The notes under the pieces: model-generated
The model's input: only the letters and a program-made list of their open reading frames with translations
Told to the model about the DNA's origin: nothing
The model's database searches: none
From: Bacteroidales bacterium
GTDB lineage: Bacteria > Bacteroidota > Bacteroidia > Bacteroidales > JAAYUG01
Assembly (NCBI GenBank): GCA_046329925.1
Contig: JAXLTS010000010.1
Location: forward strand, 51,836 to 115,835
Reading direction: 5' to 3'
DNA length: 64,000 bases
Shown: positions 1 through 64,000 of the stretch, piece after piece
How the letters are laid out: every line of letters begins with the position of its first letter
Numbering within the stretch: the first letter of the stretch is position 1
Made by a program: the position numbers and the translations under genes

Positions 1-1722
1 CAGTCCGGTGAATATTCGGACTTGCCGGGAAGACGAAACGGAGGTTGTATTTTCAATGGTATTGCCCTGAAACCCATTTACCGCAAAGAGTTACTCAATA
101 CCAACCTGCTTGGAAAGGTTCCGAAAAAGAAACCAAAGAAACTAAGCCTCGCACTGGGAAAAGTCCCCCAGTCAGTCGGCGAACCTAATGAAATAAATGT
201 ACTGATCCTCAAACGCAGAAATATAGTGGGGATGGTGCAGTTCCATCATCTGCCCGACACACTCTTCCAATACAGCACAAAACTGCCCTATCTGCCGCAG
301 GTTCCGCTAAAGCTATGTGCCTGCTATGCTCCTCCGCCTGAAATAAAAAAAAGCAGCAACCTTTTTTATTACCCGGTAAATGAAACCATCGTTGATAGTT
401 CCGAACTTCGTAAACTTAAGGATTTTCTAAGAAAACAAGGGATCCGGATTACCCGTATGAGCATCCGCTCGTATGCCAGCATTGAAGGGAATTTTGGGAT
501 CAATGACCGGCTTTATAAGGAGCGGGCAAGAATAATACACGACTCGCTGAGGGACTTAATTCCTCCAGGAGTGCCTGTTACAGAATCAGCCGGGGAGAAC
601 TGGGGAAAATTCAGGGAACAGGTACGGGTGCCACGCTATGCCTATCTTGCCAAACTGGATACCCTTTCAGTGAGGCAAATTATGAATGATAGTGCAACTT
701 CCGGGTTGAAACCCCTGCTCGATGCACAGCGGTACTCGCAGGTGGAGGTTGAATATGAAGTGGTAATCCGACCGGAGGACATACTGGGAAAAGCAATTAC
801 TGAGTACAGAACAAGCCGGGCAGATTTCAAGGCCAGGTGGGAAAAATCAGGACGTACTTTACAGGCAGATGCCACTACCCGGAAAAAACTCGATCAGCTG
901 CTCGACTATTTTATGCAATGCATTCTGGATAGTTCTGCCGGCGACCAGCTTCTGGATACCCTTTCACTCCTGCTTATTGATGACCCTGCCATTTTCCAGC
1001 GCGATCCCCTGGCTGACCTGTATGCAAAAAAAATCGCTTTCGATTTCTGCAAACGTCCCTGGCTGGTTGATGAAAATTACCGGTACCAGGCATACAGGTT
1101 TTTATCGAAACGCACCCTCCCCCCGGATCCTGCTGCTGAATACAACTACCAGGCATATCTGATCAATCATTACGAAGATCCATTATATCCAGGCTTTGAC
1201 GATGTGGGCGATTTAAAGGTCCTTTCTTCAGTACTTAATACCTCCGCAAAGATCATTGATCCAAAAGTACTCGATGAGATGAGTCTGTTTTACCATTTTG
1301 CACGTGCCCGTAACATTGCCGCAGGTGAACCAGAGAAATACCCCGATGCAAACTCATCACTTATATGGATTCGTGACTACTTCAACAGGAACGAATGCAG
1401 TAATGACTTCCGTGTTAAACTGGCTCTTTTCATGCTTACTTTTCAGAAGTATGATTTAGCCAATAGCCTGCTGGAACCAATTATCAGCCTCCCTGCCCGC
1501 GACAAACAAGGGTATATACTTTGGCTGAAAATTTATTATGCCACCACAGGGATCGAGGACCTTGCATACAGTGATTACCAACCCTTATTTGAGGCGGCTG
1601 AATGGCTCGCTCCTCAGGAGTTTTGCAGCCTATTTGAAACCCACGATCGTATCAACTTTCAACTGCTGAACTACGAACCGCTTCGAAACTTATATTGCCG
1701 AATGAAATTGAAAACAAATTAG
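1..1722 (+). CDS. hypothetical protein with OmpA-like segment (5' partial, frame open to window edge)
   Basis: Frame 1 has no stop from nt 1, and the listed start at 22 is TTG. Residues ~115-185 (SELRKLKDFL...IRSYASIEGNFGINDRLYKERARIIHDSL) fit the OmpA C-terminal pattern. The rest is helical and I recognise no family. Confidence 0.6.
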   Translation, partial: QSGEYSDLPGRRNGGCIFNGIALKPIYRKELLNTNLLGKVPKKKPKKLSLALGKVPQSVGEPNEINVLILKRRNIVGMVQFHHLPDTLFQYSTKLPYLPQVPLKLCACYAPPPEIKKSSNLFYYPVNETIVDSSELRKLKDFLRKQGIRITRMSIRSYASIEGNFGINDRLYKERARIIHDSLRDLIPPGVPVTESAGENWGKFREQVRVPRYAYLAKLDTLSVRQIMNDSATSGLKPLLDAQRYSQVEVEYEVVIRPEDILGKAITEYRTSRADFKARWEKSGRTLQADATTRKKLDQLLDYFMQCILDSSAGDQLLDTLSLLLIDDPAIFQRDPLADLYAKKIAFDFCKRPWLVDENYRYQAYRFLSKRTLPPDPAAEYNYQAYLINHYEDPLYPGFDDVGDLKVLSSVLNTSAKIIDPKVLDEMSLFYHFARARNIAAGEPEKYPDANSSLIWIRDYFNRNECSNDFRVKLALFMLTFQKYDLANSLLEPIISLPARDKQGYILWLKIYYATTGIEDLAYSDYQPLFEAAEWLAPQEFCSLFETHDRINFQLLNYEPLRNLYCRMKLKTN

Positions 1723-2561
1723 TGTTGAAGTTTCGCATTAATCAATTCCTCGGATCTGCTCCAGAGTTTCTCAAGATTTTCCACCCGGTATGTCTCCAGC
1801 CTTGACCGGACAGGCTTCCTGCTGGTGAAATACAATCCACTGTACTGAGCTGCCTCCTCGGATACTGCCAGCCAGATAGCTGTATCAGCACCCTTTTCGG
1901 CGCTTCGCATGGTCCATTCGAGTTTTTTTGCCCAGAATCCGATAACGCCCGCGCTGTTCTTGCCAAAGGAGGTGTTCACTCCTCCGGGATGCACTGCATT
2001 TACTTTCACGTTTGTTCCCTGCAGCCGGTCAGCCAGCGCATAGGTGTACATGATGTTCATCATTTTGGAATTGCAGTACGCCTGCAATCCATTGTACTTT
2101 TTCTTCATCTGCAGGTCATCCCATTCCAGTTTCCCCAGCCATTGTGCCATCGAGGCAATATTCACCATCCTGCCGTCGGGCGATTTCTTCAGCAGGTCCA
2201 CCAGGGCATTCCCCAATTGGAAATAAGCCAGGTGGTTTGTGGCGAAGGTACGTTCATAGCCGTCAACCGTCTCCTCCCGACTGCTGTTGATAGCACCTGC
2301 ATTGTTCACCAGTACATCCAGGCTGCTGAGCCTCTTTTTTATTTCTTCTCCCAGGCGCTGAACTTCTTTCACGGATGACAAATCGGCCAGCATCAGTTCA
2401 ACTTTGCCTTCCGGAAATCGTTCCTTCAATTCCTTCAACGTTGCCTGTCCTTTTTCGGCACTGCGGCAGACGATGATCAGTTCATATCCTTTCTCCATCA
2501 GGGCATTGGCAGTGATCTTTCCCATTCCCGAATTGGCTCCTGTAACGACAGCTGTTTTCAT
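1719..2561 (-). CDS. short-chain dehydrogenase/reductase (SDR) family oxidoreductase
   Basis: 280 aa. It has the TGANSGMG Rossmann motif, NNAG, and the catalytic YxxxK as YCNSK. Its stop overlaps the stop of the convergent ORF by 4 nt. Confidence 0.9.
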   Translation of the reverse strand: MKTAVVTGANSGMGKITANALMEKGYELIIVCRSAEKGQATLKELKERFPEGKVELMLADLSSVKEVQRLGEEIKKRLSSLDVLVNNAGAINSSREETVDGYERTFATNHLAYFQLGNALVDLLKKSPDGRMVNIASMAQWLGKLEWDDLQMKKKYNGLQAYCNSKMMNIMYTYALADRLQGTNVKVNAVHPGGVNTSFGKNSAGVIGFWAKKLEWTMRSAEKGADTAIWLAVSEEAAQYSGLYFTSRKPVRSRLETYRVENLEKLWSRSEELINAKLQH

Positions 2562-2722
2562 GTACTAAAAAATTTTATTGCAGGAATGATTCCTGCATGT
2601 GATAAAAATCTATTTTTACGAATAGCTCCTGTTCCCGTTTGAAAGCGATAAGGTCCTCACAAATTCCCGGGAAAACTCTCCTGTTGCAAAAATACGGAAT
2701 GACCATCACATATTTCACTTAA

Positions 2723-3769
2723 ATGTTCATGAACACAGTAAACAAAGGATGGCTGATGCTGATCGCCGCCTTTCCCGGGAGCCTGGCAGCCCAGCTCCCT
2801 GAAGGGATTGAAATTGCGAACTGGTATGGATTCAAAAAAGCAGCCATAACCTACACCTTCGACGACCTTACTCCCAAACAGCTCCCGGTGGCGGTACCCC
2901 TGTTTGAAAAGTATGGCTTCACCGCTACCCTGTACCCGGTGGTGAACTGGAATCCCGACTGGAAAGCTTTACAGGAGGTTGCTGACAAAGGATTTGAAAT
3001 TGGAAGTCACAGTTTAAGTCATCCCAACCTCGCCTCGCTGCCTGTGGCAGAGCAGGAACGAGAACTCACCGGCTCACGCGATTCCATCGATGCCCATCTC
3101 CGGAATCACAAATGCCTGAGTGTGGCGTACCCCTATTGCGTTACGGGGGATATTTCGATTGCCATAAAGAACTATTTTGCAGCACGTATCTGCAGCAACC
3201 AGGTCGAACCGGCCACTCCGGGAGATTTTTACCGCATCAGTTCCATCATCGTCGGATCGGAATGGCCCGTGAACAATGCAGCCGAACTGAACAAGAAGGT
3301 GATGGAAGCGGAAGCAACCGGCGGATGGTGCGTCTTCCTGCTACATGGTATCGATGACGATGGCGGGTATTCCGCGTTCTCATCAGATGAACTCCGGAAA
3401 CATTTTGATTATATCAAAGCAAATCCGGAAGAATTCTGGGTGGTTCCTTTTTCTGATGCAGTTAAATACATCCGGGAGCGGAACAGCCTGAAAGTGACTA
3501 TTAAACAGCAATCCAGGCGTAGAATACGACTGGACATAAAAGATACATTGAGCAATTCAATATATAACCAGGCAGTAACGATGCGCGTATGTATACCTGC
3601 CAATTGGGACAGAGTATCCATCTGGCAAAACGGAAAAGAGATCACTACTTTCCAGCCAAAACAAGAAGCAGAAAAGAAAGTAATTTTCAACATGGTACCC
3701 GATGAGGGAGAAGTATCGATCATCCGGATAAAAACCAGAAAGGCTGCCACCACTGGCTCAACTCAATAG
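2723..3769 (+). CDS. polysaccharide deacetylase (NodB homology) family protein, exported
   Basis: 348 aa with a signal peptide (LIAAFPGSLAAQ), NodB-type motifs TFDD and HSLSHPNL, and a beta-rich C-terminal extension. Confidence 0.8.
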   Translation: MFMNTVNKGWLMLIAAFPGSLAAQLPEGIEIANWYGFKKAAITYTFDDLTPKQLPVAVPLFEKYGFTATLYPVVNWNPDWKALQEVADKGFEIGSHSLSHPNLASLPVAEQERELTGSRDSIDAHLRNHKCLSVAYPYCVTGDISIAIKNYFAARICSNQVEPATPGDFYRISSIIVGSEWPVNNAAELNKKVMEAEATGGWCVFLLHGIDDDGGYSAFSSDELRKHFDYIKANPEEFWVVPFSDAVKYIRERNSLKVTIKQQSRRRIRLDIKDTLSNSIYNQAVTMRVCIPANWDRVSIWQNGKEITTFQPKQEAEKKVIFNMVPDEGEVSIIRIKTRKAATTGSTQ

Positions 3770-3834
3770 ATTACCAAGGCGTTTGCAGAATTAATCCGGT
3801 CGGTGAAAAGTACCGGCATGATCGAAACCCGCAA

Positions 3835-5694
3835 TCAATTCATTGCCTTTTCAGCAGATCCTGCTTTTATTATCGGATACAGATGTCCACTCCCATTCCC
3901 CGGTGGAAAGGTCTTCGTACAAATTCTATTGGCAAAAAGTGTCGCTCTTGCCTTCAGCAGGATTTTATATCCTTTCTCATAATAACAGGTTTCGCTGCCG
4001 GAAGCGATAAATGAACTATTTCTGCAGGAAAACATCGCATGCGATGGTTTCATGGTGGTATAGCAGAAAAATCCCAGGATGGTTGTTTTAGCGTTGTTTC
4101 TGCTGTCCACCAGGATCCCGTTTCGTTCGGTTTTCAAGCCCAGGATCCAAAGATCTGCTCCATCATTCAGGATATGCGTCCCCGAATTCTCAACATTCAA
4201 TTGCCGGGCCCATACGTTCCCGCCATGGAACTCAAAATGAGATCCCGGGTTGGAACAGACATTCTCAAGAAAAAGATCGCCTGATCCCTCATTTTTCATC
4301 ACAGAAACATTGCATGCACTTTTTACAACCAATGTCCTCCGGGAATTGTGGATGATAAAAAATCCCGGTTCATACCCGCTTGTAATACGTTCGATCAGAA
4401 CAAGCGGAGATTGTCCCTCGTCAATAATAAATCCACCGTTCCTGCCATTCAGCAGGCATGCCTCCAGGCCGATGATCCGTTTGATTTTCCCACGCACATG
4501 GATTCGTTCTCCCAGTTGATAAGTCCCCCGGGGAAAACAGATTACAGAAGCATTGCTGTCGATCAGTTCCTGAATGATCCTGCTGTCGTCCATCCCGTTT
4601 GAAGGAGGGACAAGGAGCCACCGGTCCTCAGCATCGGATTTGTATTCAGGTGTTTCCGGTATCTCCATTGCAACACTGCCAACCTGCTCCCCCTGCAAAT
4701 CAGCATGGGAAGACCATTCCCCGATCCGGTGCAGATCGCTTCCTTTGCGGGTGCCTGTCAGGTTCTCAACCAGGGAGGAAAATCCTGTTCCTGAAATATC
4801 CGTAAGGTACATACCTCCCCTGTTCACAATAGCTGCACCCGAACCTGCTTCGCCACAAAGGGATGCATGGTTCAGAACGACCATTCCCCTCTCACCTGCA
4901 TTATGAATGACCAGTGCTTTCCCCCTGCTTTGGAGATCCCGGATCGAAATAAGCTGACCTTCGTTGTGGATGCCACAAATGAGCTGGTTATCGAGCCGGA
5001 TATGTTCGAAAGTTTGACTGTTCTGACCCGAACCAGTCTTAATACCTGTTTCAAATCCGGAAATGGAGACATTTTTGACCAGGAGAGGCCCGTTTTCATT
5101 TACATAGGAAAGATCCAGCCCGGTTTTCCCTCTGCCATCACCCGACTGTATATGAACATAGAAAACACCGCCCTGGTTATTGGCCATGAACCGCATCCCG
5201 ATTGCACCAGGATTTCCAAATCCCGAATGTACAGTCAGGTCCCGGATCGTATTCCTGAATTGCTGTGCAGGATCTGTACCCGTCCATATCATCTCCTTCG
5301 GGTGATCCGGATCGGAAAACCCGGGGCAGGAATCACAGAGCCGGATTACCGTTTCATTTACGCCATCCCCCTCCAGGATGACATTTCCGTAACTGCCCAG
5401 CTCATACCCGGGCCATTGGAGGGTGGTTTTGATCAGGTAGGTACCTTTGGGAAGATAGATAACCGCCATCCCGTTCGGATAATCCTGCAGGGCCCTGTTT
5501 ATAGCCGGCGCTGCATCGGTCACACCGGTATTGTCTGCAAAATAAGGCTCACCGGCTGCATTGATGATTCCACATCCTTCCGGATATTTTTGAGCATTCA
5601 GTAGTCCCGCGGGCAGGAATGCGAAAACAAGCATCCACGCCTTCAAATGGATGAATCGTTCAATACCTGCACGTATCCTTTGAAAATCATACAT
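3835..5694 (-). CDS. exported right-handed beta-helix protein, GH55-like (two pectate_lyase_3-type halves)
   Basis: I moved the start to Met9 (MYDFQR), ahead of the signal-like AWMLVFAFLPAGLLNAQ. Two halves each open with DNTGVTDAAPAINRALQ...IYLPKGTY or DDSRIIQELIDSNASVICFPRGTY. The family call is by pattern only. Confidence 0.6.
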   Translation of the reverse strand: MYDFQRIRAGIERFIHLKAWMLVFAFLPAGLLNAQKYPEGCGIINAAGEPYFADNTGVTDAAPAINRALQDYPNGMAVIYLPKGTYLIKTTLQWPGYELGSYGNVILEGDGVNETVIRLCDSCPGFSDPDHPKEMIWTGTDPAQQFRNTIRDLTVHSGFGNPGAIGMRFMANNQGGVFYVHIQSGDGRGKTGLDLSYVNENGPLLVKNVSISGFETGIKTGSGQNSQTFEHIRLDNQLICGIHNEGQLISIRDLQSRGKALVIHNAGERGMVVLNHASLCGEAGSGAAIVNRGGMYLTDISGTGFSSLVENLTGTRKGSDLHRIGEWSSHADLQGEQVGSVAMEIPETPEYKSDAEDRWLLVPPSNGMDDSRIIQELIDSNASVICFPRGTYQLGERIHVRGKIKRIIGLEACLLNGRNGGFIIDEGQSPLVLIERITSGYEPGFFIIHNSRRTLVVKSACNVSVMKNEGSGDLFLENVCSNPGSHFEFHGGNVWARQLNVENSGTHILNDGADLWILGLKTERNGILVDSRNNAKTTILGFFCYTTMKPSHAMFSCRNSSFIASGSETCYYEKGYKILLKARATLFANRICTKTFPPGNGSGHLYPIIKAGSAEKAMN

Positions 5695-6715
5695 TTTTCG
5701 CAGCCGAAACAAAGGCATTCAATTGAGTAGTGGTAACTCCAGGGGGCATGCCTCCACCGCAGGAAAGAATGATATGTTTCCGGTCGCTCAGCGAATGGAC
5801 CAGATCGTGCACCGATTTCCTGATCTCCTCTTCTGTGCCGCTTGCGAGAACATCCCGTGGAGGGATATTCCCCAGCATGCTAATTCGATGGTGTGTGCGT
5901 TCCTTCAACTCATTCAGCGAAGGATCGAAGGCCATGTTGAACAGGTTGATACCCATCTCCTCCAGCTCATCGATGGAAGATTCCCACTGGGCATCGTTGT
6001 GCAGGAATTTTACAGAAACATCGCGACTGAACAACTCCTTAAAATAGGGCAATCCGAATTCCCGGAACTGCTCATTGCCGATAAAACCGATAAGATCGTC
6101 CAACACCAGGATCCCGTCAATCGTTGGGATTACAGCTTTCTGCAGATCGTGCCATTCCTTTAGAAAATCGGTGATAATCCGGATGAGCCGGTGTGTTCGT
6201 TCCGGTTCCATCATCATGGTCATGAGGAATTCCGTGGTTCCCATCAGGTGGGCAGCAATGTTGAGCGGGCCGCGGGAAACGGAAAAACGGATCCTGTACC
6301 CGGCTGCCTCGATTTTCGGACGATTCAGCACCAGCCGGTTCAGCATGAAAGGAAGGAGACCATCCGTTGCCGGGTTCGGTTTCTGCAGGGTATCGATCTC
6401 TTCAGGTGAACGGATCACCGGGAAGGCATGGGGAAACTCATTCATCGGGAAGCGGCAGGAGGCGCCAAAAGCCGAGGGTTCCGTGCACATCCCGTATTCC
6501 GACCAGAAGCCGGGAAGGAATATACAGTCCGGGAACTGTTCATGAGCCCGCAGGTTGGTTTCGAGCCACAAGGCATCATTCGAAAAATAATCCACCATGG
6601 AAATCCCGGCCCAACCGGGTACCCATGGACAATCGATGATAAAACCCACGGGAAGGGGATTTAATTGCTCTCCCCGGATTACAGCCAGTAACTGCTGCCA
6701 GTGCTGATCTCTCAT
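5687..6715 (-). CDS. uroporphyrinogen decarboxylase (URO-D/MtaA-CmuA-like) family protein
   Basis: 342 aa with no signal peptide. The length and the C-terminal ILSCGGGMPPGV motif are typical of the URO-D family. Its stop overlaps the start region of the downstream gene. Confidence 0.7.
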   Translation of the reverse strand: MRDQHWQQLLAVIRGEQLNPLPVGFIIDCPWVPGWAGISMVDYFSNDALWLETNLRAHEQFPDCIFLPGFWSEYGMCTEPSAFGASCRFPMNEFPHAFPVIRSPEEIDTLQKPNPATDGLLPFMLNRLVLNRPKIEAAGYRIRFSVSRGPLNIAAHLMGTTEFLMTMMMEPERTHRLIRIITDFLKEWHDLQKAVIPTIDGILVLDDLIGFIGNEQFREFGLPYFKELFSRDVSVKFLHNDAQWESSIDELEEMGINLFNMAFDPSLNELKERTHHRISMLGNIPPRDVLASGTEEEIRKSVHDLVHSLSDRKHIILSCGGGMPPGVTTTQLNAFVSAAKNV

Positions 6716-6812
6716 TTCTTTCTTTTTGGTGCGTTTTATTATATAAAGTGATTCGTGAGCCCATCCACCGAACCTTGCTCCCGGTGACCATCAGGAAAAT
6801 GAACCTGCGGAT

Positions 6813-7640
6813 TTATTTGTTCACAGGTTTCTTTCCAGGATACACGGGGCTGCACCAGGATTCTGCAGGACTGTACCTGCTCTCCAGGGCCCACAGGATG
6901 CCACGTTTCATCAGGAGGAAGGCCTCAGGAACCTTGAAATCTGCAGCCACATGACCCAGGGAAGAATAGAACACCCTTCCTTTTCCATATTGCTTTTTCC
7001 ATGCCACCGGCATCACGCAACCCTCGATCCATGCGGCATAATCGCCATGGAAAGTGGTGGTGGCGAGCACCTTCACATTCGGATCCACGTGCATGTAGTA
7101 CTGTTCCGAATGCATCCTGAAATCGTTCAGCCCGGCGGTTACAGGGTCCCTGTGATCGGTGATATTCACCTCGTAATCGATTACACCTCCCGGGTGGGCC
7201 ACCCATTGCCCCCCTACCATGAACTGGTATTCGGTATTATTCCGGAAAGAATCTCCCAGTCCCCCGTGCCAGCCAGCGATCCCAACCCCGCTTTTCACCG
7301 CATCGAGGAGTCCTTTCTCCTGGTCCGCAGTGATCTGCCCCATGGTATAAACCTGGATCACCAGGTCCAGGGAATCCATGAGGGCCTTGTCAGTGTAGCT
7401 ATCCAGTGAATCAGAAACAAGGACCTCGTGACCGCACTCCTTCAGCCAGGGACTGAAGAGTTGGACACATTGCCGGGGTTCATGACCGTCCCAGCCCCCC
7501 TGCACCAGGAGGATTTTCCTCCGGGTACTTCCTCCCGTACCGGGGTTTCCGAGAACAGAAGGGGTTACCAGCAGGGCAGCGGATGCGAGGCCTGCATCGG
7601 CCAGGAAACGACGACGGGTGGATCGTGGAATTGCCATCAT
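6813..7640 (-). CDS. ThuA domain-containing protein, TAT-exported
   Basis: 275 aa with a twin-arginine signal ([18 protein letters not shown]) and a ThuA-like core ([30 protein letters not shown]). Confidence 0.8.
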
Positions 7641-7790
7641 GAAGAGTTTTTTTCAAAGATAAAAAAGGTTTAAGAGAATCCGTTGATCCATGCAGGATGA
7701 TCACCTGGCGAAAAAACTGCCGGGACATCCGGTCCTCAGCTGTTTGATTTTCCTTGAAAAAACCCTTACTTTGATCCTGAATTTCTTGCC

Positions 7791-8369
7791 ATGTCCCGTT
7801 ACTTTCTGCTGTTCGCCATCAGCCTGGTTTTATTTTCGTGTACAAGCCGCAACCCGGTGGTTTATATTGAAACAACTGCCGGTAGGATCGATGTTGAGTT
7901 GAATGCCGGTGCAGCTCCTGTTACGGTTGAAAATTTCCTAAAGTACATAAGAACCGGCCGCTACAACGGCGCCCATTTTTACCGGGTGGTACGCCCGGAC
8001 AACCAGCCTGACAAAAAAATTAAGATCGAGGTAATCCAGGGAGGTCTTCAACTGGATGAATACATCGATACCATCCCCGGTATCCGGCACGAGGATACAA
8101 AAACCACTGGTCTCAAACACCTCGACGGAACGCTCTCGATGGCACGTGACACGGTTGGCTCCGCTTCGACAGAATTTTTCATCTGCATCGGCGACCAACC
8201 CGAACTGGATTTCGGTGGAAAACGGAATCCCGATGGGCAGGGCTTCGCAGCTTTCGGCAGGGTGACGGGCGGGATGGATGTGGTGCGGCGCATCCAGCAG
8301 ATGCCGGCCGATTCAAATCAACGCCTTCTTGAACCCGTCCGGATCATTCGCATGACGGAACAACGTTGA
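7791..8369 (+). CDS. peptidyl-prolyl cis-trans isomerase, cyclophilin type, exported
   Basis: 192 aa with an N-terminal signal (LVLFSC) and cyclophilin motifs HFYRV, GTLSMAR, EFFICIG and AFGRV. Confidence 0.9.
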   Translation: MSRYFLLFAISLVLFSCTSRNPVVYIETTAGRIDVELNAGAAPVTVENFLKYIRTGRYNGAHFYRVVRPDNQPDKKIKIEVIQGGLQLDEYIDTIPGIRHEDTKTTGLKHLDGTLSMARDTVGSASTEFFICIGDQPELDFGGKRNPDGQGFAAFGRVTGGMDVVRRIQQMPADSNQRLLEPVRIIRMTEQR

Positions 8370-8405
8370 CAAACGGATGACTCAATACGTAAACTGATAA
8401 GAAAG

Positions 8406-9899
8406 ATGCAATCCATTCACCAATCCCCACTCCGGCTCCTTTTTACATTCCTGGTGCTGGCAGTATGCTTCAACACACTAGTAGCCCAGCAGAAAAGTAC
8501 GAAGCGCGGTCTTGCGTACGGATCCCTCACCGAAAAGGATCTCAAGGCTCTCCAGCCTGGCGTTTCCTGGTGGTACAACTGGTCGCACCAGCCGGAACCC
8601 TATGTGATCAATACCTATCAGAATTACGGATTTGAATTCGTTCCCATGGCCTGGAACGGGGGATACAACAAAACAGCCCTGAAGACTTATCTTGCCGGGC
8701 ACCCCGACGCCCGGTACATCCTTGGCTGGAACGAACCCAACTTTATTACACAGGCCAACATGACCCCCAGCCAGGCAGCTGCCGGCTGGAAAGACCTGGA
8801 AGCGATTGCGGATTCTTTTAACCTTAAAATAGTAGGACCTGCTGTAAACTATTGTGACAAATGCGTGGTGGAGGGCGATACGATCACCGACCCGGTTGCC
8901 TACCTGGATTCCTTCTTTATTAAATGTCCCGGGTGCCGTGTCGACTATATCGCCGTTCACAACTACATGGGAAATGTAAGCGCCCTCCAGTGGTACATCG
9001 GGCTGTTCAAAAAGTACGGAAAGCCTATCTGGCTCACGGAATTTGCCAGTTGGGAATCTACCCCGACGGTCGCCATGGAGAAATCCTATCTCATCGGTGC
9101 AGTAGACTACCTTGAGTCCGACACCGCAGTGTTCCGGTACGCCTGGTTTACGGGCAGATCCACTCAAGCGCCTGCGATTTCACTTCTTTCCTCCAGCGGA
9201 GTTCTCACAGATCTCGGGAAAACCTACATCACGATGCCGGTGCACGACACATCTGTATACACGCCCGTACCAGCCCGGATCGAGGCGGAAACTTATTCGT
9301 CCATGAAAGGGATCCTGCTCGAAGCGACTTCTGACACCTCCGGCTTTGCCAATGTGGGCTACATCGATGCGAACGACTGGCTCGAATACAACCTGGACGT
9401 TCCCTGCGATACCACCTTCCAGTTGGAAATCCGCTATGCCGGGACCTCTACCGGAAGCCTAGACCTGCTCGTGAACGGTAACCGGGTTAGCAATCAAAGC
9501 CTGGCCTCAACTGGCGGATGGCAGAATTGGAAATCCCTGAAAAGCACACTGGACCTGAAGTCCGGGAAGAACAAACTGCGCCTGCTGGCCAAACGATCCG
9601 GCTTCAACCTGAACTGGTTCCGCCTGTACTATTCCTCTTCAAACCTGGCCGGCGAGACTGGCCGATCATCCTTGCGTGTCTTCCCAAACCCGGCTTTTTC
9701 GAAGATCCGGATTGAAGGAATGGAAGCTTCCGATCGTTGTGAATTCTATGATCTCCCCGGGCACAGGCTGAACCTGCAGGTATCCGGCAACGAGGTGGAT
9801 CTTTCCTCCCTGGCCCCCGGGATCATCCTGCTTCGCGTGGCCCGCAGGGACGGTTCCGTGCAGAGCCTGGTGGTCCGGAAAGTTCAGGACGCTGAATAA
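8406..9899 (+). CDS. glycoside hydrolase (Glyco_hydro_cc-type core) with CBM6-like module and T9SS C-terminal sorting domain
   Basis: Signal peptide. The catalytic-type glutamate motifs are GWNEPNF and WLTEFA. The CBM6/35-like segment is ARIEAETYSSM...GYIDANDWLEYNL. The CTD reads VFPNPA...GIILLRV. Confidence 0.8.
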   Translation: MQSIHQSPLRLLFTFLVLAVCFNTLVAQQKSTKRGLAYGSLTEKDLKALQPGVSWWYNWSHQPEPYVINTYQNYGFEFVPMAWNGGYNKTALKTYLAGHPDARYILGWNEPNFITQANMTPSQAAAGWKDLEAIADSFNLKIVGPAVNYCDKCVVEGDTITDPVAYLDSFFIKCPGCRVDYIAVHNYMGNVSALQWYIGLFKKYGKPIWLTEFASWESTPTVAMEKSYLIGAVDYLESDTAVFRYAWFTGRSTQAPAISLLSSSGVLTDLGKTYITMPVHDTSVYTPVPARIEAETYSSMKGILLEATSDTSGFANVGYIDANDWLEYNLDVPCDTTFQLEIRYAGTSTGSLDLLVNGNRVSNQSLASTGGWQNWKSLKSTLDLKSGKNKLRLLAKRSGFNLNWFRLYYSSSNLAGETGRSSLRVFPNPAFSKIRIEGMEASDRCEFYDLPGHRLNLQVSGNEVDLSSLAPGIILLRVARRDGSVQSLVVRKVQDAE

Positions 9900-9921
9900 T
9901 CTCCGCAGGTAAGAACCCGCT

Positions 9922-11715
9922 TTATTCCACCAGGAATTTTCCCGAAAAGACCAGACCCTTGTTTTCGGCCTGCAACAGGTACAGGCTGGATTGAAAGCCG
10001 GATACGTCCAGGCGAAGGAAGGGATTCCCGCTGGTTTCAACCCGGCAGGACTTCATCAGTCGCCCCGCAAGGTCGTAAATGCGGATGGAGGTTTTTCCCG
10101 AAAAGTTATCCGAACGGAGAAACAGTTCTCCCCTTGCAGGCACCGGGTAAAGCATCAGTTTCCCTGTATGCTTGTCACCCACAGCAGACTGGTCGATCGT
10201 AAGCACCTTCAGCAATTCTTCATCCAGCCTGTGCCCCCGGAAAGCTTTGTAGGCAACATCTTCCCGGTCACTATCCAGGATGCCGAAACTCCCGGAAAAA
10301 TTCCAGAGCGCCCAGCCGATCCCGTTCTCACGAAAGAACCGGGTGAGATCGGACAGGAAGGCCAGGGTCACCTCGTGGGGCGTTTTGTTGTATACGCCGA
10401 ATTCCTGCACCATGAACGGAATCTGGTAGATGCGGGCTGTATCCACATTTCGGCGGTACAGGTCGAAGGGCAGCAGATCAGTCCCTTCGGGGGTCCGCAG
10501 AACACCATCGGCCCCGAGCAGGTAGGTAGATTGCTTCTGTCCCCAGGTATCATCGGAGGGATACAGGATGAATTGAGATGAACCGGCTCGCAGGGTGATG
10601 GAATTGATCGTCATCCAGTCACCCGCCGTATTCTCGAAACTCAGTTTGGTGGCTGGGGAAGACAGACTTGTCGAAAAATCCTTGTTGGAGATGTTCTGGT
10701 AGCCCCATTCGGTAGACACCACCTGTGAAAAGTCCTCCCCGGTATCGGCTGTACAGACAAACTGTTTGCTGAGCAGGATCTTGCTGTCGGCCTTGATCTG
10801 CAGGGTAGATTGGGTCGAGACCTGCCTCACATTCACGATGACTTCCATGCCCTGTTGAAAGCTGCCATTGATTACCAGGGCACTCTTAAAGGAACTTTTC
10901 CAGGGACCGTACAGGTAGGTTGAAACCCATTGCATGGGCCAGTGCGGCAAGGGCCAGCTGTCGGCCCCGTTCACCCATTCGGCCCGGTAATGCGTTAACC
11001 CGAACGGGTCGTAACAATGAATGGCCTGGGCCACGTTTTCTTCATCCTTCAATGCCGGAAGCAGGGTGCGGCCGTAATCGAGTCCGTCGACAAAGACCAG
11101 TCGTTCCGGACTGATGGCATGGATTGCTTGAATGGCTCTCCTCATGATGGGCAGATAGACTGTATCCAATACATTGGAGGGCTCGTTAACGAGGTTGAAA
11201 CTCAGTTCGTACGCCGGAGCATCCTGGTACCTGGTGGTAAAAAACTCCCAGTGACTGATAAAAGCATTCTGCGCAATCGTATCAGTCCAAAGATCGAGTT
11301 GCTGGTTTACCGGAAGGGTTGCCGCATTCACACAATAACCTGGTGCCCTGTGCAAGTTAATGCACACATGAACGCCATACTTCTTTCCCCAGGCAACTGC
11401 ATTATCAATCTCCTTTACTTCGTTCTCCAGAAAAACATTCCAGTTTCCTGCTTGGGTGTATGTGCGGTAATCCAGCGGAAGCCTTACAAAATTAAATCCC
11501 ATGTCGTGGATCATTTGAAAATCCTGCTCCGAAAAGCCCTGGTTGCTCCATGAAACATCAAACTTGCCCAGGAGGTTGAATCCCCTGCGTTCCGAACAGA
11601 ATCTCACCAGATCAGTGACGGAAGCCGAATCATCCTCCCCGTTGCCGGCACAGGCAACAACCGGTGAGGCAATTAGCGTAATAATCAGCCAAAGCTTACC
11701 GATCTTATTTGTCAT
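9922..11715 (-). CDS. GH5 family glycoside hydrolase (cellulase-like) with T9SS C-terminal sorting domain
   Basis: I moved the start to Met38 (MTNKIGKLWLIITLIASPVVAC). The GH5 glutamate motifs are NLVNEP and VQEFG. The CTD reads LYPVPARGELFL...LYLLQ. Confidence 0.85.
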   Translation of the reverse strand: MTNKIGKLWLIITLIASPVVACAGNGEDDSASVTDLVRFCSERRGFNLLGKFDVSWSNQGFSEQDFQMIHDMGFNFVRLPLDYRTYTQAGNWNVFLENEVKEIDNAVAWGKKYGVHVCINLHRAPGYCVNAATLPVNQQLDLWTDTIAQNAFISHWEFFTTRYQDAPAYELSFNLVNEPSNVLDTVYLPIMRRAIQAIHAISPERLVFVDGLDYGRTLLPALKDEENVAQAIHCYDPFGLTHYRAEWVNGADSWPLPHWPMQWVSTYLYGPWKSSFKSALVINGSFQQGMEVIVNVRQVSTQSTLQIKADSKILLSKQFVCTADTGEDFSQVVSTEWGYQNISNKDFSTSLSSPATKLSFENTAGDWMTINSITLRAGSSQFILYPSDDTWGQKQSTYLLGADGVLRTPEGTDLLPFDLYRRNVDTARIYQIPFMVQEFGVYNKTPHEVTLAFLSDLTRFFRENGIGWALWNFSGSFGILDSDREDVAYKAFRGHRLDEELLKVLTIDQSAVGDKHTGKLMLYPVPARGELFLRSDNFSGKTSIRIYDLAGRLMKSCRVETSGNPFLRLDVSGFQSSLYLLQAENKGLVFSGKFLVE

Positions 11716-12123
11716 TCGGGAAAAGCAAGCATGCATGGAAGTGAAATTTAACGTGTCACACAGGAACAGTACAATGACCAGTTCAGCAATAGATCTGAAC
11801 TGCTTTTTCCAAAGGTATAAAAACATCCTGCCTGTCGGCAGAGAAATTTATAAATCCGGATAATCTGATTTGATAGATAACAATATATAGCCGTGCAGAG
11901 CTGCATGAGTCAAAAAGGATGTATTCAAAATCAAGTGCCACTTTGTCAATAAATTAAAAACACTCAAATTATTGTATTACAAATATTTTAAAGCCCAAGG
12001 ATCGTTTTTAAAATTTTTAAGCCGCCAAAAATGCCACTTTGGCATATTTTTAGGCTCTGGCATTTCCTTTGATTTTATTGGTTTGTAAACAACATGGTTA
12101 AACTTAAAATGGAGGATCTAACT

Positions 12124-12561
12124 ATGTCACTCGTACGTTTTTCCAACCAGCTTCCGTCGCTGTTCGACCGCATCTTTGAACCTGATTTCATGGACTGGTC
12201 GAACCGGAATTTTTCCACCACCAATACTACCCTCCCTTCAGTAAATATTAAGGAGGGGAACGAAGGATTTGAAGTAGAAATGGCTGCTCCCGGTTTTGAA
12301 AAGAAGGATTTCAAAATCGAACTGAACCATGATCTCCTCACCATTTCCTCCGAGAAGAAAGTGGAAAATGAAATCAAAGAAGGACAGCAATTCACCCGTC
12401 GTGAATTCAGCTACCAGTCCTTCTCACGTTCCTTTACGCTCCCCAGTACAGCCGACGGGGAGAAGATTGCAGCGCGCTATGAAAACGGCATCCTGAAGGT
12501 AAGTATCCCAAAGAAGGAGGAAGCTAAGCCAAAGCCTGCACGGGCAATATCGATTGCCTGA
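12124..12561 (+). CDS. Hsp20/alpha-crystallin family small heat-shock protein
   Basis: It has an alpha-crystallin domain (EVEMAAPGFEKKDFKIEL, ARYENGILKVSIPK). I set the start at MSLVRF because GGAGGA (12111-12116) lies 7 nt upstream. The listed start at 12094 is an alternative. Confidence 0.9.
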   Translation: MSLVRFSNQLPSLFDRIFEPDFMDWSNRNFSTTNTTLPSVNIKEGNEGFEVEMAAPGFEKKDFKIELNHDLLTISSEKKVENEIKEGQQFTRREFSYQSFSRSFTLPSTADGEKIAARYENGILKVSIPKKEEAKPKPARAISIA

Positions 12562-12613
12562 TCATTACCGGCAACCGGAGTCTTAAAAGCAGCTCCGGAA
12601 AACTCCCATTATT

Positions 12614-12650
12614 ACGCGAGGCAGTTCATGCACTGCCTCGCGTATGTTAT
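12614..12650 (+). terminator. rho-independent-type terminator hairpin after hsp20
   Basis: A perfect 12-bp stem, ACGCGAGGCAGT (12614-12625) with ACTGCCTCGCGT (12632-12643), encloses a 6-nt loop and is followed by a T-rich tail. Confidence 0.6.
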
Positions 12651-12941
12651 TTATAGCATGATAGTTTACAGAACGAAAAATCATATGGACATTTAAATGT
12701 TAAATTAAAAATTCCAGCCATAAATCCAATTATCTAACCCTTGCGAACTTAAATTTTGACCAAATTCAAGTATAAAACCCTGTCAAAATCCGTTCATTAT
12801 AAAAAAATATCCTTCCTTTGAGTTGGTGTATTCATAATATCACAAAAAAATCCCATGGTGCAGGTCTTTTGGATAAATTGGATCTGTATTGGATAAACCT
12901 GTTTAGATTATGAGTCAGGATAATCCAAATAATTTTTTCTG

Positions 12942-15900
12942 ATGATGGCATTTTACCTGATTTCCTCCATAAAAAAGCATTGTGTGCTAGCAGACAGATT
13001 CAGAAGCTTTCTTATTATTCTGCTGCCTTTTATTTCAGTATTGTCACTCAGCAGTCAGACTCCCACCTTATCCATTAAGTATTTCTCCCGTGAGGATGGC
13101 ATTTACAGTTCCTTTGTAAACTCTGTCGCCCAGGATTCCACCGGCTTTATCTGGATTGCTACGCGTGACGGCTTGTACAGGTACGATGGCACAATATTTA
13201 CATCTTATCAATCCATTCAGGATGACAGTACTTCTATTCCCGGGAATGCGGTGAATTACCTTTTTGTGGATGCGAAAGGAGTCCTGTGGATCGCTACTTC
13301 GCTTGGTATCTGCCAATATAATGAAAAAAGGGATGAATTCCTTCAGCTCGCGAATCTTCGGAATCCGGCTGGCCTGGATGGAATCAATGTCCATAAGATT
13401 GCCGGGGACCCTGCTGGTAATATTATTGTCACCAACGGACAATCGCTTTACAGATTCGAAGCTGGCTCCCGCACCTTTAAAAGTATTATTACCCTGGATT
13501 CGGGACTGATTAATGACTTCATCTTCGAAAATAACACAACTGTATTGCTTGCCTGTACAGAAGAAAAAGGATTGATCCGCGGAAACCTGACTACCGGGAA
13601 TACCAATCCTGTGCCGGTAACCGGTAAACAGCCCGATATTCTTTCCACTCTGCACATCAGTGCACTTGAGCTGATCGGGGATCAATTACTTATTTCCACT
13701 ATCGGTGGGGGCGTTAAGAAACTGGATCTTAAAACTGACATTCTAATACAGATTCCATATAATAACCAGGACGATGCCAATGTTACAGATATCGTGAAAG
13801 ACCAGACCGGTAAACTGTGGACTATTGACTATACAGGTTTAAAATACCTCGATCAATCCACCTGGGTGCTACAGGGATATTATCCGGAATCACCCCATTC
13901 CAAAGGTATTAGACCCAACCTGAAAGGTATTTTTCAGGACCGCCAGGAGAATTACTGGATTTTTCATCAACCCGGAGGCATCGGATTAAGTACAGTTCCA
14001 AAAGGATTCAGCTATTTCAATAACGACCCGCTTGAATATTGGAGAACTTCCCGTGCAAACATTATTTCGGTGAACGAAGATGTGTATGGAAATCTCTGGA
14101 TGGGATTTTATGAGGGTGGCATAGATGTCTTCGACTGGCAAAAGGGGACTGTCATCCGATACCAGTATAACGACAAAGACCCCCACAGCCTTGGTCGTGG
14201 CTCTGTTTTATGTATTTTCAGGGATAGTAAAGGAATCATGTGGGCAGGCACTTACTTCGACGGATTACAGTACTTTGATCCGGAGAAAAAGCAGTTTGTT
14301 CATCTTAAGCATAATCCCGGTGATACTACTTCCATTGCAGGTAATGATATAAGATCAATTACAGAAGACCAGGATGGAAATTTATGGCTTGCTGTACATA
14401 GCAAAGGTGTTGATCGATACGACCGTGAAACCGGCAGGTTTGAACACTTCAACCGGGCAAAAAACGGCCTTTCAAATAATTGGCCATTCCATGTTTATAT
14501 TGATAAACAGGGCAATCTGTGGGTAGGAGCAGCCTGGGGCTTAAACCTTTTGAAAAAAGGAACATCCCGGTTTCTCAATTTCACTTCTGTGATTAATGAT
14601 TCATCCACAATCTCGAATAATGAAATCAGCAGTATTTACCAGGACGACAGTCTTAATATTTGGATTGGAACTTCCTCCGGGCTAAATCGCTATAATCCTG
14701 CGAAAAATAATTTCACAAGATTTCCGGTCCCTTTTAATAATGTAAACATTGCATCAATTCTGAATGACAAGGATGGCTTTTTATGGTTAGGCACCTCATC
14801 CGGCATTTTCAGGTTCCATCCCGCTACCGGAGCAGTAAACCACTTTAGTACTGCAGATGGTCTTATATCAATGGAATTCAATCCGAGGGCAGCATACCGC
14901 AACGGGCAGGATGGTCTCTTTTTTGGTGGAACCAGGGGCATTGACTTATTCAATCCACATACAATTTTTTACAACACCATTCCTCCGCCAGTTCTTATTG
15001 ACAAAATCAAAGTACTAAATAGGGAACTCACTATCCATAACTCGAACAAATTATCGCAGCATATCCGGTATACGAAAGAAATCAGGCTTCCATATACCGA
15101 TAATTTCATCACGTTCAGTTTTGTCGCACTTAATTATATAAATCCTCAAACCAACCAGTATGCCTATTTTCTGGAGGGCTTCGAAAAAAACTGGCATTAT
15201 ATTGGCAATTCAAGAGAAGCCACCTACACCAACCTCGATCCGGGGAAATACATATTCCGGGTCATTGCTTCGAATAATGACGGAGTTTGGAATTCCACAG
15301 GAGCAGCACTATCAATTGAAATTCTTCCTCCCTGGTATAAAACCTTGCTTTTTAAAATATTCCTGTTAATTACTGCCCTTAGCCTGGTATATGGCTATAT
15401 TACCCTGAGAACATCAACGCTTGAAACTCAAAAACACCGGCTCGAAAAAGCAGTGGAAGAAAAAACTGCCGAACTTTCAGAGAAAAATGATCTATTGAAA
15501 CGGCATGCCTGGTATCTCGATGAAAATAACCGGCTGCTTCTTGAACGTCAGAACCAGTTGGAGCAACAATCCGAGGAACTCAAAAATCAATCGGAAAGCC
15601 TTGAATCAGCCAACCTTGAATTACAGAAACTCATTAAAACAAGGGACAAAATATTTTCCGTAATCGCGCATGACCTTTCAAGCCCGTTCATGAGTATCCT
15701 GGGATTCTCCGAGATGCTTCTCTCCAGGTACAACAGCTTAAGTGATGCCGAGAAACTGCAGTATATCAGTACTATCAACAATTCTTCTGAACGTCTTCAT
15801 ACCCTTCTCCAGAACCTGCTTCTTTGGGCCCAGTCACAGACCAGGGGTATAAGTTATCATCCCACCCTCCTTCCGCTGAAAAGTATAATAACTGAAGTAA

Positions 15901-16319
15901 TTGAACTGCGGAAAGAGAGCCTGAATTCGAAGAAAATAAACTTGCAGATAAATTTTATCGAGGATATTACGGTCTGGGCCGACCGGGAAATGATCAAGAC
16001 TATTTTCAGAAACCTGTTAAGCAATGCCATTAAGTTTACCGTGCAGGAAGGGATGATCCGCTTTGAAGCGGTTAACACCGGCGAAATGGTACAGATATCT
16101 TTAACGAACACGGGTACCGTAATTTCGCGTGATAAAATCGCCCGTATTCTTTCAAGCGACTCTATTCAATCTGAACCGGGCACTGACGGAGAAAGCGGGA
16201 GCGGACTTGGACTCATCCTGTGTAAGGATTTTATAAGACGCAACAAAGGAAAACTGGACATCTCCAGCGATGCAGTAAACGGAACGCGCTTTATCGTCAG
16301 TCTGCCCCTGCAGCCCTGA
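12942..16319 (+). CDS. sensor histidine kinase with tandem beta-propeller (Reg_prop) and Y_Y_Y domains; no receiver or HTH domain
   Basis: 1125 aa. It carries repeated IWIATxxGL-type propeller motifs and a Y_Y_Y-like segment (QYAYFLEGFEKNWHYIG...YIFRV). It also has a TM helix (LLFKIFLLITALSLVYGYITL), a coiled coil, the H-box SVIAHDLSSPF, and NLLSNAIKF and GSGLGL boxes. Confidence 0.9.
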   Translation: MMAFYLISSIKKHCVLADRFRSFLIILLPFISVLSLSSQTPTLSIKYFSREDGIYSSFVNSVAQDSTGFIWIATRDGLYRYDGTIFTSYQSIQDDSTSIPGNAVNYLFVDAKGVLWIATSLGICQYNEKRDEFLQLANLRNPAGLDGINVHKIAGDPAGNIIVTNGQSLYRFEAGSRTFKSIITLDSGLINDFIFENNTTVLLACTEEKGLIRGNLTTGNTNPVPVTGKQPDILSTLHISALELIGDQLLISTIGGGVKKLDLKTDILIQIPYNNQDDANVTDIVKDQTGKLWTIDYTGLKYLDQSTWVLQGYYPESPHSKGIRPNLKGIFQDRQENYWIFHQPGGIGLSTVPKGFSYFNNDPLEYWRTSRANIISVNEDVYGNLWMGFYEGGIDVFDWQKGTVIRYQYNDKDPHSLGRGSVLCIFRDSKGIMWAGTYFDGLQYFDPEKKQFVHLKHNPGDTTSIAGNDIRSITEDQDGNLWLAVHSKGVDRYDRETGRFEHFNRAKNGLSNNWPFHVYIDKQGNLWVGAAWGLNLLKKGTSRFLNFTSVINDSSTISNNEISSIYQDDSLNIWIGTSSGLNRYNPAKNNFTRFPVPFNNVNIASILNDKDGFLWLGTSSGIFRFHPATGAVNHFSTADGLISMEFNPRAAYRNGQDGLFFGGTRGIDLFNPHTIFYNTIPPPVLIDKIKVLNRELTIHNSNKLSQHIRYTKEIRLPYTDNFITFSFVALNYINPQTNQYAYFLEGFEKNWHYIGNSREATYTNLDPGKYIFRVIASNNDGVWNSTGAALSIEILPPWYKTLLFKIFLLITALSLVYGYITLRTSTLETQKHRLEKAVEEKTAELSEKNDLLKRHAWYLDENNRLLLERQNQLEQQSEELKNQSESLESANLELQKLIKTRDKIFSVIAHDLSSPFMSILGFSEMLLSRYNSLSDAEKLQYISTINNSSERLHTLLQNLLLWAQSQTRGISYHPTLLPLKSIITEVIELRKESLNSKKINLQINFIEDITVWADREMIKTIFRNLLSNAIKFTVQEGMIRFEAVNTGEMVQISLTNTGTVISRDKIARILSSDSIQSEPGTDGESGSGLGLILCKDFIRRNKGKLDISSDAVNGTRFIVSLPLQP

Positions 16320-16337
16320 AACAGATCTGTCGGTCGG

Positions 16338-19300
16338 TTATTTCTTGAAGAAAAATTCTCCCTTCAACATAGACCATTCCATCGGATTCTGGGCCCCATT
16401 GGTGCGTTTTTGCACCAGCACCCGGGTCTTTTTAAATACACTTTCAACAGGTTGCGGAATGAGCATTTGCTTTACCAGTTCCTCGGTAAAAGGACCATGT
16501 AACCCTGTCCCGTCGGCAGCAACAGAACCTTCCACCGTCGCAAAGGCGATAATGGTTCCGCTGGTGGGGGGAATAGGTTTGAAAACCTGTGCGCCGCCCC
16601 GTGTCCAGGATCTGAAAGGATTATCACGGCAGGCATCCAGAATCACGATATTGATATTGTCAGGATATTTTTGAAATTCCTCTATCACAAAATCCACCTT
16701 AACCGCCTGGAATTTACAATCAGCCTTTTCCTGCAGGGTAGCATCAACCGGTATCAGGTAATTGGTCCCGTCTACCTGTACCCCATGCCCGGCATAATAG
16801 AATAGTCCAACATTATATTCCGGCAATCGCTTACTGAACTCTTCTATTGCCTTATTCATGCCCGCCTGGTTTGCGTTCAGCCTCTTGATCACTTCAAATC
16901 CAAGTTCCTTCAAGGTGGCCTCCATCAGGTTTGCATCGTTCACGGTATTCTTAAGACTCTTACTATCTATGTATTCAGAATTACCTATCACAAGGGCTAT
17001 TCTTTTCTCAATTGCAGCCTTTTCATATTTAATGATCCTTTTCTCGGAACGATTGTTCAATGATTCATTTGAGGCTAGGATGAAAACACTGTTTTCACCT
17101 TCTTTTAAAATAATTTCCTTTTGCCAGGTATAGTTACAATCACCCTGTTCATTCCTTTTCAACACAAGATCGTTCCCTTGCTCAGTGCCATTGACCAACA
17201 CCGAAATCGATTTAAGGTCGCTTAAGGTATTCACGCAGGCTTCAATAGTGAAATTCTCCTGGTTGACAATTGAATTCGGTTCTGACGGGATTCCCCACTG
17301 AATCACCGGAGGCTTGTCAACCGGACTGTTAAGTGTTCGCAGGTCCGAACGGATGGTCCCTGCACTATTGCTCACTTCCAGGTATACTTTATTTGTACCT
17401 GGTTGCAGGTTAATTTTCTTTTCAAACCGGTATTCATCTTTCGTTCCTGCAACGAGCGCCCAGGAAGCATCTTCCGGTGCCAGGTTATTCACATATACAA
17501 ATATTGATGCCGGCTTCTCTGCTGATTTCACGGTCGCTCTCACCAATACAGCACTCAGATTGGTTTCAAATACCTGTTTATCAGGATTCACCCAGGTAAC
17601 AACGGGAAGTGCAATTTTTTCACGAACAACCTCAACAGGTGCTTCCCTGGTTTCTGTCCTGATTGCCTTATTCTGCATTGACCTGTTATCGATGCCTGCC
17701 TGCTGTTCGCTTATTCGAGTGATGAATCGCATGTCAGAGGTATCACTTCCGGCAGCATTCTTCACTATAAAATAGAAAGAATTCTCACCAATCTGCAGAG
17801 GAAATGATTCCTCCAGCTGATACTCACCGGCTCCCTTATTCTGGATATTAGCATTTCCAACCTGAGGCAACAGTTTTCCATTCAGGAAAATATCAATTTC
17901 CCCCAACATGCTGGCTGAACGGATAACCGCAGAAACCCTTGCTGTTTCCCCGGTAACAGATGTTTTGGGTTCAACCGGGGTTACAGAAAGTATCTCCGGC
18001 TTCACATCCGTCTGAAGGACCAGTACACGCTTTTCAGATGTGCCATGGCCTGCACTGTTGGTGGCCGAAATTACAATTTCATTTTCCCCTGCATTCAGTG
18101 GCAGAATACTCTGCAAAATGTATTCTCCCTTTATTTTGCCGGGCCGGATATCCGGGGAGGAAGACATAGTTTGTCCATTTACCTCCACTTTCGCCGAAAG
18201 TACAGGCTGATCCGATTTAATACTGGCAATAATGTATGCGGTTTTATTTGTAACCGAAGAACGTGCAATCGGTGGGGAACTCCAGCTGATTACAGGGGCA
18301 ACAATCTGCTCATACACTAGTATTTTTTTCTTTGAGTCTGCTTTGCCCTTCGCATTCGCTGCAGAAATATAAATTGAATTTTCCCCCTGCTGAAGGGGAA
18401 CCTCCCTGGTAAATGTATAGCTTCCGACAGATGTGGCCGTCACGGTATTTTCACCTATCAATTCAATATCATTGATGAAAATATGTGTGGGTTCGAGCGC
18501 AGTGGAAGAAAAAATTTCAGCTGTAAGCTGGTAGGTACCGGCATTCGTAGTGATTCTTGGTTCTTGCGGATTGGTCCATGTAATTACGGGGATCGATGTA
18601 GGCAGATAAATAATCGATCTCATATCGGAGGATGAGTTGCCAGCCGCATTTCCGGCCATAATAAAAACTTTATTCTCACCCTGATTGAGTTTTACCTCAA
18701 AATTCAGAAGCCAGGAACAACTGTCAGAATTCAGGTCATTTGGACTTTGCAACACAGTCTGTCCTACATCATTCAACTGGATTTTCACATATTGAAATGG
18801 TCCTCCGGATTTAAGGCATGCCCTGATCCAGTATCCTTCAGAATTGCTTACGATGCGGTTCTCCCCCGGGTTAATCCAGGTAATAACAGGGGCAGCCAGT
18901 GGCCGGACAACAATCTTTCTTTTCTCAGACTCCCTGGTTCCCGTTGGATTTCTGGCGGAAACATACACCACATTCTCCCCTTTTTGCAGACTCAAATTTC
19001 CGAGCAAGGCAAAGGTTCCCGCGGCACCGTCAACCGGTTTTACCTGGGGTACAGAAGAAATTGGATTGCCATTCAAAAAAACCTGCACCGACTCAACGGG
19101 TTCCGATGAATTGATCGTAATACTGTATTGCAGGTTGTTTTTCACCTGCTCGGTCCAGGGATCGGCGGGAGTGTTCCAGCTAATCAGAGGAGACTGGGGC
19201 ACAACATAAACCAGTACCCGCTTCCGGGAAGTCATTTTTCCATAACTGTTCAGGCTTGTAATGGAAATATTATTCTCCCCCTGCTGCAAAGGAATTTCGC

Positions 19301-20825
19301 GCTCCAGTCTGTATTTTCCTGATGCTTTATTCTCAAGTACTACGCCTGCCTCCCCCAACAGTTCAATGTCATTTATATAGATTTTGGTGTTCTGAAGTTG
19401 CGAAAGGGAAATGATGTCTGCCCGGAGTGTGTAGGTACTGGTTTTCACGGTTTGCCTGGCTTCAACGGGATTTTCCCACTTTATAATGGGAACGGATGCA
19501 GGCAGATAATCGATTGTCCGCACCTCCGAAGTATCTGATCCTCCTGAATTGGATGCTGTAAGGTACACCCTGTTTTCACCGGGAGTCAGTTTCACAGCAT
19601 AGTTCAACAGTACCGGGCAACTATCGGAGCCTGCCTCATTAAGCCCCATGGTAACATTGGTGACGTCGTTATTCAGAAAGGCTTTAACATTCTGAATTTT
19701 GGATTTCGATTTCAGGCAGGCCCTTAGCCAATAAACATCCGAGATACTTAAAACGCTACCCGTTCCAGGGCTAACCCAGGTAATTTCAGGAGGATTCAGT
19801 GGCTGGAAGTTAATGAATCTGCTATCCGACAGTTGTTCCCCGATGGCATTAACTGCCTTAATAACTATTTCATTATCTCCCCTATTCAGTTTCACCTTCT
19901 TGCTGAATATAAATTCTCCCGCCCGGTAGACGGCTGTTTTGGCGTTTCCGGGTTCATCCAGCAACTTCCCGTTGAGGATTAACTGCACCTCCTGGAGTGG
20001 CAGGGCTGATTTTATTGCAGCTTCGATCTCAGTTAATTCGGAATGGCTGTCAGATCTTTGATTTTCGGGCGAATTCCAAACAATTACCGGGGGAGTTTGT
20101 GGCTGATAAATAATGACTTTTTTCTTTGAGGTAACTCTGCCATAGACATTACCTGTAGTAAAATATATGGTGTTTTCGCCTGCAGCAAGTGGAATCTCTT
20201 TTTCCAACTGGTAAAAGCCGGTTTCCCTGCTGATGGATTTCACTCCCGCGTCGCCAATCAACTCCATTTCATTTACGAGAATGTGGGTTGCCTGCAATTC
20301 GCTGATGGAATAAATGTCTGCCCGGATAGGGTAACTGGGGGTTCCTACAGAAATTTTTTGACCTGATGGGTTCGTCCAGCCAATGGTAGGGATACCCGGC
20401 GGAAAGTACATGATGTACCGCATCTCTGAAGAGGTATTTCCTGCTTCATTTCCCGCCATTATAAATACCTTGTTCTCCCCGGGAATTAACTTAATGTCGA
20501 AATTCAGGAGCAGAGCACAACTGTCAGAAGAAGGAGTGGCAGATCCTAACGTTACCGGGAGGCCAACATCATTTTGTTGGATTTTTACATATGCCAACCG
20601 CGAGGATGACCTGATGCAGGCTTTAAGCCAGTATTTATCGGTATTGCTCAGAACACGTTCTGCCGAGGGACTATGCCAGGATATTACGGGAGGATCACTT
20701 TCAGTTGCCGGTTCCAATTCCGTTACCGGACTGATCCCAATTCCCATAACCGGTAATAATCCGCACAGCAGGGATAAGAACAGGATGATCCCGGCTCTAA
20801 TGGTAACCTTCTGATTAGTATTCAT
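16338..20825 (-). CDS. membrane-anchored caspase (peptidase C14) family protein with 12 N-terminal Ig-like domains
   Basis: The start is set at Met48 of the listed ORF (MNTNQKVTIRAGIILFLSLLCGLLPVMGIGI, a signal/anchor). Twelve ~100-aa beta-sandwich-like repeats each end in a GEN-x-(I/V)-x-x-x-A-x-N motif. The C-terminal 227 aa carry caspase motifs: IALVIGNSEY, the YYAGHG His (codon 16785-16787) and the ILDACRDNPF Cys (codon 16629-16631). Confidence 0.85.
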   Translation of the reverse strand: MNTNQKVTIRAGIILFLSLLCGLLPVMGIGISPVTELEPATESDPPVISWHSPSAERVLSNTDKYWLKACIRSSSRLAYVKIQQNDVGLPVTLGSATPSSDSCALLLNFDIKLIPGENKVFIMAGNEAGNTSSEMRYIMYFPPGIPTIGWTNPSGQKISVGTPSYPIRADIYSISELQATHILVNEMELIGDAGVKSISRETGFYQLEKEIPLAAGENTIYFTTGNVYGRVTSKKKVIIYQPQTPPVIVWNSPENQRSDSHSELTEIEAAIKSALPLQEVQLILNGKLLDEPGNAKTAVYRAGEFIFSKKVKLNRGDNEIVIKAVNAIGEQLSDSRFINFQPLNPPEITWVSPGTGSVLSISDVYWLRACLKSKSKIQNVKAFLNNDVTNVTMGLNEAGSDSCPVLLNYAVKLTPGENRVYLTASNSGGSDTSEVRTIDYLPASVPIIKWENPVEARQTVKTSTYTLRADIISLSQLQNTKIYINDIELLGEAGVVLENKASGKYRLEREIPLQQGENNISITSLNSYGKMTSRKRVLVYVVPQSPLISWNTPADPWTEQVKNNLQYSITINSSEPVESVQVFLNGNPISSVPQVKPVDGAAGTFALLGNLSLQKGENVVYVSARNPTGTRESEKRKIVVRPLAAPVITWINPGENRIVSNSEGYWIRACLKSGGPFQYVKIQLNDVGQTVLQSPNDLNSDSCSWLLNFEVKLNQGENKVFIMAGNAAGNSSSDMRSIIYLPTSIPVITWTNPQEPRITTNAGTYQLTAEIFSSTALEPTHIFINDIELIGENTVTATSVGSYTFTREVPLQQGENSIYISAANAKGKADSKKKILVYEQIVAPVISWSSPPIARSSVTNKTAYIIASIKSDQPVLSAKVEVNGQTMSSSPDIRPGKIKGEYILQSILPLNAGENEIVISATNSAGHGTSEKRVLVLQTDVKPEILSVTPVEPKTSVTGETARVSAVIRSASMLGEIDIFLNGKLLPQVGNANIQNKGAGEYQLEESFPLQIGENSFYFIVKNAAGSDTSDMRFITRISEQQAGIDNRSMQNKAIRTETREAPVEVVREKIALPVVTWVNPDKQVFETNLSAVLVRATVKSAEKPASIFVYVNNLAPEDASWALVAGTKDEYRFEKKINLQPGTNKVYLEVSNSAGTIRSDLRTLNSPVDKPPVIQWGIPSEPNSIVNQENFTIEACVNTLSDLKSISVLVNGTEQGNDLVLKRNEQGDCNYTWQKEIILKEGENSVFILASNESLNNRSEKRIIKYEKAAIEKRIALVIGNSEYIDSKSLKNTVNDANLMEATLKELGFEVIKRLNANQAGMNKAIEEFSKRLPEYNVGLFYYAGHGVQVDGTNYLIPVDATLQEKADCKFQAVKVDFVIEEFQKYPDNINIVILDACRDNPFRSWTRGGAQVFKPIPPTSGTIIAFATVEGSVAADGTGLHGPFTEELVKQMLIPQPVESVFKKTRVLVQKRTNGAQNPMEWSMLKGEFFFKK
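18012..18902 (-). repeat. coding supermodule copy 3 (a-b-c)
   Basis: ORF residues 689-985. It opens with APVITWINP...YWIRACLKSG. By eye its a domain is the closest to copy 1 (…KLNQGENKVFIMAGNAAGNSSSDMR versus …KLIPGENKVFIMAGNEAGNTSSEMR). Confidence 0.75.
18903..19802 (-). repeat. coding supermodule copy 2 (a-b-c)
   Basis: ORF residues 389-688. It opens with PPEITWVSP...YWLRACLKSK. The b domain (IIKWENP...IYINDIELLGEAG) parallels the b domains of copies 1 and 3. Confidence 0.75.
19803..20693 (-). repeat. coding supermodule copy 1 (three Ig-like domains a-b-c) of caspase gene
   Basis: ORF residues 92-388. It opens with PPVISWHSP...YWLKACIRSS and is collinear with copies 2 and 3 domain by domain. 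Confidence 0.75.
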
Positions 20826-20908
20826 GTCATTAAAATTAAGTAATAAGCGGCCGACTGGCCTCACCTCGTCCTGGACCCAATAGAATTGGTTTGTTTCCAG
20901 GATATTTT

Positions 20909-20939
20909 CAAATATATGAAATTTACAAATAAATGTCAA
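20909..20939 (-). promoter_or_regulatory. candidate promoter of the caspase gene
   Basis: The minus strand reads TTGACA, 17 nt, then TATATTTG. The last 8-mer fits the Bacteroidota -7 consensus TAnnTTTG. It lies ~85 nt upstream of the chosen ATG and inside the rejected N-terminal ORF extension. Confidence 0.4.
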
Positions 20940-21132
20940 GTGATTATCAGCCATATAACCCATCATGCACCATTCTGATCCGGCATATCGGTTTTTATCA
21001 TCATAACTCAGGTATTTTTCGAAAATTCAGGGATAATTAATTCTACTCTAACAATTTATTGCATTAAATTTCTTGACCGGCGAGTCTAATCAACTCATTT
21101 TTTATGTACCTTCAATCAAAATATCCTGAAAA

Positions 21133-24100
21133 ATGAAAACCAGCCTGCTAACAATCCTTTTCTTCCTGATCATTCTCTCAGTTAAAGCCCAAAAGCCCGA
21201 GGCCAATATATACCAGGCTTCTGTAGCACCTCTCATTGACGGCACGATTGATGCAGTGTGGGCGGAGGCCACTGCCTACAACATCGCCCTGCCCTTCGTG
21301 AATGAAAAACCCACGTTGGGTAATCCCGGAGAAACTACCTGGAAAGCTCTATGGGGGGATGAAGGTCTGTTCATCCTGCTGCAGGTAACGGATAACGTTT
21401 TTTCGCCCTGCTATTACGGTTCTCAAGACTGTTACGACTATCAATTCGATAAAATGGAGTTATACTTCGATTGCAACGAGGTGTTGGAAGATGGCGGGGG
21501 TGGTCAATTCTTCAGTAGTAACGGACATTACCAGGTTGCCGAAGGATATAACGAAGGTTGGCTGGATGGAGGTGAAATGATAGATGCAAATAGAGGTATC
21601 AGATATGCTCATGTTTTAAATAATCCCAATGTAGTCTGGGAATACTTTATCCCCTGGTCCTATCTGCTCGACAAGGATGGTAACCTGATGAACTTAAGTT
21701 CCCCCATGGGATTTGATGTGACAATAAACGATAATGACACCCCAGGAATTCCTGACAGACGAAGGGCTGTATGGTCCAATGATGGAAATGGCAATATCGT
21801 GAATGAATCCTGGAATACTATGGATGGTTGTGGGATAATTAATTTTGTAGGTGTTCCCAGTCCCATTCTGGTCACGGGAATTGCGATTAATTCCTCTGAA
21901 AACAGTATCAAAACCGACAATGGGAGCCTCCAGATGGAAGCTGTTGTTTCTCCATCGAATGCGACAAATCAACTCGTACAATGGACTGTTGAAAACATTT
22001 CAGGGAGAGCCAAAATAAGCGAAAACGGCCTCTTGACGGCGCTTAATGACGGAACCGTGAAAGTGATCGCTAAAGCAAAAGATGAGTCAGGAATTCAGGC
22101 TGAAAAGATCATTTCCATAACTGATCAGATGGTTTTCCCGAATGAGCTCAATCTGATCCGGAATGGCACATTCGATCTGGACGGCCCCGGCTTCCCGCAG
22201 TACTGGAGCGGATGGCTTGACGGTGCCGGCCAGACTATTTCTGTTATTGGAAATGTGGCCAATCTCGATCCAAACCAGTATAACGAAGTATGGCATTACC
22301 AGTTTTATCAGACTGGAAATGACAAAGACTGGTACCTGTACAATGATACCTCTTATATTGTAATGTTTGATGCGTGGAGCGATGTTGCCCGTACCATTAC
22401 TTTTGACTTTGAAGACAGCCCTGAAAATTTCTATACCCGTTACGGCGACTCACAAGATGAAAATGCAGTGAATGGGACATCCGAGTGGAATGTGGATATC
22501 ACTACAATAAGGGCCACCTATACCCAAACCTTCACCTGCGCCCGTGCGCTCCAGAATACAATTCATAAAATTCAGTTCAATCTTTCAGGCGATGATAACA
22601 TGGTATATCTCGACAATATTGCTCTTTATTCCATCGGGGATTATGAACGTGCCCAGGTATTAAAACGCACCACCCTTAGTACAAACAGACTATTTCATTT
22701 ATGGACTGACAGCGCCCGGGTGGAAGCATCCATTCTCGGGATAACAGGTGATAACCTTCTTCAGCATGGTTTATGCTGGGGTACCTCACCACAACCTACG
22801 ATCGCAGGATCAAAAACAGCCTTGGGTGAGCGGAACAGCCTGGGGAAATTCACATCGTTGCTCACTGGCCTCTCCCCTGCTACTAAATATTATGTAAGGG
22901 CCTATGCCACTGACTCCCAGCAGACCGTATATGGAAATGATTTGCAGATTTATACCGCTCAGATCCCGGTCACGGTGCAGGCAACCCCGGGTCAAAGCAA
23001 GGTATATGGGAATGCCGATCCCGCCCAATTTGCCTACACCATAAGTGCAGGTTCGGTGATGTCAGGGATTCCTCTCCAGGGTGCACTTGACCGGGCAGAA
23101 GGAAATATTCCGGGTACTTATCCGATCGGACAGGGAACCCTCACAGGCGAAAACAATCCCAATTACACACTCAGTTTTGTGTCTGCAGATTTTACCATTG
23201 CACCCAGACCGCTCACCATTACCGGCACGAAAGCCATGAATAAGGTCTATGATGGCAACACCAACGCCAGCCTTATCAAGGGAACCCTGTCAGGTGTATT
23301 GAAAGGCGACACTGTCATTTTTCAAGCCGGAGCCGCCCATTTTGCAGATAATAAGGTGGGGTATAAAGCAGTAACAGTTGACGGATATTCCATGCAGGGA
23401 GGTCAAGTTGTAAGATACACTTATACCTTTCCTTCCACTTCCTTTATGGCCAGCATCACCCCGGCTGCCCTCAGCATTACCGGTTTAACAGTGAAAGAAA
23501 AACAATACGACGGGACTGTCTTTGCAGAACTTATGGGCGGCAGTTTTCAACACGTGGTGCAAGGCGACAGTGTGGTCATGATCCGGGGTACAGGTAAATT
23601 CGGTTCAAAAAACGCCGGAAATAATATCAGCATCTATATTACCGGATTCAATGTGGGCGGACCCGATTCGGCTAATTATAATGTTACCCAGCCGCAGAGC
23701 ATACAAGGCAATATCACCCCTGCACCGCTCGTGGTAAAAGCTGAGAATGCAACCAGGCCAAAAGGGACACCCAATCCATTTTTCACACTTGTCTATTCCG
23801 GGTTTATCCAAAAAGAAGATGAATCAGTGCTGGACATCAAACCCATTGCCTGGTGTGCAGCAGATACAAACAGCCCTCCCGGCAACTATGATATACTGGT
23901 CAGCGGAGGACTGGATAATAATTATGCCCTGTTCTATTTGAGCGGTACGCTTAAAGTTACCGATGGAACCGGTGTTGGAGAAAACCAGTTGAATGGTCTT
24001 AGCATATTCCCAAATCCTGTAACTGAACATTTCATCCTCCATATTGACGGATGTAGTTCAGAGGTCGTTTATCAGCTGTTTAATCAACAGGGCAGGATGG

Positions 24101-24234
24101 TCATCGATGGGATACTTAACATACCTGAAACAGAAGTGCGGATGGATGGCATGGCTGACGGCCTGTATCTGGTTAGAATATTCAGGAATGGACAGGTAAT
24201 CGGGAGTAAGCGTGTGATTAAAATTTCGAAATAA
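21133..24234 (+). CDS. T9SS-secreted multidomain surface protein (CBM9-like, Big_2-like, CBM4_9-like, MBG/YDG repeat region, CTD)
   Basis: 1033 aa with a signal peptide. The CBM9-like N-terminus reads DGTIDAVWAEA...WKALWGDEGLFILLQVTD...ELYFD. The MBG-type segment reads YGNADPAQFAYT...GTYPI...NPNYTLSFVSADFTIAPRPLTITG and is followed by KVYDGNT/KQYDGTV repeats. The CTD reads IFPNPVTEHF...GLYLVRI. Confidence 0.8.
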   Translation: MKTSLLTILFFLIILSVKAQKPEANIYQASVAPLIDGTIDAVWAEATAYNIALPFVNEKPTLGNPGETTWKALWGDEGLFILLQVTDNVFSPCYYGSQDCYDYQFDKMELYFDCNEVLEDGGGGQFFSSNGHYQVAEGYNEGWLDGGEMIDANRGIRYAHVLNNPNVVWEYFIPWSYLLDKDGNLMNLSSPMGFDVTINDNDTPGIPDRRRAVWSNDGNGNIVNESWNTMDGCGIINFVGVPSPILVTGIAINSSENSIKTDNGSLQMEAVVSPSNATNQLVQWTVENISGRAKISENGLLTALNDGTVKVIAKAKDESGIQAEKIISITDQMVFPNELNLIRNGTFDLDGPGFPQYWSGWLDGAGQTISVIGNVANLDPNQYNEVWHYQFYQTGNDKDWYLYNDTSYIVMFDAWSDVARTITFDFEDSPENFYTRYGDSQDENAVNGTSEWNVDITTIRATYTQTFTCARALQNTIHKIQFNLSGDDNMVYLDNIALYSIGDYERAQVLKRTTLSTNRLFHLWTDSARVEASILGITGDNLLQHGLCWGTSPQPTIAGSKTALGERNSLGKFTSLLTGLSPATKYYVRAYATDSQQTVYGNDLQIYTAQIPVTVQATPGQSKVYGNADPAQFAYTISAGSVMSGIPLQGALDRAEGNIPGTYPIGQGTLTGENNPNYTLSFVSADFTIAPRPLTITGTKAMNKVYDGNTNASLIKGTLSGVLKGDTVIFQAGAAHFADNKVGYKAVTVDGYSMQGGQVVRYTYTFPSTSFMASITPAALSITGLTVKEKQYDGTVFAELMGGSFQHVVQGDSVVMIRGTGKFGSKNAGNNISIYITGFNVGGPDSANYNVTQPQSIQGNITPAPLVVKAENATRPKGTPNPFFTLVYSGFIQKEDESVLDIKPIAWCAADTNSPPGNYDILVSGGLDNNYALFYLSGTLKVTDGTGVGENQLNGLSIFPNPVTEHFILHIDGCSSEVVYQLFNQQGRMVIDGILNIPETEVRMDGMADGLYLVRIFRNGQVIGSKRVIKISK

Positions 24235-24245
24235 AAGAAGTATCA

Positions 24246-24758
24246 ATGATTTCAAAGACTAGATTTTTGAGTCTGTTGCTTCTGTCGTTTATTATGCTTT
24301 TCATGTTTCTTTTTTCCTGCAAGGATGAAGGAAGAAACTGCGGCTGTGAACCAACCCATCCAAACTTATATAAACTCAGAGGCGATTACTTCGACAAAGT
24401 CGCAGTTTTAATGAATAAAGATAAAACAGCCATCATCGGATATCCAGGCCCGCACGATCCAGCAGCAGATACTGCTTGTCATGCCCTCAAACTGATTAAT
24501 GGTTACGTACTCGACTTTAACTGCTCCTATGGGATCAATTCAGCCTACCTTTCCATCACCAGAAAAGAATTCGCAGAGAAGATTTACCAGATTGGTTCTG
24601 ACAGCCTGAAGTTTTATATTCTGGACAAAGACCCTTACCTGGAGTACTACCGTCTGTATTATTCACCGCCCTGCGATAGCGCCAGGTACGACACTGCCTG
24701 CATGAATGAACTCATCCGGAAAGGACGGATTGATTGGTATTATGAGCGTATAAAATGA
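24246..24758 (+). CDS. hypothetical Cys-rich lipoprotein
   Basis: 170 aa with the lipobox LFSC. It has eight further Cys residues and no recognised family. It lies 11 nt after the upstream stop. Confidence 0.6.
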   Translation: MISKTRFLSLLLLSFIMLFMFLFSCKDEGRNCGCEPTHPNLYKLRGDYFDKVAVLMNKDKTAIIGYPGPHDPAADTACHALKLINGYVLDFNCSYGINSAYLSITRKEFAEKIYQIGSDSLKFYILDKDPYLEYYRLYYSPPCDSARYDTACMNELIRKGRIDWYYERIK

Positions 24759-24840
24759 AATACTGATAGAATAAAAGTATTATCAGGATTTCTATAAGGT
24801 AAAAAAACCTAAACCAGGATAACAGAAAATTTAAATCACC

Positions 24841-26607
24841 ATGAAAAGTTTTCTATTTGGATTTTTTCTGTGTATCTATTTTTTGCCATCCTATTCGCAG
24901 AAACCCGAAGCCCAGGCTGGAGGTGTGCCTAAAGCTCCGATAGTTGACGGGATACCAGATCCTATCTGGAAATTATGGAAATCATATCCGATAGCTCTTC
25001 CATTTCAATCGGAAACTCCGACTCTCGGTAAGCAGGGTGAAACCTATTGGGAAGCGCTCAGTGATGGTGATGGCGTGTACATCCTGGTGCATATCAGGGA
25101 TAGTGTATTCTCTCCTTGTTATAGCGACTGTAATTCCTGGGAATTTGATCGTCCGGAACTGTATTTCGATTGCAACTTTGAGCTTGTAGATGGTGGAGGC
25201 GGTCAGTGGCCGGGCAGAGAAGGACACTATATGGTATCATATAAATATAATGAGGCATTGCTCAGGGGTGGAACTCAGTACGGCGACAGTGGAATCAGGT
25301 ACGGCCATTTCGTGCAGGATACCACTGTCGACTGGGAATTTTTCATTCCATGGTCCCTGCTTAAGGATAGAGGGGGAAAGGATTTTTCGCAAGGGCACGC
25401 CATGGGATTTGATGTAACCATACGTGATAACGACACTCCCGGAACCCCAGGTTCCTCAAGAGCTGTATGGAGCAACGACGGGACGGGGACTGCCTTAAAT
25501 GAATCATGGAACAGCATGGACGATTGCGGTCTCCTGAATTTTCAGAATGGTCCTTGTGATGAAGGTTTTGAACTGGTTGCTCCCGACACCAATATTGCCA
25601 TTGATAATGGGAGTATGCAAATCAAGTTATATTATTTCCCGTATTACTATAACTGCAGAAAATGCAGGGTGGAAAATGGTACCGGGAAAGCAAGCATCGA
25701 CAAAAACGGTCTGCTAACCGCCCTGATGAATGGAACGATTAAAGTTATTATTGATGGCGACCCCTGCCATGATTCTCAAGAGATATCCATTAACATCACG
25801 AATCAATTACTCTCCCTGGACGATATAAACCTTCTGGCGAATGGGAATTTTGGTGAGGATGGACATGGATATCCGGAATCCTGGGAGGGAAGTATTGATA
25901 CAAGCAATCAACAGCTGTTGGTCCGGGAGGGTGTGCTTGAATGCAATCCCAATCTTTTGGAAGATGGAAAAAATCTTCAATTCGTACAGACAGGGAACCG
26001 GAACGGATGGGTGCTTTCCAACGATACCACCTACCTGCTGATGTTTGATGCCTGGTCTTCCAGGGAGAGGACGATCATGGTTAGTGTCGAAGATGACTCA
26101 GTGCATGGATTGGAGCCCTATGGTGATTCTCCCGACAGTACTTCTATTCTGGGAACTTCAAAATGGGAAATTCACTTAAGTCCCTACCGGAGTTCATTCA
26201 TTCAGCACACCACCATGAAACGGATTCAGCCCGATTCGGAATACAGGCTCATATTTGAACTTGCAGGTGATACGGGAATGGTTTATCTGGATAACATACG
26301 CTTATTCCCGCTCAGTTATTATACTGAATATCGGCTGAACTATTCCATGCCGCAAGGCACCGACACTGATTTAATTAGCCTGTTTCCAAATCCCGCACAG
26401 GATTACTGCATCATTCATTCGAATAACGAATTTTTCAAAAGCCGATGTCAGCTCTTTGATATTTCAGGCAGGCAAGTGGGTTCATTCGATCTTTCAGGAC
26501 CCTTTTCCCGAATACCATTGGTTAATCTAACTAATGGCATCTACTTCTTTAATTTCACAAAACAAAATGGTGAGACAGTAACCCTTAAATTGATCAGAAA
26601 TCATTAA
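24841..26607 (+). CDS. T9SS-secreted CBM9-like/Big_2-like/CBM4_9-like protein, paralog of the 21133-24234 N-terminal two thirds
   Basis: 588 aa. It is collinear with the larger gene (QKPEAQ...IVDGIPDPIW...YWEALSDGDGVYILVHIRD...ELYFDCN...GFDVTIRDNDTPG...AVWSNDG). It lacks the MBG region. The CTD reads LFPNPAQDY...GIYFFNF. Confidence 0.8.
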   Translation: MKSFLFGFFLCIYFLPSYSQKPEAQAGGVPKAPIVDGIPDPIWKLWKSYPIALPFQSETPTLGKQGETYWEALSDGDGVYILVHIRDSVFSPCYSDCNSWEFDRPELYFDCNFELVDGGGGQWPGREGHYMVSYKYNEALLRGGTQYGDSGIRYGHFVQDTTVDWEFFIPWSLLKDRGGKDFSQGHAMGFDVTIRDNDTPGTPGSSRAVWSNDGTGTALNESWNSMDDCGLLNFQNGPCDEGFELVAPDTNIAIDNGSMQIKLYYFPYYYNCRKCRVENGTGKASIDKNGLLTALMNGTIKVIIDGDPCHDSQEISINITNQLLSLDDINLLANGNFGEDGHGYPESWEGSIDTSNQQLLVREGVLECNPNLLEDGKNLQFVQTGNRNGWVLSNDTTYLLMFDAWSSRERTIMVSVEDDSVHGLEPYGDSPDSTSILGTSKWEIHLSPYRSSFIQHTTMKRIQPDSEYRLIFELAGDTGMVYLDNIRLFPLSYYTEYRLNYSMPQGTDTDLISLFPNPAQDYCIIHSNNEFFKSRCQLFDISGRQVGSFDLSGPFSRIPLVNLTNGIYFFNFTKQNGETVTLKLIRNH

Positions 26608-26617
26608 TTAAAGAACT

Positions 26618-28351
26618 ATGGTAATACTAAAAACCATTACAATGGCAATTATACGATTTCTGCAATTGTCAGGAATACTTGCCATCGCCCTCATATTGTC
26701 CGGAACTGCATGCACCGAAGATAATGAGGGTTTCAGGAAAGACAAAATATCCGGCTGTGTACAAAAGGGTCCCTTTATCAATGGTAGCCAGGTGCTGATG
26801 TTCGGATTGAATGCAGACCTGGGTCAATCAGGTAAAACCTTCAGCACACAGATTTCTGATAATGCAGGGACATTTGAAATTGATAACATCAGTCTTGCTT
26901 CCAGGTATGTTGAACTCAGTGTAAGCGGATTCTATTTTAACGAAAATAGTGGCTGGGAATCACAAGCCCCGTTAACCCTGTATGCTTTGGCGGATGTGGC
27001 AGATGTCTCCACGGTGAATATTAATATACTTACTCACCTTGAGCGATTGAGGGTTAAACAACTTGTAAGCGATGGACAGGATTTCTCCGCTGCCAAAGCC
27101 AAAGCCCAATCCGAAATACTCAGCCTGTTTAATATGAGTGATCCCGGAATGGAAAATTCTGAACAACTTGATATTTCGAAGAATACCGACGAAAATGCGA
27201 TCTTGCTGGCACTGTCGGTAATCCTGCAGGGATCAAGAAGTGTCGGGACTCTTACAGAACTGCTGGCAGAATTGTCGAATGCAATTAAAGATGGAATTGA
27301 TGGCGATTCGCTGTTGATCCAGGACCTTCGCGGAGTGGAGATACCTTCCTATTCCACCATTCGGCAAAACCTTGTGAACAGGTACGAGTCGCTTGGTATA
27401 ACTGCCGAAATTCCAAACTTCGAAAAATACCTGGACCAGTTCTTCAATGACGGCGGACAAGCCCCGGAAATTGAAGTCCTGCCGGTGACCGACCTGGACT
27501 CTAACCAGGCTATGCTTCACATCCTCGTCAACCCCAACTCCCTGAGCACAACAGTTTCAGTTGAAATTGGTCAGTCCTCCGGATCTTATGGGTACTCCAT
27601 ATTACTTTCACCCAATCCGATTTCGGGCAATTCTACTGTTGAAATCAATCAGTTGGTTTATGGGGCAAGTGAAACTGAATATCACTACAGGGTAAAAGCT
27701 GAAAATCGTAAAGGAATTGTTTATAGCGATGACCATGCCTTCGTAACACTTCCAAAATCAGTATACTGCCCGGACGGGAGCAGTTACAAAGTAGTCAAAA
27801 TTGGTACCCAGGCTTGGATGGCAGAAAACCTTCGCACTACAGTATTCAATGATAATACAAGTATCTCCCTGGCCACCGATTCCGCCAACTGGTTCGGAAC
27901 CCCCAGTTCAAAGTACTGCTGGTTCAGCTTCAATGAGGGAGCGTATAGTCAACCCTATGGAGCACTTTATAACTGGTATGCCGTAAATACTGGCAAGCTT
28001 TGTCCAACAGGCTGGCACGTTCCAAGCGACGAAGACTGGAATATCCTGGTGAGTTACCTGGGAGGGGAAAGTTTTGCCGGAAACAAACTGAAAGAGGCTG
28101 GAGACACTCATTGGGCTGGTACGAACGAGGCTGGAAACGAAAGTGGTTTTTCAGCGCTGCCGGGTGGTGTGCTGGACCCCTTGCAGAAATTTCAGTTCCT
28201 GGGTATGATGGCTTTCTTCTGGAGTTCAACGGCCATTGACCAGCAAAATGCCATTGACCGGATTCTGTATTACAACCAGGCTTCAGTTACCACGCCGGAA
28301 CAAGGACAAAAAAAGGTTTCCGGCCTTTCGGTGCGTTGTGTTAGAAACTAA
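26618..28351 (+). CDS. lipoprotein with C-terminal FISUMP (Fibrobacter succinogenes major paralogous) domain
   Basis: 577 aa with the lipobox LSGTAC. An alternative start is Met9 at 26642. The C-terminal motifs are IGTQAWMAENL, GALYNWYAV, CPTGWHVPSDEDW, GFSALPGG and FWSST. Confidence 0.8.
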   Translation: MVILKTITMAIIRFLQLSGILAIALILSGTACTEDNEGFRKDKISGCVQKGPFINGSQVLMFGLNADLGQSGKTFSTQISDNAGTFEIDNISLASRYVELSVSGFYFNENSGWESQAPLTLYALADVADVSTVNINILTHLERLRVKQLVSDGQDFSAAKAKAQSEILSLFNMSDPGMENSEQLDISKNTDENAILLALSVILQGSRSVGTLTELLAELSNAIKDGIDGDSLLIQDLRGVEIPSYSTIRQNLVNRYESLGITAEIPNFEKYLDQFFNDGGQAPEIEVLPVTDLDSNQAMLHILVNPNSLSTTVSVEIGQSSGSYGYSILLSPNPISGNSTVEINQLVYGASETEYHYRVKAENRKGIVYSDDHAFVTLPKSVYCPDGSSYKVVKIGTQAWMAENLRTTVFNDNTSISLATDSANWFGTPSSKYCWFSFNEGAYSQPYGALYNWYAVNTGKLCPTGWHVPSDEDWNILVSYLGGESFAGNKLKEAGDTHWAGTNEAGNESGFSALPGGVLDPLQKFQFLGMMAFFWSSTAIDQQNAIDRILYYNQASVTTPEQGQKKVSGLSVRCVRN

Positions 28352-28459
28352 CAGAAATGGTAGTATGATGGAACACGGATGACATGGAAAGAAGCAGATT
28401 TGCAGGAAGCAGAAATTATCAGCATTCCGCATCTTTCCGTGACATCAGTGTTGCATTCC

Positions 28460-29092
28460 CTATTGTTGCAGCATCTGCTCCAGGTGTTGCCTTCCCCAGT
28501 CAGGCCAGAACTCAGCAGGCAGGGTGTATGCTGCAAATTTCTCCTTCGACCTGGTGAGCAGGGGAAGTGCCTGCTCCTTACCACCGCCATATTCCTCCGG
28601 GGTATTGAAGACCAGCATGCCCTGCAGGTAATCAACCCGTGGATTTTTGGGATTCACTCCTCTTGCCTTGCCCAATAAACCGTTTGCCTTTCCGGAGTAT
28701 TCCATTCCGCGGGCCATAGGGTCTGCGGCAATTCGCGCCACCGCAAGAAATGCTTCAATTACCAGGAGTTCCGACTCATCCCCGGCTCGTGTCCTGCTGT
28801 CAGAAATCAATTTTTCTGCCTGGTCGAGCAGTGCATCTTTTTTTCCTCCATCCGCTTCCTGGAAACTCATCATCAGGTAGGCGTAACCTGCATAATAGGA
28901 AGGAAGCCATTCCTTCGTGGCTACACCGGCGATCTGTTCAAAACGGGCGGCCACCTGCCGGAGCTTGTCACTGTTCATCGCGGAATCCATGAGGGCAAGG
29001 TTCTTTCGCATGGCCTCCTGGTACGCATTGTTTTGCGCAAATCCTCCCAGGCTCATAACGGCTAACAATAAGGAAAGGGTCAACGTTTTCAT
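28460..29092 (-). CDS. hypothetical exported helical (TPR-like) protein
   Basis: 210 aa with a signal peptide (LLLAVMSLGGFAQ) and an all-helix-type composition. It starts 11 nt after the stop of the TonB-dependent receptor gene. Confidence 0.6.
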   Translation of the reverse strand: MKTLTLSLLLAVMSLGGFAQNNAYQEAMRKNLALMDSAMNSDKLRQVAARFEQIAGVATKEWLPSYYAGYAYLMMSFQEADGGKKDALLDQAEKLISDSRTRAGDESELLVIEAFLAVARIAADPMARGMEYSGKANGLLGKARGVNPKNPRVDYLQGMLVFNTPEEYGGGKEQALPLLTRSKEKFAAYTLPAEFWPDWGRQHLEQMLQQ

Positions 29093-29103
29093 GTTTTTCT
29101 GTT

Positions 29104-31257
29104 TTATTGATTTGGGTTAAAAGAAATGAATAGTCCGATTAGTATAAATCGTTTCGAGGCCGGACGCACAGCCATGGAAGCATAGTGCCCATCCGAATCA
29201 GGCACACTGGCATAGCGGTATCCATAAATATGTTCCTGCCCCAGCACATTGCTCACATTGGAATGGATCACCGCCAGGAATTTCTTTTTCATGATGATGT
29301 AATTGATGGATATATTTAGTTCCGAGAATGCCCTGGTGCGGCCATTCATAAATCCGGCAGTATTGGGATCCTCATAGGGCCGGCCGGTACTCCCGGTCCA
29401 GGAAAGGGATACCTGGGTCATCAGATCGGGAATGAACTGTTTGTACACTGCCGCCAGGGAATGCTCCGGGAACCATGGAGGGGTAACAGCAAGAGGATAA
29501 TCGCGGTATTTTCGTTTGGTGTCAATCCAGGAATAGGAAACCCAGTAATCGATATTTTGCCATGTTTCCTTGTCCCTCCAGAACAGTTCCACTCCCCTGG
29601 CATACCCGAATCCATCGGGATGATAATCCAGTGGATTGGGATCGTACAGGGAATCATATCGTACCAGCCTTGAATAATCCTTGTAGTACAACTCCGTGCG
29701 GAAGGTCCTTCCTCCCTTTATCCACTGGTAATTTAAAATATAATGCACGGCCTGCATGTTGTTCAGATCAGGATTCACCAGCAACAGATTGGTTTCGGGT
29801 AACTGCCTGAAAACACCCCAGGCAGCCGAGACCTGCCCGTAAGTGGATGTTTTCATGGCGGCCGAAAAACGGGGTGAGAACAATATCTCCGAATTGCTTC
29901 CTGTTCCTTCCAGCCTGCCACCACCCCGGATGCTGTACCTGTGTGCAATCTTCCATTCACCTTCAGCAAAACCTGACAACATGCCGGTATTGAAGCTAGG
30001 CTCGGTGCTCGTCCCGCTCATTGCCGAATAATAATTCAGTACATATGAAATACCATCGAACTGCAGCCCTGTTTTGAAAATAAAATTTTCACTTGTCTGG
30101 CACAGAAAAGTATTTTTTAACTGGTATCCTTTTTCACCGATCCGAACCTTATCCTCACCCGGATGAATTTCCTCCACATCCCCGGTGATTGAGATACCTG
30201 ACCGGAGACTCCATTTTTCCGTAAGCGGGGATGAATAAACCATGTTCAGGTACCCGTCCCGGTTGGCCAGCGAATATGCTGTTCCACCAGTGCTCATGCC
30301 GGGTTGAGGAATTCGAAGTTTGCTGGATGAAAGGTTGCCCGCCATGAAAAGATGCAGTTGTCCAGCCTTGGCGGTCTTCTGCGAAAAAATGAGGGTGCCC
30401 GAGCCATTTTGCGGTTCGCGTATCCAGTCTATATCCTGCTTCTGGATAGCATAATAAGGTTTCATATTGTAATAATTCGCGCTCACCGATACAGAGCCGG
30501 AATTCCAGAGCTGGTCGACCGAGGCACCCCCACCAAAGGGCATGACTGAAATGCTGCTCTTTGTTTTTTCCAGGGTCCCCGAGGTCATCAGTATCAGGGC
30601 CGAAGAGAGGGCCTGGCCATATTCTGCGGAAAATCCCCCGCTGCTGAACATGGTGCCGCTAAAAAGGGTTGGAGAAAAACGGCCGCGCGCGGGAAGATCG
30701 GGATTGCGTGAGGTGTAAGGTTTCTGCACCAGCAAACCATCGATGAAGGTTTTTGATTCATAGCCCTCACCCCCCCGCACGAAGAGCCCTCCGTCCTCTC
30801 CCACTATGGAATTTCCCGGCAGGGTGTGAAGTGCCCCGTAAATATCACCGATGGCGGAGGCTGTGGTGAGTATATCATAGGGCTTCAAAATCACTGCCTT
30901 TTTGGAATCTGCTGCCCCGAAAGTTCCGGCAGAGATCACCACATCATTCAATGCATTCACCTTCTCCTGCAGTACAATTTTCAGTTCCTTCGGAAAGTGC
31001 AGGCTGTCTATTATCAATATTTGGTCTTCAAATCCCAGGTAACTGCAATGGATTCTGTAGCTCTCCGGAGCGGAGGCAACGAGGGTGAAACGGCCGGCTG
31101 TATCGCTCACCGAGCCATCGAATGAACCTTCAAAGTAGATGTTGGCACCGGGGAGCGGCACCCCATTATTGTTGGTCACCGTCCCCCGGATCTGCTGTTG
31201 TGAAAAACACTGCAGGCTGCCAAGTAAAAAGAAAAGGAGTGTGAGGCGTTGAGTCAT
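29104..31257 (-). CDS. TonB-dependent receptor with carboxypeptidase-regulatory-like N-terminal domain
   Basis: The start is set at Met7 (MTQRLTLLFFLLGSLQCFSQ). It has a CarbopepD_reg-like segment (GTVTNNNGVPLPGANIYFEG), a plug region (DILTTASAIGDIYGALHTLPG) and a long beta-barrel. Confidence 0.85.
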   Translation of the reverse strand: MTQRLTLLFFLLGSLQCFSQQQIRGTVTNNNGVPLPGANIYFEGSFDGSVSDTAGRFTLVASAPESYRIHCSYLGFEDQILIIDSLHFPKELKIVLQEKVNALNDVVISAGTFGAADSKKAVILKPYDILTTASAIGDIYGALHTLPGNSIVGEDGGLFVRGGEGYESKTFIDGLLVQKPYTSRNPDLPARGRFSPTLFSGTMFSSGGFSAEYGQALSSALILMTSGTLEKTKSSISVMPFGGGASVDQLWNSGSVSVSANYYNMKPYYAIQKQDIDWIREPQNGSGTLIFSQKTAKAGQLHLFMAGNLSSSKLRIPQPGMSTGGTAYSLANRDGYLNMVYSSPLTEKWSLRSGISITGDVEEIHPGEDKVRIGEKGYQLKNTFLCQTSENFIFKTGLQFDGISYVLNYYSAMSGTSTEPSFNTGMLSGFAEGEWKIAHRYSIRGGGRLEGTGSNSEILFSPRFSAAMKTSTYGQVSAAWGVFRQLPETNLLLVNPDLNNMQAVHYILNYQWIKGGRTFRTELYYKDYSRLVRYDSLYDPNPLDYHPDGFGYARGVELFWRDKETWQNIDYWVSYSWIDTKRKYRDYPLAVTPPWFPEHSLAAVYKQFIPDLMTQVSLSWTGSTGRPYEDPNTAGFMNGRTRAFSELNISINYIIMKKKFLAVIHSNVSNVLGQEHIYGYRYASVPDSDGHYASMAVRPASKRFILIGLFISFNPNQ

Positions 31258-31361
31258 GGGTGAAATTTCTCCCAAAGATGCAGCAGACGGTATCGCAGAA
31301 AAAGCGATTACCGATGAATGGGAGAAAATGAGGGGTGAACGGGAGAAGGAGTAGGCTGAGT

Positions 31362-32021
31362 TTACCTGTATTCTTCCAGAATCCTGGAAACAATATACTC
31401 TTCAATCTCCTTGCCAGTTACATTGTATACGGGATCTAACAAGGAGAATGATCTGTTTTTGCGGTAATTGCTGCTGTCGGAGAGAAAGCTTAACGCATCC
31501 CTCGTTTTAAGAAGGTTGTTTGAATAAACTCTTGCACCATCAACCAGTTTCTTTAACGACACTCCCTCCTTCAGAATGGAATAAATATCATAGTAGTCTT
31601 TCCATTCCCGTCGCCGCATGAGTAATTCAACTTTCATAATACCGATCGATCCGATACCGGCGAGGGAAATATGGTTTAAAGAAGGGATTGTCTTCCCGAC
31701 AGGGCTACGGTTCAGCCCCTTGGCAAAAAACGAAATCTTTACTCCATCCAGCAGGAAATTGACCTGGTCAAATCCAAGGATATCCATTTTCTGCAATTGA
31801 CCAATTCCTTCCAGTTCATGCCTGATGGATGGCCAATCCACTTCAGCCACCCGCTTATTGCGCAGGCTTTTCGCCCAGATGCAAAAATCGAGATCCTCAC
31901 TGAGCCGGTGACCAATCTGCAAGGACAAGGCAGTACCTCCTACAAGGGTGTAATCCCTGAGAAAGGGCAACACCGATATTTTCTTAAATACCTCTTCTGT
32001 TGCCGGAGTAATTCCTTTCAT
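31362..32021 (-). CDS. nucleotidyltransferase AbiEii/AbiGii toxin family protein
   Basis: 219 aa with the motif GGTALSLQIGHRLSEDLDF. Its ATG overlaps the upstream stop as ATGA (32018-32021). Confidence 0.75.
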   Translation of the reverse strand: MKGITPATEEVFKKISVLPFLRDYTLVGGTALSLQIGHRLSEDLDFCIWAKSLRNKRVAEVDWPSIRHELEGIGQLQKMDILGFDQVNFLLDGVKISFFAKGLNRSPVGKTIPSLNHISLAGIGSIGIMKVELLMRRREWKDYYDIYSILKEGVSLKKLVDGARVYSNNLLKTRDALSFLSDSSNYRKNRSFSLLDPVYNVTGKEIEEYIVSRILEEYR

Positions 32022-32536
32022 TTTTCAGATGCTGTGGCACTGTGAAAATTCCTGATGTAACGGTCCGGATCGCGCATACCAAAATACAGGCGTGCATACA
32101 AGCGGTTCAATCCATGATAAATGGGTTCCTGCTTAAGGAGTGTGTCCCTCCATACCTTTTGTATCAGCTTCCGGTTAAAAATTCTGAAAAGCTCCTGGCT
32201 ATCCTCCAGGTCCAGGTGAACCAGTACTTTTTCGATCAGCCATTCATCCGTGATCTGTTCGTCCTGAATCAAATCATAGGACCAGAAGGCCTTTTCTTCC
32301 TTCAACTTATGAATTAGTTTTTCTCGAATGTTGCCCGCTTCATTCCTTTTCTCCCATTGCATCTCAACTACCCTGACAAACCCGGATTTCTCCAGCAAGT
32401 CCATCTGCGTTTCGAGTGAAAGTTTTCCTTCCTGAAAACGCTTCTTGTACGAGCGTGCCGTGGATGCCTGAATCCTGGCTTTCTCCCACCAGGCAGGAGT
32501 GCTGAACAGATTATTTAATGATTCCTGCGTTGTCAT
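32018..32536 (-). CDS. putative cognate antitoxin-like partner of the AbiEii-family gene (not AbiEi-like)
   Basis: 172 aa, translationally coupled to the toxin gene. The C-terminal half (AFWSYDLIQDEQITDEWLIEKVLVHLDLEDSQELFRIF) resembles, from memory, short FW-x-x-D partner proteins found upstream of AbiEii-like genes in Bacteroidota. No clear wHTH is seen. Confidence 0.5.
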   Translation of the reverse strand: MTTQESLNNLFSTPAWWEKARIQASTARSYKKRFQEGKLSLETQMDLLEKSGFVRVVEMQWEKRNEAGNIREKLIHKLKEEKAFWSYDLIQDEQITDEWLIEKVLVHLDLEDSQELFRIFNRKLIQKVWRDTLLKQEPIYHGLNRLYARLYFGMRDPDRYIRNFHSATASEK

Positions 32537-32542
32537 ACAGGC

Positions 32543-32588
32543 AAATTTACATCATTTGTTGCGTTTTTGCAACATATGATGTAAATTT
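32543..32588. promoter_or_regulatory. 46-bp near-perfect palindrome (candidate operator and/or terminator) abutting the TA-like operon start
   Basis: The sequence is AAATTTACATCAT-TTGTTGC-GTTTTT-GCAACAT-ATGATGTAAATTT. The outer 13-bp arms are perfect and the inner 7-bp arms match 6/7. It begins 7 nt upstream of the ATG at 32536. Confidence 0.55.
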
Positions 32589-32623
32589 CAATCTATTATC
32601 CTGTTTAATAGATTAATGCGTAC

Positions 32624-35155
32624 TTATTGACCCAGCAACCGGTATACCTCTGTTCCCTCTGCTGAATGCAGCTTCAGGATATACACGCCCTTCTGGTCGA
32701 TGGAAATTTTCTTTGCACCTTCTCCGGGATTCATGCAATCGCTGAAAATCTGTTTGCCGGTAAGGTCGAAAAGTTCCACACGGACAGATGTTGTGGGTGG
32801 ATTCGCCGGCTCAATGAGAAAGGAACCCGAAAATGGATTTGGAAAAACATGGAAGACCCCTTCCTGTAATTGAATCCCGGTACCGCATTCCGGATCGGTG
32901 GAAGCATATACCTGCACACTCACCGGAGCTGAAGTACTCAGGCATCCGCTTGCATTGGTTGTTAAGACATAACTTCCTCCGGAGCTCACATCGATGGTTG
33001 GCACTGAACCCTGTATCTTGCTGGTGTTTAAAAACCAGGCATAGGTCCAGGCTTTCGATGTATCAGCCGAAAGAACTACTTTTCCGCCCGGACAAAATGA
33101 TAGGTCTTCGCCGGCAGTGATCACCGCTTCAGGGAAGGAAATAACCTGCACATTCACCGCTGGGGCTTGTAATTCAATGTCTCCTTTTTTAAGTTCCACG
33201 CTGTACAGCCCTTCCTGGCAAACCTGGATGGAAGAGCTGGTATCCGGGAGAATGGCCTTATTCAGGAACCAGGTATAATCCGCACCTTCAATATCCGGAA
33301 CCGAAAGGCTCAGGCTGTCTCCTTCGCAGATTGAGGGTGGCTTCGAGCTGGTAATAACAATCTGGGGCGGCAAAATACTGTCCAATGAAAGAATAATCGT
33401 ATTGGCCAACCCGCTCTGATGAGAGTTTGAAAGTTGAAAGGTCCCGCTTCGTTCGCTTAGTCCGCTTTTAACGGTGTAATAGTATGTGCCCAGAAAGCCT
33501 TCGAAGGAGGCTGTACCGGCTGAGTCAGTTGTACAGATAGTATCTTTTGTCCACCATTGGTTAAACACCAGGTCTTTGTATGCCTCGCCGTGCGGCCGGA
33601 TATTCCAGTCAAGGTCGTACAGGGCCCCGTCGGGCAGCCAGTGTGCTCCCTGCCAGAACCCCCAGAAGAGGAAGGATTTCACGGCAGGATGACTGAAGGC
33701 GATGGTCATCAGATCACGGGTATAGTCGGCCTGAACCTGCCGCTGCGAGATATTGATATCGTGTTCAGTGATCTTGATTTCTTTCCCGAGCTCAGCAAAA
33801 CGATCGAGGATGGAATACACTTTGCTGATCGAGGTGAGCTCACTTCCAAAATGACCCTGAAAGCCTATCCCGTCGACCTGCCCACCCAGGCCATCAATGT
33901 ACTTAACCAGGTTATAATACGAGTTCTGTTTCTTCACATCCGTGCCACCTCCGGTAAGAATGCCATAATCGTTTAGATACAGCTTTGCCTGCTGATCGTT
34001 TTTCTTCACCTGCTTGAACCAGTCGGCCATCACCTCGTTACCCAGGATGCCCATGATGTCTTTCTCGGAATAAGGCTCATTGATCACATCCCAGTCTACC
34101 ACACGCCCTTTGGTAAAATTGGTGACCTCATCGATATGTTTTTCGATGGTATTGCGGAGCGCCACCGGGTTGCTGCTCAGGCTCTGGAGTGAGGTCGGGC
34201 AGAATTTCCAGGAGGGCCAGATCACGTTGTGCCCGCGAACGGCAATGTCGTGGAGTTCCAGCGAGTCGAATGACTTACGGAGGTTGAGGGTGGTGGAGAG
34301 ACTGAAATTTGGCCATTTCAGGTCGTTCTCAAAGACCACCTCATTGAATAGTTCATAAACCTTATTCCTGAATGTGGTATTCGTGAGGAAAACACTGGCC
34401 GGGATGGCTGAACCAAATCCGAACTGGTGTTTCACCATGCTTACAGAAACTGTTGCATCGGGCAGCAGATTCCCGTTTTCGTCATACACCACAATATCTG
34501 CCTTTCCCTTTCGTATCTGGTTAATCCTTTCCTGAGCAGGAGCGCGCCATGCAGCCGCTGAGTCCTGGCCCACATAGCTGATGGGAGTCACAGGCAGATC
34601 GTTGAGCGTAAGGGAAGTTCCATAGTTCAGAAAACGCACATCGGCTACTTCAATGGTTTGCGACTCATACCCGACGAAGAGAGCATAGCGTACACCTGTG
34701 GCCGCCAGGGTGGAAACACATTTGGCCGAAGCGTAATATTCTTTCCATTCAGAACCGATCATCAGTTTTGCTGCGAGATCCTTGGCATAGGTCGTTTTAT
34801 TCTCGATTACAGCCGTGGCAGCACCCAGGCCGTCCTCCATGGGGGTGGAAAGGGTGCGGGCATAAAAAGCCACCAGGACCACATCATCGGCTGCTATACC
34901 GCTTACGCCGGGAAACTGAACCTGTGCATCCCAGAAATTAAGGATACCACTGCCTGTGACAATGCGGAGAGCCTTGGTAAACGGCTGATCACTCACAGAA
35001 ACTTCCGTAATTGTCACATTCCCGACCTTCTGGTAAGTTGTTCCTGTTGTGGCATTCATCTGAGTGCCTCCCATGGGAACCTGGGCGGAAAGGGAACCTG
35101 TTAAAAGCGAAAAATATCCTGCAAAGAGGATGGTGAGGTATCGTGAGTTTGGCAT
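32624..35155 (-). CDS. GH10 endo-1,4-beta-xylanase with N-terminal CBM4_9-like module, Ig-like domains and T9SS CTD
   Basis: 843 aa with a signal peptide. The GH10 glutamate motifs are WDVINEP and ITEHDI. Two Cys-containing Ig-like modules are present. The CTD reads VFPNPFSGSF...GVYILKL. Confidence 0.85.
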   Translation of the reverse strand: MPNSRYLTILFAGYFSLLTGSLSAQVPMGGTQMNATTGTTYQKVGNVTITEVSVSDQPFTKALRIVTGSGILNFWDAQVQFPGVSGIAADDVVLVAFYARTLSTPMEDGLGAATAVIENKTTYAKDLAAKLMIGSEWKEYYASAKCVSTLAATGVRYALFVGYESQTIEVADVRFLNYGTSLTLNDLPVTPISYVGQDSAAAWRAPAQERINQIRKGKADIVVYDENGNLLPDATVSVSMVKHQFGFGSAIPASVFLTNTTFRNKVYELFNEVVFENDLKWPNFSLSTTLNLRKSFDSLELHDIAVRGHNVIWPSWKFCPTSLQSLSSNPVALRNTIEKHIDEVTNFTKGRVVDWDVINEPYSEKDIMGILGNEVMADWFKQVKKNDQQAKLYLNDYGILTGGGTDVKKQNSYYNLVKYIDGLGGQVDGIGFQGHFGSELTSISKVYSILDRFAELGKEIKITEHDINISQRQVQADYTRDLMTIAFSHPAVKSFLFWGFWQGAHWLPDGALYDLDWNIRPHGEAYKDLVFNQWWTKDTICTTDSAGTASFEGFLGTYYYTVKSGLSERSGTFQLSNSHQSGLANTIILSLDSILPPQIVITSSKPPSICEGDSLSLSVPDIEGADYTWFLNKAILPDTSSSIQVCQEGLYSVELKKGDIELQAPAVNVQVISFPEAVITAGEDLSFCPGGKVVLSADTSKAWTYAWFLNTSKIQGSVPTIDVSSGGSYVLTTNASGCLSTSAPVSVQVYASTDPECGTGIQLQEGVFHVFPNPFSGSFLIEPANPPTTSVRVELFDLTGKQIFSDCMNPGEGAKKISIDQKGVYILKLHSAEGTEVYRLLGQ

Positions 35156-35244
35156 GCGGTAAAATTTTAAAATTCAAAGATAATTGAAATGAATAGTCAG
35201 GAATAGATAGTCAGGTGAAAAAATCAGAATCTGCAGGCAGCTGT

Positions 35245-36339
35245 TTATTTGCCCCTTAACTGCATGATGGGCCTCTCGTAAAATTTATAAAGCAGAGTTG
35301 AGCCGGCGATCACGATTACCCAATAACATATGTATTTGATTATTCCATCAATCTCGCTTGTCGGTGGAAAATTGTCACGTATTACCTCCGCAATTAATGC
35401 ATTATGCAAAAGGTACATGGAATAGGAAATTACACTCACATGAGTAACAGCCCTGGCAACAAAACCCTTGCCGGTTCTAATTCCTGCCGCCACCGGCAGA
35501 AGTAACATGGCTGAAAGAGGTGTTATGGAGAAACTGATCACCTGTTTATAGAATGTTGTGTTTGGCAGGCTGTAGTTAACGATAAAAAGTATCAAGGCAA
35601 TTCCAACAGCCAGGCTCACAAATTCGGATTTTTTCCAAAAGGCGGGGAAGTAGTAATAAAGCCATGCAGCCAGGAGACCAAAAGCGATACTATCCAGTCG
35701 TGCCAGAACAATTTTACGGATAGTTACATCATACCAGAAATTATCGATTGAAGGGTTAAAGTTCCATATCCGGTAGATAACCGGAAGCAGAATCATTAAA
35801 AGGGTCACCAGCAGGAAAGATTTTTTAGGACTCAGAAATTTCAGGAATACCAATAAAAGCAGCGGGGAGGTAATATAAAACCACTCCTCGACGGTTAAAC
35901 TCCATGACTCCCAGAAAAAATCATAAAATGGTTTTGAAAAATTCTGCAGGAAGAGTAAAAACTTCCAATTGAATTGTTCAATATCTTCATGAATAATTCC
36001 AAAATAAATGATCAGGTAATTGGCCAATAGAATAAGGTAGTAGTTTGGCAAGGTCCGCAACCACCTTCTTTTCCAGAATCTGGCTAATCCTTTGAATCCG
36101 AAATGTGCTTCTGAATTTATTTCTTTAAGAAGAATACCACCTATCAGGAACCCGCTTAGAACGAAAAACAAATCAACCCCGTCAATCATTCTGAAATATG
36201 GGAATCCTTCCAGCCATGTATTTTTCAACAAAAAACTCCCATGGCCAATAACCACCAGGATAATTGCAGCTGCCCGGATAATATCCAGTCCAAAAACACG
36301 ATTTGATTCCCGGACTTTGTCAATACTCATTTTCATCAC
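35245..36339 (-). CDS. acyltransferase family 3 membrane protein
   Basis: 364 aa. It has the N-terminal GLDIIRAAAIILVVIGH motif and about 10 hydrophobic helices. Confidence 0.85.
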   Translation of the reverse strand: MMKMSIDKVRESNRVFGLDIIRAAAIILVVIGHGSFLLKNTWLEGFPYFRMIDGVDLFFVLSGFLIGGILLKEINSEAHFGFKGLARFWKRRWLRTLPNYYLILLANYLIIYFGIIHEDIEQFNWKFLLFLQNFSKPFYDFFWESWSLTVEEWFYITSPLLLLVFLKFLSPKKSFLLVTLLMILLPVIYRIWNFNPSIDNFWYDVTIRKIVLARLDSIAFGLLAAWLYYYFPAFWKKSEFVSLAVGIALILFIVNYSLPNTTFYKQVISFSITPLSAMLLLPVAAGIRTGKGFVARAVTHVSVISYSMYLLHNALIAEVIRDNFPPTSEIDGIIKYICYWVIVIAGSTLLYKFYERPIMQLRGK

Positions 36340-36701
36340 TTGTCATTACAAATGGAATAGGCATGGATTTTAGGGTTCTGCAGAAACAGTAGCGCAAATT
36401 AGTTCCTGCAAACCAAAACTGGCATGTATTGCCAAATATATTAATAATACGGCTATTGGTAGCACCCCGATTCCACCACCTACATTTCTCATTTATGCAG
36501 GTTACCGATAGTTGGCAGTACACCGCCTGAGGAGGGAGTATCTTCCGGATATTTAAAGCCACTTCAGGCGAAACGAATTTCTATTGGGTTACCTGCGGTG
36601 AGGGTTGGGCATCCTCTCAAAAGCCTTGATTCGCTTCGCTCATCCCAGGACTTTTTTTATTACAGCCCGCTTCGGACTGAAAAAGTCCGGCGGGCTGTAA
36701 T

Positions 36702-36729
36702 AAAAAAAGCCCTGCACTTCGTGCAAGGC
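36702..36729 (-). terminator. rho-independent terminator after tRNA-Val(TAC)
   Basis: The minus strand reads GCCTTGCAC-GAA-GTGCAGGGC followed by TTTTTTT, starting 6 nt after the tRNA 3' end. Confidence 0.7.
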
Positions 36730-36734
36730 TTTTG

Positions 36735-36809
36735 TGGGAACTGCTGGGTTCGAACCAGCGACCCCCTGCTTGTAAGGCAGGTGCTCTGAACCAGCTGAGC
36801 TAAGCTCCC
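36735..36809 (-). tRNA. tRNA-Val (anticodon TAC)
   Basis: I folded a 75-nt cloverleaf by hand. The acceptor is GGGAGCT/AGTTCCC, the D arm is GCTC...GAGC, and the anticodon stem is CCTGC/GCAGG with loop CTTACAA. The T arm is GCTGG-TTCGAAC-CCAGC. The discriminator is A and no CCA is encoded. Confidence 0.9.
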
Positions 36810-36832
36810 ATTTTTCATTCAAAACGGAGTGC

Positions 36833-36863
36833 AAATATAGAGGTCTATTTCAATTCTGCAAAA
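36833..36863 (-). promoter_or_regulatory. Bacteroidota-type promoter of tRNA-Val(TAC)
   Basis: The minus strand reads TTTG (36860-36863), 19 nt, then TATATTTG (36833-36840). This matches the -33 TTTG / -7 TAnnTTTG consensus. The box ends 23 nt before the mature tRNA 5' end. Confidence 0.55.
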
Positions 36864-37039
36864 AAAAAGTCTGCGTATTTGATAAATCGAGGTTATCTAA
36901 CTAATATACTTGCATTTAGATGAATGTCAAATATCTTTATTTTTGTTTTACCTTTATGCTACTCACATTAATTTATTTGAATCGCCAATTAGCAATGCAC
37001 TGTAAATAACCAATCAGTTTATTAAAACCCTGCTATACC

Positions 37040-39217
37040 ATGAAACGAATACTCTCCTTCTCACTCGCCCTGTTCAGCAGTATATTGCTCATCGCACAGG
37101 CACCTGCTGCATTCAGGTACCAACTGATCCTGCGGAACAGCACCGGGGAACCGCTGGTATCACAAAACGTGAACTTCCGGATCTCTATCCTCCAGGGAGA
37201 GACCGTGGAATACCAGGAACTCCTCTCAGCCACCACCAATGCGTATGGTTTGGTGAACCTAACTATAGGCGCAGCCGGATCAACGGAATTGCCATCACTC
37301 AACTGGCAGGCTGGCAATCTCAGCCTCCGCACCGAGGCCGATCTATCCGGGGGTTCTGACTACCAATTGATTGGAAGCAGCCCCCTGCTTGCTGTTCCCT
37401 ATGCCTTTTATGCCAGCCAGAGCAATCCGGCAATCAACCCCGGTCCCTCCTATCCGGCCGATTCTGCCTTATTCAGCGTGAAAGACCGACAGGGCAACAT
37501 TGTTTTTGCCGTTTATGAGGATGGCGTGGAGGTTATCGCCAATGAAACTGCCAAGGGAGGCAGAGGTGGCTTTGCCGTCAGCGGCCGGAGTGCCTCAAAG
37601 GGCGCCGTTAATGAACTCATGTTTGTGACACCCGACAGCATCCGCTTCTATCTGGATAAACCTGTCGGAAAGGGCGGGCGTGGTGGTTTTGTTGTCGGTG
37701 GACGAACAGCTGCAAAAGGGGTAAGTAATGAGATACTCTCCCTGGAGTGGGACAGTGTGCGGGTGTATATTCCCCAGGATGCGGTAAAAGGCGGACGGGG
37801 CGGATTTGCCGTGGGCGGACGGCAAGCCGGCAAGAGCTGGAACAACGAATTCTTCAGGGTTACCCAGGATAGTGTGAAAATCTCACTGGAACCTGCAGTT
37901 GCAAAATCAGCTTCAGCAGGATTTATCGTATCACAAAGTTCCTCTCAGGACATCCTCCGGATGAATTACCTCAACACCAAAATCACAACAACCGATACCG
38001 TCGATTATTTCCAGGTTGGGAATAATTCCAAAGGTAGCCTCTCCAACATCATCGACCTGAACACCACCAACTACTTCATCGGGCACGAGAGCGGAAAAAA
38101 TATTATTAAGGTGAAAAAATTCGGCAATTACCCCGATCCTGCCACCCACAACGTGTTTATCGGTTACCAGGCAGGTAAGATGACCAGTTCGGCCAGTGAT
38201 AATGTATTCGTAGGTTACCAGGCCGGACTAGGTAACCAGTCAGGTAATGCCAATATCCACATCGGAAATCAGGCGGGAATAAGCTCCGGCGGTTCCTGGA
38301 ATGTCTTCCTGGGCAACCAGGCCGGGTACAGCAACCAGAATGGGCTGAGCAATATTTTTATTGGCGACATGACCGGATACAACCATACCGACGGGCATAA
38401 CAATATTTTCATGGGAAAAGAAGCAGGCTTCAGGGATCTTGCCTCCAATGGCAGTGTATATATCGGATCGAATGCCGGGTATAACCATGCAGGTGGAAAT
38501 GAAAACACATTTCTGGGTGTAAGCGCCGGGTATGGATCATCTTATATCGCAAGTTCCGGGGAGAATACCTACCTGGGTGCACTCACGGGTTTTGCCAATC
38601 CGGGATCGGGAAATACCTTTCTCGGTAACAGGGCTGGGATCTACTCGCAGTCCGGTGAGGGCAATGTGTATATTGGTCGTTATGCCGGTTACCGCACCAG
38701 CGGAAGTCATAATATCCTCATCGGCAGCAAGGCCAATTACAAGGACGGTATTACCAGCACTAATTTTTCGAATGTTATAGCCATCGGCGACAGTGTGCTC
38801 ATCACCGCCTCGAATGAGGTACGTCTGGGAAATAACAATAACAATGCGCTTTACAGCATGGCGGCCTATACCGGCACTACCACTGCAGCTCCAAATCTGA
38901 ATGTGAGTTCTGCAGGAAAAATCAGCCGATCCACAACAACGGTTGTAACAGGCAGCGCCTCCCTGGTGAAGGCATCGGTAGTGGCCGACGTTGGGAGCAT
39001 TAATGCAGGTGCTTCCGTTACCCAGACCTTTGCCGTTACCGGTGCAATAGTTGGATCCAGTGTGATTATCTCACCTGCCTCCGCACTCCCGGATGGGGTA
39101 ATTATCGCCTACGCCCGTGTTTCGGCTGCCGGAACTGTGGAAGCAAAGTTCTTTAATGGCACAACAGGAGCAGTAAATCCGGCGAGTATGACGTATTATA
39201 TTACGACGGTGTATTGA
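37040..39217 (+). CDS. exported repeat-rich fibre-like protein (GGRGGF repeats plus N-x-F-x-G-x-x-A-G repeats)
   Basis: 725 aa with a signal peptide (LFSSILLIAQA). Three full ~40-aa repeats and one degenerate repeat contain KGGRGGF(A/V)VGGR (nt ~37466-37940). At least 10 short repeats such as NVFIGYQAG, NVFVGYQAG, NIHIGNQAG, NVFLGNQAG and NIFIGDMTG follow (nt ~38070-38720). The C-terminal ~100 aa are Ig-like. There is no T9SS CTD. Confidence 0.7.
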   Translation: MKRILSFSLALFSSILLIAQAPAAFRYQLILRNSTGEPLVSQNVNFRISILQGETVEYQELLSATTNAYGLVNLTIGAAGSTELPSLNWQAGNLSLRTEADLSGGSDYQLIGSSPLLAVPYAFYASQSNPAINPGPSYPADSALFSVKDRQGNIVFAVYEDGVEVIANETAKGGRGGFAVSGRSASKGAVNELMFVTPDSIRFYLDKPVGKGGRGGFVVGGRTAAKGVSNEILSLEWDSVRVYIPQDAVKGGRGGFAVGGRQAGKSWNNEFFRVTQDSVKISLEPAVAKSASAGFIVSQSSSQDILRMNYLNTKITTTDTVDYFQVGNNSKGSLSNIIDLNTTNYFIGHESGKNIIKVKKFGNYPDPATHNVFIGYQAGKMTSSASDNVFVGYQAGLGNQSGNANIHIGNQAGISSGGSWNVFLGNQAGYSNQNGLSNIFIGDMTGYNHTDGHNNIFMGKEAGFRDLASNGSVYIGSNAGYNHAGGNENTFLGVSAGYGSSYIASSGENTYLGALTGFANPGSGNTFLGNRAGIYSQSGEGNVYIGRYAGYRTSGSHNILIGSKANYKDGITSTNFSNVIAIGDSVLITASNEVRLGNNNNNALYSMAAYTGTTTAAPNLNVSSAGKISRSTTTVVTGSASLVKASVVADVGSINAGASVTQTFAVTGAIVGSSVIISPASALPDGVIIAYARVSAAGTVEAKFFNGTTGAVNPASMTYYITTVY

Positions 39218-39230
39218 TTAAAAGCCTGCA

Positions 39231-39412
39231 CACAATCCAACTCACCCCCCTGCCCCCCTCTCTTTTCTGAAAGAGAGGGGGTATTCCAAATAATGATTAT
39301 TGTCTGTTAACAACCACAAATGTTCAATCCCTGCCGGTACCCCCTCTTTGCAGCAGCAGAGAGGGGGCAGGGGGGGGTGAGTCGCACTAATCGCTCGCAC
39401 AATTCTCCACGC
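39231..39412. repeat. G/C-hairpin mosaic repeat, unit 1 (complete, short form)
   Basis: Terminal inverted segments CCAACTCACCCCCCTGCCCCCCTCTC and GAGAGGGGGCAGGGGGGGGTGAGTCG enclose an AT-rich core. Two internal hairpins are present: CCCCCTCTCTTT-TCTG-AAAGAGAGGGGG and CCCCCTCT...AGAGGGGG. The tail reads GTGAGTCGCACTAA...GCACAATTCTC. Confidence 0.8.
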
Positions 39413-39653
39413 ATTTTATTCACTAGCTATTTTCTGAAAGAGAGGGGGAAATCCAAATAATGCCCTTTTCTCCAATTGAATCCACTAATGATCAATCTCT
39501 GCCGGTACCCCCTCTTTGCAGCAGCAGAGAGGGGAAGGGGGGGCCCGCCCGATCGACCGGTAATACCATGTTCAATTAATGAATAGTGAATCTTCCGATC
39601 GGGCGGGTGAGTCGATCGTAATTTAGACACATTTCACTTACAATTTTCCCGTC
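39413..39653. repeat. G/C-hairpin mosaic repeat, unit 2 (5'-truncated, with extra nested hairpin)
   Basis: It shares TTTTCTGAAAGAGAGGGGG, TCCAAATAATG, ATCCACTAATG, CTGCCGGTACCCCCTCTTTGCAGCAGCAGAGAGGGG and GGGCGGGTGAGTCG with the other units. It also carries the hairpin CCCGCCCGATCGACCGG...CCGATCGGGCGGG. Confidence 0.8.
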
Positions 39654-39896
39654 CACAGTCCAACTCATCCCTGCCCCTCTCTTTTCTGAAAGAGAGGGGA
39701 CAATCAAAATAATGAACTTATATCTAATAAAATCCACTAATGGTCATTCCCTGCCGGTACCCCCTCTTTGCAGCAGCAGAGAGGGGGGCAGGGGGGTTCG
39801 CCCGAACGACCGGTGGACCCAGATCCGATTAAATGGGCACTGAATAGTCCGGTCGGGCGGGTGAGTCGCACTAAACACAGGCACAATTCTCAAGTC
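39654..39896. repeat. G/C-hairpin mosaic repeat, unit 3 (complete, long form)
   Basis: It starts CACAGTCCAACTCATCCCTGCCCCTCTC (unit 1 starts CACAATCCAACTCACCCC...) and ends GGGCGGGTGAGTCGCACTAAACACAGGCACAATTCTC. It contains the same internal hairpins plus the CGCCCGAACGACCGG...CCGGTCGGGCGGG insertion. Confidence 0.8.
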
Positions 39897-40015
39897 TGAA
39901 AAAATTTAAAAAATATTCCCGGATTTTTATGAAAATCACAAAGCCCCGGCGTATGCCGGGGCCCTGTCTCAAACAAACTAACTAACCAAACTAACTAACT
40001 AAACCCCTAAAACTA

Positions 40016-40660
40016 TTATCTGAATTTCCCGAATTTCAATGAAGTGGTAAAATTGGCACCATTGAGAACGGTGGAGCGGACGTCCTGAAATTCGATCCCC
40101 TTTGTACAGCGATAGCTGACTCCCATCCCAAAGCGCATGAATCGAAATACATTTACCTCCAGCTGAACTCCCGGCTCGAAGACCAGAAAAGCATCGGTAT
40201 CCAGAACCTTGCGGTGGTAATCCAGTTCATCCTCATCCCATTCCGGAAAAAGTTCGCTGGAGGTATACGAGGCTCCACCAAGTGCAAAAAGCATGGGAAA
40301 ACTGAGATGAAAAGGCTGGTTCCCCGAGAGCTTCGGTTCCACAAGCAGACCGGCATAGCCTCCTTCCATATAGGCACCATCCCCATTGTATGCTTCCCCA
40401 AAATAGAGTTCATCATCACCGCGGGTTAATCCGTGAGCACGAAACCCAATGGACAGCTGATTGTCTGCCGTTACACCAAAACCAAAGCCAGGTGCTGCCA
40501 GCGTACTGTTATCAGTTTGCCCATAACTGGCAGGAAATTCAACATACCAGCCTGTAGTGCCCTTATCGCGGCCGAAGAGGGTTTGTGCAGATTCATCATC
40601 CTGTGCAACGAGTGTGAGAGGTAATGCGAGTGCTGTAAAAAATGTGACCAGTGTTTTCAT
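40016..40660 (-). CDS. outer-membrane beta-barrel (OMP_b-brl-like) protein
   Basis: The start is set at Met14 (MKTLVTFFTALALPLTLVAQ). The ~214-aa product has an alternating hydrophobic/Gly-rich strand pattern. Confidence 0.65.
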   Translation of the reverse strand: MKTLVTFFTALALPLTLVAQDDESAQTLFGRDKGTTGWYVEFPASYGQTDNSTLAAPGFGFGVTADNQLSIGFRAHGLTRGDDELYFGEAYNGDGAYMEGGYAGLLVEPKLSGNQPFHLSFPMLFALGGASYTSSELFPEWDEDELDYHRKVLDTDAFLVFEPGVQLEVNVFRFMRFGMGVSYRCTKGIEFQDVRSTVLNGANFTTSLKFGKFR

Positions 40661-40929
40661 GAGTTTTTGTGTTTTGTGATTGATGAGGCAAACATACACT
40701 GGATACTACCCCCTGACGAATAAAAACAGGTGAATGACCTCTTTTGGTGACCGGATGACGATTAATGAATCCCGGAGGGCTTTTAAAACATACCTGATTT
40801 TTTTTTATTTTTAAAACCTGTGGCATACCTTGCACCAGGGTTTGGTATATGATGAATACCGAATTATATATCTGCCATTAGAATTTGAACGTGCATCCCA
40901 AAAAGCCTTTTATGTTGAATTATCCCAGT

Positions 40930-43713
40930 ATGAAATATATAGTCTGCGCGGCTTACCTATTTATTACTTCCATTTCGGCCCATTCCCAGGAAACAGGCTA
41001 TGTCATTTCTGCACCGGCAGGTGAAAGGTACACCAGCATAAACCGGGAGGGTGAGACGGTGATCCCCAATGGCCGGCTCATCAGCCCTTCAGGCCGGTGC
41101 TACACAGTTGCCCCGCATCCATACGGTCTTGCACTTAGTCATGATGGATCAATCGCCATCACGGCCAACTCAGGAACTTCACCATTGGCCATCACCATAA
41201 TTGAAAACCTGACTAGTCAGAATCCGTTGATCCGCCAGGTACCACCGGGAGCTTCAACCGACAAGGGCGTGCTGGCCTCGGTTTTCATGGGACTTGCTGT
41301 ATCGCCCGATAACAGGGTGGTGTATGTGGCCGGAGGACAGGAAAATAAAGTCTTTCTCTTCAGTATAGCCGAAGGAAAAAAGATCGATTCGATCGATTGC
41401 AGCTATTCCGGAGGATCAGATGATTACAGTCACGGGTATATAGGAGACCTGGTACTCAGCCGCGATGGATCCAGACTCTATGCTGTGGACCAGATCGGAT
41501 TCCGCATGATTATCATGGATACCCGGCTGAAAAAAGTACTGCATAATGTTCCGGTAGGAAGGTACCCCTTTGGAATTGCCTTGTCACCGGATGAACAAAC
41601 CGTGTATGTTGCCAATGTTGGAATGTACAAATACAGCCATATCCTCCGGAAGAAAAAAGAAAAATGGGAAAAAGGCTCAGTGGATTTCCCTGCATTTGCT
41701 TACGAATCGGAAGAAGCTGAGGAGGGAATAATGAACGATTCAGTCCGTATTCCCGGTCTGGGACCCGTGAATTCGGATGAATCATTTTCGGTTTGGGCTA
41801 TTGATCTGACTAAAAGAGACAAGCCCCGTGTCACTGCCAGAATAAAAACAGGTACCCTCGTTGGACAGGTGGTAGAGGGATTTCCCGCTGTGGGAGGCTC
41901 CAGCCCGAATTCGATTGTCGCTGTGAAGGACTATGTGTTCATCAGCAACGGGTCGAACGACAATATCACGGTTCTTGATGCACGGAAAAAGAAAATAATC
42001 AGGCACATAAGCCTCTGTCCTGATAAACGGATTGCACATTTGCGGGGTATCATTCCCTTTGGTCTTGATGCCTCTCCGGATGGAAACCGGGTGTACGTGG
42101 CAGAGGCGGGAATAAATGCCATAGCCGTGATTGATGTTCCAAGTCTTACAGTAAAAGGTCATATTCCCGCCGGGTGGTTCCCTGCAAAAATAAAGGTAGC
42201 TCCCGGCGACAAGCAACTGGTGGTGGCAAATGCCAAAGGATTCGGAAGCGGCCCAAATGCAGGAACCGATTTCCGCATGGGACCTGAAGGAAGTTATATC
42301 GGCAACCTGATGAAAGGTACGGTGGAAGTGCTGGATATTCCCAATGATGCAGAACTAAAAAATCTGACTGAGAAGGTGATCCGAAATAACTTTCTCATGA
42401 AAGAAGTGAATGACTCCCTGATAAAACAGCGGGCGGGAAACCCTGTTCCCCTCTATGCAGGACTGGGCTCCTCCCCTGTTAAACACCTCATTTTTATCTC
42501 CAAGGAAAACAGAACCTACGATGAGGTATTCGGGCAACTGGAGGGTGGAAACGGAGATCCTGATTTGGCACGCTACGGATGGGACGTAAGCCTGCCTTCG
42601 GGTGATTCAGCCATCCGGGCACGTAAATTTACCGTAGCGCCCAATCACCTTCAACTGGCCAGGGAATTCAGCATCAGTGACAATTTCTATGTGGATGCGG
42701 ATGTCTCAGCCGACGGACATCGCTGGCTTGTAAACACCTATCCGAATGAGTGGGTAGAGGCTACCACTCCTGCCAATTATGGAAGCAACCGCGATTATCG
42801 CGATCATTCGCAGGCTCCAGGAAACCTTGGAATAAACGGGGCTGCCGGGGCTATTTACCCGGAAGACTATAATGAATCGGGATCGATGTGGGATCATCTG
42901 GCCAGACATGCAGTTCCTTACTACAATTTTGGTTTCAGCGTGATGTTCGAACCTGCCGATTACCAGGACTCATACAAATATGGTGGAGTAAAGCAGGTAG
43001 CTAATTTCCCTCTGCCTGCCACACTTTTCGATAATTCATCCCGCATTTATCCCACTTACAACATGGCCATACCGGATCAGTTCCGTGTTGATCTCTTCAT
43101 GCGCGAGTTTGACGAAAAGTGGGGCCCGGGAAAAGACAGCCTGCCCTCGCTGCTCACCGTGATCCTTCCCAATGATCATGGTGCAGGCTTGAGGCCTGAG
43201 GCCGGATACCCTTTCCGCTCAAGCTATATGGCAGATAACGACCTTGCAGTGGGACGCATCGTGGAATTCCTCTCACATACCCCCTACTGGAAAAACATGG
43301 CCATTGTGATCACGGAGGATGATGCCCAGGGCGGGGTGGACCATGTCGATGCTCACCGAAGCATACTCATGGTCATTTCACCTTACGTCAAAAGAGGATA
43401 TGTAAGCCATACTCATGCCAGCTTCGGAAGTATTTTCAAAACCTTCTGGAATATCCTGGGTTTGCCCTGCCTAAACCAGTATGATGCAGGTGCCACCGAC
43501 CTGGCAGACTGTTTCACTGGTAAGCCTGACTTCCGTCCATACCGTGCCTTACCGGTGGACAGTATCCTTTTCGATCCTGTGAAAGCGCTGGATCCCCTGG
43601 ATGAAAAGTTCGACTGGAAGGAACTAAAGCAGGGCCCGGATATCGATAATCCCACCGACATGCTTCGTGAAAGCAAGGAACAGGATGAATGGAGAAAACA
43701 GGATCAGAAATGA
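40930..43713 (+). CDS. bifunctional YncE-like beta-propeller / phosphoesterase (PLC-AcpA family) protein, exported
   Basis: The start is set at Met16 (MKYIVCAAYLFITSISAHSQ). Propeller repeats include SPDNRVVYVAGG, SRDGSRLYAVD, SPDEQTVYVAN and SPDGNRVYVAE. The C-terminal phosphoesterase motifs are ISKENRTYDEVFG, LPNDHG and ITEDDAQGGVDHVDAHRS. Confidence 0.8.
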   Translation: MKYIVCAAYLFITSISAHSQETGYVISAPAGERYTSINREGETVIPNGRLISPSGRCYTVAPHPYGLALSHDGSIAITANSGTSPLAITIIENLTSQNPLIRQVPPGASTDKGVLASVFMGLAVSPDNRVVYVAGGQENKVFLFSIAEGKKIDSIDCSYSGGSDDYSHGYIGDLVLSRDGSRLYAVDQIGFRMIIMDTRLKKVLHNVPVGRYPFGIALSPDEQTVYVANVGMYKYSHILRKKKEKWEKGSVDFPAFAYESEEAEEGIMNDSVRIPGLGPVNSDESFSVWAIDLTKRDKPRVTARIKTGTLVGQVVEGFPAVGGSSPNSIVAVKDYVFISNGSNDNITVLDARKKKIIRHISLCPDKRIAHLRGIIPFGLDASPDGNRVYVAEAGINAIAVIDVPSLTVKGHIPAGWFPAKIKVAPGDKQLVVANAKGFGSGPNAGTDFRMGPEGSYIGNLMKGTVEVLDIPNDAELKNLTEKVIRNNFLMKEVNDSLIKQRAGNPVPLYAGLGSSPVKHLIFISKENRTYDEVFGQLEGGNGDPDLARYGWDVSLPSGDSAIRARKFTVAPNHLQLAREFSISDNFYVDADVSADGHRWLVNTYPNEWVEATTPANYGSNRDYRDHSQAPGNLGINGAAGAIYPEDYNESGSMWDHLARHAVPYYNFGFSVMFEPADYQDSYKYGGVKQVANFPLPATLFDNSSRIYPTYNMAIPDQFRVDLFMREFDEKWGPGKDSLPSLLTVILPNDHGAGLRPEAGYPFRSSYMADNDLAVGRIVEFLSHTPYWKNMAIVITEDDAQGGVDHVDAHRSILMVISPYVKRGYVSHTHASFGSIFKTFWNILGLPCLNQYDAGATDLADCFTGKPDFRPYRALPVDSILFDPVKALDPLDEKFDWKELKQGPDIDNPTDMLRESKEQDEWRKQDQK

Positions 43714-43720
43714 TCCTGGC

Positions 43721-44533
43721 TCAATAATACGTATACTGCCGTTCACAAAAATAAGTCAGGATACCGCCTCTGGATATCTCTGCAGTAATCCAGTTTCCGG
43801 ATTCGTCATAGGTGTAAACCAATTCAAATTTTTCTGAAGGATTCCCCTTGCTTTCCATCAGCTGTGTTTCATAAAAACCTTTGTCATTATAAATCTGTGT
43901 GGACCTGAACTGGAAACTGTCGGGCGGAGCGTAGAAGGTGTTGGTAAGGATCCTCCCACCCGGATCCCGTGTAATAATCCGTCTGTCGCGTAGTTCACCA
44001 TTGGGCCGCTGACGTACGATCGTGGTATAACGCCCCCTGGAATCATTGCTGATCACGAACCGGTTGATTACTGTATCGGTCGCTGGTGTGTATTGATCCA
44101 GCTGGGTTAAGAAATTATGTGTATCATAGGTGAATTTAACATACGACCGGAGGGTATCTATTTTGAAATATTCTCCCTTGATCCATTGTAAATTCTCCGC
44201 GGTAAATTTCCAGTTATCCACCACATCCCCGTTTTCATCAAGCAGCTGGCAGGATGCAAGCAAACCGTTTTCATCGAACTCAGCCCTGAAGTCGTAAGAG
44301 TAGCCCAGGCTGTCGCGCTCGCGGGTGGTCACCTTTTTCCCTTTCACAACCTTACCGTCCTCCATGCCTGCCCAGTAAAGATTTTCATTCACCGATTTCA
44401 CCCTTCCGTGCAATGTTTCACCCAAAAAAGCATAGGGTGTGAATAAATCAAGAAGGACATTATTCTCGGGAATTTTCTCTGTGCAACTGCTCAGAAAAAG
44501 ACATGTCGCAACTAATACAGATACTTTTCTCAT
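43721..44533 (-). CDS. hypothetical lipoprotein
   Basis: 270 aa with the lipobox FLSSC. It is beta-rich and I recognise no family. Confidence 0.6.
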   Translation of the reverse strand: MRKVSVLVATCLFLSSCTEKIPENNVLLDLFTPYAFLGETLHGRVKSVNENLYWAGMEDGKVVKGKKVTTRERDSLGYSYDFRAEFDENGLLASCQLLDENGDVVDNWKFTAENLQWIKGEYFKIDTLRSYVKFTYDTHNFLTQLDQYTPATDTVINRFVISNDSRGRYTTIVRQRPNGELRDRRIITRDPGGRILTNTFYAPPDSFQFRSTQIYNDKGFYETQLMESKGNPSEKFELVYTYDESGNWITAEISRGGILTYFCERQYTYY

Positions 44534-44713
44534 AAAAGTGTTTTTTCATTAGTTATCCAAAGGTACATAACGGGAAATGCAAAGTCAACAGTTGTCATCT
44601 CATATGGAGCAACCGGGCCAGGAAACAGGTCATACACCCGCCAAAACACGGAATTCATCAACAGAAGCTGATAACACAGGTTGCAGGATGGGTATACTTG
44701 CAACAAAAACAAA

Positions 44714-45427
44714 ATGAAAGAAAACTACCTGCAATTCGGACGTCGCGCAGTCATTCTCAACATGGCCGGCATTCTACTGTCCGGTCTGCTATTCCCGGTC
44801 CTCACCCAATTGATTTGTCCCCAGCCCTCTTATACCAGCCTGGTTCAGTTTGCGGAGGCATTTCATCCCCTTCAGACAGCGACTTTTTTCAGCGGGTTCC
44901 TGCTTATCACCGGATCCCTATTCACCTTCGTAAGTCTGTATTTTCTGGCCGGGTCAGGCAGGAAGGCCCGGGCCCTCTCGGCACTGGTGGTGAACCTCAT
45001 TTTTTCAGGCATGGTATTTCTTAACTATGTATTGCAGATAAGCTATGTGCCTTACCTGGCGCATTACCAGCCGGTTGAGGCGGACATCCTGCTGCCCATG
45101 CTCACCATGAGTAATCCGGGCTCACTGGCCTGGGCTTTGGAGATGTATGGCTGGGGAGGCATAGGTTTTTCCTACCTGCTCGCAATCCCGCTATTGGAGC
45201 CTGGCGGGACAGGTAAGGTGATTCGCATTCTATTTGCGTTGAACGGGGGCATCAGTATCCTGGGAGCCCTGCTCACCAGCCTGGATATGCACTGGATCTT
45301 TTCCCCGGCCGGCTTCGCCTCACTCATCCTGTGGAACATGCTGGTACTGGTAATAGACGGGTTTTTACTCAGGTATTTTAGCAGCCCTGAAATCCGAAAA
45401 GTGACTGAATTTTTACAGTTAGATTGA
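44714..45427 (+). CDS. hypothetical multi-pass membrane protein
   Basis: The start is set at MKENYLQ. It has about six hydrophobic helices and no family is assigned with confidence. Confidence 0.6.
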   Translation: MKENYLQFGRRAVILNMAGILLSGLLFPVLTQLICPQPSYTSLVQFAEAFHPLQTATFFSGFLLITGSLFTFVSLYFLAGSGRKARALSALVVNLIFSGMVFLNYVLQISYVPYLAHYQPVEADILLPMLTMSNPGSLAWALEMYGWGGIGFSYLLAIPLLEPGGTGKVIRILFALNGGISILGALLTSLDMHWIFSPAGFASLILWNMLVLVIDGFLLRYFSSPEIRKVTEFLQLD

Positions 45428-45441
45428 AATTATTATCTTTG
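45411..45441 (+). promoter_or_regulatory. candidate promoter of tRNA-Val(CAC)
   Basis: TATCTTTG (45434-45441) fits TAnnTTTG and ends 9 nt before the tRNA. The -33 position has TTTTA rather than TTTG. Confidence 0.4.
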
Positions 45442-45450
45442 CTTCCCTCA

Positions 45451-45525
45451 GGGTTGTTAGCTCAGCTGGTTTAGAGCGCTTGCTTCACACGCAAGAGGTC
45501 ACTGGTTCGAATCCAGTACAGCCCA
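45451..45525 (+). tRNA. tRNA-Val (anticodon CAC)
   Basis: 75-nt cloverleaf. The acceptor is GGGTTGT/ACAGCCC, the D arm is GCTC...GAGC, and the anticodon stem is CTTGC/GCAAG with loop TTCACAC. The T arm is ACTGG-TTCGAAT-CCAGT and the discriminator is A. Confidence 0.9.
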
Positions 45526-45533
45526 CAAAGAAT

Positions 45534-45560
45534 CCGCCTGGTTTTGCCGGGCGGTTTTTT
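45534..45560 (+). terminator. rho-independent terminator after tRNA-Val(CAC)
   Basis: The stem is CCGCCTGG-TTTTG-CCGGGCGG (one G-U pair), followed by TTTTTT. Confidence 0.75.
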
Positions 45561-45895
45561 ATTCCTGTTTAATTTCCTGAACCAGTATTAATCTTTCTGT
45601 CCTCTCCCTTTTTCGGAAAGAATATGCCACTGCACTGCACAAATCATGGCCTGCCAGGGAATAAAAATTTGTGGCGACTACAGGCAATAAAATCCAATTA
45701 AACTCCTGAATATCTACTTGTTATTAAATCCTTTTAGATTAAATTCGCAACAAATCCTGCAATGAACTTGTTCATATAACAGAGTAAACCGGTTAATGCT
45801 AATTCTCTGCTGAAGCGCGAATCACTTGTTGCAAATGTATATGCTTCCGGCCGGATTAATAATTGAAATACCTTTGAACAAACCCAAATACCCGC

Positions 45896-46369
45896 ATGGA
45901 ATATTATATTCTGCTTGTTGCATCCTACCTCTTTATGGAATTCATAGCCTGGTCGAACCACAAGTACGTGATGCATGGCTTCTTGTGGCGATGGCACAAG
46001 GACCATCATATCAACGATCATCTGGAGTATGTTCCGGATGTGGTTGAGAAGAAACGGTTCGAGAAAAACGACCGGTTCTTTCTGGTTTATGCAATTCCGG
46101 CAATTGTTCTGATGATGACAGGTATCGCCCTGCACAAAAGTGCATTGATATTTATTGCATGTGGAATAACTCTGTATGGCTTCACCTATTTCATTGTCCA
46201 CGATGTAATAATACACAAACGTCTTCCCATCAGATTTCTCCAGCGTAACCACAACCATTTTATCCGTTCCGTTATTAAAGCTCACACTGCCCACCACCGA
46301 CCAAAAAACAAAGACGATTTTAACAACTTCGGGCTCCTGGTATTCCGGTTTAAATACTTTAAATCTTAG
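45896..46369 (+). CDS. crtZ: beta-carotene hydroxylase (sterol desaturase family)
   Basis: 157 aa. His-box motifs are HKYVMHGFLWRWHKDHH, HDVIIH and AHTAHH, with four hydrophobic segments. Confidence 0.8.
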   Translation: MEYYILLVASYLFMEFIAWSNHKYVMHGFLWRWHKDHHINDHLEYVPDVVEKKRFEKNDRFFLVYAIPAIVLMMTGIALHKSALIFIACGITLYGFTYFIVHDVIIHKRLPIRFLQRNHNHFIRSVIKAHTAHHRPKNKDDFNNFGLLVFRFKYFKS

Positions 46370-46372
46370 TAC

Positions 46373-47068
46373 ATGTCCCTGTACGCTTCTCTTCTTCTCT
46401 TATCCATTGCGATTCCCTTCCTGTTAAGCTTCGAAAAACGAATGCAATACTACAGGCAATGGAAATACCTGATGCCTGCCATAGTCATCACAGCTATCTT
46501 CTATATCGTTTTTGATGTATATTTAACCAAAGCAGGTGTTTGGGGTTTCAATCCGCGCTACCACTCAAATATCCTGATTTTTCACCTGCCCCTGGAAGAA
46601 TGGTTGTTCTTCATTCTTATACCTTACGCAAGCATCTTTTTGCATGATACAATTGTCCTGTACCTCCCCAAATTATGTCTTACCCGTAGGATGGCCCGGG
46701 GCATTTCAGTAATTTTAATCATTCTGCTTATAATCATTATCATTTTTAATACCGAAAAGGCCTATACTGTTTATGTTTTCAGCATCACCGCTCTGGCCCT
46801 GCTCATTTCCCTATGGGACAAAACCGGCATCCCGGGATTCTACTATATAACCTTTCTTGCAATTTTGATTCCCTTCACCCTGGTTAATTCCATATTAACG
46901 GGCAGTTTTATCGAAAGCGAAGTGGTGTGGTACAACGACGTTGAAAACCTGGGGATACGATTCCTGACCATCCCCCTGGAAGATTTCTTTTATGGCTTTA
47001 GCCTGATTCTTTTTTCCTTATTACTCAGAAACAAAATCCGTTTGTTGTTTGGCCGGCAAAGGTCATAA
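46373..47068 (+). CDS. lycopene cyclase domain-containing protein (fused CrtYc/CrtYd type)
   Basis: 231 aa, polytopic. It has two copies of the PLE(E/D)xxFF motif (HLPLEEWLFF and TIPLEDFFYG). It starts 3 nt after the crtZ stop. Confidence 0.75.
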   Translation: MSLYASLLLLSIAIPFLLSFEKRMQYYRQWKYLMPAIVITAIFYIVFDVYLTKAGVWGFNPRYHSNILIFHLPLEEWLFFILIPYASIFLHDTIVLYLPKLCLTRRMARGISVILIILLIIIIIFNTEKAYTVYVFSITALALLISLWDKTGIPGFYYITFLAILIPFTLVNSILTGSFIESEVVWYNDVENLGIRFLTIPLEDFFYGFSLILFSLLLRNKIRLLFGRQRS

Positions 47069-47160
47069 CTGTGAAAATCCGGAAGGCTAAAAGACTTTAT
47101 TTGACTTCCGGAAATTTTTCATTAACATTATACTGGTTTTTACTCTTAAAAGACGGAACA

Positions 47161-47970
47161 ATGAAGCTTGTTTATCTCAGCCTTGCTTTATATTTATTAC
47201 CAGTTCTGAATCCCGCGTTTGGACAGAAATATGATAACCTTTCAAGGGATCTGAAAGGGAAAAGTATCCTCCTCTTTTGCAAAAACGGCGAAGGTTATGT
47301 ACACGATAATATCCCCTCTGCAAAACTGGCTTTCCTTAAAATGGCCGGACAGGAAGGATTCAAGCTGGATACCACCGACGATGCCGCTGTATTCAGTGAG
47401 GAAAGGTTGAAAAGTTATCATGCAGTTGTCTTCTGCAATACCAACAATGATGTATTTGAAACGGAGGCACAGAAAGTTGCATTCATGAGATATATACAAG
47501 CCGGGGGCGGTTTTGTCGGAATTCACTCCGCCTGCGGCACAGAACGTAACTGGGCCTGGTTTAAGCAAATGCTTGGAGGAACTTTTTTGGTGCATCCTCC
47601 CTTCCAGAAATTTCCCGTGCGGGTGCTTGACCCTGAACATCCCTCCGTCAAAGGAATTCCGGATCCGTGGATCGTCAAGGATGAGTTGTACTTTCTGAAA
47701 GAACTGAATCCGACAATTCGGATTATCATGGCTTCCGACTTTTCTGCGATCAAGGACGGTAAAGATCTACCCAACACCTTCGGCACCCTCTTCCCCAGCG
47801 TGTGGTGCAACACCTTCGATGGCGGCCGCCAGTGGTACACGGCACTTGGACACGACAAATCAGATTACAGTAATCCACTGTATATTCAACACCTCCTTGG
47901 TGGATTGAAATGGTCGGTTGCAGAGAAACTGGATTATTCGAAGGCTCATTCAACCAGCAGTACATTTTAA
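47161..47970 (+). CDS. ThuA domain-containing protein, exported
   Basis: The start is set at MKLVYLSLALYLLPVLNPAFGQ (the listed start at 47071 is GTG). The ThuA-like core reads KSILLFCKNGEGYVH, GGGFVGIHSA and WYTALGH. Confidence 0.8.
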   Translation: MKLVYLSLALYLLPVLNPAFGQKYDNLSRDLKGKSILLFCKNGEGYVHDNIPSAKLAFLKMAGQEGFKLDTTDDAAVFSEERLKSYHAVVFCNTNNDVFETEAQKVAFMRYIQAGGGFVGIHSACGTERNWAWFKQMLGGTFLVHPPFQKFPVRVLDPEHPSVKGIPDPWIVKDELYFLKELNPTIRIIMASDFSAIKDGKDLPNTFGTLFPSVWCNTFDGGRQWYTALGHDKSDYSNPLYIQHLLGGLKWSVAEKLDYSKAHSTSSTF

Positions 47971-48146
47971 TCTCATTATTATTACAGGTTGAATATTTAT
48001 AACTGCCAACAAAATTACCACAACGACGCCCGCGTTCACTAAGGAGTTTCTTTGTGTTTGTACCGAATTGACTTAGCAGAGCCTGAATAAAATACCCGGA
48101 ACTGATTGCACTAAACGGCTCCCTGTTTTGTCCAATAGTATTGAAA

Positions 48147-48259
48147 GTCATTGCGAGCTTGCGAAGCAATCTGCTTATATTTTCCGAAATGCATCATGAA
48201 ATAAAAGATATAATACATCACATAAATGATTACAGATTGCTTCGCAGGCTCGCAATGAC
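48147..48259. repeat. 27-bp inverted repeat pair (REP-like hairpin, 59-nt spacer)
   Basis: GTCATTGCGAGCTTGCGAAGCAATCTG (48147-48173) pairs with CAGATTGCTTCGCAGGCTCGCAATGAC (48233-48259), with 26/27 complementary positions. Confidence 0.8.
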
Positions 48260-48273
48260 CCACTAAACCCAGT

Positions 48274-48301
48274 AAAGCCAAAGGCTGTCGCCTTTGGCTT
48301 T
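48274..48301. repeat. perfect 12-bp stem hairpin
   Basis: The hairpin reads AAAGCCAAAGGC-TGTC-GCCTTTGGCTTT. Its right arm is the start of the first copy of the adjacent direct repeat. Confidence 0.75.
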
Positions 48302-48445
48302 ACCTTCATTCCGTTGCATGCATCACATTGCAAACAATCCTTAAAAAACCAGCGGGGTGAAAGGATAATAACTTTGGCTTTACCTTCATCCTGTTGCAGG
48401 CGTCGTATTGCCCATAAATCCCATTCAAAACCAGCAGAAGCTGTG
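48292..48445. repeat. two tandem imperfect ~80-bp direct repeats
   Basis: Both copies begin CTTTGGCTTTACCTTCAT (48292 and 48372). They continue with similar ...GTTGCA.G..TC...ATTGC....AATCC....AAAACCAGC.G. Confidence 0.65.
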
Positions 48446-48537
48446 ATTTGCTCTCCCGGATATATGAAAATAATTCACGGAAGAAATTAAGCAATATTTT
48501 TTCGTACTTTTAAATTCTATAATCCAACAATACTTTC

Positions 48538-49890
48538 ATGAAACGGCGCGAATTTATACACAAAAATGCCCTGGCCGGAGCCGGTGCAATCATCCTCCCC
48601 ACCATTTTACACTCCCCGGTATTTGGCAAAAATGCACCCGGCAACCGCATCCGGGTTGGTGCCATTGGTACTGGCCGTATCTCACGTGAACACGATATGC
48701 CGGGCGTATTGAAATACGATGGTGCACGAATCGTAGCAGTCTGCGATGTGGATTACAAACGGGTGGGCGAGGCAAAAACTTTTGTTGAGCAGGCATACGC
48801 TCAAAAGCAAATGCAACAGGAAGTTAAAACATATGGCAATTACCTGGAAATGCTCAATGACAGCAGTATCGATGCTGTTCTGGTAAGCACCCCCGACCAC
48901 TGGCATGCCAAGGCAGTAATTGATGCTGCCCTGGCCGGTAAGGATATTTATGTTCAGAAGCCATTCTCGTATACCCTGGCAGAGGGACGACAGATGAGCA
49001 ATGTTATCAACAGCACCGGGCGTATACTGCAGATTGGAACCCAGCAGCGTTCACTCGAACAATTCCGGTTTGCCTGTGAACTGGTGCGTAGCGGACGTAT
49101 CGGTGAAGTTAAAACCATCAAAGTGGGACTTCCCATTGATCCATCGGGAGAAACGGAAGTTCCGATGCCTGTCCCTGCCAACCTGGATTACGACCAGTGG
49201 CTGGGATCCACCCCCTATGTATATTATACTGAAAAAAGAGTGCATCCGCAAAACGATTATTCCCGTCCGGGATGGCTGCGGTGCGAACCCTATTGCCTGG
49301 GGATGATCACCGGCTGGGGAGTTCATCACATGGACATCGTGCATTGGGCCATGGATACCGAACATACCGGTCCTGTTGAGATCACCGGAAAAGCTCAGTA
49401 CCCCTCCAGTGGCTTATGGACTGTACACGGAAAATATTTTGTGGAAGCAAAATATGCCAAAGGATTCACCGTGCTGATAAGTGATGAATTCCCAAACGGA
49501 GTGCATTTTGAAGGCACCGACGGATGGCTATTCGTAACACGGGGTGATTACTCCGTTACAGCCAGCGATCCAAAATCAAAGGATTTTAAGAAGAGTGAAG
49601 CACTCAAGGCCAGCGATCCAAAAATTCTTGCCCCTCTGGGTGCCAATGATGTGCACCTGTATCGTTCGGCTGATCACCATGCCAACTGGCTCGACTGTGT
49701 GCGAAGCCGCCAGATGAATATCAGCCCGGCCGAGGTGGGACATCGCTCCACCAGTGCCTGTATCGTGAGTCATATCTCCATGAAACTAGGCAGAAAACTT
49801 CAATGGGATCCGCAGAAAGAAAAATTTCACAACGACGATGAAGCCAATGCCATGCTGAGCAGACCGCAACGACCACCTTATATTTTTTAG
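48538..49890 (+). CDS. Gfo/Idh/MocA family oxidoreductase, TAT-exported
   Basis: 450 aa with a twin-arginine-type signal (MKRREFIHKNALAGAGAIIL). The N-terminal Rossmann segment reads IRVGAIGTGRISREH...VAVCDVD. Confidence 0.85.
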   Translation: MKRREFIHKNALAGAGAIILPTILHSPVFGKNAPGNRIRVGAIGTGRISREHDMPGVLKYDGARIVAVCDVDYKRVGEAKTFVEQAYAQKQMQQEVKTYGNYLEMLNDSSIDAVLVSTPDHWHAKAVIDAALAGKDIYVQKPFSYTLAEGRQMSNVINSTGRILQIGTQQRSLEQFRFACELVRSGRIGEVKTIKVGLPIDPSGETEVPMPVPANLDYDQWLGSTPYVYYTEKRVHPQNDYSRPGWLRCEPYCLGMITGWGVHHMDIVHWAMDTEHTGPVEITGKAQYPSSGLWTVHGKYFVEAKYAKGFTVLISDEFPNGVHFEGTDGWLFVTRGDYSVTASDPKSKDFKKSEALKASDPKILAPLGANDVHLYRSADHHANWLDCVRSRQMNISPAEVGHRSTSACIVSHISMKLGRKLQWDPQKEKFHNDDEANAMLSRPQRPPYIF

Positions 49891-49929
49891 TGCACAAACA
49901 TTCAGTAGTATCTAAATAAAGTTAATACT

Positions 49930-51039
49930 ATGCAAACTCAGTTTTTAAGAATACTTATTCTGCAATTCGTTGTTCTTGGACTGGCTAATGCACAGAACAA
50001 CTTTCGCAATGAATTCATCCTGCCTGACCTGCCAGGATACCAGACCCTGCGTTGCGATTTTCATATGCACACTGCTTTTTCCGACGGATCCGTATGGCCC
50101 GACTTTCGGGTACGTGAAGCCTGGAGACAGGGCCTCGATGCCATCGCCATCACAGATCATATCGAATATCTCCCGCATAAAAAGGATATTCGCACCAACC
50201 ATAATCGCAGTTATGAACTGGCGCAATCGCAGGCCAGACAGCTGGACATCATTCTCATCAAGGGAAGTGAGATTACCCGCAAAATGCCTCCCGGCCATCT
50301 GAATGCCCTGTTCATTACAAACAGCCAGCCGCTGGATACTCCCGACTGGAAAGATGCCGTGAAAATTGCAGCCTCGCAGGGTGCCTATATTTTCTGGAAC
50401 CACCCGGGCTGGAAAGCGCAACAGCCAGATACCATGAAATGGTTTGAGGAGCACAGCTGGCTGCTCAGCCAGGGATACCTGAAGGGAATCGAAGTGATCA
50501 ATTCGCAGGAGTGGTACCCGGGAGCCCTGCGCTGGGCCCTGGACAGGAACCTGACAATCCTGGCCAACTCAGACTCCCATGACCCAGTCGATTTTGAGTA
50601 TAACCGGTTGAGACGCCCCATGACACTTGTATTTGCCAAAGAAAAAAGTGAGCAGGGTATTCGTGAAGCACTTGAATCCCATAGAACAGCAGGATTTTAC
50701 AACGATACACTGCTGGGCAGGAAGGAAATTCTGGAAGCATTTTTCCTGGCCTCCGTGGAATTTACCCGGAACACCTACAAACCTGGCGGGAAAAGAATTG
50801 TAGTTCAACTGAGTAATAAAAGTTCCATCCCCTACAGCATTAATCTGGTGTCGTGCAACCCCGGGATAAGACCTGCCCGGTTTATTTACCTGCCGGCTCT
50901 CAAAACGGTAACCTGGGAAATGGGATATGATGAGAAAGTCTTTACGGGAAAAGATTTAGATATGCAGGTAAGGGTTAGTAACCTGTTCACCAGTGAAGGC
51001 CAAAATCTTGTCACCAGCCTGAGTTTCCGGTTAGAATGA
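49930..51039 (+). CDS. Sb-PDE family (PHP-like) phosphodiesterase, exported
   Basis: 369 aa with a signal peptide. The motifs are LRCDFHMHTAFSDG and AIAITDHIEY. Confidence 0.75.
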   Translation: MQTQFLRILILQFVVLGLANAQNNFRNEFILPDLPGYQTLRCDFHMHTAFSDGSVWPDFRVREAWRQGLDAIAITDHIEYLPHKKDIRTNHNRSYELAQSQARQLDIILIKGSEITRKMPPGHLNALFITNSQPLDTPDWKDAVKIAASQGAYIFWNHPGWKAQQPDTMKWFEEHSWLLSQGYLKGIEVINSQEWYPGALRWALDRNLTILANSDSHDPVDFEYNRLRRPMTLVFAKEKSEQGIREALESHRTAGFYNDTLLGRKEILEAFFLASVEFTRNTYKPGGKRIVVQLSNKSSIPYSINLVSCNPGIRPARFIYLPALKTVTWEMGYDEKVFTGKDLDMQVRVSNLFTSEGQNLVTSLSFRLE

Positions 51040-51090
51040 CAGAGCAGTAACTCCTGCAAGGCCGTTCCGGCAATGATTTTCTTTAAAACG

Positions 51091-51122
51091 TTTGGTTTTA
51101 GTGTGATAATACCCTATCTTTC
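51091..51122 (+). promoter_or_regulatory. candidate Bacteroidota-type promoter of the PKD-to-CHAT operon
   Basis: TTTG (51091-51094), 20 nt, then TATCTTTC (51115-51122; the consensus is TAnnTTTG). It lies ~32 nt upstream of the ATG at 51154. Confidence 0.4.
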
Positions 51123-51153
51123 ATTTACCAATTCCTAACCTAAAACCAAGGCC

Positions 51154-51840
51154 ATGAAATCAAAATCCCTATTCCTGTGCACAGGGTTGTGTATTCTGTT
51201 TTTAGCAGCCTGTAGCAAAGATGAAGACAAACCTGCTCCAAAAGCCTCCTTCACGGTAAACGCCGATAACCCTGAGGCATTTGATACGGTATTCTTCACA
51301 AGCACATCCCAGAATGCCGTAAAATATGAGTGGGATTTCGGGGATGGGGCCACGAGCACCAGTCAGAATCCCATACATATTTATCAGAACACCGGGTCGG
51401 TGGAAGTAATGCTTAACGTCTGGAATGCTGAGAATGTATTGGCAAGTACAAGCAAAACACTCACCATTACAGACCCCACACTGCTGGAATTATACCTGAT
51501 CATGACAGGAACTACCGATCCTGTTGTTGACTGCCCTGTAATGCTTTTTACAAGTGAGGATGATATGTGGGCCGTTGAGAACCCTGTTGACGGAGACATG
51601 TCGGATGAGGATGGCTGGCTCATCTTCAAGGCAAAACCCATCGTTTATTATGTAATGGCTCTTAAAGAAGTGGAGGGTGGGTTCCTTACCAATATCAGCC
51701 TGGGATATCAAACCGATGTGCTTACGGCTCACGAATCGAATGCCTATAACCTGAATATGGAATTTATAGCCGATACCAAGGCCGGGAAGATTCGTGATGT
51801 ATATCAGAAAATGCTCAGCAGAAAGAATTCTACTCAATAA
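51154..51840 (+). CDS. PKD domain-containing lipoprotein
   Basis: 228 aa with the lipobox FLAAC. The PKD motif reads FTSTSQNAVKYEWDFGDGATSTSQNPIHIY. Confidence 0.8.
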   Translation: MKSKSLFLCTGLCILFLAACSKDEDKPAPKASFTVNADNPEAFDTVFFTSTSQNAVKYEWDFGDGATSTSQNPIHIYQNTGSVEVMLNVWNAENVLASTSKTLTITDPTLLELYLIMTGTTDPVVDCPVMLFTSEDDMWAVENPVDGDMSDEDGWLIFKAKPIVYYVMALKEVEGGFLTNISLGYQTDVLTAHESNAYNLNMEFIADTKAGKIRDVYQKMLSRKNSTQ

Positions 51841-51871
51841 GAATCAAATTCATTCAATAATCTACTCAGAC

Positions 51872-52846
51872 ATGATCCGCTTTTTGATTATTATGGCAGG
51901 TATATGCATGGCAGTTTATGCCTGTGATACCGAAGATGCCATTGAAGGTCCTTCGCAGGATACCTGGAAAACCTATACCAATGCAGGTTTGGGTGAATGT
52001 ACGGTGTATGCAATCACTCAGGACGCAGAAGGTACATTATGGGCCGGTACAGAGGGCAACGGAATTTATCAGTTCAAGAATGACAGCTGGAAGGTACTAA
52101 AGGCCTCCTCTTCCACCTTTCTCGATAATTCCATCTATTGCATCGCACAAGATCCTGCAGGCAATATATATGTCGGCAGCAGCAAGGGAATTTCCAGGTT
52201 TGACGGATCAACATGGACCAGGCAGCTTATCAGTTCTCCAGTAATTTCCGGATGCTATTATCTTCCCACAAAAGAGATGGTATTTGGTACGGCAGGTACC
52301 GGATTTGTGCTCTATTCAAACAATGAATATGGTGAATGGGCTTTCAACGATACTGAAATGAATTACATCAATGCCATCTATGCCGATTCAAAAGCCTGGC
52401 TTTGGTTTGGCACCCAAAATGGGCTTATGCGCATGTCTGCTCTGTACAAATTCACAAAATTTACAACGGCAAATGGATTGGCGGCAAATTATGTATATAG
52501 TTTTTTTGAAGACAGGAATAACCGGCTGTGGATTGGTTTCTGGGGTGGAAAAAAAATACAATGGGTCGAAAATGGCTATTTCCATGATATTCAACTTATG
52601 AGCGGTTTTGACAATAACTACATCCTTTCCTTTGCGGATGATATGTTCGGAAACCTCTGGTTCGGAGCTATCTCCAGTGGAGCTTTCAAATACAACGGAA
52701 GTATCATGGAACCCTTTGGAATAAACGACGGGCTATGCGACAACACCATTGTTTCTGTTTTCCGGGACAAGGATAATACCCTCTGGTTTGGTGGACTTGA
52801 AGGAGGAATTAGCCGGTTAAAACAGGCTGTACCAATAAACAAATAG
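51872..52846 (+). CDS. beta-propeller (two-component regulator propeller-like) lipoprotein
   Basis: The start is set at MIRFLIIMAGICMAVYAC (lipobox). Repeated motifs are LWAGTEGNGIY, IYVGSSKGISRF, LWFGTQNGL, LWIGFWGG, LWFGAISSGAF and LWFGGLEGGISR. Confidence 0.75.
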   Translation: MIRFLIIMAGICMAVYACDTEDAIEGPSQDTWKTYTNAGLGECTVYAITQDAEGTLWAGTEGNGIYQFKNDSWKVLKASSSTFLDNSIYCIAQDPAGNIYVGSSKGISRFDGSTWTRQLISSPVISGCYYLPTKEMVFGTAGTGFVLYSNNEYGEWAFNDTEMNYINAIYADSKAWLWFGTQNGLMRMSALYKFTKFTTANGLAANYVYSFFEDRNNRLWIGFWGGKKIQWVENGYFHDIQLMSGFDNNYILSFADDMFGNLWFGAISSGAFKYNGSIMEPFGINDGLCDNTIVSVFRDKDNTLWFGGLEGGISRLKQAVPINK

Positions 52847-52855
52847 GAGGAAGAT

Positions 52856-53935
52856 ATGAGAAAAATATACATCTTTCATCTGCTGTTATTGCTGGGAGGT
52901 ATCTCAGCGCAGGCACAGTATTCGCCAAAGATTGACGGTTCAACCAACTCCCTCCTGCTCTCCGAAACAAGGATAGATCGCCCCCTGCTCATGCATAAGA
53001 ATCAATTTCAATTGAATGGCGGCTATAAATTCGCTGTTAATTCCGGTGGTTTTAATAATGAAGGGGAAATGAAAAACTATCAGAAAATGGGTCTGGCTTC
53101 ATCGGAGAACCTGTTTAGCTTGTCGGGACACTATGGGCTAACGGATTTTCTTGAATTCAATTTTGGATTAAATTACAGAAGTACCGTTCAGCGAAAAAAT
53201 GACCTGCTGATTGCATGGCCTACTACCGTTCCGGATCTTATCCATATCACCTCAGTAACCGAATTGAATGCACTTAAAGGATTTGAAGACCTGGACCTTG
53301 GACTCGGGCTGAAACCCTGGACCCGGAATACCCCTTTTGAGATTGCGTTCAGATTCGGGGCAAGCCTGCCAACCGCTTCTTCTGAAAATCCGCAACCCCA
53401 GCATAAAGCCAATATTCCTGACACCCTGACCACACTACTGGAATATAAATATCCCGGCCGGTTTGGCAAAGGCATGCCTTTTCTGAAGTTCGGGATGGAT
53501 GCCAAATTACGCTTGTCTTCAGTATCATTTACCATGGTAGCCGATGCATCAAGGGGATTGGGGGAATCGGTATACACCGATTGGCAAGCCCAGCTATCAG
53601 GCAGCAGTTTTACCTATTCCCGTAAAGATATCCCTGTCCGGTATGCTGATTATTATGGAGTAATGGCATTATTCGATGTGCGGGTATTCAGCTGGTTCGA
53701 TGTATATGGAGGTTATCGCTTTCAATTTTCCACCGGAGGGTGGAAGGAATTTGACGGGGTGAAATTTGCCCTCCCTGAAACAAGTTCTTCCACTGCGGTT
53801 CTGGGTTTCGAAATTCTCACCACCACTCATCTCCGGATTCTGGAACACGCGGAACTTTCACTCGCCGGAAAAAATACCGATGTCCAGACCGGAATTTACA
53901 CCTCATTCAGTTACAACATCTTCACCCGTAAGTAG
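52856..53935 (+). CDS. hypothetical outer-membrane beta-barrel protein
   Basis: 359 aa with a signal peptide (LLLLLGGISAQAQ) and an alternating-strand pattern. No family is recognised. Confidence 0.6.
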   Translation: MRKIYIFHLLLLLGGISAQAQYSPKIDGSTNSLLLSETRIDRPLLMHKNQFQLNGGYKFAVNSGGFNNEGEMKNYQKMGLASSENLFSLSGHYGLTDFLEFNFGLNYRSTVQRKNDLLIAWPTTVPDLIHITSVTELNALKGFEDLDLGLGLKPWTRNTPFEIAFRFGASLPTASSENPQPQHKANIPDTLTTLLEYKYPGRFGKGMPFLKFGMDAKLRLSSVSFTMVADASRGLGESVYTDWQAQLSGSSFTYSRKDIPVRYADYYGVMALFDVRVFSWFDVYGGYRFQFSTGGWKEFDGVKFALPETSSSTAVLGFEILTTTHLRILEHAELSLAGKNTDVQTGIYTSFSYNIFTRK

Positions 53936-53941
53936 CCAGTT

Positions 53942-54910
53942 ATGAAAAGATTGTATTTATTATTCCTTTCCCTGGGACTTGTTCAGTTAAGCTCTGCCCA
54001 AACTGAAAAGCAATACCTGCCTTCAGAATTGAAGCAGAAAACGGTGATAATGGAACCGCCCACTTTGTATAAGGGTTTCTTCAAGGCAGGCCTCACGTAT
54101 TCCTGGACAAGCGTTAGTTCCTGGTTTGATGCCGATGGTAAAAAGAATCCCGTTCCCGGAAGCGGATACTACGCCACCCGAAGCCTCTCGGCTGATTTTC
54201 GTTATGGAATCACCGATCAGATAACGGTACACCTGGGAGTTCCCTATATGTTTATGCACATGTACCAGTCAGTTGAACAACGCCTGAATATGAGTGATCA
54301 GGTATTTCTGAAAAATTGGGACCGGAAAGGATATGGACTTGGGGATGTCGATTTAGGCGCCGATTTCCAGCTTATTACCGAAACGGAGAACAAGCCGGCT
54401 ATCACACTTAAGACTTTTGTGATGTTTCCTACCGGGGAGAAAAACCCAACAGACAGCATCAGTCAGTATGAATTCAAAGAACCCACGGGAGGGGGAGAAT
54501 ACAGCGTGATGGGAATCCTGCAAACCAGAAAAGTAGTTTATCCATGGTATCTGGACCTTTCCCTGTATTACACTCATTACCTCGGCGGGGAAAAAATGCA
54601 GGCCCTTGGTGAACCTGAAACAGGATTCAAAAACGGGGATCTCAGCCAGGTTGCAGCAACGATTGGATACCAGGTAAACGACTGGATCTGCCTTAATAAC
54701 ATGGTTTCTTTCAATTTGAAAAATCCGAGTGAATATGACGATCCCAACTATGCTTACCTGGAATATAAATCTCGCTCACTGGAGTATTATTTCTACTTGT
54801 ATTTTCAGATCAAACGCCTCAGGTTGGTGCAATCTGTTTATGTTCCTATCCGCGGACAAAGCTGGGGAGCCGATCCAGGATATTTTATCATGATGAGTTA
54901 TGCATTCTAG
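53942..54910 (+). CDS. putative outer-membrane beta-barrel transporter-like protein
   Basis: 322 aa with a signal peptide (LFLSLGLVQLSSAQ). The strand pattern and the C-terminal ...MMSYAF (terminal Phe) are typical of OMPs. Any similarity to MetA/phenol-degradation-type barrels is a guess. Confidence 0.6.
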   Translation: MKRLYLLFLSLGLVQLSSAQTEKQYLPSELKQKTVIMEPPTLYKGFFKAGLTYSWTSVSSWFDADGKKNPVPGSGYYATRSLSADFRYGITDQITVHLGVPYMFMHMYQSVEQRLNMSDQVFLKNWDRKGYGLGDVDLGADFQLITETENKPAITLKTFVMFPTGEKNPTDSISQYEFKEPTGGGEYSVMGILQTRKVVYPWYLDLSLYYTHYLGGEKMQALGEPETGFKNGDLSQVAATIGYQVNDWICLNNMVSFNLKNPSEYDDPNYAYLEYKSRSLEYYFYLYFQIKRLRLVQSVYVPIRGQSWGADPGYFIMMSYAF

Positions 54911-57704
54911 AATTTTCCCGGGAGTCTGGCTCCTGGCTATAGGTACGCTCTGCCTGGTTTCCTGCCAGACAGCCTCCAACCTCGTAACACAGGAACAACA
55001 GGCTGGGGATGCGAAAAACAATGCGGGAGAATTTCAGCAGGCCATCGATCACTACCAGAAGTCCCTGGAGGCAAGCATGAAACTCGGGGTGTATCGGAAT
55101 ACCGAAATGGAAGCACAGGTATGCCGCAAAGTTTCACAAGCCTACCAGACATTGGGGAAATATAAGGATGCCATGGTATTTATCGGGTATGCTTCCACCC
55201 TCGATTCAATAAATAAAAATCCGCTCAGGCTGATAAACGATCAGCGGGAAAAAGGACGCATCCTGCTTATGCAGGGAGATCTGCTTAAAGGCATAGATGA
55301 GTTGAATAAATCTCTTGTCATGTCCGCCGGCCTCGAGTCGAGCCTGAAAGATCAGAACCGACTTGTGAATGCCGAAGTTCAGCTGGCACTGGCTCATGCA
55401 TACCTCGTTGTAGGCCGGATAGAAGAAGCCAGAAGTTTTGCCCTCGGAGCACAGGAAATATATACCGCTGCCAACCGGCTGGAAGGTCAGGCTGAATGCC
55501 AGCTACTGCTTGGGAGTATCATGAGCGACAAGGGAGCTGTCGGTCGCGCTGCACAACATCTGGAACAATCGATACAGGTGGCTGAACGCGCAGGATTGAA
55601 CACTGCCCGCCAATATAAGGCTTTAAGTGAAAACCTGCTCCTGATGGGAGAATATGAGAAAGCTCTCCGGTATGCGATCAGGTCGAAAAACAAAGCGGAT
55701 TCCGCAGGTATCAAACCCCAGCAGGTATGGGCCCAGGTAGGCATTGGCGATGTATACCGGTTGATGGGAGATGAAGAAAAGGCCACTGAGATCTATTATC
55801 AGGCCCTGGAACTCACTGGCGATGGGCTCGAATCCAACCGGGCCATGAAGGCTTCTGTGGACTGGCGCCTGGGCAATGTTTTGGAGGCAAAAGAATACTT
55901 CGGCTCACAGGAATCGAGGCTCGCACTGGCACTTACGCTTTTAAGAATAGGAGACATTTATCTTAAACAGGAACAGACCGACAGCGCTCTGAATAATTTC
56001 CGGGAAGCATATATTGCCTTTGAAAAGGCTGCTTCAAAGGAAGGGATGGTCCGTTCAGGACTTTTCATGACCCGCACCTTCCTTGATGGAGGCCAAAACC
56101 AGAACGCAGCAGAAACGCTCGATGAGGCTGCAAAAGAAAATAAAAACCCCGATCTGAATTGGATGATCTATTATCTTCAGGGCCGTTATTTTGAGAACAC
56201 AGGAGAAAAAGATCGTGCTGCAGAAGCTTATCGGAAATCAATAGAGGAAATTGAGAATTTCCGATCCCGATTTTCCACTGATGAGCTGAAAAGTTCTTAC
56301 ATGAACAATAAAATGGAAGTTTACGACAGGCTCATCCGGCTGCTGATGGAACAGGGAGATAAACTGGAGGCCCTGCGATATGCAGAAAGGGGAAAAGCAA
56401 GGGCATTTCTTGATTTACTCGGTAATAAAAAAGTCGGATTGAAAAATAACAAACCCAGTCCGCTTATCGAGAAAGAACAAGCCCTGTCCTCACAAATACT
56501 TCTTCTGAAAAAACAATATAACAAGAGTTTATTTGATGATGAATCCGTTGAAGAAAATCGTGCCAGCAGAGCCGTTATCGGAGAAGAACTCACCAGGGCA
56601 CAGGAACAGTATACCCAACTGCTTCTCGAGATAAAATTAAATGACCCTGCATACCATTCACTGGTAAGTGTGGAGCCTGCCAATATCGAATCCATACAGG
56701 AAACCATTGATAACTCGGAAGTACTTTTGGAATACTGGACCGGTGCCGGTAATACTACCCTCTGGCTTATCCGGAAAAATGATGTGCAGGCTATCACCCT
56801 TCCAAAAACCGCAACAGAAGTGAACCGGTACGTGGAGAATTACCGCGATGCAATCCAGTCCATTTCCCTTACAACAACCTCCCTGGCAAAACGGGGCTTT
56901 GAATGGTTGTTGAAGCCGGTTGCTCCCCTTATTAAGAAGAATGAGGTGATAGGTATCATACCCCATGGAGCGCTGCACCTCCTCCCCTTTCAGGCACTAA
57001 TGAATGAGGATGGAAAATACCTGGCAGAGACAAATATTCTCTTCTATGCTCCTTCCGCTTCAGTATATTACGAAAATAAAAAGAAGGCTCCGGTGAAAGG
57101 AGATAACCTGCTGGCAATGGGGCTTGGAAAAATAAACATCGGAATTTTCCCCGGTTTGCCAGGAACTCAAAGAGAAGTGGAGGGAATAAGTAATATCTGG
57201 CCCGGCATTAAAATAGCTATGGAGAAAGAGAGCACGGAGGGATTACTGAAAGCATCCGCCTCCGGCTACCAGTACCTGCACCTGGCTACTCACGGATATT
57301 TCAATGAGAACCAGCCTACCTATTCCTTTCTTCTGTTTTCTCCGACTGAGGAAGAAGACGGTCAACTAACAGTTAACGAAGTGTTCGGACTGTCACTGAA
57401 CACACGTATTGTAACCATGAGCGCTTGTCAGACCGGCCTGGGTAAGATTAATGCAGGTGATGAACTCGTGGGACTGAGCAGGGCCTTTCTTTATGCCGGC
57501 AGTCGCTCGGTACTTGCCAGTCTATGGAATGTAGCTGACGAGTCTACTGCTGTTCTGATGACAGATTTTTACACCTACCTTCGGTCGTTCAACCAACAGG
57601 AAGCCCTCACCATGGCTGAACGTCAGTTAATGAAACGCTGGCCGGCACCTTATTACTGGGCCCCGTTCCAGATTATCGGGAATGAGGTACCATTTGAAAA
57701 ATAA
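54900..57704 (+). CDS. TPR repeat-containing CHAT domain lipoprotein (caspase-fold protease)
   Basis: 934 aa with the lipobox CLVSC. About 600 aa are TPR-like helical repeats. The C-terminal CHAT motifs are IIPHGALHLLPF, YLHLATHGYF (His codon 57291-57293) and VTMSACQTG (Cys codon 57426-57428). It overlaps the upstream gene by 11 nt. Confidence 0.85.
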   Translation: MHSRIFPGVWLLAIGTLCLVSCQTASNLVTQEQQAGDAKNNAGEFQQAIDHYQKSLEASMKLGVYRNTEMEAQVCRKVSQAYQTLGKYKDAMVFIGYASTLDSINKNPLRLINDQREKGRILLMQGDLLKGIDELNKSLVMSAGLESSLKDQNRLVNAEVQLALAHAYLVVGRIEEARSFALGAQEIYTAANRLEGQAECQLLLGSIMSDKGAVGRAAQHLEQSIQVAERAGLNTARQYKALSENLLLMGEYEKALRYAIRSKNKADSAGIKPQQVWAQVGIGDVYRLMGDEEKATEIYYQALELTGDGLESNRAMKASVDWRLGNVLEAKEYFGSQESRLALALTLLRIGDIYLKQEQTDSALNNFREAYIAFEKAASKEGMVRSGLFMTRTFLDGGQNQNAAETLDEAAKENKNPDLNWMIYYLQGRYFENTGEKDRAAEAYRKSIEEIENFRSRFSTDELKSSYMNNKMEVYDRLIRLLMEQGDKLEALRYAERGKARAFLDLLGNKKVGLKNNKPSPLIEKEQALSSQILLLKKQYNKSLFDDESVEENRASRAVIGEELTRAQEQYTQLLLEIKLNDPAYHSLVSVEPANIESIQETIDNSEVLLEYWTGAGNTTLWLIRKNDVQAITLPKTATEVNRYVENYRDAIQSISLTTTSLAKRGFEWLLKPVAPLIKKNEVIGIIPHGALHLLPFQALMNEDGKYLAETNILFYAPSASVYYENKKKAPVKGDNLLAMGLGKINIGIFPGLPGTQREVEGISNIWPGIKIAMEKESTEGLLKASASGYQYLHLATHGYFNENQPTYSFLLFSPTEEEDGQLTVNEVFGLSLNTRIVTMSACQTGLGKINAGDELVGLSRAFLYAGSRSVLASLWNVADESTAVLMTDFYTYLRSFNQQEALTMAERQLMKRWPAPYYWAPFQIIGNEVPFEK

Positions 57705-57729
57705 AGGGTGTTTTCGAATAAAATTTTCT

Positions 57730-58104
57730 ACCACAGAGGACAGAAGGTATATCACTCCGCGTGCCGCCGTGCGCCTCCACTGAAGTTTTCGCATCCGCTA
57801 AAGCTACTGCGAACGCGGACAGCGCAAGCCTAAGCTCCAGCGGAGGAGCAAAGGGTTTCACAAAGATGCAGACACTTTGCGATCAGGAAGGTTAAATTCC
57901 CATTATCCGGGCTTAATGATTTTTCGCCTCTTCAGAGGTAAACATCCGCGAAATTCTTACAACATCTGAATACTCAAATTACTTGAATAATAAGGCTGGT
58001 GCCATGAAAATCCGAGTGAATTATCGCCGGCGATCTGCAAATAAATACTAATCCGCACTGACTTCGTGAATCCCTCCGTGATATCCTCTGTGATCCTTTG
58101 TGGT
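57730..58104. repeat. MITE-like non-coding element bounded by imperfect ~26-nt inverted repeats
   Basis: The left end is ACCACAGAGGACAGAAGGTATATCAC (57730-57755). The reverse complement of the right end (58078-58104) is ACCACAAAGGATCACAGAGGATATCAC. The interior has no credible ORF. Confidence 0.5.
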
Positions 58105-58261
58105 TGTCCTTTTTATCCGCCTGGTATAACCGATCTCCATCAAGAAAACGTAAGAGTTAATCCCTGTCTGAATTGCTGGTTGCAAAGCAAATTATTTGCC
58201 TGAATTACAATAAAGTTATTCAAACTTAAGTTTATCTGTGAAAACCAATTAAATCCCGGTC

Positions 58262-58891
58262 ATGAAAAAATTAACTTTCCTGTACCTGATTTCTATTGCT
58301 TTTCAAGGTACCATTATGGCACAAACCAGTTTCGGAGTATCCACCGGTGCTTCTACCTGGTGGGCCAAGTGCAACAAACCAATTGTAAGCAGTGAGGTTT
58401 CGCCTGATTTCAATCTTGGTTTGTTTTTTGAGTATCCGATATTTAAGAATCTGTTCCTTAAAACTGAATTTGACTATGCCTATTTAATAAAAAACTACAG
58501 CTATAAAGCAGTTGTGGATTCAGTAAATTGGGTAATTGTGGGTGATGAAGAATCAGCTACAAATTATCAGCAATTCTCAGTTCAAACCCAGGTTGCAATT
58601 AAACTGGGTGCCTTTAAACCATTTATTGGAACCGAATACTCGTATAGAATATCTGAGTCGTGGCTTAATAAAAGTATTAGTTCCTTTGGCCTTACGGGAG
58701 GTGTAAATTATCTGGTATCCGATCGACTTTCACTAGGTTTGAGATATTACCAGGGCTTGACAAAAGATTATGAGTATAGCGGTTCGATTGTAAATCCGAT
58801 AAATGACGAATATATTGGAGAATATCATAATTATTGGAAAAGCCGCAATATTGGAATAATCCTCAATTATTCAATCGGGAGTAAGGAATAA
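58262..58891 (+). CDS. outer-membrane beta-barrel (porin-family-like) protein
   Basis: 209 aa with a signal peptide (ISIAFQGTIMAQ) and an 8-strand-size alternating pattern. Confidence 0.65.
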   Translation: MKKLTFLYLISIAFQGTIMAQTSFGVSTGASTWWAKCNKPIVSSEVSPDFNLGLFFEYPIFKNLFLKTEFDYAYLIKNYSYKAVVDSVNWVIVGDEESATNYQQFSVQTQVAIKLGAFKPFIGTEYSYRISESWLNKSISSFGLTGGVNYLVSDRLSLGLRYYQGLTKDYEYSGSIVNPINDEYIGEYHNYWKSRNIGIILNYSIGSKE

Positions 58892-58944
58892 GAGAATGTT
58901 CTTTACCTAATAGACTATCAAGAATTGAACCGAATTACCACCAT

Positions 58945-61524
58945 TTATAATCCATTATCAATCACTACCGTTGCATCCTGATCCGGGCTGGTAACAGGGT
59001 AAACGAGGGCATCACCGGTGATGTCGACTTCAATATGGTATTCAAAATCCTTGTTCCCGTATTCTTCCGGGCTGAGCACAAGTTGCCATACTCCGCGTGA
59101 GGTTTTCACCAACGCCCTTTCCTTGTATTGATCTTTCCCCAGTTTTCTCCAATAAAGCACAGGAACAGAATTTTCATCCACACCCAGCAACATTATTTTC
59201 AAGCGAAAGGGCTCACCTGCCGATAACAGGCTTCGCCTTACAGGAACGATAATTCTCGGATCTCCACGGTAAGCCTTCTCCATAGCCGGCAGAGTTTGCA
59301 CTTCTCCCATGAGGGAATCGATAGCCTGATCATACTTCGTTAAAAGTTTCATCTGGCCCAGGTTGTGCATCTCAAGATTTGCAATCGTGCCCATCTCTCC
59401 GCTGGTACCTGCAATGGACAGCAGAAGATCCATCGTATGTCCCCATATTGTATAAATGCTGTCACGCAGAGGCAGTATATTTTCCCTGATTAATTGCCTC
59501 TGATCTTCCAGGGCAGCTTCTTTCCCGAGCAGGGTAACCTGTCGGTCAATACTACCCAGCAGACATCCCATCTGAGCCAGGCTTCTCGCATAACGAAAGG
59601 TATTAAGCCAGTAACTATATCGTTCCCTGGCTCCGGCCCCTGTGATTCTTTCGCTGAGATCTTCAAAATCATCTACAAAGGCAAACTGCGGGCTTACCGA
59701 TTCCCAGGACCGGTAATCCGGTTTCACCCCTCCGGGACCCGTCATTGCCCAATCGGAGGTGCGTGGGAGGTTGGACACCCGTTGGTTTTTACCGGGGATA
59801 AAAAGTGGTCCCCCGTCAATAGTGGAAAAGATAGCGGCAATCTTATCCGCCACTTCGACCCCGAAATTTGCTCTGGCAAAGTCGAGATAAAAGGCGGAGG
59901 TGTTCAGGTCGCGGTCAGTTGGCTGTAAGGTAGTATCCAACTGGTGAGCATGCCAGCCCGCATATTCCAGGGCGCCAAAGGCAGGGGCCAGATTCTGGGT
60001 ACGCCAGTGAATGCCCATCATTCCGGTACAACCGTACCGCATGGCATCCCATGCATCGCGCAGCACCCTTCCGGCCCAGAGCTGCGGTGAAATAAGTCCC
60101 GGGTCGTCCTCCAGCCAGCTGATCTGCCATTTCTCCCTGCCCTTTATATCAGCAAAGCCAGGTTCCACCGGTGAAAATCCAACTTCGCGGTTAATGCAAC
60201 TAAATGGGATATCCTTTGGCAGTATCCTGTCGAATGCAGCCCTGTCGTTGGGAGGACCCAGCACCCATCCGCAGGTTGCCAGATTAAAAGGTGCTTTGGT
60301 ACGGTAGGCTGCTTCCATCGCCAGCATCATATCTTTTTCGGTGGCTTTAACCTGTTTGGCATCTGCTCCACTCCAGGTCCAGTTCTCCGGGGTCCACATC
60401 CAATAATAATCGAGGGGATGAAGTTTTCGTATTCGTGTAAATATTCCTTCATACACTAACCTGGTTGCCTCCGCAGAAGCAGGATCTATTCCCATGGTCC
60501 TTAGCTGGTCCTTCACCAGGGCAGGGATGACAAGAGGAGTCTCCGTGCCTATGCAGGTTTTCACCCCCAGGCGTTGAGCAAGTGTGAACACTTCTTTCTG
60601 CCAGCTTCCGAATTCATTAAACACGGCAATGTTTGCTTCGGGGCTGTGCGGCCAACTCCCCGCGCCTCTCATATAGCCGGCTCCATAATCATCCTCTTCA
60701 AATAGCTGCGATGCCCCATACGAGAAGTCTGATGTTTTCTTCCTGAAATATCCCCAGCTGCTGTCACCGGTATGTGAATGCATCACCGGGTAGGCTGTTT
60801 TTACAGTACCATCCTCATTTATGTTTTCCTTCAACCCGATCCAGACCATGGGTTCTGCCCGCGACCAGCCACCAAATTCACTTTCAGGATAAGTATGAAA
60901 TCCGATGAAGTTCATGCGCATCCTCGCCAGTTGGGTAACCACCGATTTATATTCATCAAGGCTCCACCAGTCGGGCCCCTCCGGAAAATCATGGAAGGGT
61001 TGTATTCCACGCATGGAAAAAGCTGGTGTCTCCATCATCGAAACGGAATCGATGATCACGCTGTACTGCAGGTCGGGAATTACATCTCCATGCGGATAGA
61101 AGCGCACTCCCAGACTTTCGATGTACCGGTATACCGCATAAAAAACAGCCTGGTCGGAACCGCCGGTGAGGAGCAGGAAGGTCTTTCCATTTTTATCAAA
61201 GGATCGAATCAAAAGCGATTGCGGTGTTAATTGCATATCTGACTTGTTTATGCTTTCGGGAACAAGAGAACCCAGTACCGTATCCCCGGGAAAACAAATC
61301 AGGTAGCCTCCCTTATCCACCTGGCTAATAGTTTTTATGTCCTTGATTGGGAGCAGCCTGCCCGATACAAGATAGATATAACGGCGTAACTCCTTTGCTG
61401 CCAGTTGCTGGTTAACCGATGTGCCGGCTGAAATATAGATTTCATTATCCTGTGTGTAGGTGCAGGACGCCATCAACAGGCCAAGCAGACAGAAATATAA
61501 TAGTGATCGGACATAGGATCGCAT
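58945..61524 (-). CDS. putative exported glycoside hydrolase, family unassigned
   Basis: The start is set at Met38 (MRSYVRSLLYFCLLGLLMASC, lipobox). The N-terminal domain carries an AAKELRRYIYLVSG-type motif seen in GH20b/GH67N-like folds. A TIM-barrel-like middle follows (FSMRGIQPFHDFPEGPDWW...NFIGFHTYPE). The function call is weak. Confidence 0.45.
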   Translation of the reverse strand: MRSYVRSLLYFCLLGLLMASCTYTQDNEIYISAGTSVNQQLAAKELRRYIYLVSGRLLPIKDIKTISQVDKGGYLICFPGDTVLGSLVPESINKSDMQLTPQSLLIRSFDKNGKTFLLLTGGSDQAVFYAVYRYIESLGVRFYPHGDVIPDLQYSVIIDSVSMMETPAFSMRGIQPFHDFPEGPDWWSLDEYKSVVTQLARMRMNFIGFHTYPESEFGGWSRAEPMVWIGLKENINEDGTVKTAYPVMHSHTGDSSWGYFRKKTSDFSYGASQLFEEDDYGAGYMRGAGSWPHSPEANIAVFNEFGSWQKEVFTLAQRLGVKTCIGTETPLVIPALVKDQLRTMGIDPASAEATRLVYEGIFTRIRKLHPLDYYWMWTPENWTWSGADAKQVKATEKDMMLAMEAAYRTKAPFNLATCGWVLGPPNDRAAFDRILPKDIPFSCINREVGFSPVEPGFADIKGREKWQISWLEDDPGLISPQLWAGRVLRDAWDAMRYGCTGMMGIHWRTQNLAPAFGALEYAGWHAHQLDTTLQPTDRDLNTSAFYLDFARANFGVEVADKIAAIFSTIDGGPLFIPGKNQRVSNLPRTSDWAMTGPGGVKPDYRSWESVSPQFAFVDDFEDLSERITGAGARERYSYWLNTFRYARSLAQMGCLLGSIDRQVTLLGKEAALEDQRQLIRENILPLRDSIYTIWGHTMDLLLSIAGTSGEMGTIANLEMHNLGQMKLLTKYDQAIDSLMGEVQTLPAMEKAYRGDPRIIVPVRRSLLSAGEPFRLKIMLLGVDENSVPVLYWRKLGKDQYKERALVKTSRGVWQLVLSPEEYGNKDFEYHIEVDITGDALVYPVTSPDQDATVVIDNGL

Positions 61525-61634
61525 GGTGTGGAAGTTTAAGAATCGTGTATAAAGATAATGAGTGAGCGGAAGAATACAAAACACAAGGGGAGAAACGGCG
61601 TGACCGTTTCTCCCCTTTAAAATTTCATCAGGCA

Positions 61635-62342
61635 CTATTTTACTTCTGCCTTCTCCAGAAGAACTTCAAAGAAGTACCCTGAACCGAGATCCTTATCGAG
61701 CACAATGGTTCCCCGCAGGCTCACCTCGTCTCCCAGATTGAGAAATGCATCGGAGGTAACGGTAAGGTCGGTGGGTTTGCCGTCTTTTGTACCATCTGTG
61801 ATATGATACCAGTTGGTTCCAAGAATACCCGAGTTCGCCTTGGTAATCTTTCCCTTTACAATCACCTGTTTGCCTTTCAGTTCATTCTTCTTTGCAATGA
61901 CATCACTGATGGACATGGTCCCTTCGGGAACTGCCCCGGTGGTACTCTCTTTTGGAGCAGTTGCGGGAACACTTCCTGCTTCTGCACCACTTTCCCCGGG
62001 AGAACTGAACACGGAAGGATCAGCACTTATCCGGTCAATAAACAAAATGGATTCAAAGGTGCGTTTCAGATCCTTGCTCTCGAAGTTCTTCATCTCAAAA
62101 CCTGTGGCAAAATAAAGAACATCTCCTTCCTTCACATCCATATGTGTAACAGCAAGCCATTGATCTTTTCCGTCTTTATCCGCATTCAGATAAGTATACC
62201 TTTCCGTTTGAATAACTTCCTTCACGGTTACCTTCTGAAGTCCTTCAGCAGCGGGATTTTCCTTTTTACCTCCGCTACATGAAAAAAGGGTAACAGTCAA
62301 AATGACCAGGAAGATTGCCTTTGTTTTTCTCAAATATTTCAT
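61635..62342 (-). CDS. hypothetical lipoprotein (possible OB-fold C-terminal half)
   Basis: 235 aa with the lipobox LFSC. The C-terminal segment GKQVIVKGKITKANSGILGTNWYHITDG resembles OB-fold binders. It lies immediately downstream of ccsA. Confidence 0.55.
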   Translation of the reverse strand: MKYLRKTKAIFLVILTVTLFSCSGGKKENPAAEGLQKVTVKEVIQTERYTYLNADKDGKDQWLAVTHMDVKEGDVLYFATGFEMKNFESKDLKRTFESILFIDRISADPSVFSSPGESGAEAGSVPATAPKESTTGAVPEGTMSISDVIAKKNELKGKQVIVKGKITKANSGILGTNWYHITDGTKDGKPTDLTVTSDAFLNLGDEVSLRGTIVLDKDLGSGYFFEVLLEKAEVK

Positions 62343-62371
62343 ACTATCCGTTTTAAAATTATTTCTGTTGT

Positions 62372-64000
62372 CTATTTTTTTAGTCCCAATTTCTTCTGAA
62401 GTTGCTTTTCTCGCATTCCGGCCAGGACTATCAGGCTGAGAAAACCAATGATCATAATCCAGGCCCAGAGCGGGAAAACGACCGTATCGCCTGCGGCATA
62501 ACTGTGCATCCCTTTTGACAGATAGTAGTTCACTCCCACAAAGGTCATCACCACCGTGCTGAATGCAATAACAGATGCTATGTTAAAAATAAGAGTGCCT
62601 TTCAACCCGGTAACCATTCTGAAATGCATGATCATTCCATAGACAATGACAATAACCAGTGCCCAGGTTTCTTTGGCATCCCAACCCCAGTATCTCCCCC
62701 AGGATTCGTTTGCCCAAATTCCTCCGAGGAATGTTCCTGCCGTAGCCAGAACCAGACCGATTACCAGTAGAATCTCATTCAGATGGGTCAGAAGTTGAAT
62801 TATCTGATCGAAATTCCTGTAGTTGCGAATATTTTTAAAAAGGTAGAGTATAAGATTGATAAGCCCAAGAATAAATCCGGAACCCAGAAATGCATAACTT
62901 ACAGTTATCACCGCAACATGGATTATCAGCCAATATGACTTAAGCACCGGCTGAAGATTTGTAAGCTGCGGATCGTAACTGCTGTGACTTGCCGTCATTA
63001 ACATGAAAAAGGCAAGTAAGGTACTCGCGGCGATCACAATCCTGGAATACCTCATGAACAGGAAACCGGCCAGAAGACTACCCCAGGCCATGAGCAGCAA
63101 TGCTTCATATCCGTTACTCCAGGGAGCATGCCCGCTGAGGTACCATCGCAATCCAAGGCCGAAGGTGTGATAAACAAATGCAAGCAGGGTTAGTCCGATA
63201 AAGAAATTAAGTGCCCAGCTAACCAGCTTGATCCTTTTTGTACTTAACTCATCAACAAAAGCGAATACCAGTAAAAACAAACTCAGGAAGGAAAAAATCC
63301 TTTTCAGCAGGATGAATATATTCGCCTCATTATAGTATACCTCCCACTTAATATGTTTCTCAGTAGGAATAATGGATGCGGCAGAGCTCTGCTGCTGGAT
63401 GCTTGAAATGTAGGCCAGAATCTTATCTGCTTCCCTGTAATCACCGGTGTTCCCTGCCTGGACAAGGCTTCCGAGGTAGGCTCTGAACATCTGATTGTAA
63501 CTCAGAACCGGCAGATGCAGGTCTTCATTAATAACATTTATCGCTCCCTGCAAGGGCCTGAAGGCTGAGGTATCGGTCCAGTTCACCCAGGTATTGTTAC
63601 TGGATGCCTGCTTTGGAAAGAGTTTTAAAAAATCTCCGTTGAGCGCCATCATAAATACATTTACACGCTCATCCACACGTATTATTTCTTTATCAAATAC
63701 ATTTTGCTCCGACTGTCTTTTCCTGAAAGCGGTTTCGGCATATCCTGCCAGTTTATAACTTCCTTCAGCGTTGAAAAAATCGGCGAAGGAGGCATACTTT
63801 CCTGAAATACCCAATACATCACGAACCGACTTCTCCCGCACATATATTATCCTTTCGTTTTTCCAGAATCTGGGATCGATGAGCATATCGAGGCTGGCTT
63901 GAAGTACGGTCAACTCACCCTTACCTTTTGCGTCAATCTTATCCTTCCGCGATATCTTGTGCATCACATCAAACGCCAGGGTATTCACCGGCTGAAACCG
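62372..64000 (-). CDS. ccsA: cytochrome c biogenesis protein CcsA/CcsBA (System II), N-terminus beyond window
   Basis: The frame is open to nt 64000 and the listed start at 63988 is GTG. It has multiple TM helices and the Trp-rich haem-handling motif WGRYWGWDAKETW. Confidence 0.85.
   Translation of the reverse strand, partial: RFQPVNTLAFDVMHKISRKDKIDAKGKGELTVLQASLDMLIDPRFWKNERIIYVREKSVRDVLGISGKYASFADFFNAEGSYKLAGYAETAFRKRQSEQNVFDKEIIRVDERVNVFMMALNGDFLKLFPKQASSNNTWVNWTDTSAFRPLQGAINVINEDLHLPVLSYNQMFRAYLGSLVQAGNTGDYREADKILAYISSIQQQSSAASIIPTEKHIKWEVYYNEANIFILLKRIFSFLSLFLLVFAFVDELSTKRIKLVSWALNFFIGLTLLAFVYHTFGLGLRWYLSGHAPWSNGYEALLLMAWGSLLAGFLFMRYSRIVIAASTLLAFFMLMTASHSSYDPQLTNLQPVLKSYWLIIHVAVITVSYAFLGSGFILGLINLILYLFKNIRNYRNFDQIIQLLTHLNEILLVIGLVLATAGTFLGGIWANESWGRYWGWDAKETWALVIVIVYGMIMHFRMVTGLKGTLIFNIASVIAFSTVVMTFVGVNYYLSKGMHSYAAGDTVVFPLWAWIMIIGFLSLIVLAGMREKQLQKKLGLKK

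Follow-up and report, generated by a model that had tools for sequence, protein, structure and literature searches.

A putatively exported caspase relative at the end of twelve Ig-like domains in a Bacteroidales bacterium

A gene in the 64,000-nt stretch of Bacteroidales DNA that we analysed (hereafter the window) joins a hydrophobic N-terminus, twelve immunoglobulin (Ig)-like repeats and a C-terminal caspase domain, raising the question of where such a protease resides, what it cuts, and what so long a stalk is for. Taking the evidence as a whole, we consider it fairly probable that the product is a Sec-exported C14 protease that tips a 12-Ig rod, is soluble in the periplasm and cleaves after Arg or Lys. 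The features of the gene are collected in Table 1.

Table 1. Features of the caspase gene, with positions in the window.
Feature	Position	Strand	Basis or remark
Whole CDS	16338..20825	-	1495 codons + stop
Predicted signal sequence, residues 1-30	20736..20825	-	Hydropathy; collinear with 28-aa signal peptides of homologues P0005, P0007 and P0011
Ig-like repeats R1-R9, residues 46-942	18000..20690	-	Motifs, repeat identities, AF2 model
Ig-like repeat R10, residues 943-1042	17700..17999	-	Motifs, identities, tblastn
31-aa polar non-repeat linker, residues 1043-1073	17607..17699	-	Between R10 and R11
Ig-like repeats R11-R12, residues 1074-1268	17022..17606	-	Alignment A1; AF2 pLDDT 84; Big_7 match at 1173-1247
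Peptidase_C14 (caspase/paracaspase-like), residues 1274-1492	16350..17006	-	Pfam PF00656, E 4.2e-40
Catalytic His1347 codon, in YYAGHG (starts 1343)	16785..16787	-	Invariant in A1
Catalytic Cys1399 codon, in ILDACRD (LDACR starts 1396)	16629..16631	-	Invariant in A1
Arg1409-Gly1410, loop 10 residues past the catalytic Cys	16596..16601	-	Candidate autoprocessing site

The reading frame (16338-20966, minus strand) is open throughout, and translation from the ATG at 20825 gives a protein of 1495 aa, with a computed mass of ~161 kDa and a pI of 5.8 for the mature form. Identical CDS sequences were found in contigs from independent wastewater and mud metagenome runs. The gene was also present in runs labelled 'METAGENOMIC RNA-Seq', which may be DNA because the same runs cover intergenic DNA as well. 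An earlier reading, made from the sequence only, had named a different true start, one that removes the signal, as something that could overturn its view; the upstream start at 20966 is ruled out by the MNxN...P25...G28 signal peptide, which is collinear with those of homologues. A -7-like element, TATATTTG, lies inside the extension that begins at 20966, and is only a weak hint because the two-box Bacteroidota promoter pattern was not found in the extension upstream of 20825.

Hydropathy revealed a single hydrophobic segment in the whole protein (residues 5-31), as had been noted before. The predicted signal sequence, 28-30 aa long, consists of MNTNQKVTIR, with K6 and R10 in the n-region, followed by a hydrophobic core (A11-V26) and P25-V-M-G28, which is collinear with P-L-S-G|QQ in homologues; P0005, P0007 and P0011 share the MNxN start, Pro25 and Gly28, and continue with QQ. 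A G|QQ junction of this sort marks signal peptidase I substrates under the Bacteroidetes Q-rule (PMC5837995). By analogy with the homologues' signal peptides, the predicted and most likely event is a cut after Gly28, by which signal peptidase I would remove a 28-aa signal during Sec export of a clan-CD, C14 (paracaspase/orthocaspase-like) cysteine protease. The sequence-only reading had called the protein membrane-anchored, and its hydrophobic segment is indeed there; because residues 1-28 run collinear with homologous sequences ending in P-x-x-G|QQ, a cleaved signal peptide seems likelier than an anchor.

Residue +1 is Ile, however, rather than the Gln that is usual in Bacteroidota and is found in the homologues, so the signal could stay on as an uncleaved anchor in the inner membrane, from which the Ig rod would reach through the periplasm and present the protease close to the peptidoglycan or outer membrane. 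PorM/GldM, in which a single N-terminal helix precedes Ig-like periplasmic domains, offers a model for such an arrangement. The uncharged core of 21 residues (A11-I31) would suit it, as would the retention of the same unusual LLCGL(L/K)PVMGIGI segment in P0002, a 74%-identical homologue. We nevertheless regard this alternative as unlikely, given that the segment is collinear with homologous signal peptides that are clearly cleavable, have the same length and likewise carry Pro at -4 and Gly at -1, that the other family members are predicted to be soluble proteins, and that repeat numbers ranging from 1 to 13 within the clade are a poor fit to a fixed periplasmic distance.

The absence of two other sorting signals was borne out. 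The only early Cys lies in S-L-L-C21, with Leu at -1 and hydrophobic GLLPVMGIGI after it, and does not make a lipobox ([LVI][ASTVI][GAS]C); likewise, with matches accepted up to E 1, neither Pfam nor NCBIfam reported Por_Secre_tail, CHU_C or any other type IX secretion system (T9SS) C-terminal domain. Neighbouring genes at 9922-11826, 21133-24234 and 24841-26607 do match a T9SS C-terminal domain, indicating that the genome uses this system. Since the caspase gene has no lipobox, no T9SS domain and no conserved neighbour (see below), the soluble periplasm is the default location, where the protein would stay; release by vesicles or lysis is possible.

The stalk is built of repeat units of ~100 aa. 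There are 12 copies of P-x-[ILV]-x-[WS]-x-x-P (residues 46, 146, 246, 346, 446, 546, 646, 746, 844, 943, 1074 and 1173), each with G-[ED/T]-N-x-[IV] ~70 residues past it, matching the number of repeats and the two kinds of motif first proposed. Repeat-to-repeat tblastn matches (E 1e-5 to 1e-35) and pairwise identities of 22-55% were far beyond chance. The stretch of ~1220 aa assigned earlier to repeats is therefore real in substance, though the array is not continuous, being broken between R10 and R11 by the linker. Whole-protein Pfam scores exceeded the cut-offs for PF09136 (87.3 against 27), PF17957 (55.2 against 24.1) and PF19077 (49.0 against 27), and these scores above gathering, along with all-beta AF2 models, mark the repeats as Big_7/Big_13/Glucodextran_B-like. 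The model of R7-R9 (pLDDT 85, all-beta) found its best Foldseek matches in the tandem Ig arrays of titin and SiiE. In R1-R9 an A-B-C supermodule of three repeats occurs three times, with identities between copies of 40-43% in protein and 54-57% in DNA; these nine repeats are an old triplication of that unit, a tidy example of stalk growth through duplication of a three-domain unit. An Ig domain spans ~4 nm, so an extended 12-Ig rod is estimated at roughly 45-50 nm. This estimated length exceeds a typical periplasm, which fits poorly with a protein confined to that compartment.

Pairs of Cys residues 33 positions apart occur at identical places in R1, R4, R7 and R12; the pairs are Cys70/Cys103, Cys370/Cys403, Cys670/Cys703 and Cys1197/Cys1230. 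Within the stalk, R11-R12 is the stretch that the whole family conserves. Of 16 homologues, 14 keep the R12 pair (Cys1197/Cys1230) and the other two lack both residues; neither Cys is ever lost singly. This covariation suggests that the Cys-pair Ig domains are probably stabilised by disulfides outside the cytoplasm, as they would be in the periplasm. The earlier placement of the protease outside the cytoplasm is well supported by the collinear signal peptide, the co-varying Cys pairs and the lack of cytoplasmic domains.

The C-terminal domain matched Peptidase_C14 over all 233 positions of the profile and scored 138.3 bits (cut-off 21.4), which upholds the caspase assignment; the 227 aa once given for it becomes 219-231 aa according to the boundary used. 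Both catalytic motifs are intact, as first read, and their His and Cys are invariant in an alignment of 16 family members (A1). The checks by Pfam and structure modelling that had been proposed agreed with this assignment: Peptidase_C14 and Ig-family models both scored above cut-offs, and AlphaFold returned tandem Ig beta-sandwiches followed by a caspase fold (pLDDT 84 for R11-R12 plus caspase). Foldseek matched this model to MALT1 (E 9e-15) and then to caspases-3, -6, -7, -8, -9 and -11 (E about 1e-9). A sequence search of the PDB found MALT1 at E 1e-16 and no metacaspase structure at E<=0.01, placing the domain nearer to paracaspases. No second caspase was found within the window.

Asp1297, Asp1397 and Asp1438, all invariant in the 16 aligned proteins, align with D365, D462 and E500, the acidic S1 residues of MALT1; this correspondence is at the level of alignment, and the His-to-Cys offset for the MALT1 numbering was confirmed against it. 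The Pfam match, the His and Cys motifs and the fold assign the domain to family C14, and the acidic S1 residues to C14B. From this all-acidic S1 pocket, the putative protease is predicted to cut after Arg or Lys. The enzyme may first cleave itself in the Arg1409-Gly1410 loop: W337, R339 and G340 are invariant in A1, and pLDDT falls below 50 at fragment residues 338-343.

To place the protein among its relatives, the caspase domain was scored against 1.84 billion representative proteins, of which 42,089 representative clusters matched at E<=1e-3. Among the 148 best relatives, 127 (about 86%) have a signal-peptide-like N-terminus, 88 carry the caspase directly behind the signal peptide, and 51 (a third) carry it C-terminally behind other modules. 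The accompanying modules include F5/8-type-C, Laminin_G_3, CarboxypepD_reg-like and Ig-like domains on the N-terminal side, and FGE-sulfatase, Fib_succ_major, DUF4476 and WG repeats on the C-terminal side. The architecture had been thought unusual, yet its topology is common by these counts; what is genuinely rare is the long stalk, since a search of 5.8 billion protein clusters recovered about 16 close poly-Ig relatives, all from uncultured Bacteroidia. Counted by repeat number, a stalk of 6 or more repeats was found only in about 20 proteins, again all from uncultured Bacteroidia. Asplund-Samuelsson et al. 2012 (PMC3501461) had already described prokaryotic caspase homologues that start with helices or signal peptides and have extracellular domains as partners, so the exported kind was known, and our gene marks the extreme in stalk length within a large, previously noted group of exported Bacteroidota caspase relatives. 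Because the caspase stays constant across the clade while the modules joined to it (beta-sandwich, lectin or repeat) vary, we read the stalk as the part that would target the protease, or space it, toward an envelope substrate. Exported caspase relatives are very numerous, and the present protein adds nothing mechanistically new to them. In the literature we found no biochemical work (assay, localisation or substrate) on any member of the exported clade; R11-R12 plus caspase, well conserved and confidently modelled, suits testing of Arg/Lys specificity, autoprocessing and periplasmic location for the clade as a whole.

The gene lies beside a sensor kinase and surface proteins, with T9SS surface proteins and glycan-degrading enzymes among its neighbours. 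This company, together with the typical occurrence of long tandem Ig arrays in surface adhesins and the Foldseek match to SiiE, would be expected if the protein left the cell in vesicles, through lysis or along some route yet to be recognised and served as an extracellular or surface protease-adhesin, in protein scavenging or in action on other cells. Extracellular protein degradation by Bacteroidetes metacaspases has also been put forward as speculation (PMC4933709). We find this improbable for a protein with neither a T9SS C-terminal domain nor a lipobox nor another secretion signal, in which 3 residues separate the caspase domain from the stop codon and near which no conserved secretion or partner genes lie. 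The suggestion of a contact-dependent module is not supported, as partner genes and a secretion domain were both absent. No neighbouring gene recurred across the loci of P0007, P0016, P0004, L005 and L008.

A slightly more doubtful idea is that the stalk acts as a length-tunable molecular ruler, in which an uncleaved anchor, kept in the lineage of the window, would fix how far from the inner membrane an Arg-specific caspase cleaves a specific outer-envelope or incoming foreign protein, and in which changes in repeat number (1 to 13 within the clade) would retune the reach. If true, this would amount to a protease of a new kind, serving surveillance or processing in the envelope, and to the first defined job for exported bacterial caspase relatives.

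It is very unlikely that the caspase forms a signalling pair with the propeller/Y_Y_Y sensor histidine kinase encoded next to it (12942-16319). The two genes do adjoin in the window, and on the contig of P0002 a convergent gene, known by position only, begins 52 nt downstream. The window's kinase and caspase genes are convergent, with stops 18 nt apart, and so are not co-transcribed. A tblastn search with the window kinase gave a propeller-sensor match in 0 of 84 loci with relatives of the window caspase, five poly-Ig loci have unrelated neighbours, and a metagenome scan found no orthologue of the kinase above 27% identity and no caspase near its distant relatives. A cytoplasmic cell-death or anti-phage caspase, with a hydrophobic N-terminus that is not an export signal, is scarcely credible: the generic PADLOC 'caspase' model did match (E 4.5e-12), but over only 130 of 453 profile positions and with no defence partner genes nearby, the EACC1-associated caspase type (NCBIfam NF047832) scored 49.9 bits, short of its cut-off of 140, family members conserve the signal peptide, the Cys pairs co-vary, and Pfam found no NACHT, TIR, WD40 or other cytoplasmic module.

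The soluble, exported protease that we favour is closest to multi-domain C14 peptidases that prokaryotes export, which surveys call 'metacaspases' or 'orthocaspases' (PMC3501461) and whose caspase domains are 50-73% identical to that of the window protein. Bacteroidota examples include signal peptide-caspase-FGE-sulfatase and signal peptide-lectin-Ig-caspase arrangements; our protein shares with these relatives a predicted N-terminal signal peptide, the joining of a constant protease module to variable binding modules, and the last Ig domain before the caspase. It differs from most of them in carrying 12 Ig-like repeats rather than 0-3, and in having no lectin or enzyme module. The best solved match is the human paracaspase MALT1 (PDB 3V4O, 3UO8 and 4I1P; TM 0.78 to the isolated caspase domain), which is alike in its His/Cys dyad, its acidic S1 triad, from which the Arg specificity is predicted, and its Ig domains adjoining the caspase, a likeness that does not imply homology of the Ig domains. 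In contrast, MALT1 is cytoplasmic and combines a death domain with two N-terminal Ig domains and a regulatory C-terminal Ig3, whereas the window protein is putatively exported, is only about 25% identical to it, gives no death-domain match in Pfam and, with 3 residues left after the caspase, has no Ig3; it thus falls outside the MALT1-type (type 1) paracaspases. Cyanobacterial orthocaspases such as Microcystis MaOC1, and eukaryotic metacaspases, belong to the same family C14B and have the basic P1 specificity predicted here, and MaOC1 reportedly autoprocesses after Arg; unlike the window protein, they are cytoplasmic with an N-terminal protease. Giant tandem-Ig adhesins (SiiE, BIg/Big-repeat proteins) and titin-like rods have the same beads-on-a-string array of roughly 100-aa Ig-like domains, with Pfam matches to Big_7, Big_13 and Glucodextran_B in common, but the adhesins are exported by T1SS, T5SS or T9SS or anchored by sortase and have adhesive or anchor ends, whereas the window protein carries none of these export or anchor signals and ends in a protease.

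The window protein (P0001), read from ATG 20825 as 1495 residues, carries a caspase-type protease domain behind twelve Ig-like repeats. The layout described in the sequence-only reading, a single hydrophobic N-terminal stretch, a repeat array and a C-terminal caspase domain with both catalytic motifs, free of a T9SS sorting domain or lipobox, was borne out by motif and Pfam searches and by AlphaFold2 models compared with Foldseek. Its gene occupies the only long ORF of the region, with just short plus-strand ORFs inside it. Independent metagenome runs from wastewater and mud gave contigs with 0 differences from positions 15500–21500, which rules out an assembly artefact as the source of the repeat array; the mud runs, labelled 'METAGENOMIC RNA-Seq', also cover intergenic sequence around the gene and thus do not show transcription. 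Upstream, about 85 nt from the ATG and within a 47-codon extension of the ORF, TATATTTG matches TAnnTTTG, the -7 promoter box of Bacteroidota; chance matches to this box are frequent, and the two-box Bacteroidota promoter pattern was not found at the site.

The stalk contains exactly 12 copies of P-x-[ILV]-x-[WS]-x-x-P (R1–R12, numbered from the N-terminus), with the first eight starts, 46 to 746, spaced 100 residues apart, later starts at 844, 943, 1074 and 1173, and G-[E/D/T]-N-x-[IV] about 70 residues past each; a polar linker of 31 residues (1043–1073) separates R10 from R11. Single repeats recovered other repeats of the protein by tblastn (E 1e-5 to 1e-35), and whole-protein Pfam matches were to Glucodextran_B, Big_7, Big_13 and Cadherin-like beta-sandwich models. 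The R7–R9 model (pLDDT 85) contains three all-beta domains in series, a predicted arrangement whose best Foldseek matches were the tandem Ig arrays of titin, the Salmonella adhesin SiiE and Dscam. Pairwise identity is 45–55% among R1/R4/R7, 40–48% among R2/R5/R8 and 28–37% among R3/R6/R9, and R1–R9 are three copies of an A-B-C unit. Because these units are only 40–43% identical in protein and 54–57% in DNA (alignment A2 of the units), the triplication is old. Judging from the alignment of 16 family members (A1), R11–R12 and the caspase form the conserved core of the family.

Peptidase_C14 covers residues 1274–1492 (Pfam, E 4.2e-40), including YYAGHG (His1347) and LDACR (Cys1399). The last 425 residues, modelled by AlphaFold2 from 16 family sequences (mean pLDDT 84), are predicted to form two beta-sandwiches with an alpha/beta domain behind them. 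Foldseek matches of this model in the PDB are led by MALT1 paracaspase (E 9e-15; TM 0.78 when normalised to 3V4O, the isolated caspase domain of MALT1), and animal caspases come next. A PDB sequence search returned MALT1 only (E 1e-16) and no metacaspase. By HMMER, in an alignment that reproduces the 49-residue His415–Cys464 offset used to check MALT1 numbering, the Asp residues of NDA, LDAC and VAAD (1297, 1397 and 1438) align with D365, D462 and E500, which we take to be the three acidic residues holding the P1 arginine. All three, along with His1347 and Cys1399, are invariant in 16/16 family members, and since this acidic MALT1-type pocket is kept, cleavage after Arg or Lys is a straightforward prediction. 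The sole low-confidence segment of the protease model is a loop 10 residues past the catalytic Cys that carries an invariant W-x-R-G (Arg1409-Gly1410). Caspases have their intersubunit linker at this position, from which we infer Arg1409 to be a candidate autoprocessing site. A third protease-domain Cys, Cys1370, lies in D-C-K-[FWY], is invariant in 16/16 members and has no obvious partner Cys.

The sole strongly hydrophobic stretch spans residues 5–31, and the N-terminal 28 residues (MNTNQKVTIRAGIILFLSLLCGLLPVMG) are collinear with the N-termini of the homologues P0005, P0007 and P0011, which start MNxN (or MKRN) and have Pro at 25 and Gly at 28, then QQ. Under the Bacteroidetes 'Q-rule', Gln at +1 marks substrates of signal peptidase I (PMC5837995), so this collinearity supports both ATG 20825 and cleavage after Gly28. 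R1, R4, R7 and R12 each contain a Cys pair with a 33-residue spacing and matching placement within the repeat, and the R12 pair is present in 14/16 homologues, the other two having lost both and never one alone. Such matched placement and joint loss further support an oxidising, extracytoplasmic location, as the earlier placement of the protease outside the cytoplasm had proposed. Cys21 lies outside any lipobox, with Leu at -1 and hydrophobic residues after it. Three neighbouring gene products carry Por_Secre_tail, so the organism has a T9SS; the window protein itself matched no T9SS sorting domain in Pfam or NCBIfam, only 3 residues separate its caspase domain from the stop, and it is not T9SS cargo. 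The N-terminal segment may, less probably, stay uncleaved as an anchor, since the residue after Gly28 in the window protein and P0002 (74% identical) is Ile, not Gln. An extended 12-Ig rod would measure about 45–50 nm by our estimate, longer than a typical periplasm, which keeps alive both the anchor and a release of the protein beyond the periplasm. We consider it most likely that the protein would be exported by Sec, cut by signal peptidase, stabilised by disulfides and held in the periplasm by default, with its caspase-type protease, specific for Arg/Lys, carried at the distal tip of an Ig rod that may serve targeting or spacing, like the variable modules in the rest of its clade.

The caspase gene stands alone: a sensor histidine kinase gene converges on it, leaving an 18-nt gap from stop to stop, and a cluster encoding T9SS CBM9 proteins lies divergently on its other side. 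That gap contains no intrinsic terminator-like site; the only one found is inside the kinase gene. The kinase has no receiver or HTH domain; no close orthologue of it was found, no caspase lies near its distant relatives, and none of 84 loci related to the window caspase has a propeller-sensor match. Judged on these loci and distant kinase relatives, the adjacency is best treated as incidental. Exported caspases of the clade often carry Fib_succ_major, the domain found in one cluster protein, on their C-terminal side (P0064, P0073). Five related poly-Ig genes (homologues P0004, P0007 and P0016; loci L005 and L008) have no neighbour in common, and the L008 arrangement was not seen at other loci.

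Features at the window locus and neighbours of related poly-Ig caspase genes
Feature	Position	Strand	Description
Caspase gene ORF	16338-20966	-	CDS 16338-20825
-7-like box	20909-20916	-	TATATTTG
Cys1370 codon	16716-16718	-
Sensor histidine kinase	12942-16319	+	Propeller (Reg_prop)/Y_Y_Y, HisKA and HATPase domains
Terminator-like site	16253-16268	-	Inside kinase gene
CBM9 cluster, same strand	21133-28351	+	Two CBM9-like T9SS cargo proteins (one with YDG/MBG repeats); two further genes: 170-aa protein without Pfam match, Fib_succ_major-domain protein
P0007 neighbours			DUF975/UPF0259, DUF4412
P0016 neighbour			SiaC-family gene (PF09345) about 760 nt upstream of 6-Ig caspase gene (JGI 3300075153)
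P0004 neighbour			CotH T9SS protein
L005 neighbours			GH2, GH16
L008, upstream			Small SpoIIE/PP2C phosphatase gene, AAA_15 ATPase gene
L008, Peptidase_M28 gene	7695-9350	+	38 nt after poly-Ig caspase gene, same strand

At E<=1e-3 the caspase domain matches 42,089 representative proteins, of which 13,385 pass E<=1e-30. A simple charge-plus-hydropathy test found a signal-peptide-like N-terminus in 127 of the 148 best matches, and those that failed were mostly N-terminally truncated fragments; the caspase begins about 20 residues in, right behind the signal, in 88 of the 148 and is C-terminal in 51. Pfam partner modules are F5/8 type C, Laminin_G_3, CarboxypepD_reg-like and Ig-like on its N-terminal side, and FGE-sulfatase, Fib_succ_major, DUF4476 and WG repeats on its C-terminal side. 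Asplund-Samuelsson et al. (PMC3501461) had described prokaryotic caspase homologues that have extracellular partner domains and N-terminal helices 'likely to be signal peptides', and discussed extracellular action; exported topology is thus the norm for this clade, not the exception. The baseline of the sequence-only reading, an N-terminal protease with cytoplasmic partners, describes cyanobacterial and NACHT/WD40-type proteins rather than this clade, and its view of the architecture as unusual holds for the long stalk but not for the topology.

Among 5.8 billion protein clusters searched, 15 further proteins combine this Ig repeat with a caspase in the same architecture, all unnamed or 'hypothetical'; in 185,579 species-representative genomes, a tandem array of at least 6 repeats was seen at L005 and L008 only. 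L007 is a truncated fragment of this type, and all three loci come from uncultured Bacteroidia of sediments or groundwater. Counted with an HMM of the twelve repeats, 38 of 170 collected proteins have between 1 and 13 copies. The caspase-domain tree places the proteins with at least 6 repeats together in a single loose clade of 31 members with low node support (0.23), where copy number runs from 2 to 13 except in two truncated entries with none. The A-B-C unit is tripled in the window lineage and an A-B pair is repeated in P0003–P0011; the unit that was expanded differs between lineages. The stalk, not export of the caspase, is the rare feature, and the window protein, mainly a convenient test case for the clade, is a long-stalked addition to a known kind of exported caspase relatives.

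Follow-up and report, generated by a model that had tools for sequence, protein, structure and literature searches.

Several described systems resemble parts of the locus analysed here. In the Fap system, the cysteine protease FapD works in the periplasm, and secretion through the channel FapF depends on the active-site Cys of FapD (PMC5557850). The COG4313 relatives of FapF, in contrast, are described as importers (PMC5557850). Among proteases that combine TPR repeats with a CHAT domain, DdvA is the partner of an ECF sigma factor; it combines a transmembrane helix with a zinc-binding anti-sigma domain on the cytoplasmic side, and the proposal is that it cuts in response to a signal sensed in the periplasm (PMC11506125). 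The TPR-plus-CHAT architecture is also common to separase and Csx29 (craspase, type III-E CRISPR), which are cytoplasmic or nuclear. Reg_prop propeller blades occur in the sensor domains of BT4663 (PDB entry 4A2L) and in PorZ (PDB entry 5M11).

In the window (the whole 64,000-nt stretch of DNA that was analysed), five abutting open reading frames, g1 to g5, are found on the + strand at 51154–57704, each with an export signal (Table 1). The reading frame of g2 opens with a GTG at 51794 while its signal peptide begins at the ATG at 51872. With the latter start, the spacing given in the first-pass annotation is reproduced from the coordinates: gaps of 31, 9 and 6 nt and an 11-nt overlap of g4 and g5. 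The export signals it predicted on every product are also recovered, as three lipoboxes, FLAAC (Cys20 of g1), AVYAC (Cys18 of g2) and LVSC (Cys22 of g5), and two signals of the signal peptidase I type, with AQA before Gln21 in g3 and SSA before Gln20 in g4. The promoter-like box it proposed upstream of g1 gained no statistical support. The sequence is present at a plausible location, but with 4.7 copies of TTTG-N18-21-TAnnTTT expected in the window and 5 found, the pattern is no more frequent than by chance, and the box is a candidate element only.

Table 1. Predicted features of the gene cluster in the window.
Feature	Coordinates	Strand	Basis or position
Promoter-like box (candidate), TTTG-N20-TATCTTTC	51091-51122	+	32 nt 5' of g1 ATG
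g1, PKD lipoprotein, 228 aa	51154-51840	+	PKD_4 E 2e-13
g2, Reg_prop beta-propeller lipoprotein, 324 aa, core gene 1	51872-52846	+	Reg_prop E 8e-30
g3, barrel A, 359 aa, core gene 2	52856-53935	+	structure/profile matches
g4, barrel B, 322 aa, core gene 3	53942-54910	+	FapF profile match
g4, PTG-x-KNP motif, invariant	54428-54436 onward	+	homolog alignment
g5, TPR-CHAT lipoprotein, 934 aa, core gene 4	54900-57704	+	CHAT E 2.6e-63
g5, lipobox Cys22 codon	54963-54965	+	lipobox LVSC
g5, CHAT domain, residues 667-928	56898-57683	+	Pfam coordinates
g5, His798 codon	57291-57293	+	codon position verified
g5, Cys843 codon	57426-57428	+	codon position verified

The conservation survey covered 72 GTDB species loci and metagenome contigs of adequate length. 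Seventy-two species-level GTDB genomes share the order g2-g3-g4-g5, and the set is found in at least 72 Bacteroidota species, all of them uncultured. Wherever the contig is long enough, the genes for propeller, barrel A, barrel B and TPR-CHAT abut in this order on one strand, almost without exception, while the neighbouring genes differ from lineage to lineage except in one clade with conserved synteny. The families are found together well beyond close relatives, down to a protease identity of about 30%, and the four core proteins diverge in step (pairwise distance correlations 0.80–0.94). The g2-g3-g4 triplet is duplicated before a single g5 in three loci (L027, L044 and L056). One locus (L063) holds the triplet without g5, and the same MAG holds the full set elsewhere (L021). 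Several MAGs carry two cassettes. These observations establish g2–g5 as one conserved envelope module. The first-pass annotation had assumed a unit of five genes, of which the collinear g2–g5 part stands in 72 species while the PKD gene falls away: apart from the window, just three loci (L085, L015 and L020) have it immediately before g2, and it is missing from about 84 of some 88 loci, including relatives with 52–64% protease identity. The conserved unit is thus four genes, not five. It is hardly credible that the genes are unrelated neighbours or that they form an operon of five genes with an essential PKD protein. In both the window and L085, g1 to g5 do abut on the same strand, but random adjacency is ruled out by an order that stays fixed while the flanks vary, and an essential PKD protein is contradicted by its absence from most loci. 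The sequence after Cys20 of g1 is SKDED, and C-S-K-D-E-D fits the surface-export signal of Bacteroidota lipoproteins, C-X-K-(D/E)2 (PMC5080379). We infer that g1 is a surface accessory of a few lineages, outside the core set.

No Pfam or NCBIfam family match is found for g3, and g4 reaches 20.2 bits with Phenol_MetA_deg, just below the 22-bit cut-off. An hhalign comparison of barrels A and B spans 314 columns with 99.3% probability (E 2e-20), and on this alignment they are full-length paralogs of each other. Among the best PDB matches of the AlphaFold2 model of barrel A (pLDDT 80, pTM 0.73) are FapF 5O65 (E 2e-10, TMt 0.63–0.68, where TMt is the TM-score normalised to the target) and the COG4313 channel 4RL8 (TMt 0.70–0.72), and FadL-type structures match far less well. 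The barrel B profile, built from 14 homologs, matches FapF 5O67/5O65 with E 3.4e-11 and 46 bits in an alignment that also matches up the PTG motif, while 4RL8 gives 12 bits only. The C-terminus of g4 is Y-A-F. Both barrels are members of the FapF/COG4313 superfamily. The two outer-membrane barrels predicted at first are not generic; they form a paralogous pair of FapF/COG4313 type. The secretion barrels that often neighbour CHAT genes in cyanobacteria are two-partner-secretion (Omp85-type) proteins, a different family from this fold.

The identity of the barrels also bears on nutrient uptake, in which the surface propeller would pass a substrate to COG4313-type importers (compare SusD/SusC and BtuG/BtuB) and the periplasmic protease would trim the peptides or proteins brought in. 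A surface lipoprotein gene beside a barrel gene is the usual uptake layout in Bacteroidota, and the adjoining lipoprotein and barrel genes fit it. The described import function of COG4313 channels, with 4RL8 among the top fold matches, and the presence of several paralogous cassettes in some genomes point the same way. In 32 loci an amino-acid permease gene of the same orientation precedes the cassette by about 120 nt, but this link is limited to the clade with conserved synteny and is absent from the window and other clades. Furthermore, the cassette has no TonB-dependent energy coupling or regulator, bulk degradation is not a known TPR-CHAT activity, and barrel B is by sequence nearer to the exporter FapF than to 4RL8. 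We consider uptake quite unlikely.

The solved structure closest to g2 is 4A2L, the propeller of a Bacteroides hybrid two-component periplasmic sensor (E 1e-28). The match to the PorZ structure 5M11 is weaker (E 2e-6), and the PorZ model of NCBIfam gives E 1e-10 and 40.5 bits against a 260-bit cut-off. The lipobox Cys is present in all 62 distinct ortholog N-termini of g2. In the window Cys18 is followed by DTEDAIEG, and the orthologs read C-E-[KR]-T-[DE]-Y-[DE]-L-L, with at least two acidic residues in 52 of the 62. This acidic segment with Lys or Arg at +3 resembles C-X-K-(D/E)2, but the fit to the consensus is imperfect, with two adjacent acidic residues in only 21 of 62. With such an export-signal-like N-terminus, g2 is probably located on the cell surface. 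The resemblance to PorZ raises the further idea of a sortase-like attachment machinery, where the clan CD peptidase would act as a transpeptidase, the propeller would present an acceptor glycolipid, and the two barrels would anchor peptidase and propeller. The type IX attachment complex is composed of PorU, PorV, PorQ and PorZ, so that two barrels, a Reg_prop propeller and a caspase-fold cysteine peptidase do correspond part by part, and both PorZ matches of g2 agree. However, the score is far under the PorZ cut-off, and the barrels are of FapF/COG4313 type whereas PorV has a FadL-like fold. g5 is a CHAT protein and not a gingipain-like C25 peptidase, it has no surface-export signal, and Pfam and NCBIfam scans find no type IX C-terminal-domain family on the five proteins. 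Such an attachment role is very unlikely.

In g5 the CHAT match covers model positions 8–289 of 289, and many TPR families are matched too. Its AlphaFold2 model (pLDDT 89, pTM 0.86) matches Csx29 (8EEY, E 6e-19), DdvA (8ROT, E 2e-15) and separase (E about 1e-14). The intact dyad claimed in the first-pass annotation, in the motifs HLATHG (His798) and MSACQTG (Cys843), falls in catalytic columns: His798 is invariant and Cys843 98.5% conserved among 68 orthologs, neither varies across 41 broader TPR-CHAT proteins, and they align to the catalytic His862 and Cys907 of DdvA. A lipid-anchored, non-cytoplasmic protease had also been predicted, and the lipobox Cys is indeed found in 64 of 67 ortholog N-termini. 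Cys22 is followed by QTASNLVTQEQ (ortholog consensus x-T-P-S-I-x-V-T-x-E-Q), a short, conserved and non-acidic segment, and none of these ortholog N-termini has acidic residues at +2 to +7. Since the first modelled helix begins at residue 25, the tether would be very short, and a lipoprotein without the Bacteroidota surface-export signal should face the periplasm. Several retrieved TPR-CHAT paralogs also bear signal peptides or lipoboxes. An envelope location of TPR-CHAT is by itself not new, as DdvA is a studied periplasmic precedent (PMC11506125).

Compared with its closest relative, L085, the window shows identities of 68% for the propeller, 58% for barrel A, 84% for barrel B and 86% for the protease. 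Propeller and barrel A are the fastest-evolving members, and these unequal rates fit a variable pair that faces outwards and an inner pair that is conserved. Fast divergence of these two and the two cassettes in several MAGs are also typical of receptors under diversifying pressure. The set could then be an envelope sensor or alarm, in which the propeller, alone or together with the barrels, detects an external or periplasmic ligand (for example a glycan, a phage or a competitor component) and switches on the TPR-CHAT protease to cut a specific periplasmic target, as proposed for DdvA, leading to a signal, envelope remodelling or defence. The nearest solved relatives of g2 are ligand-sensing propellers, the fold of g5 matches DdvA, and known TPR-CHAT proteases show allosteric switching and site-specific cutting. 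A remote locus (L086) adjoins CHASE2-CHAT and BrxC/PglY-like genes. On the other hand, the neighbourhood of the cassette has no conserved output gene, be it for a sigma or anti-sigma factor, a kinase or another protein, PADLOC gives zero matches, and the largest clade is flanked by housekeeping genes (amino-acid permease, RsmF) and not by defence islands. Sensing would also leave the need for two FapF-type channels unexplained. We rate this possibility as somewhat unlikely.

We tentatively prefer, with considerable doubt, that g2–g5 form one outer-membrane complex in which a periplasmic protease processes or gates polypeptide crossing the FapF-like barrels. Such a complex would span the outer membrane, with the propeller on its outer face, the two barrels within the membrane and TPR-CHAT at the periplasmic mouth; the placement of g2 and g5 rests on sequence motifs. 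The TPR array may capture an unfolded polypeptide, or a segment of the barrel or propeller, the CHAT domain would cut it, and the cut may permit or gate passage via the barrels. Counting against this conduit, the known TPR-CHAT enzymes separase, craspase and DdvA are specific signalling proteases, so a sensing role fits at least as well. The lack of the FapF coiled coil in the barrels and the clan difference between g5 and FapD weigh against it too, and with COG4313 relatives described as importers, transport may run in either direction. No conserved cargo gene is found in or next to the cassette, in contrast to FapB, FapC and FapE in fap operons, so that the propeller itself would have to serve as cargo, or a protein whose gene lies elsewhere.

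The four-gene set appears undescribed so far. No description is found in the literature, Pfam, NCBIfam or PADLOC, in line with the first-pass annotation, which could map it to no described system. Of that interpretation, the exported collinear set and the lipoprotein TPR-CHAT protease stand, while membership of the PKD protein and generic barrels do not, and the promoter lacks statistical support. The set combines two FapF-related channels with a lipoprotein propeller that resembles sugar sensors and a caspase-like protease on a lipid anchor.

A comparison with the known systems shows clear differences. The Reg_prop blades of g2 are the same as in BT4663 and PorZ, but g2 consists of just one lipid-anchored propeller, without kinase, receiver or DNA-binding domains and without a second propeller or type IX secretion C-terminal domain. 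Both g5 and DdvA have a non-cytoplasmic TPR-CHAT module in which the His/Cys dyad is conserved. Unlike DdvA, g5 is a lipoprotein without an anti-sigma domain or a sigma factor nearby, and it always adjoins two barrels and a propeller. In overall fold g5 matches Csx29 and separase best, but it differs by its lipoprotein signal peptide; it scores 52 bits with the Csx29 model (cut-off 300), and no Cas7-11 or Csx30 gene accompanies it. The COG4313/Phenol_MetA_deg channels (Pput2725, 4RL8) match in barrel fold, share the PTG motif (PMC5557850) and account for weak Pfam matches, below threshold for the window protein, but they are stand-alone importers of small hydrophobic compounds, without partner protease or propeller. 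In Fap, found in Pseudomonadota (Pseudomonas) while g2–g5 is found in Bacteroidota, the channel is one homotrimeric FapF with an N-terminal periplasmic coiled coil, whereas here there are two paralogous barrels without it. FapD is a soluble C39 peptidase, of a different clan from the lipid-anchored, caspase-fold g5. The propeller lipoprotein is extra, and no FapA-, FapB-, FapC- or FapE-like genes or amyloid-repeat substrate are present in the set. Nevertheless, FapF is homologous to the g3/g4 barrels in sequence and fold, and in both systems the channel gene shares its operon with the gene for a Sec-exported His/Cys protease. The logic of g2–g5 would thus match that of FapF and FapD, the concrete precedent that the identity of the barrels offers.

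A first-pass annotation had described five same-strand genes for exported products here, and both their positions and their spacing were confirmed (see table): successive genes are separated by 31, 9 and 6 nt and the last two overlap by 11 nt. As had been claimed, all five products (g1–g5) begin with a signal peptide, and a lipobox Cys is found at residue 20 of g1, residue 18 of g2 and residue 22 of g5. The g2 reading frame is open from GTG 51794, and its signal peptide, MIRFLIIMAGICMAVYAC, begins at ATG 51872. In g3 and g4, which we call barrels A and B, signal peptidase I sites expose a Gln that is invariant or near-invariant among homologs, consistent with the Bacteroidetes Q-rule (PMC5837995). 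NCBIfam contributes sub-threshold matches only, to PorZ for g2, FapF for g4 and Csx29 for g5. The promoter-like box noted ahead of the genes is present at 51091-51122, but it is not distinctive: its pattern occurs five times across the window where 4.7 occurrences are expected, so the box alone carries no weight. One of the five matches (36833-36862, minus strand) lies just upstream of a tRNA gene (36735-36809, minus strand). Generic (sigma-70-like) promoter and terminator scans of the window gave chance-level results only, and Rfam over the window returned two distant tRNAs and no other non-coding RNA.

Genes of the locus with their best domain assignments
Gene	Coordinates	Strand	Product and matches
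g1	51154-51840	+	PKD lipoprotein; PKD_4 E 2e-13 (Pfam)
g2	51872-52846	+	propeller lipoprotein, 324 aa; Reg_prop E 8e-30 (Pfam)
g3 (barrel A)	52856-53935	+	359 aa; no Pfam match
g4 (barrel B)	53942-54910	+	322 aa; Phenol_MetA_deg sub-threshold
g5	54900-57704	+	TPR-CHAT lipoprotein, 934 aa; CHAT E 2.6e-63 and many TPR families (Pfam)

The genes g2 to g5 constitute a real, conserved and self-contained four-gene envelope module. In all metagenome contigs with a homolog of either barrel, the genes for propeller, barrel A, barrel B and TPR-CHAT abut in this order and the flanks vary. A GTDB pattern scan of one genome per species with the barrel B alignment as query gave 72 loci, all of them in Bacteroidota MAGs. 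Carrier labels include Bacteroidales, Rikenellaceae, Cyclobacteriaceae, Flammeovirgaceae, Roseivirgaceae, Ohtaekwangia and Imperialibacter; the cassette is carried solely by uncultured organisms, some with MAG names indicating peat, fen, lake-sediment or spring samples. When the ORFs of these loci were searched with the five window proteins, the four-gene order was kept in essentially every locus with sufficient contig. Median identity to the window is 28% for the propeller, 28% for barrel A, 32% for barrel B and 37% for the protease, and pairwise protease identity across loci drops to 30%. Chance adjacency of the four genes is excluded.

The PKD gene g1, which the first-pass annotation had counted as part of a five-gene set, falls outside this conserved unit. 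It immediately precedes g2 in just four cases, namely the window, the closest relative L085 (whose protease is 86% identical to g5) and the homologous loci L015 and L020, and is absent from relatives with 52-64% protease identity; we therefore regard it as an accessory gene. Clustering of flanking ORFs across 84 loci revealed no fifth conserved gene and no regulator, cargo or defence gene. An amino-acid permease gene is found upstream in 32 loci, about 120 nt from the propeller gene and on the same strand (e.g. L001 5970-7448, L053 4665-6185), and RsmF is found downstream in 25. These loci all belong to one clade whose proteases share at least 50% identity with one another; the arrangement is inherited synteny rather than a general link.

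Copy number varies within the cassette. In three loci (L027, L044, L056) the triplet of propeller, barrel A and barrel B occurs twice ahead of a single protease gene; in L027 the tandem triplets lie at 4546-7637 and 7896-10966, with one TPR-CHAT gene. At L063 (7908-10984) a triplet without TPR-CHAT sits between the permease and RsmF genes, as in complete cassettes, and the same MAG holds a complete cassette at L021. At least three further MAGs have two cassette loci each, both complete.

The 557-nt gap downstream of g5 (57705-58261) contains an imperfect inverted repeat, ACCACAGAGGACAGAAGGTATATCAC near 57729 with its complement near 58077-58104. Positions 58019-58103 of the gap (85 nt) share 76% identity with L085 6598-6681, and 28 nt are 96% identical to 15282-15309 of another homologous locus, L074. 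This may be a small dispersed repeat; Rfam gave no match in the gap. An 896-aa ORF (58945-61635, minus strand) has no Pfam match and contains an internal Met followed by a lipoprotein-like signal, LLGLLMASC-TYTQDNE. This large, uncharacterised putative lipoprotein is encoded next to the cassette but does not accompany it in other loci.

Barrels A and B are paralogous to each other over their full length (hhalign probability 99.3%, E 2e-20, 314 columns). The barrel B profile matches solved structures of FapF, the channel of the Pseudomonas amyloid secretion system Fap, with E 3.4e-11 over ~190 residues, and its invariant PTG-x-KNP is aligned with the PTG motif of FapF. FapF and COG4313 proteins are 12-stranded plugged barrels with this motif in common (PMC5557850). 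The AlphaFold2 model of barrel A (pLDDT 80) is best matched by FapF (E 2e-10) and by the COG4313 channel 4RL8 (TMt 0.70-0.72), with far lower scores for porins, FadL and autotransporters. The FapF equivalog model (NCBIfam) yields 19.9 bits against a cut-off of 700, thus the barrels are superfamily relatives rather than FapF orthologs. For PF13557 (Phenol_MetA_deg), g4 scores 20.2 bits against a gathering cut-off of 22 and g3 has no match; precomputed matches are present on some barrel orthologs. The FapF-type N-terminal periplasmic coiled coil is absent from both barrels (322 and 359 aa). The FapF barrel-domain alignment begins near residue 75 in the barrel B profile, and just short helices are seen ahead of the barrel in the barrel A model; FapF-like matches that do have a long N-terminal extension measure 400-560 aa. 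When 1.84 billion cluster representatives were searched exhaustively by HMM, only 88 clusters reached E 1e-30 or better, and beyond these a gap is followed by longer FapF-like proteins and barrel A paralogs. Sampled members of the barrel clusters are all metagenomic and unnamed or "hypothetical". The family had appeared very rare from the 8 relatives found by a word-indexed barrel A search, a sensitivity limit that the later 72 species and 88 clusters made evident.

The protein g5 is a predicted CHAT-domain protease with a conserved catalytic dyad. CHAT (PF12770) scores 214.6 bits against a cut-off of 24 and covers model positions 8-289 of 289. Among 68 orthologs His798 is conserved in 100% and Cys843 in 98.5%, and neither residue varies in a broader set of 41 TPR-CHAT proteins. 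They align with His862/Cys907, the catalytic dyad of the periplasmic TPR-CHAT anti-sigma factor DdvA (PMC11506125), so the residues proposed by the first-pass annotation do occupy the CHAT catalytic columns. The AlphaFold2 model of g5 (pLDDT 89, pTM 0.86) matches the folds of Csx29, DdvA and separase. Searches of PDB sequences with full-length TPR-CHAT were swamped by generic TPR matches, and a usable alignment to DdvA and Csx29 came only from a query restricted to the CHAT domain. The Csx29 model itself scores 52.3 bits on g5 against a cut-off of 300.

The protein g2 is a single propeller, with Reg_prop only and without signalling domains. Its best solved relatives are the propellers with which hybrid two-component systems of Bacteroides sense ligands in the periplasm (4A2L, E 1e-28). 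The match to PorZ is weaker: the PorZ equivalog model gives 40.5 bits against a cut-off of 260, and the alignment spans only ~80 residues of the Reg_prop blades. An attachment complex of the PorU/PorZ kind, to which this partial match would belong, is a very improbable reading of the cassette.

The N-termini of the lipoproteins suggest on which side of the membrane they reside. In 64 of 67 distinct g5 ortholog N-termini the lipobox Cys is followed by x-T-P-S-I-x-V-T-x-E-Q, and in none of the 64 is any position from +2 to +7 after the Cys acidic. The first TPR helix of the g5 model starts three residues after the Cys, which would hold the TPR array close to the membrane. All 62 distinct propeller N-termini have the Cys, in the pattern C-E-[KR]-T-[DE]-Y-[DE]-L-L, with K/R at +3 in 43 and at least two acidic residues in 52. 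The experimentally defined surface-export signal of Bacteroidota is C-X-K-(D/E)2, or SDDDD / SDDFE (PMC5080379). CSKDED of g1 matches it fully, CDTEDA of g2 (C-E-[KR]-T-[DE]-Y-[DE] in orthologs) is near but non-canonical, and the N-terminus of g5 does not match. From this graded fit we infer that g1 and g2 are at the cell surface and g5 is at the periplasmic face. Identity to L085 is 68% for the propeller and 58% for barrel A, versus 84% for barrel B and 86% for the protease, a pattern consistent with a variable pair that faces outward and a conserved pair on the inside. Partial distance correlations (mirror-tree), whose pairs are not independent, hint weakly that propeller, barrel A and protease form a chain in this order.

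The reading that we prefer, by analogy with Fap and as a plausible proposal short of a probable one, is that the products of g2 to g5 would form a single complex at the outer membrane. A polypeptide would traverse the FapF-like barrels and be processed or gated by the TPR-CHAT protease. In Fap, secretion via FapF requires the periplasmic cysteine protease FapD and its catalytic Cys, and it has been proposed that either a substrate or the linker and plug of FapF is cleaved (PMC5557850). Several observations count against such a conduit. A cargo gene conserved in or beside the cassette was not found, the barrels are without the coiled coil of FapF, and g5 comes from a different protease clan than FapD. 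Furthermore, the COG4313 relatives of the barrels are importers; an uptake module that includes a surface binding protein would accommodate this, and we consider it unlikely. The TPR-CHAT enzymes known so far are signalling proteases, as a DdvA-type sensor or alarm would also be. We judge this alternative somewhat unlikely, yet the strongest rival to a polypeptide conduit. The elements may also be combined in a more general form, in which the cassette would encode an unrecognised Bacteroidota outer-membrane machine: a hetero-oligomer of two FapF-like barrels with an outer, variable propeller receptor and an inner, membrane-tethered caspase-like protease, which via proteolysis would either move polypeptides through the outer membrane or relay a surface signal inward. 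That this would be a new system and not a Fap or DdvA variant is a tentative proposal, on the doubtful side. The earlier interpretation as an envelope module for sensing, proteolysis or secretion is partly supported, and is revised to a four-gene core with FapF-type paralogous barrels and a PKD accessory.

A comparison of the cassette with known systems shows that at least one tested defining feature fails in each, which places it outside all of them; it is not Fap, craspase, a DdvA-type, type IX attachment, hybrid two-component or catalogued defence system. It shares with Fap an outer-membrane barrel of the FapF type, but the amyloid subunits FapB/C/E and the chaperone FapA are not among the conserved genes of 84 loci, and its only protease is CHAT whereas FapD is a C39-type periplasmic peptidase. 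Type III-E craspase is associated with Cas7-11, and there are no cas genes in the window flanks and none conserved in the other loci. DdvA combines an N-terminal, zinc-binding anti-sigma domain with a transmembrane helix and is paired with a cognate ECF sigma gene; g5 instead has a lipoprotein signal peptide directly before the TPR helices, and the flanking-ORF clustering found no sigma factor gene conserved near the cassette. With regard to the type IX attachment complex, g2 remains below the PorZ equivalog cut-off. In hybrid two-component sensors the propellers are joined to histidine kinase and response-regulator domains, and g2 is without both. PADLOC-DB gave just two weak matches, a generic TPR model on g5 (E 2.8e-5) and UzuA on g2 (E 0.004), and the reading as a defence system was rejected. 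Literature searches found neither a published description of the combination of propeller, barrels and TPR-CHAT nor, among the papers searched, one that treats FapF together with CHAT or TPR-CHAT together with lipoprotein. The first-pass view that the locus maps to no described system is supported.

The envelope location of a TPR-CHAT protein is not new in itself, since DdvA is periplasmic and several paralogs have signal peptides or lipoboxes. Such starts are seen in distant paralogs from other organisms (P0034, P0036, P0056 and others), thus exported TPR-CHAT proteases may be a broad and largely unstudied class. No barrels lie beside the paralogous genes P0034 and P0038, the two with inspected neighbourhoods, so the barrel link is specific to the ortholog group of the cassette; a metagenome scan with the remote ortholog P0032 gave distant paralogs without barrels only. 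In one remote locus of 70.7% GC (L086, 1-10674), a TPR-CHAT gene is abutted by a cut gene resembling barrel B (HMM E 6e-17), and the pairing accordingly extends past Bacteroidales and Cytophagales. The next genes in L086 encode a CHASE2-CHAT protein and then a BrxC/PglY-like protein.

Caspase-fold TPR-CHAT proteases are familiar as tightly switched cytoplasmic enzymes such as separase and craspase, and DdvA is to our knowledge the only periplasmic case studied so far. The cassette provides a second envelope context, recurring in many species with fixed partners, which narrow the search for the substrate and trigger of g5 to three proteins. In addition, it extends the association of FapF-type channels with a protease to a second phylum and so bears on why Fap secretion needs a periplasmic protease. 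Should the translocon or the sensor reading be true, it would be a new kind of outer-membrane device for Bacteroidota. Set against the known systems, we rate the cassette as a variant assembled from known kinds of parts, unnamed and widely conserved.
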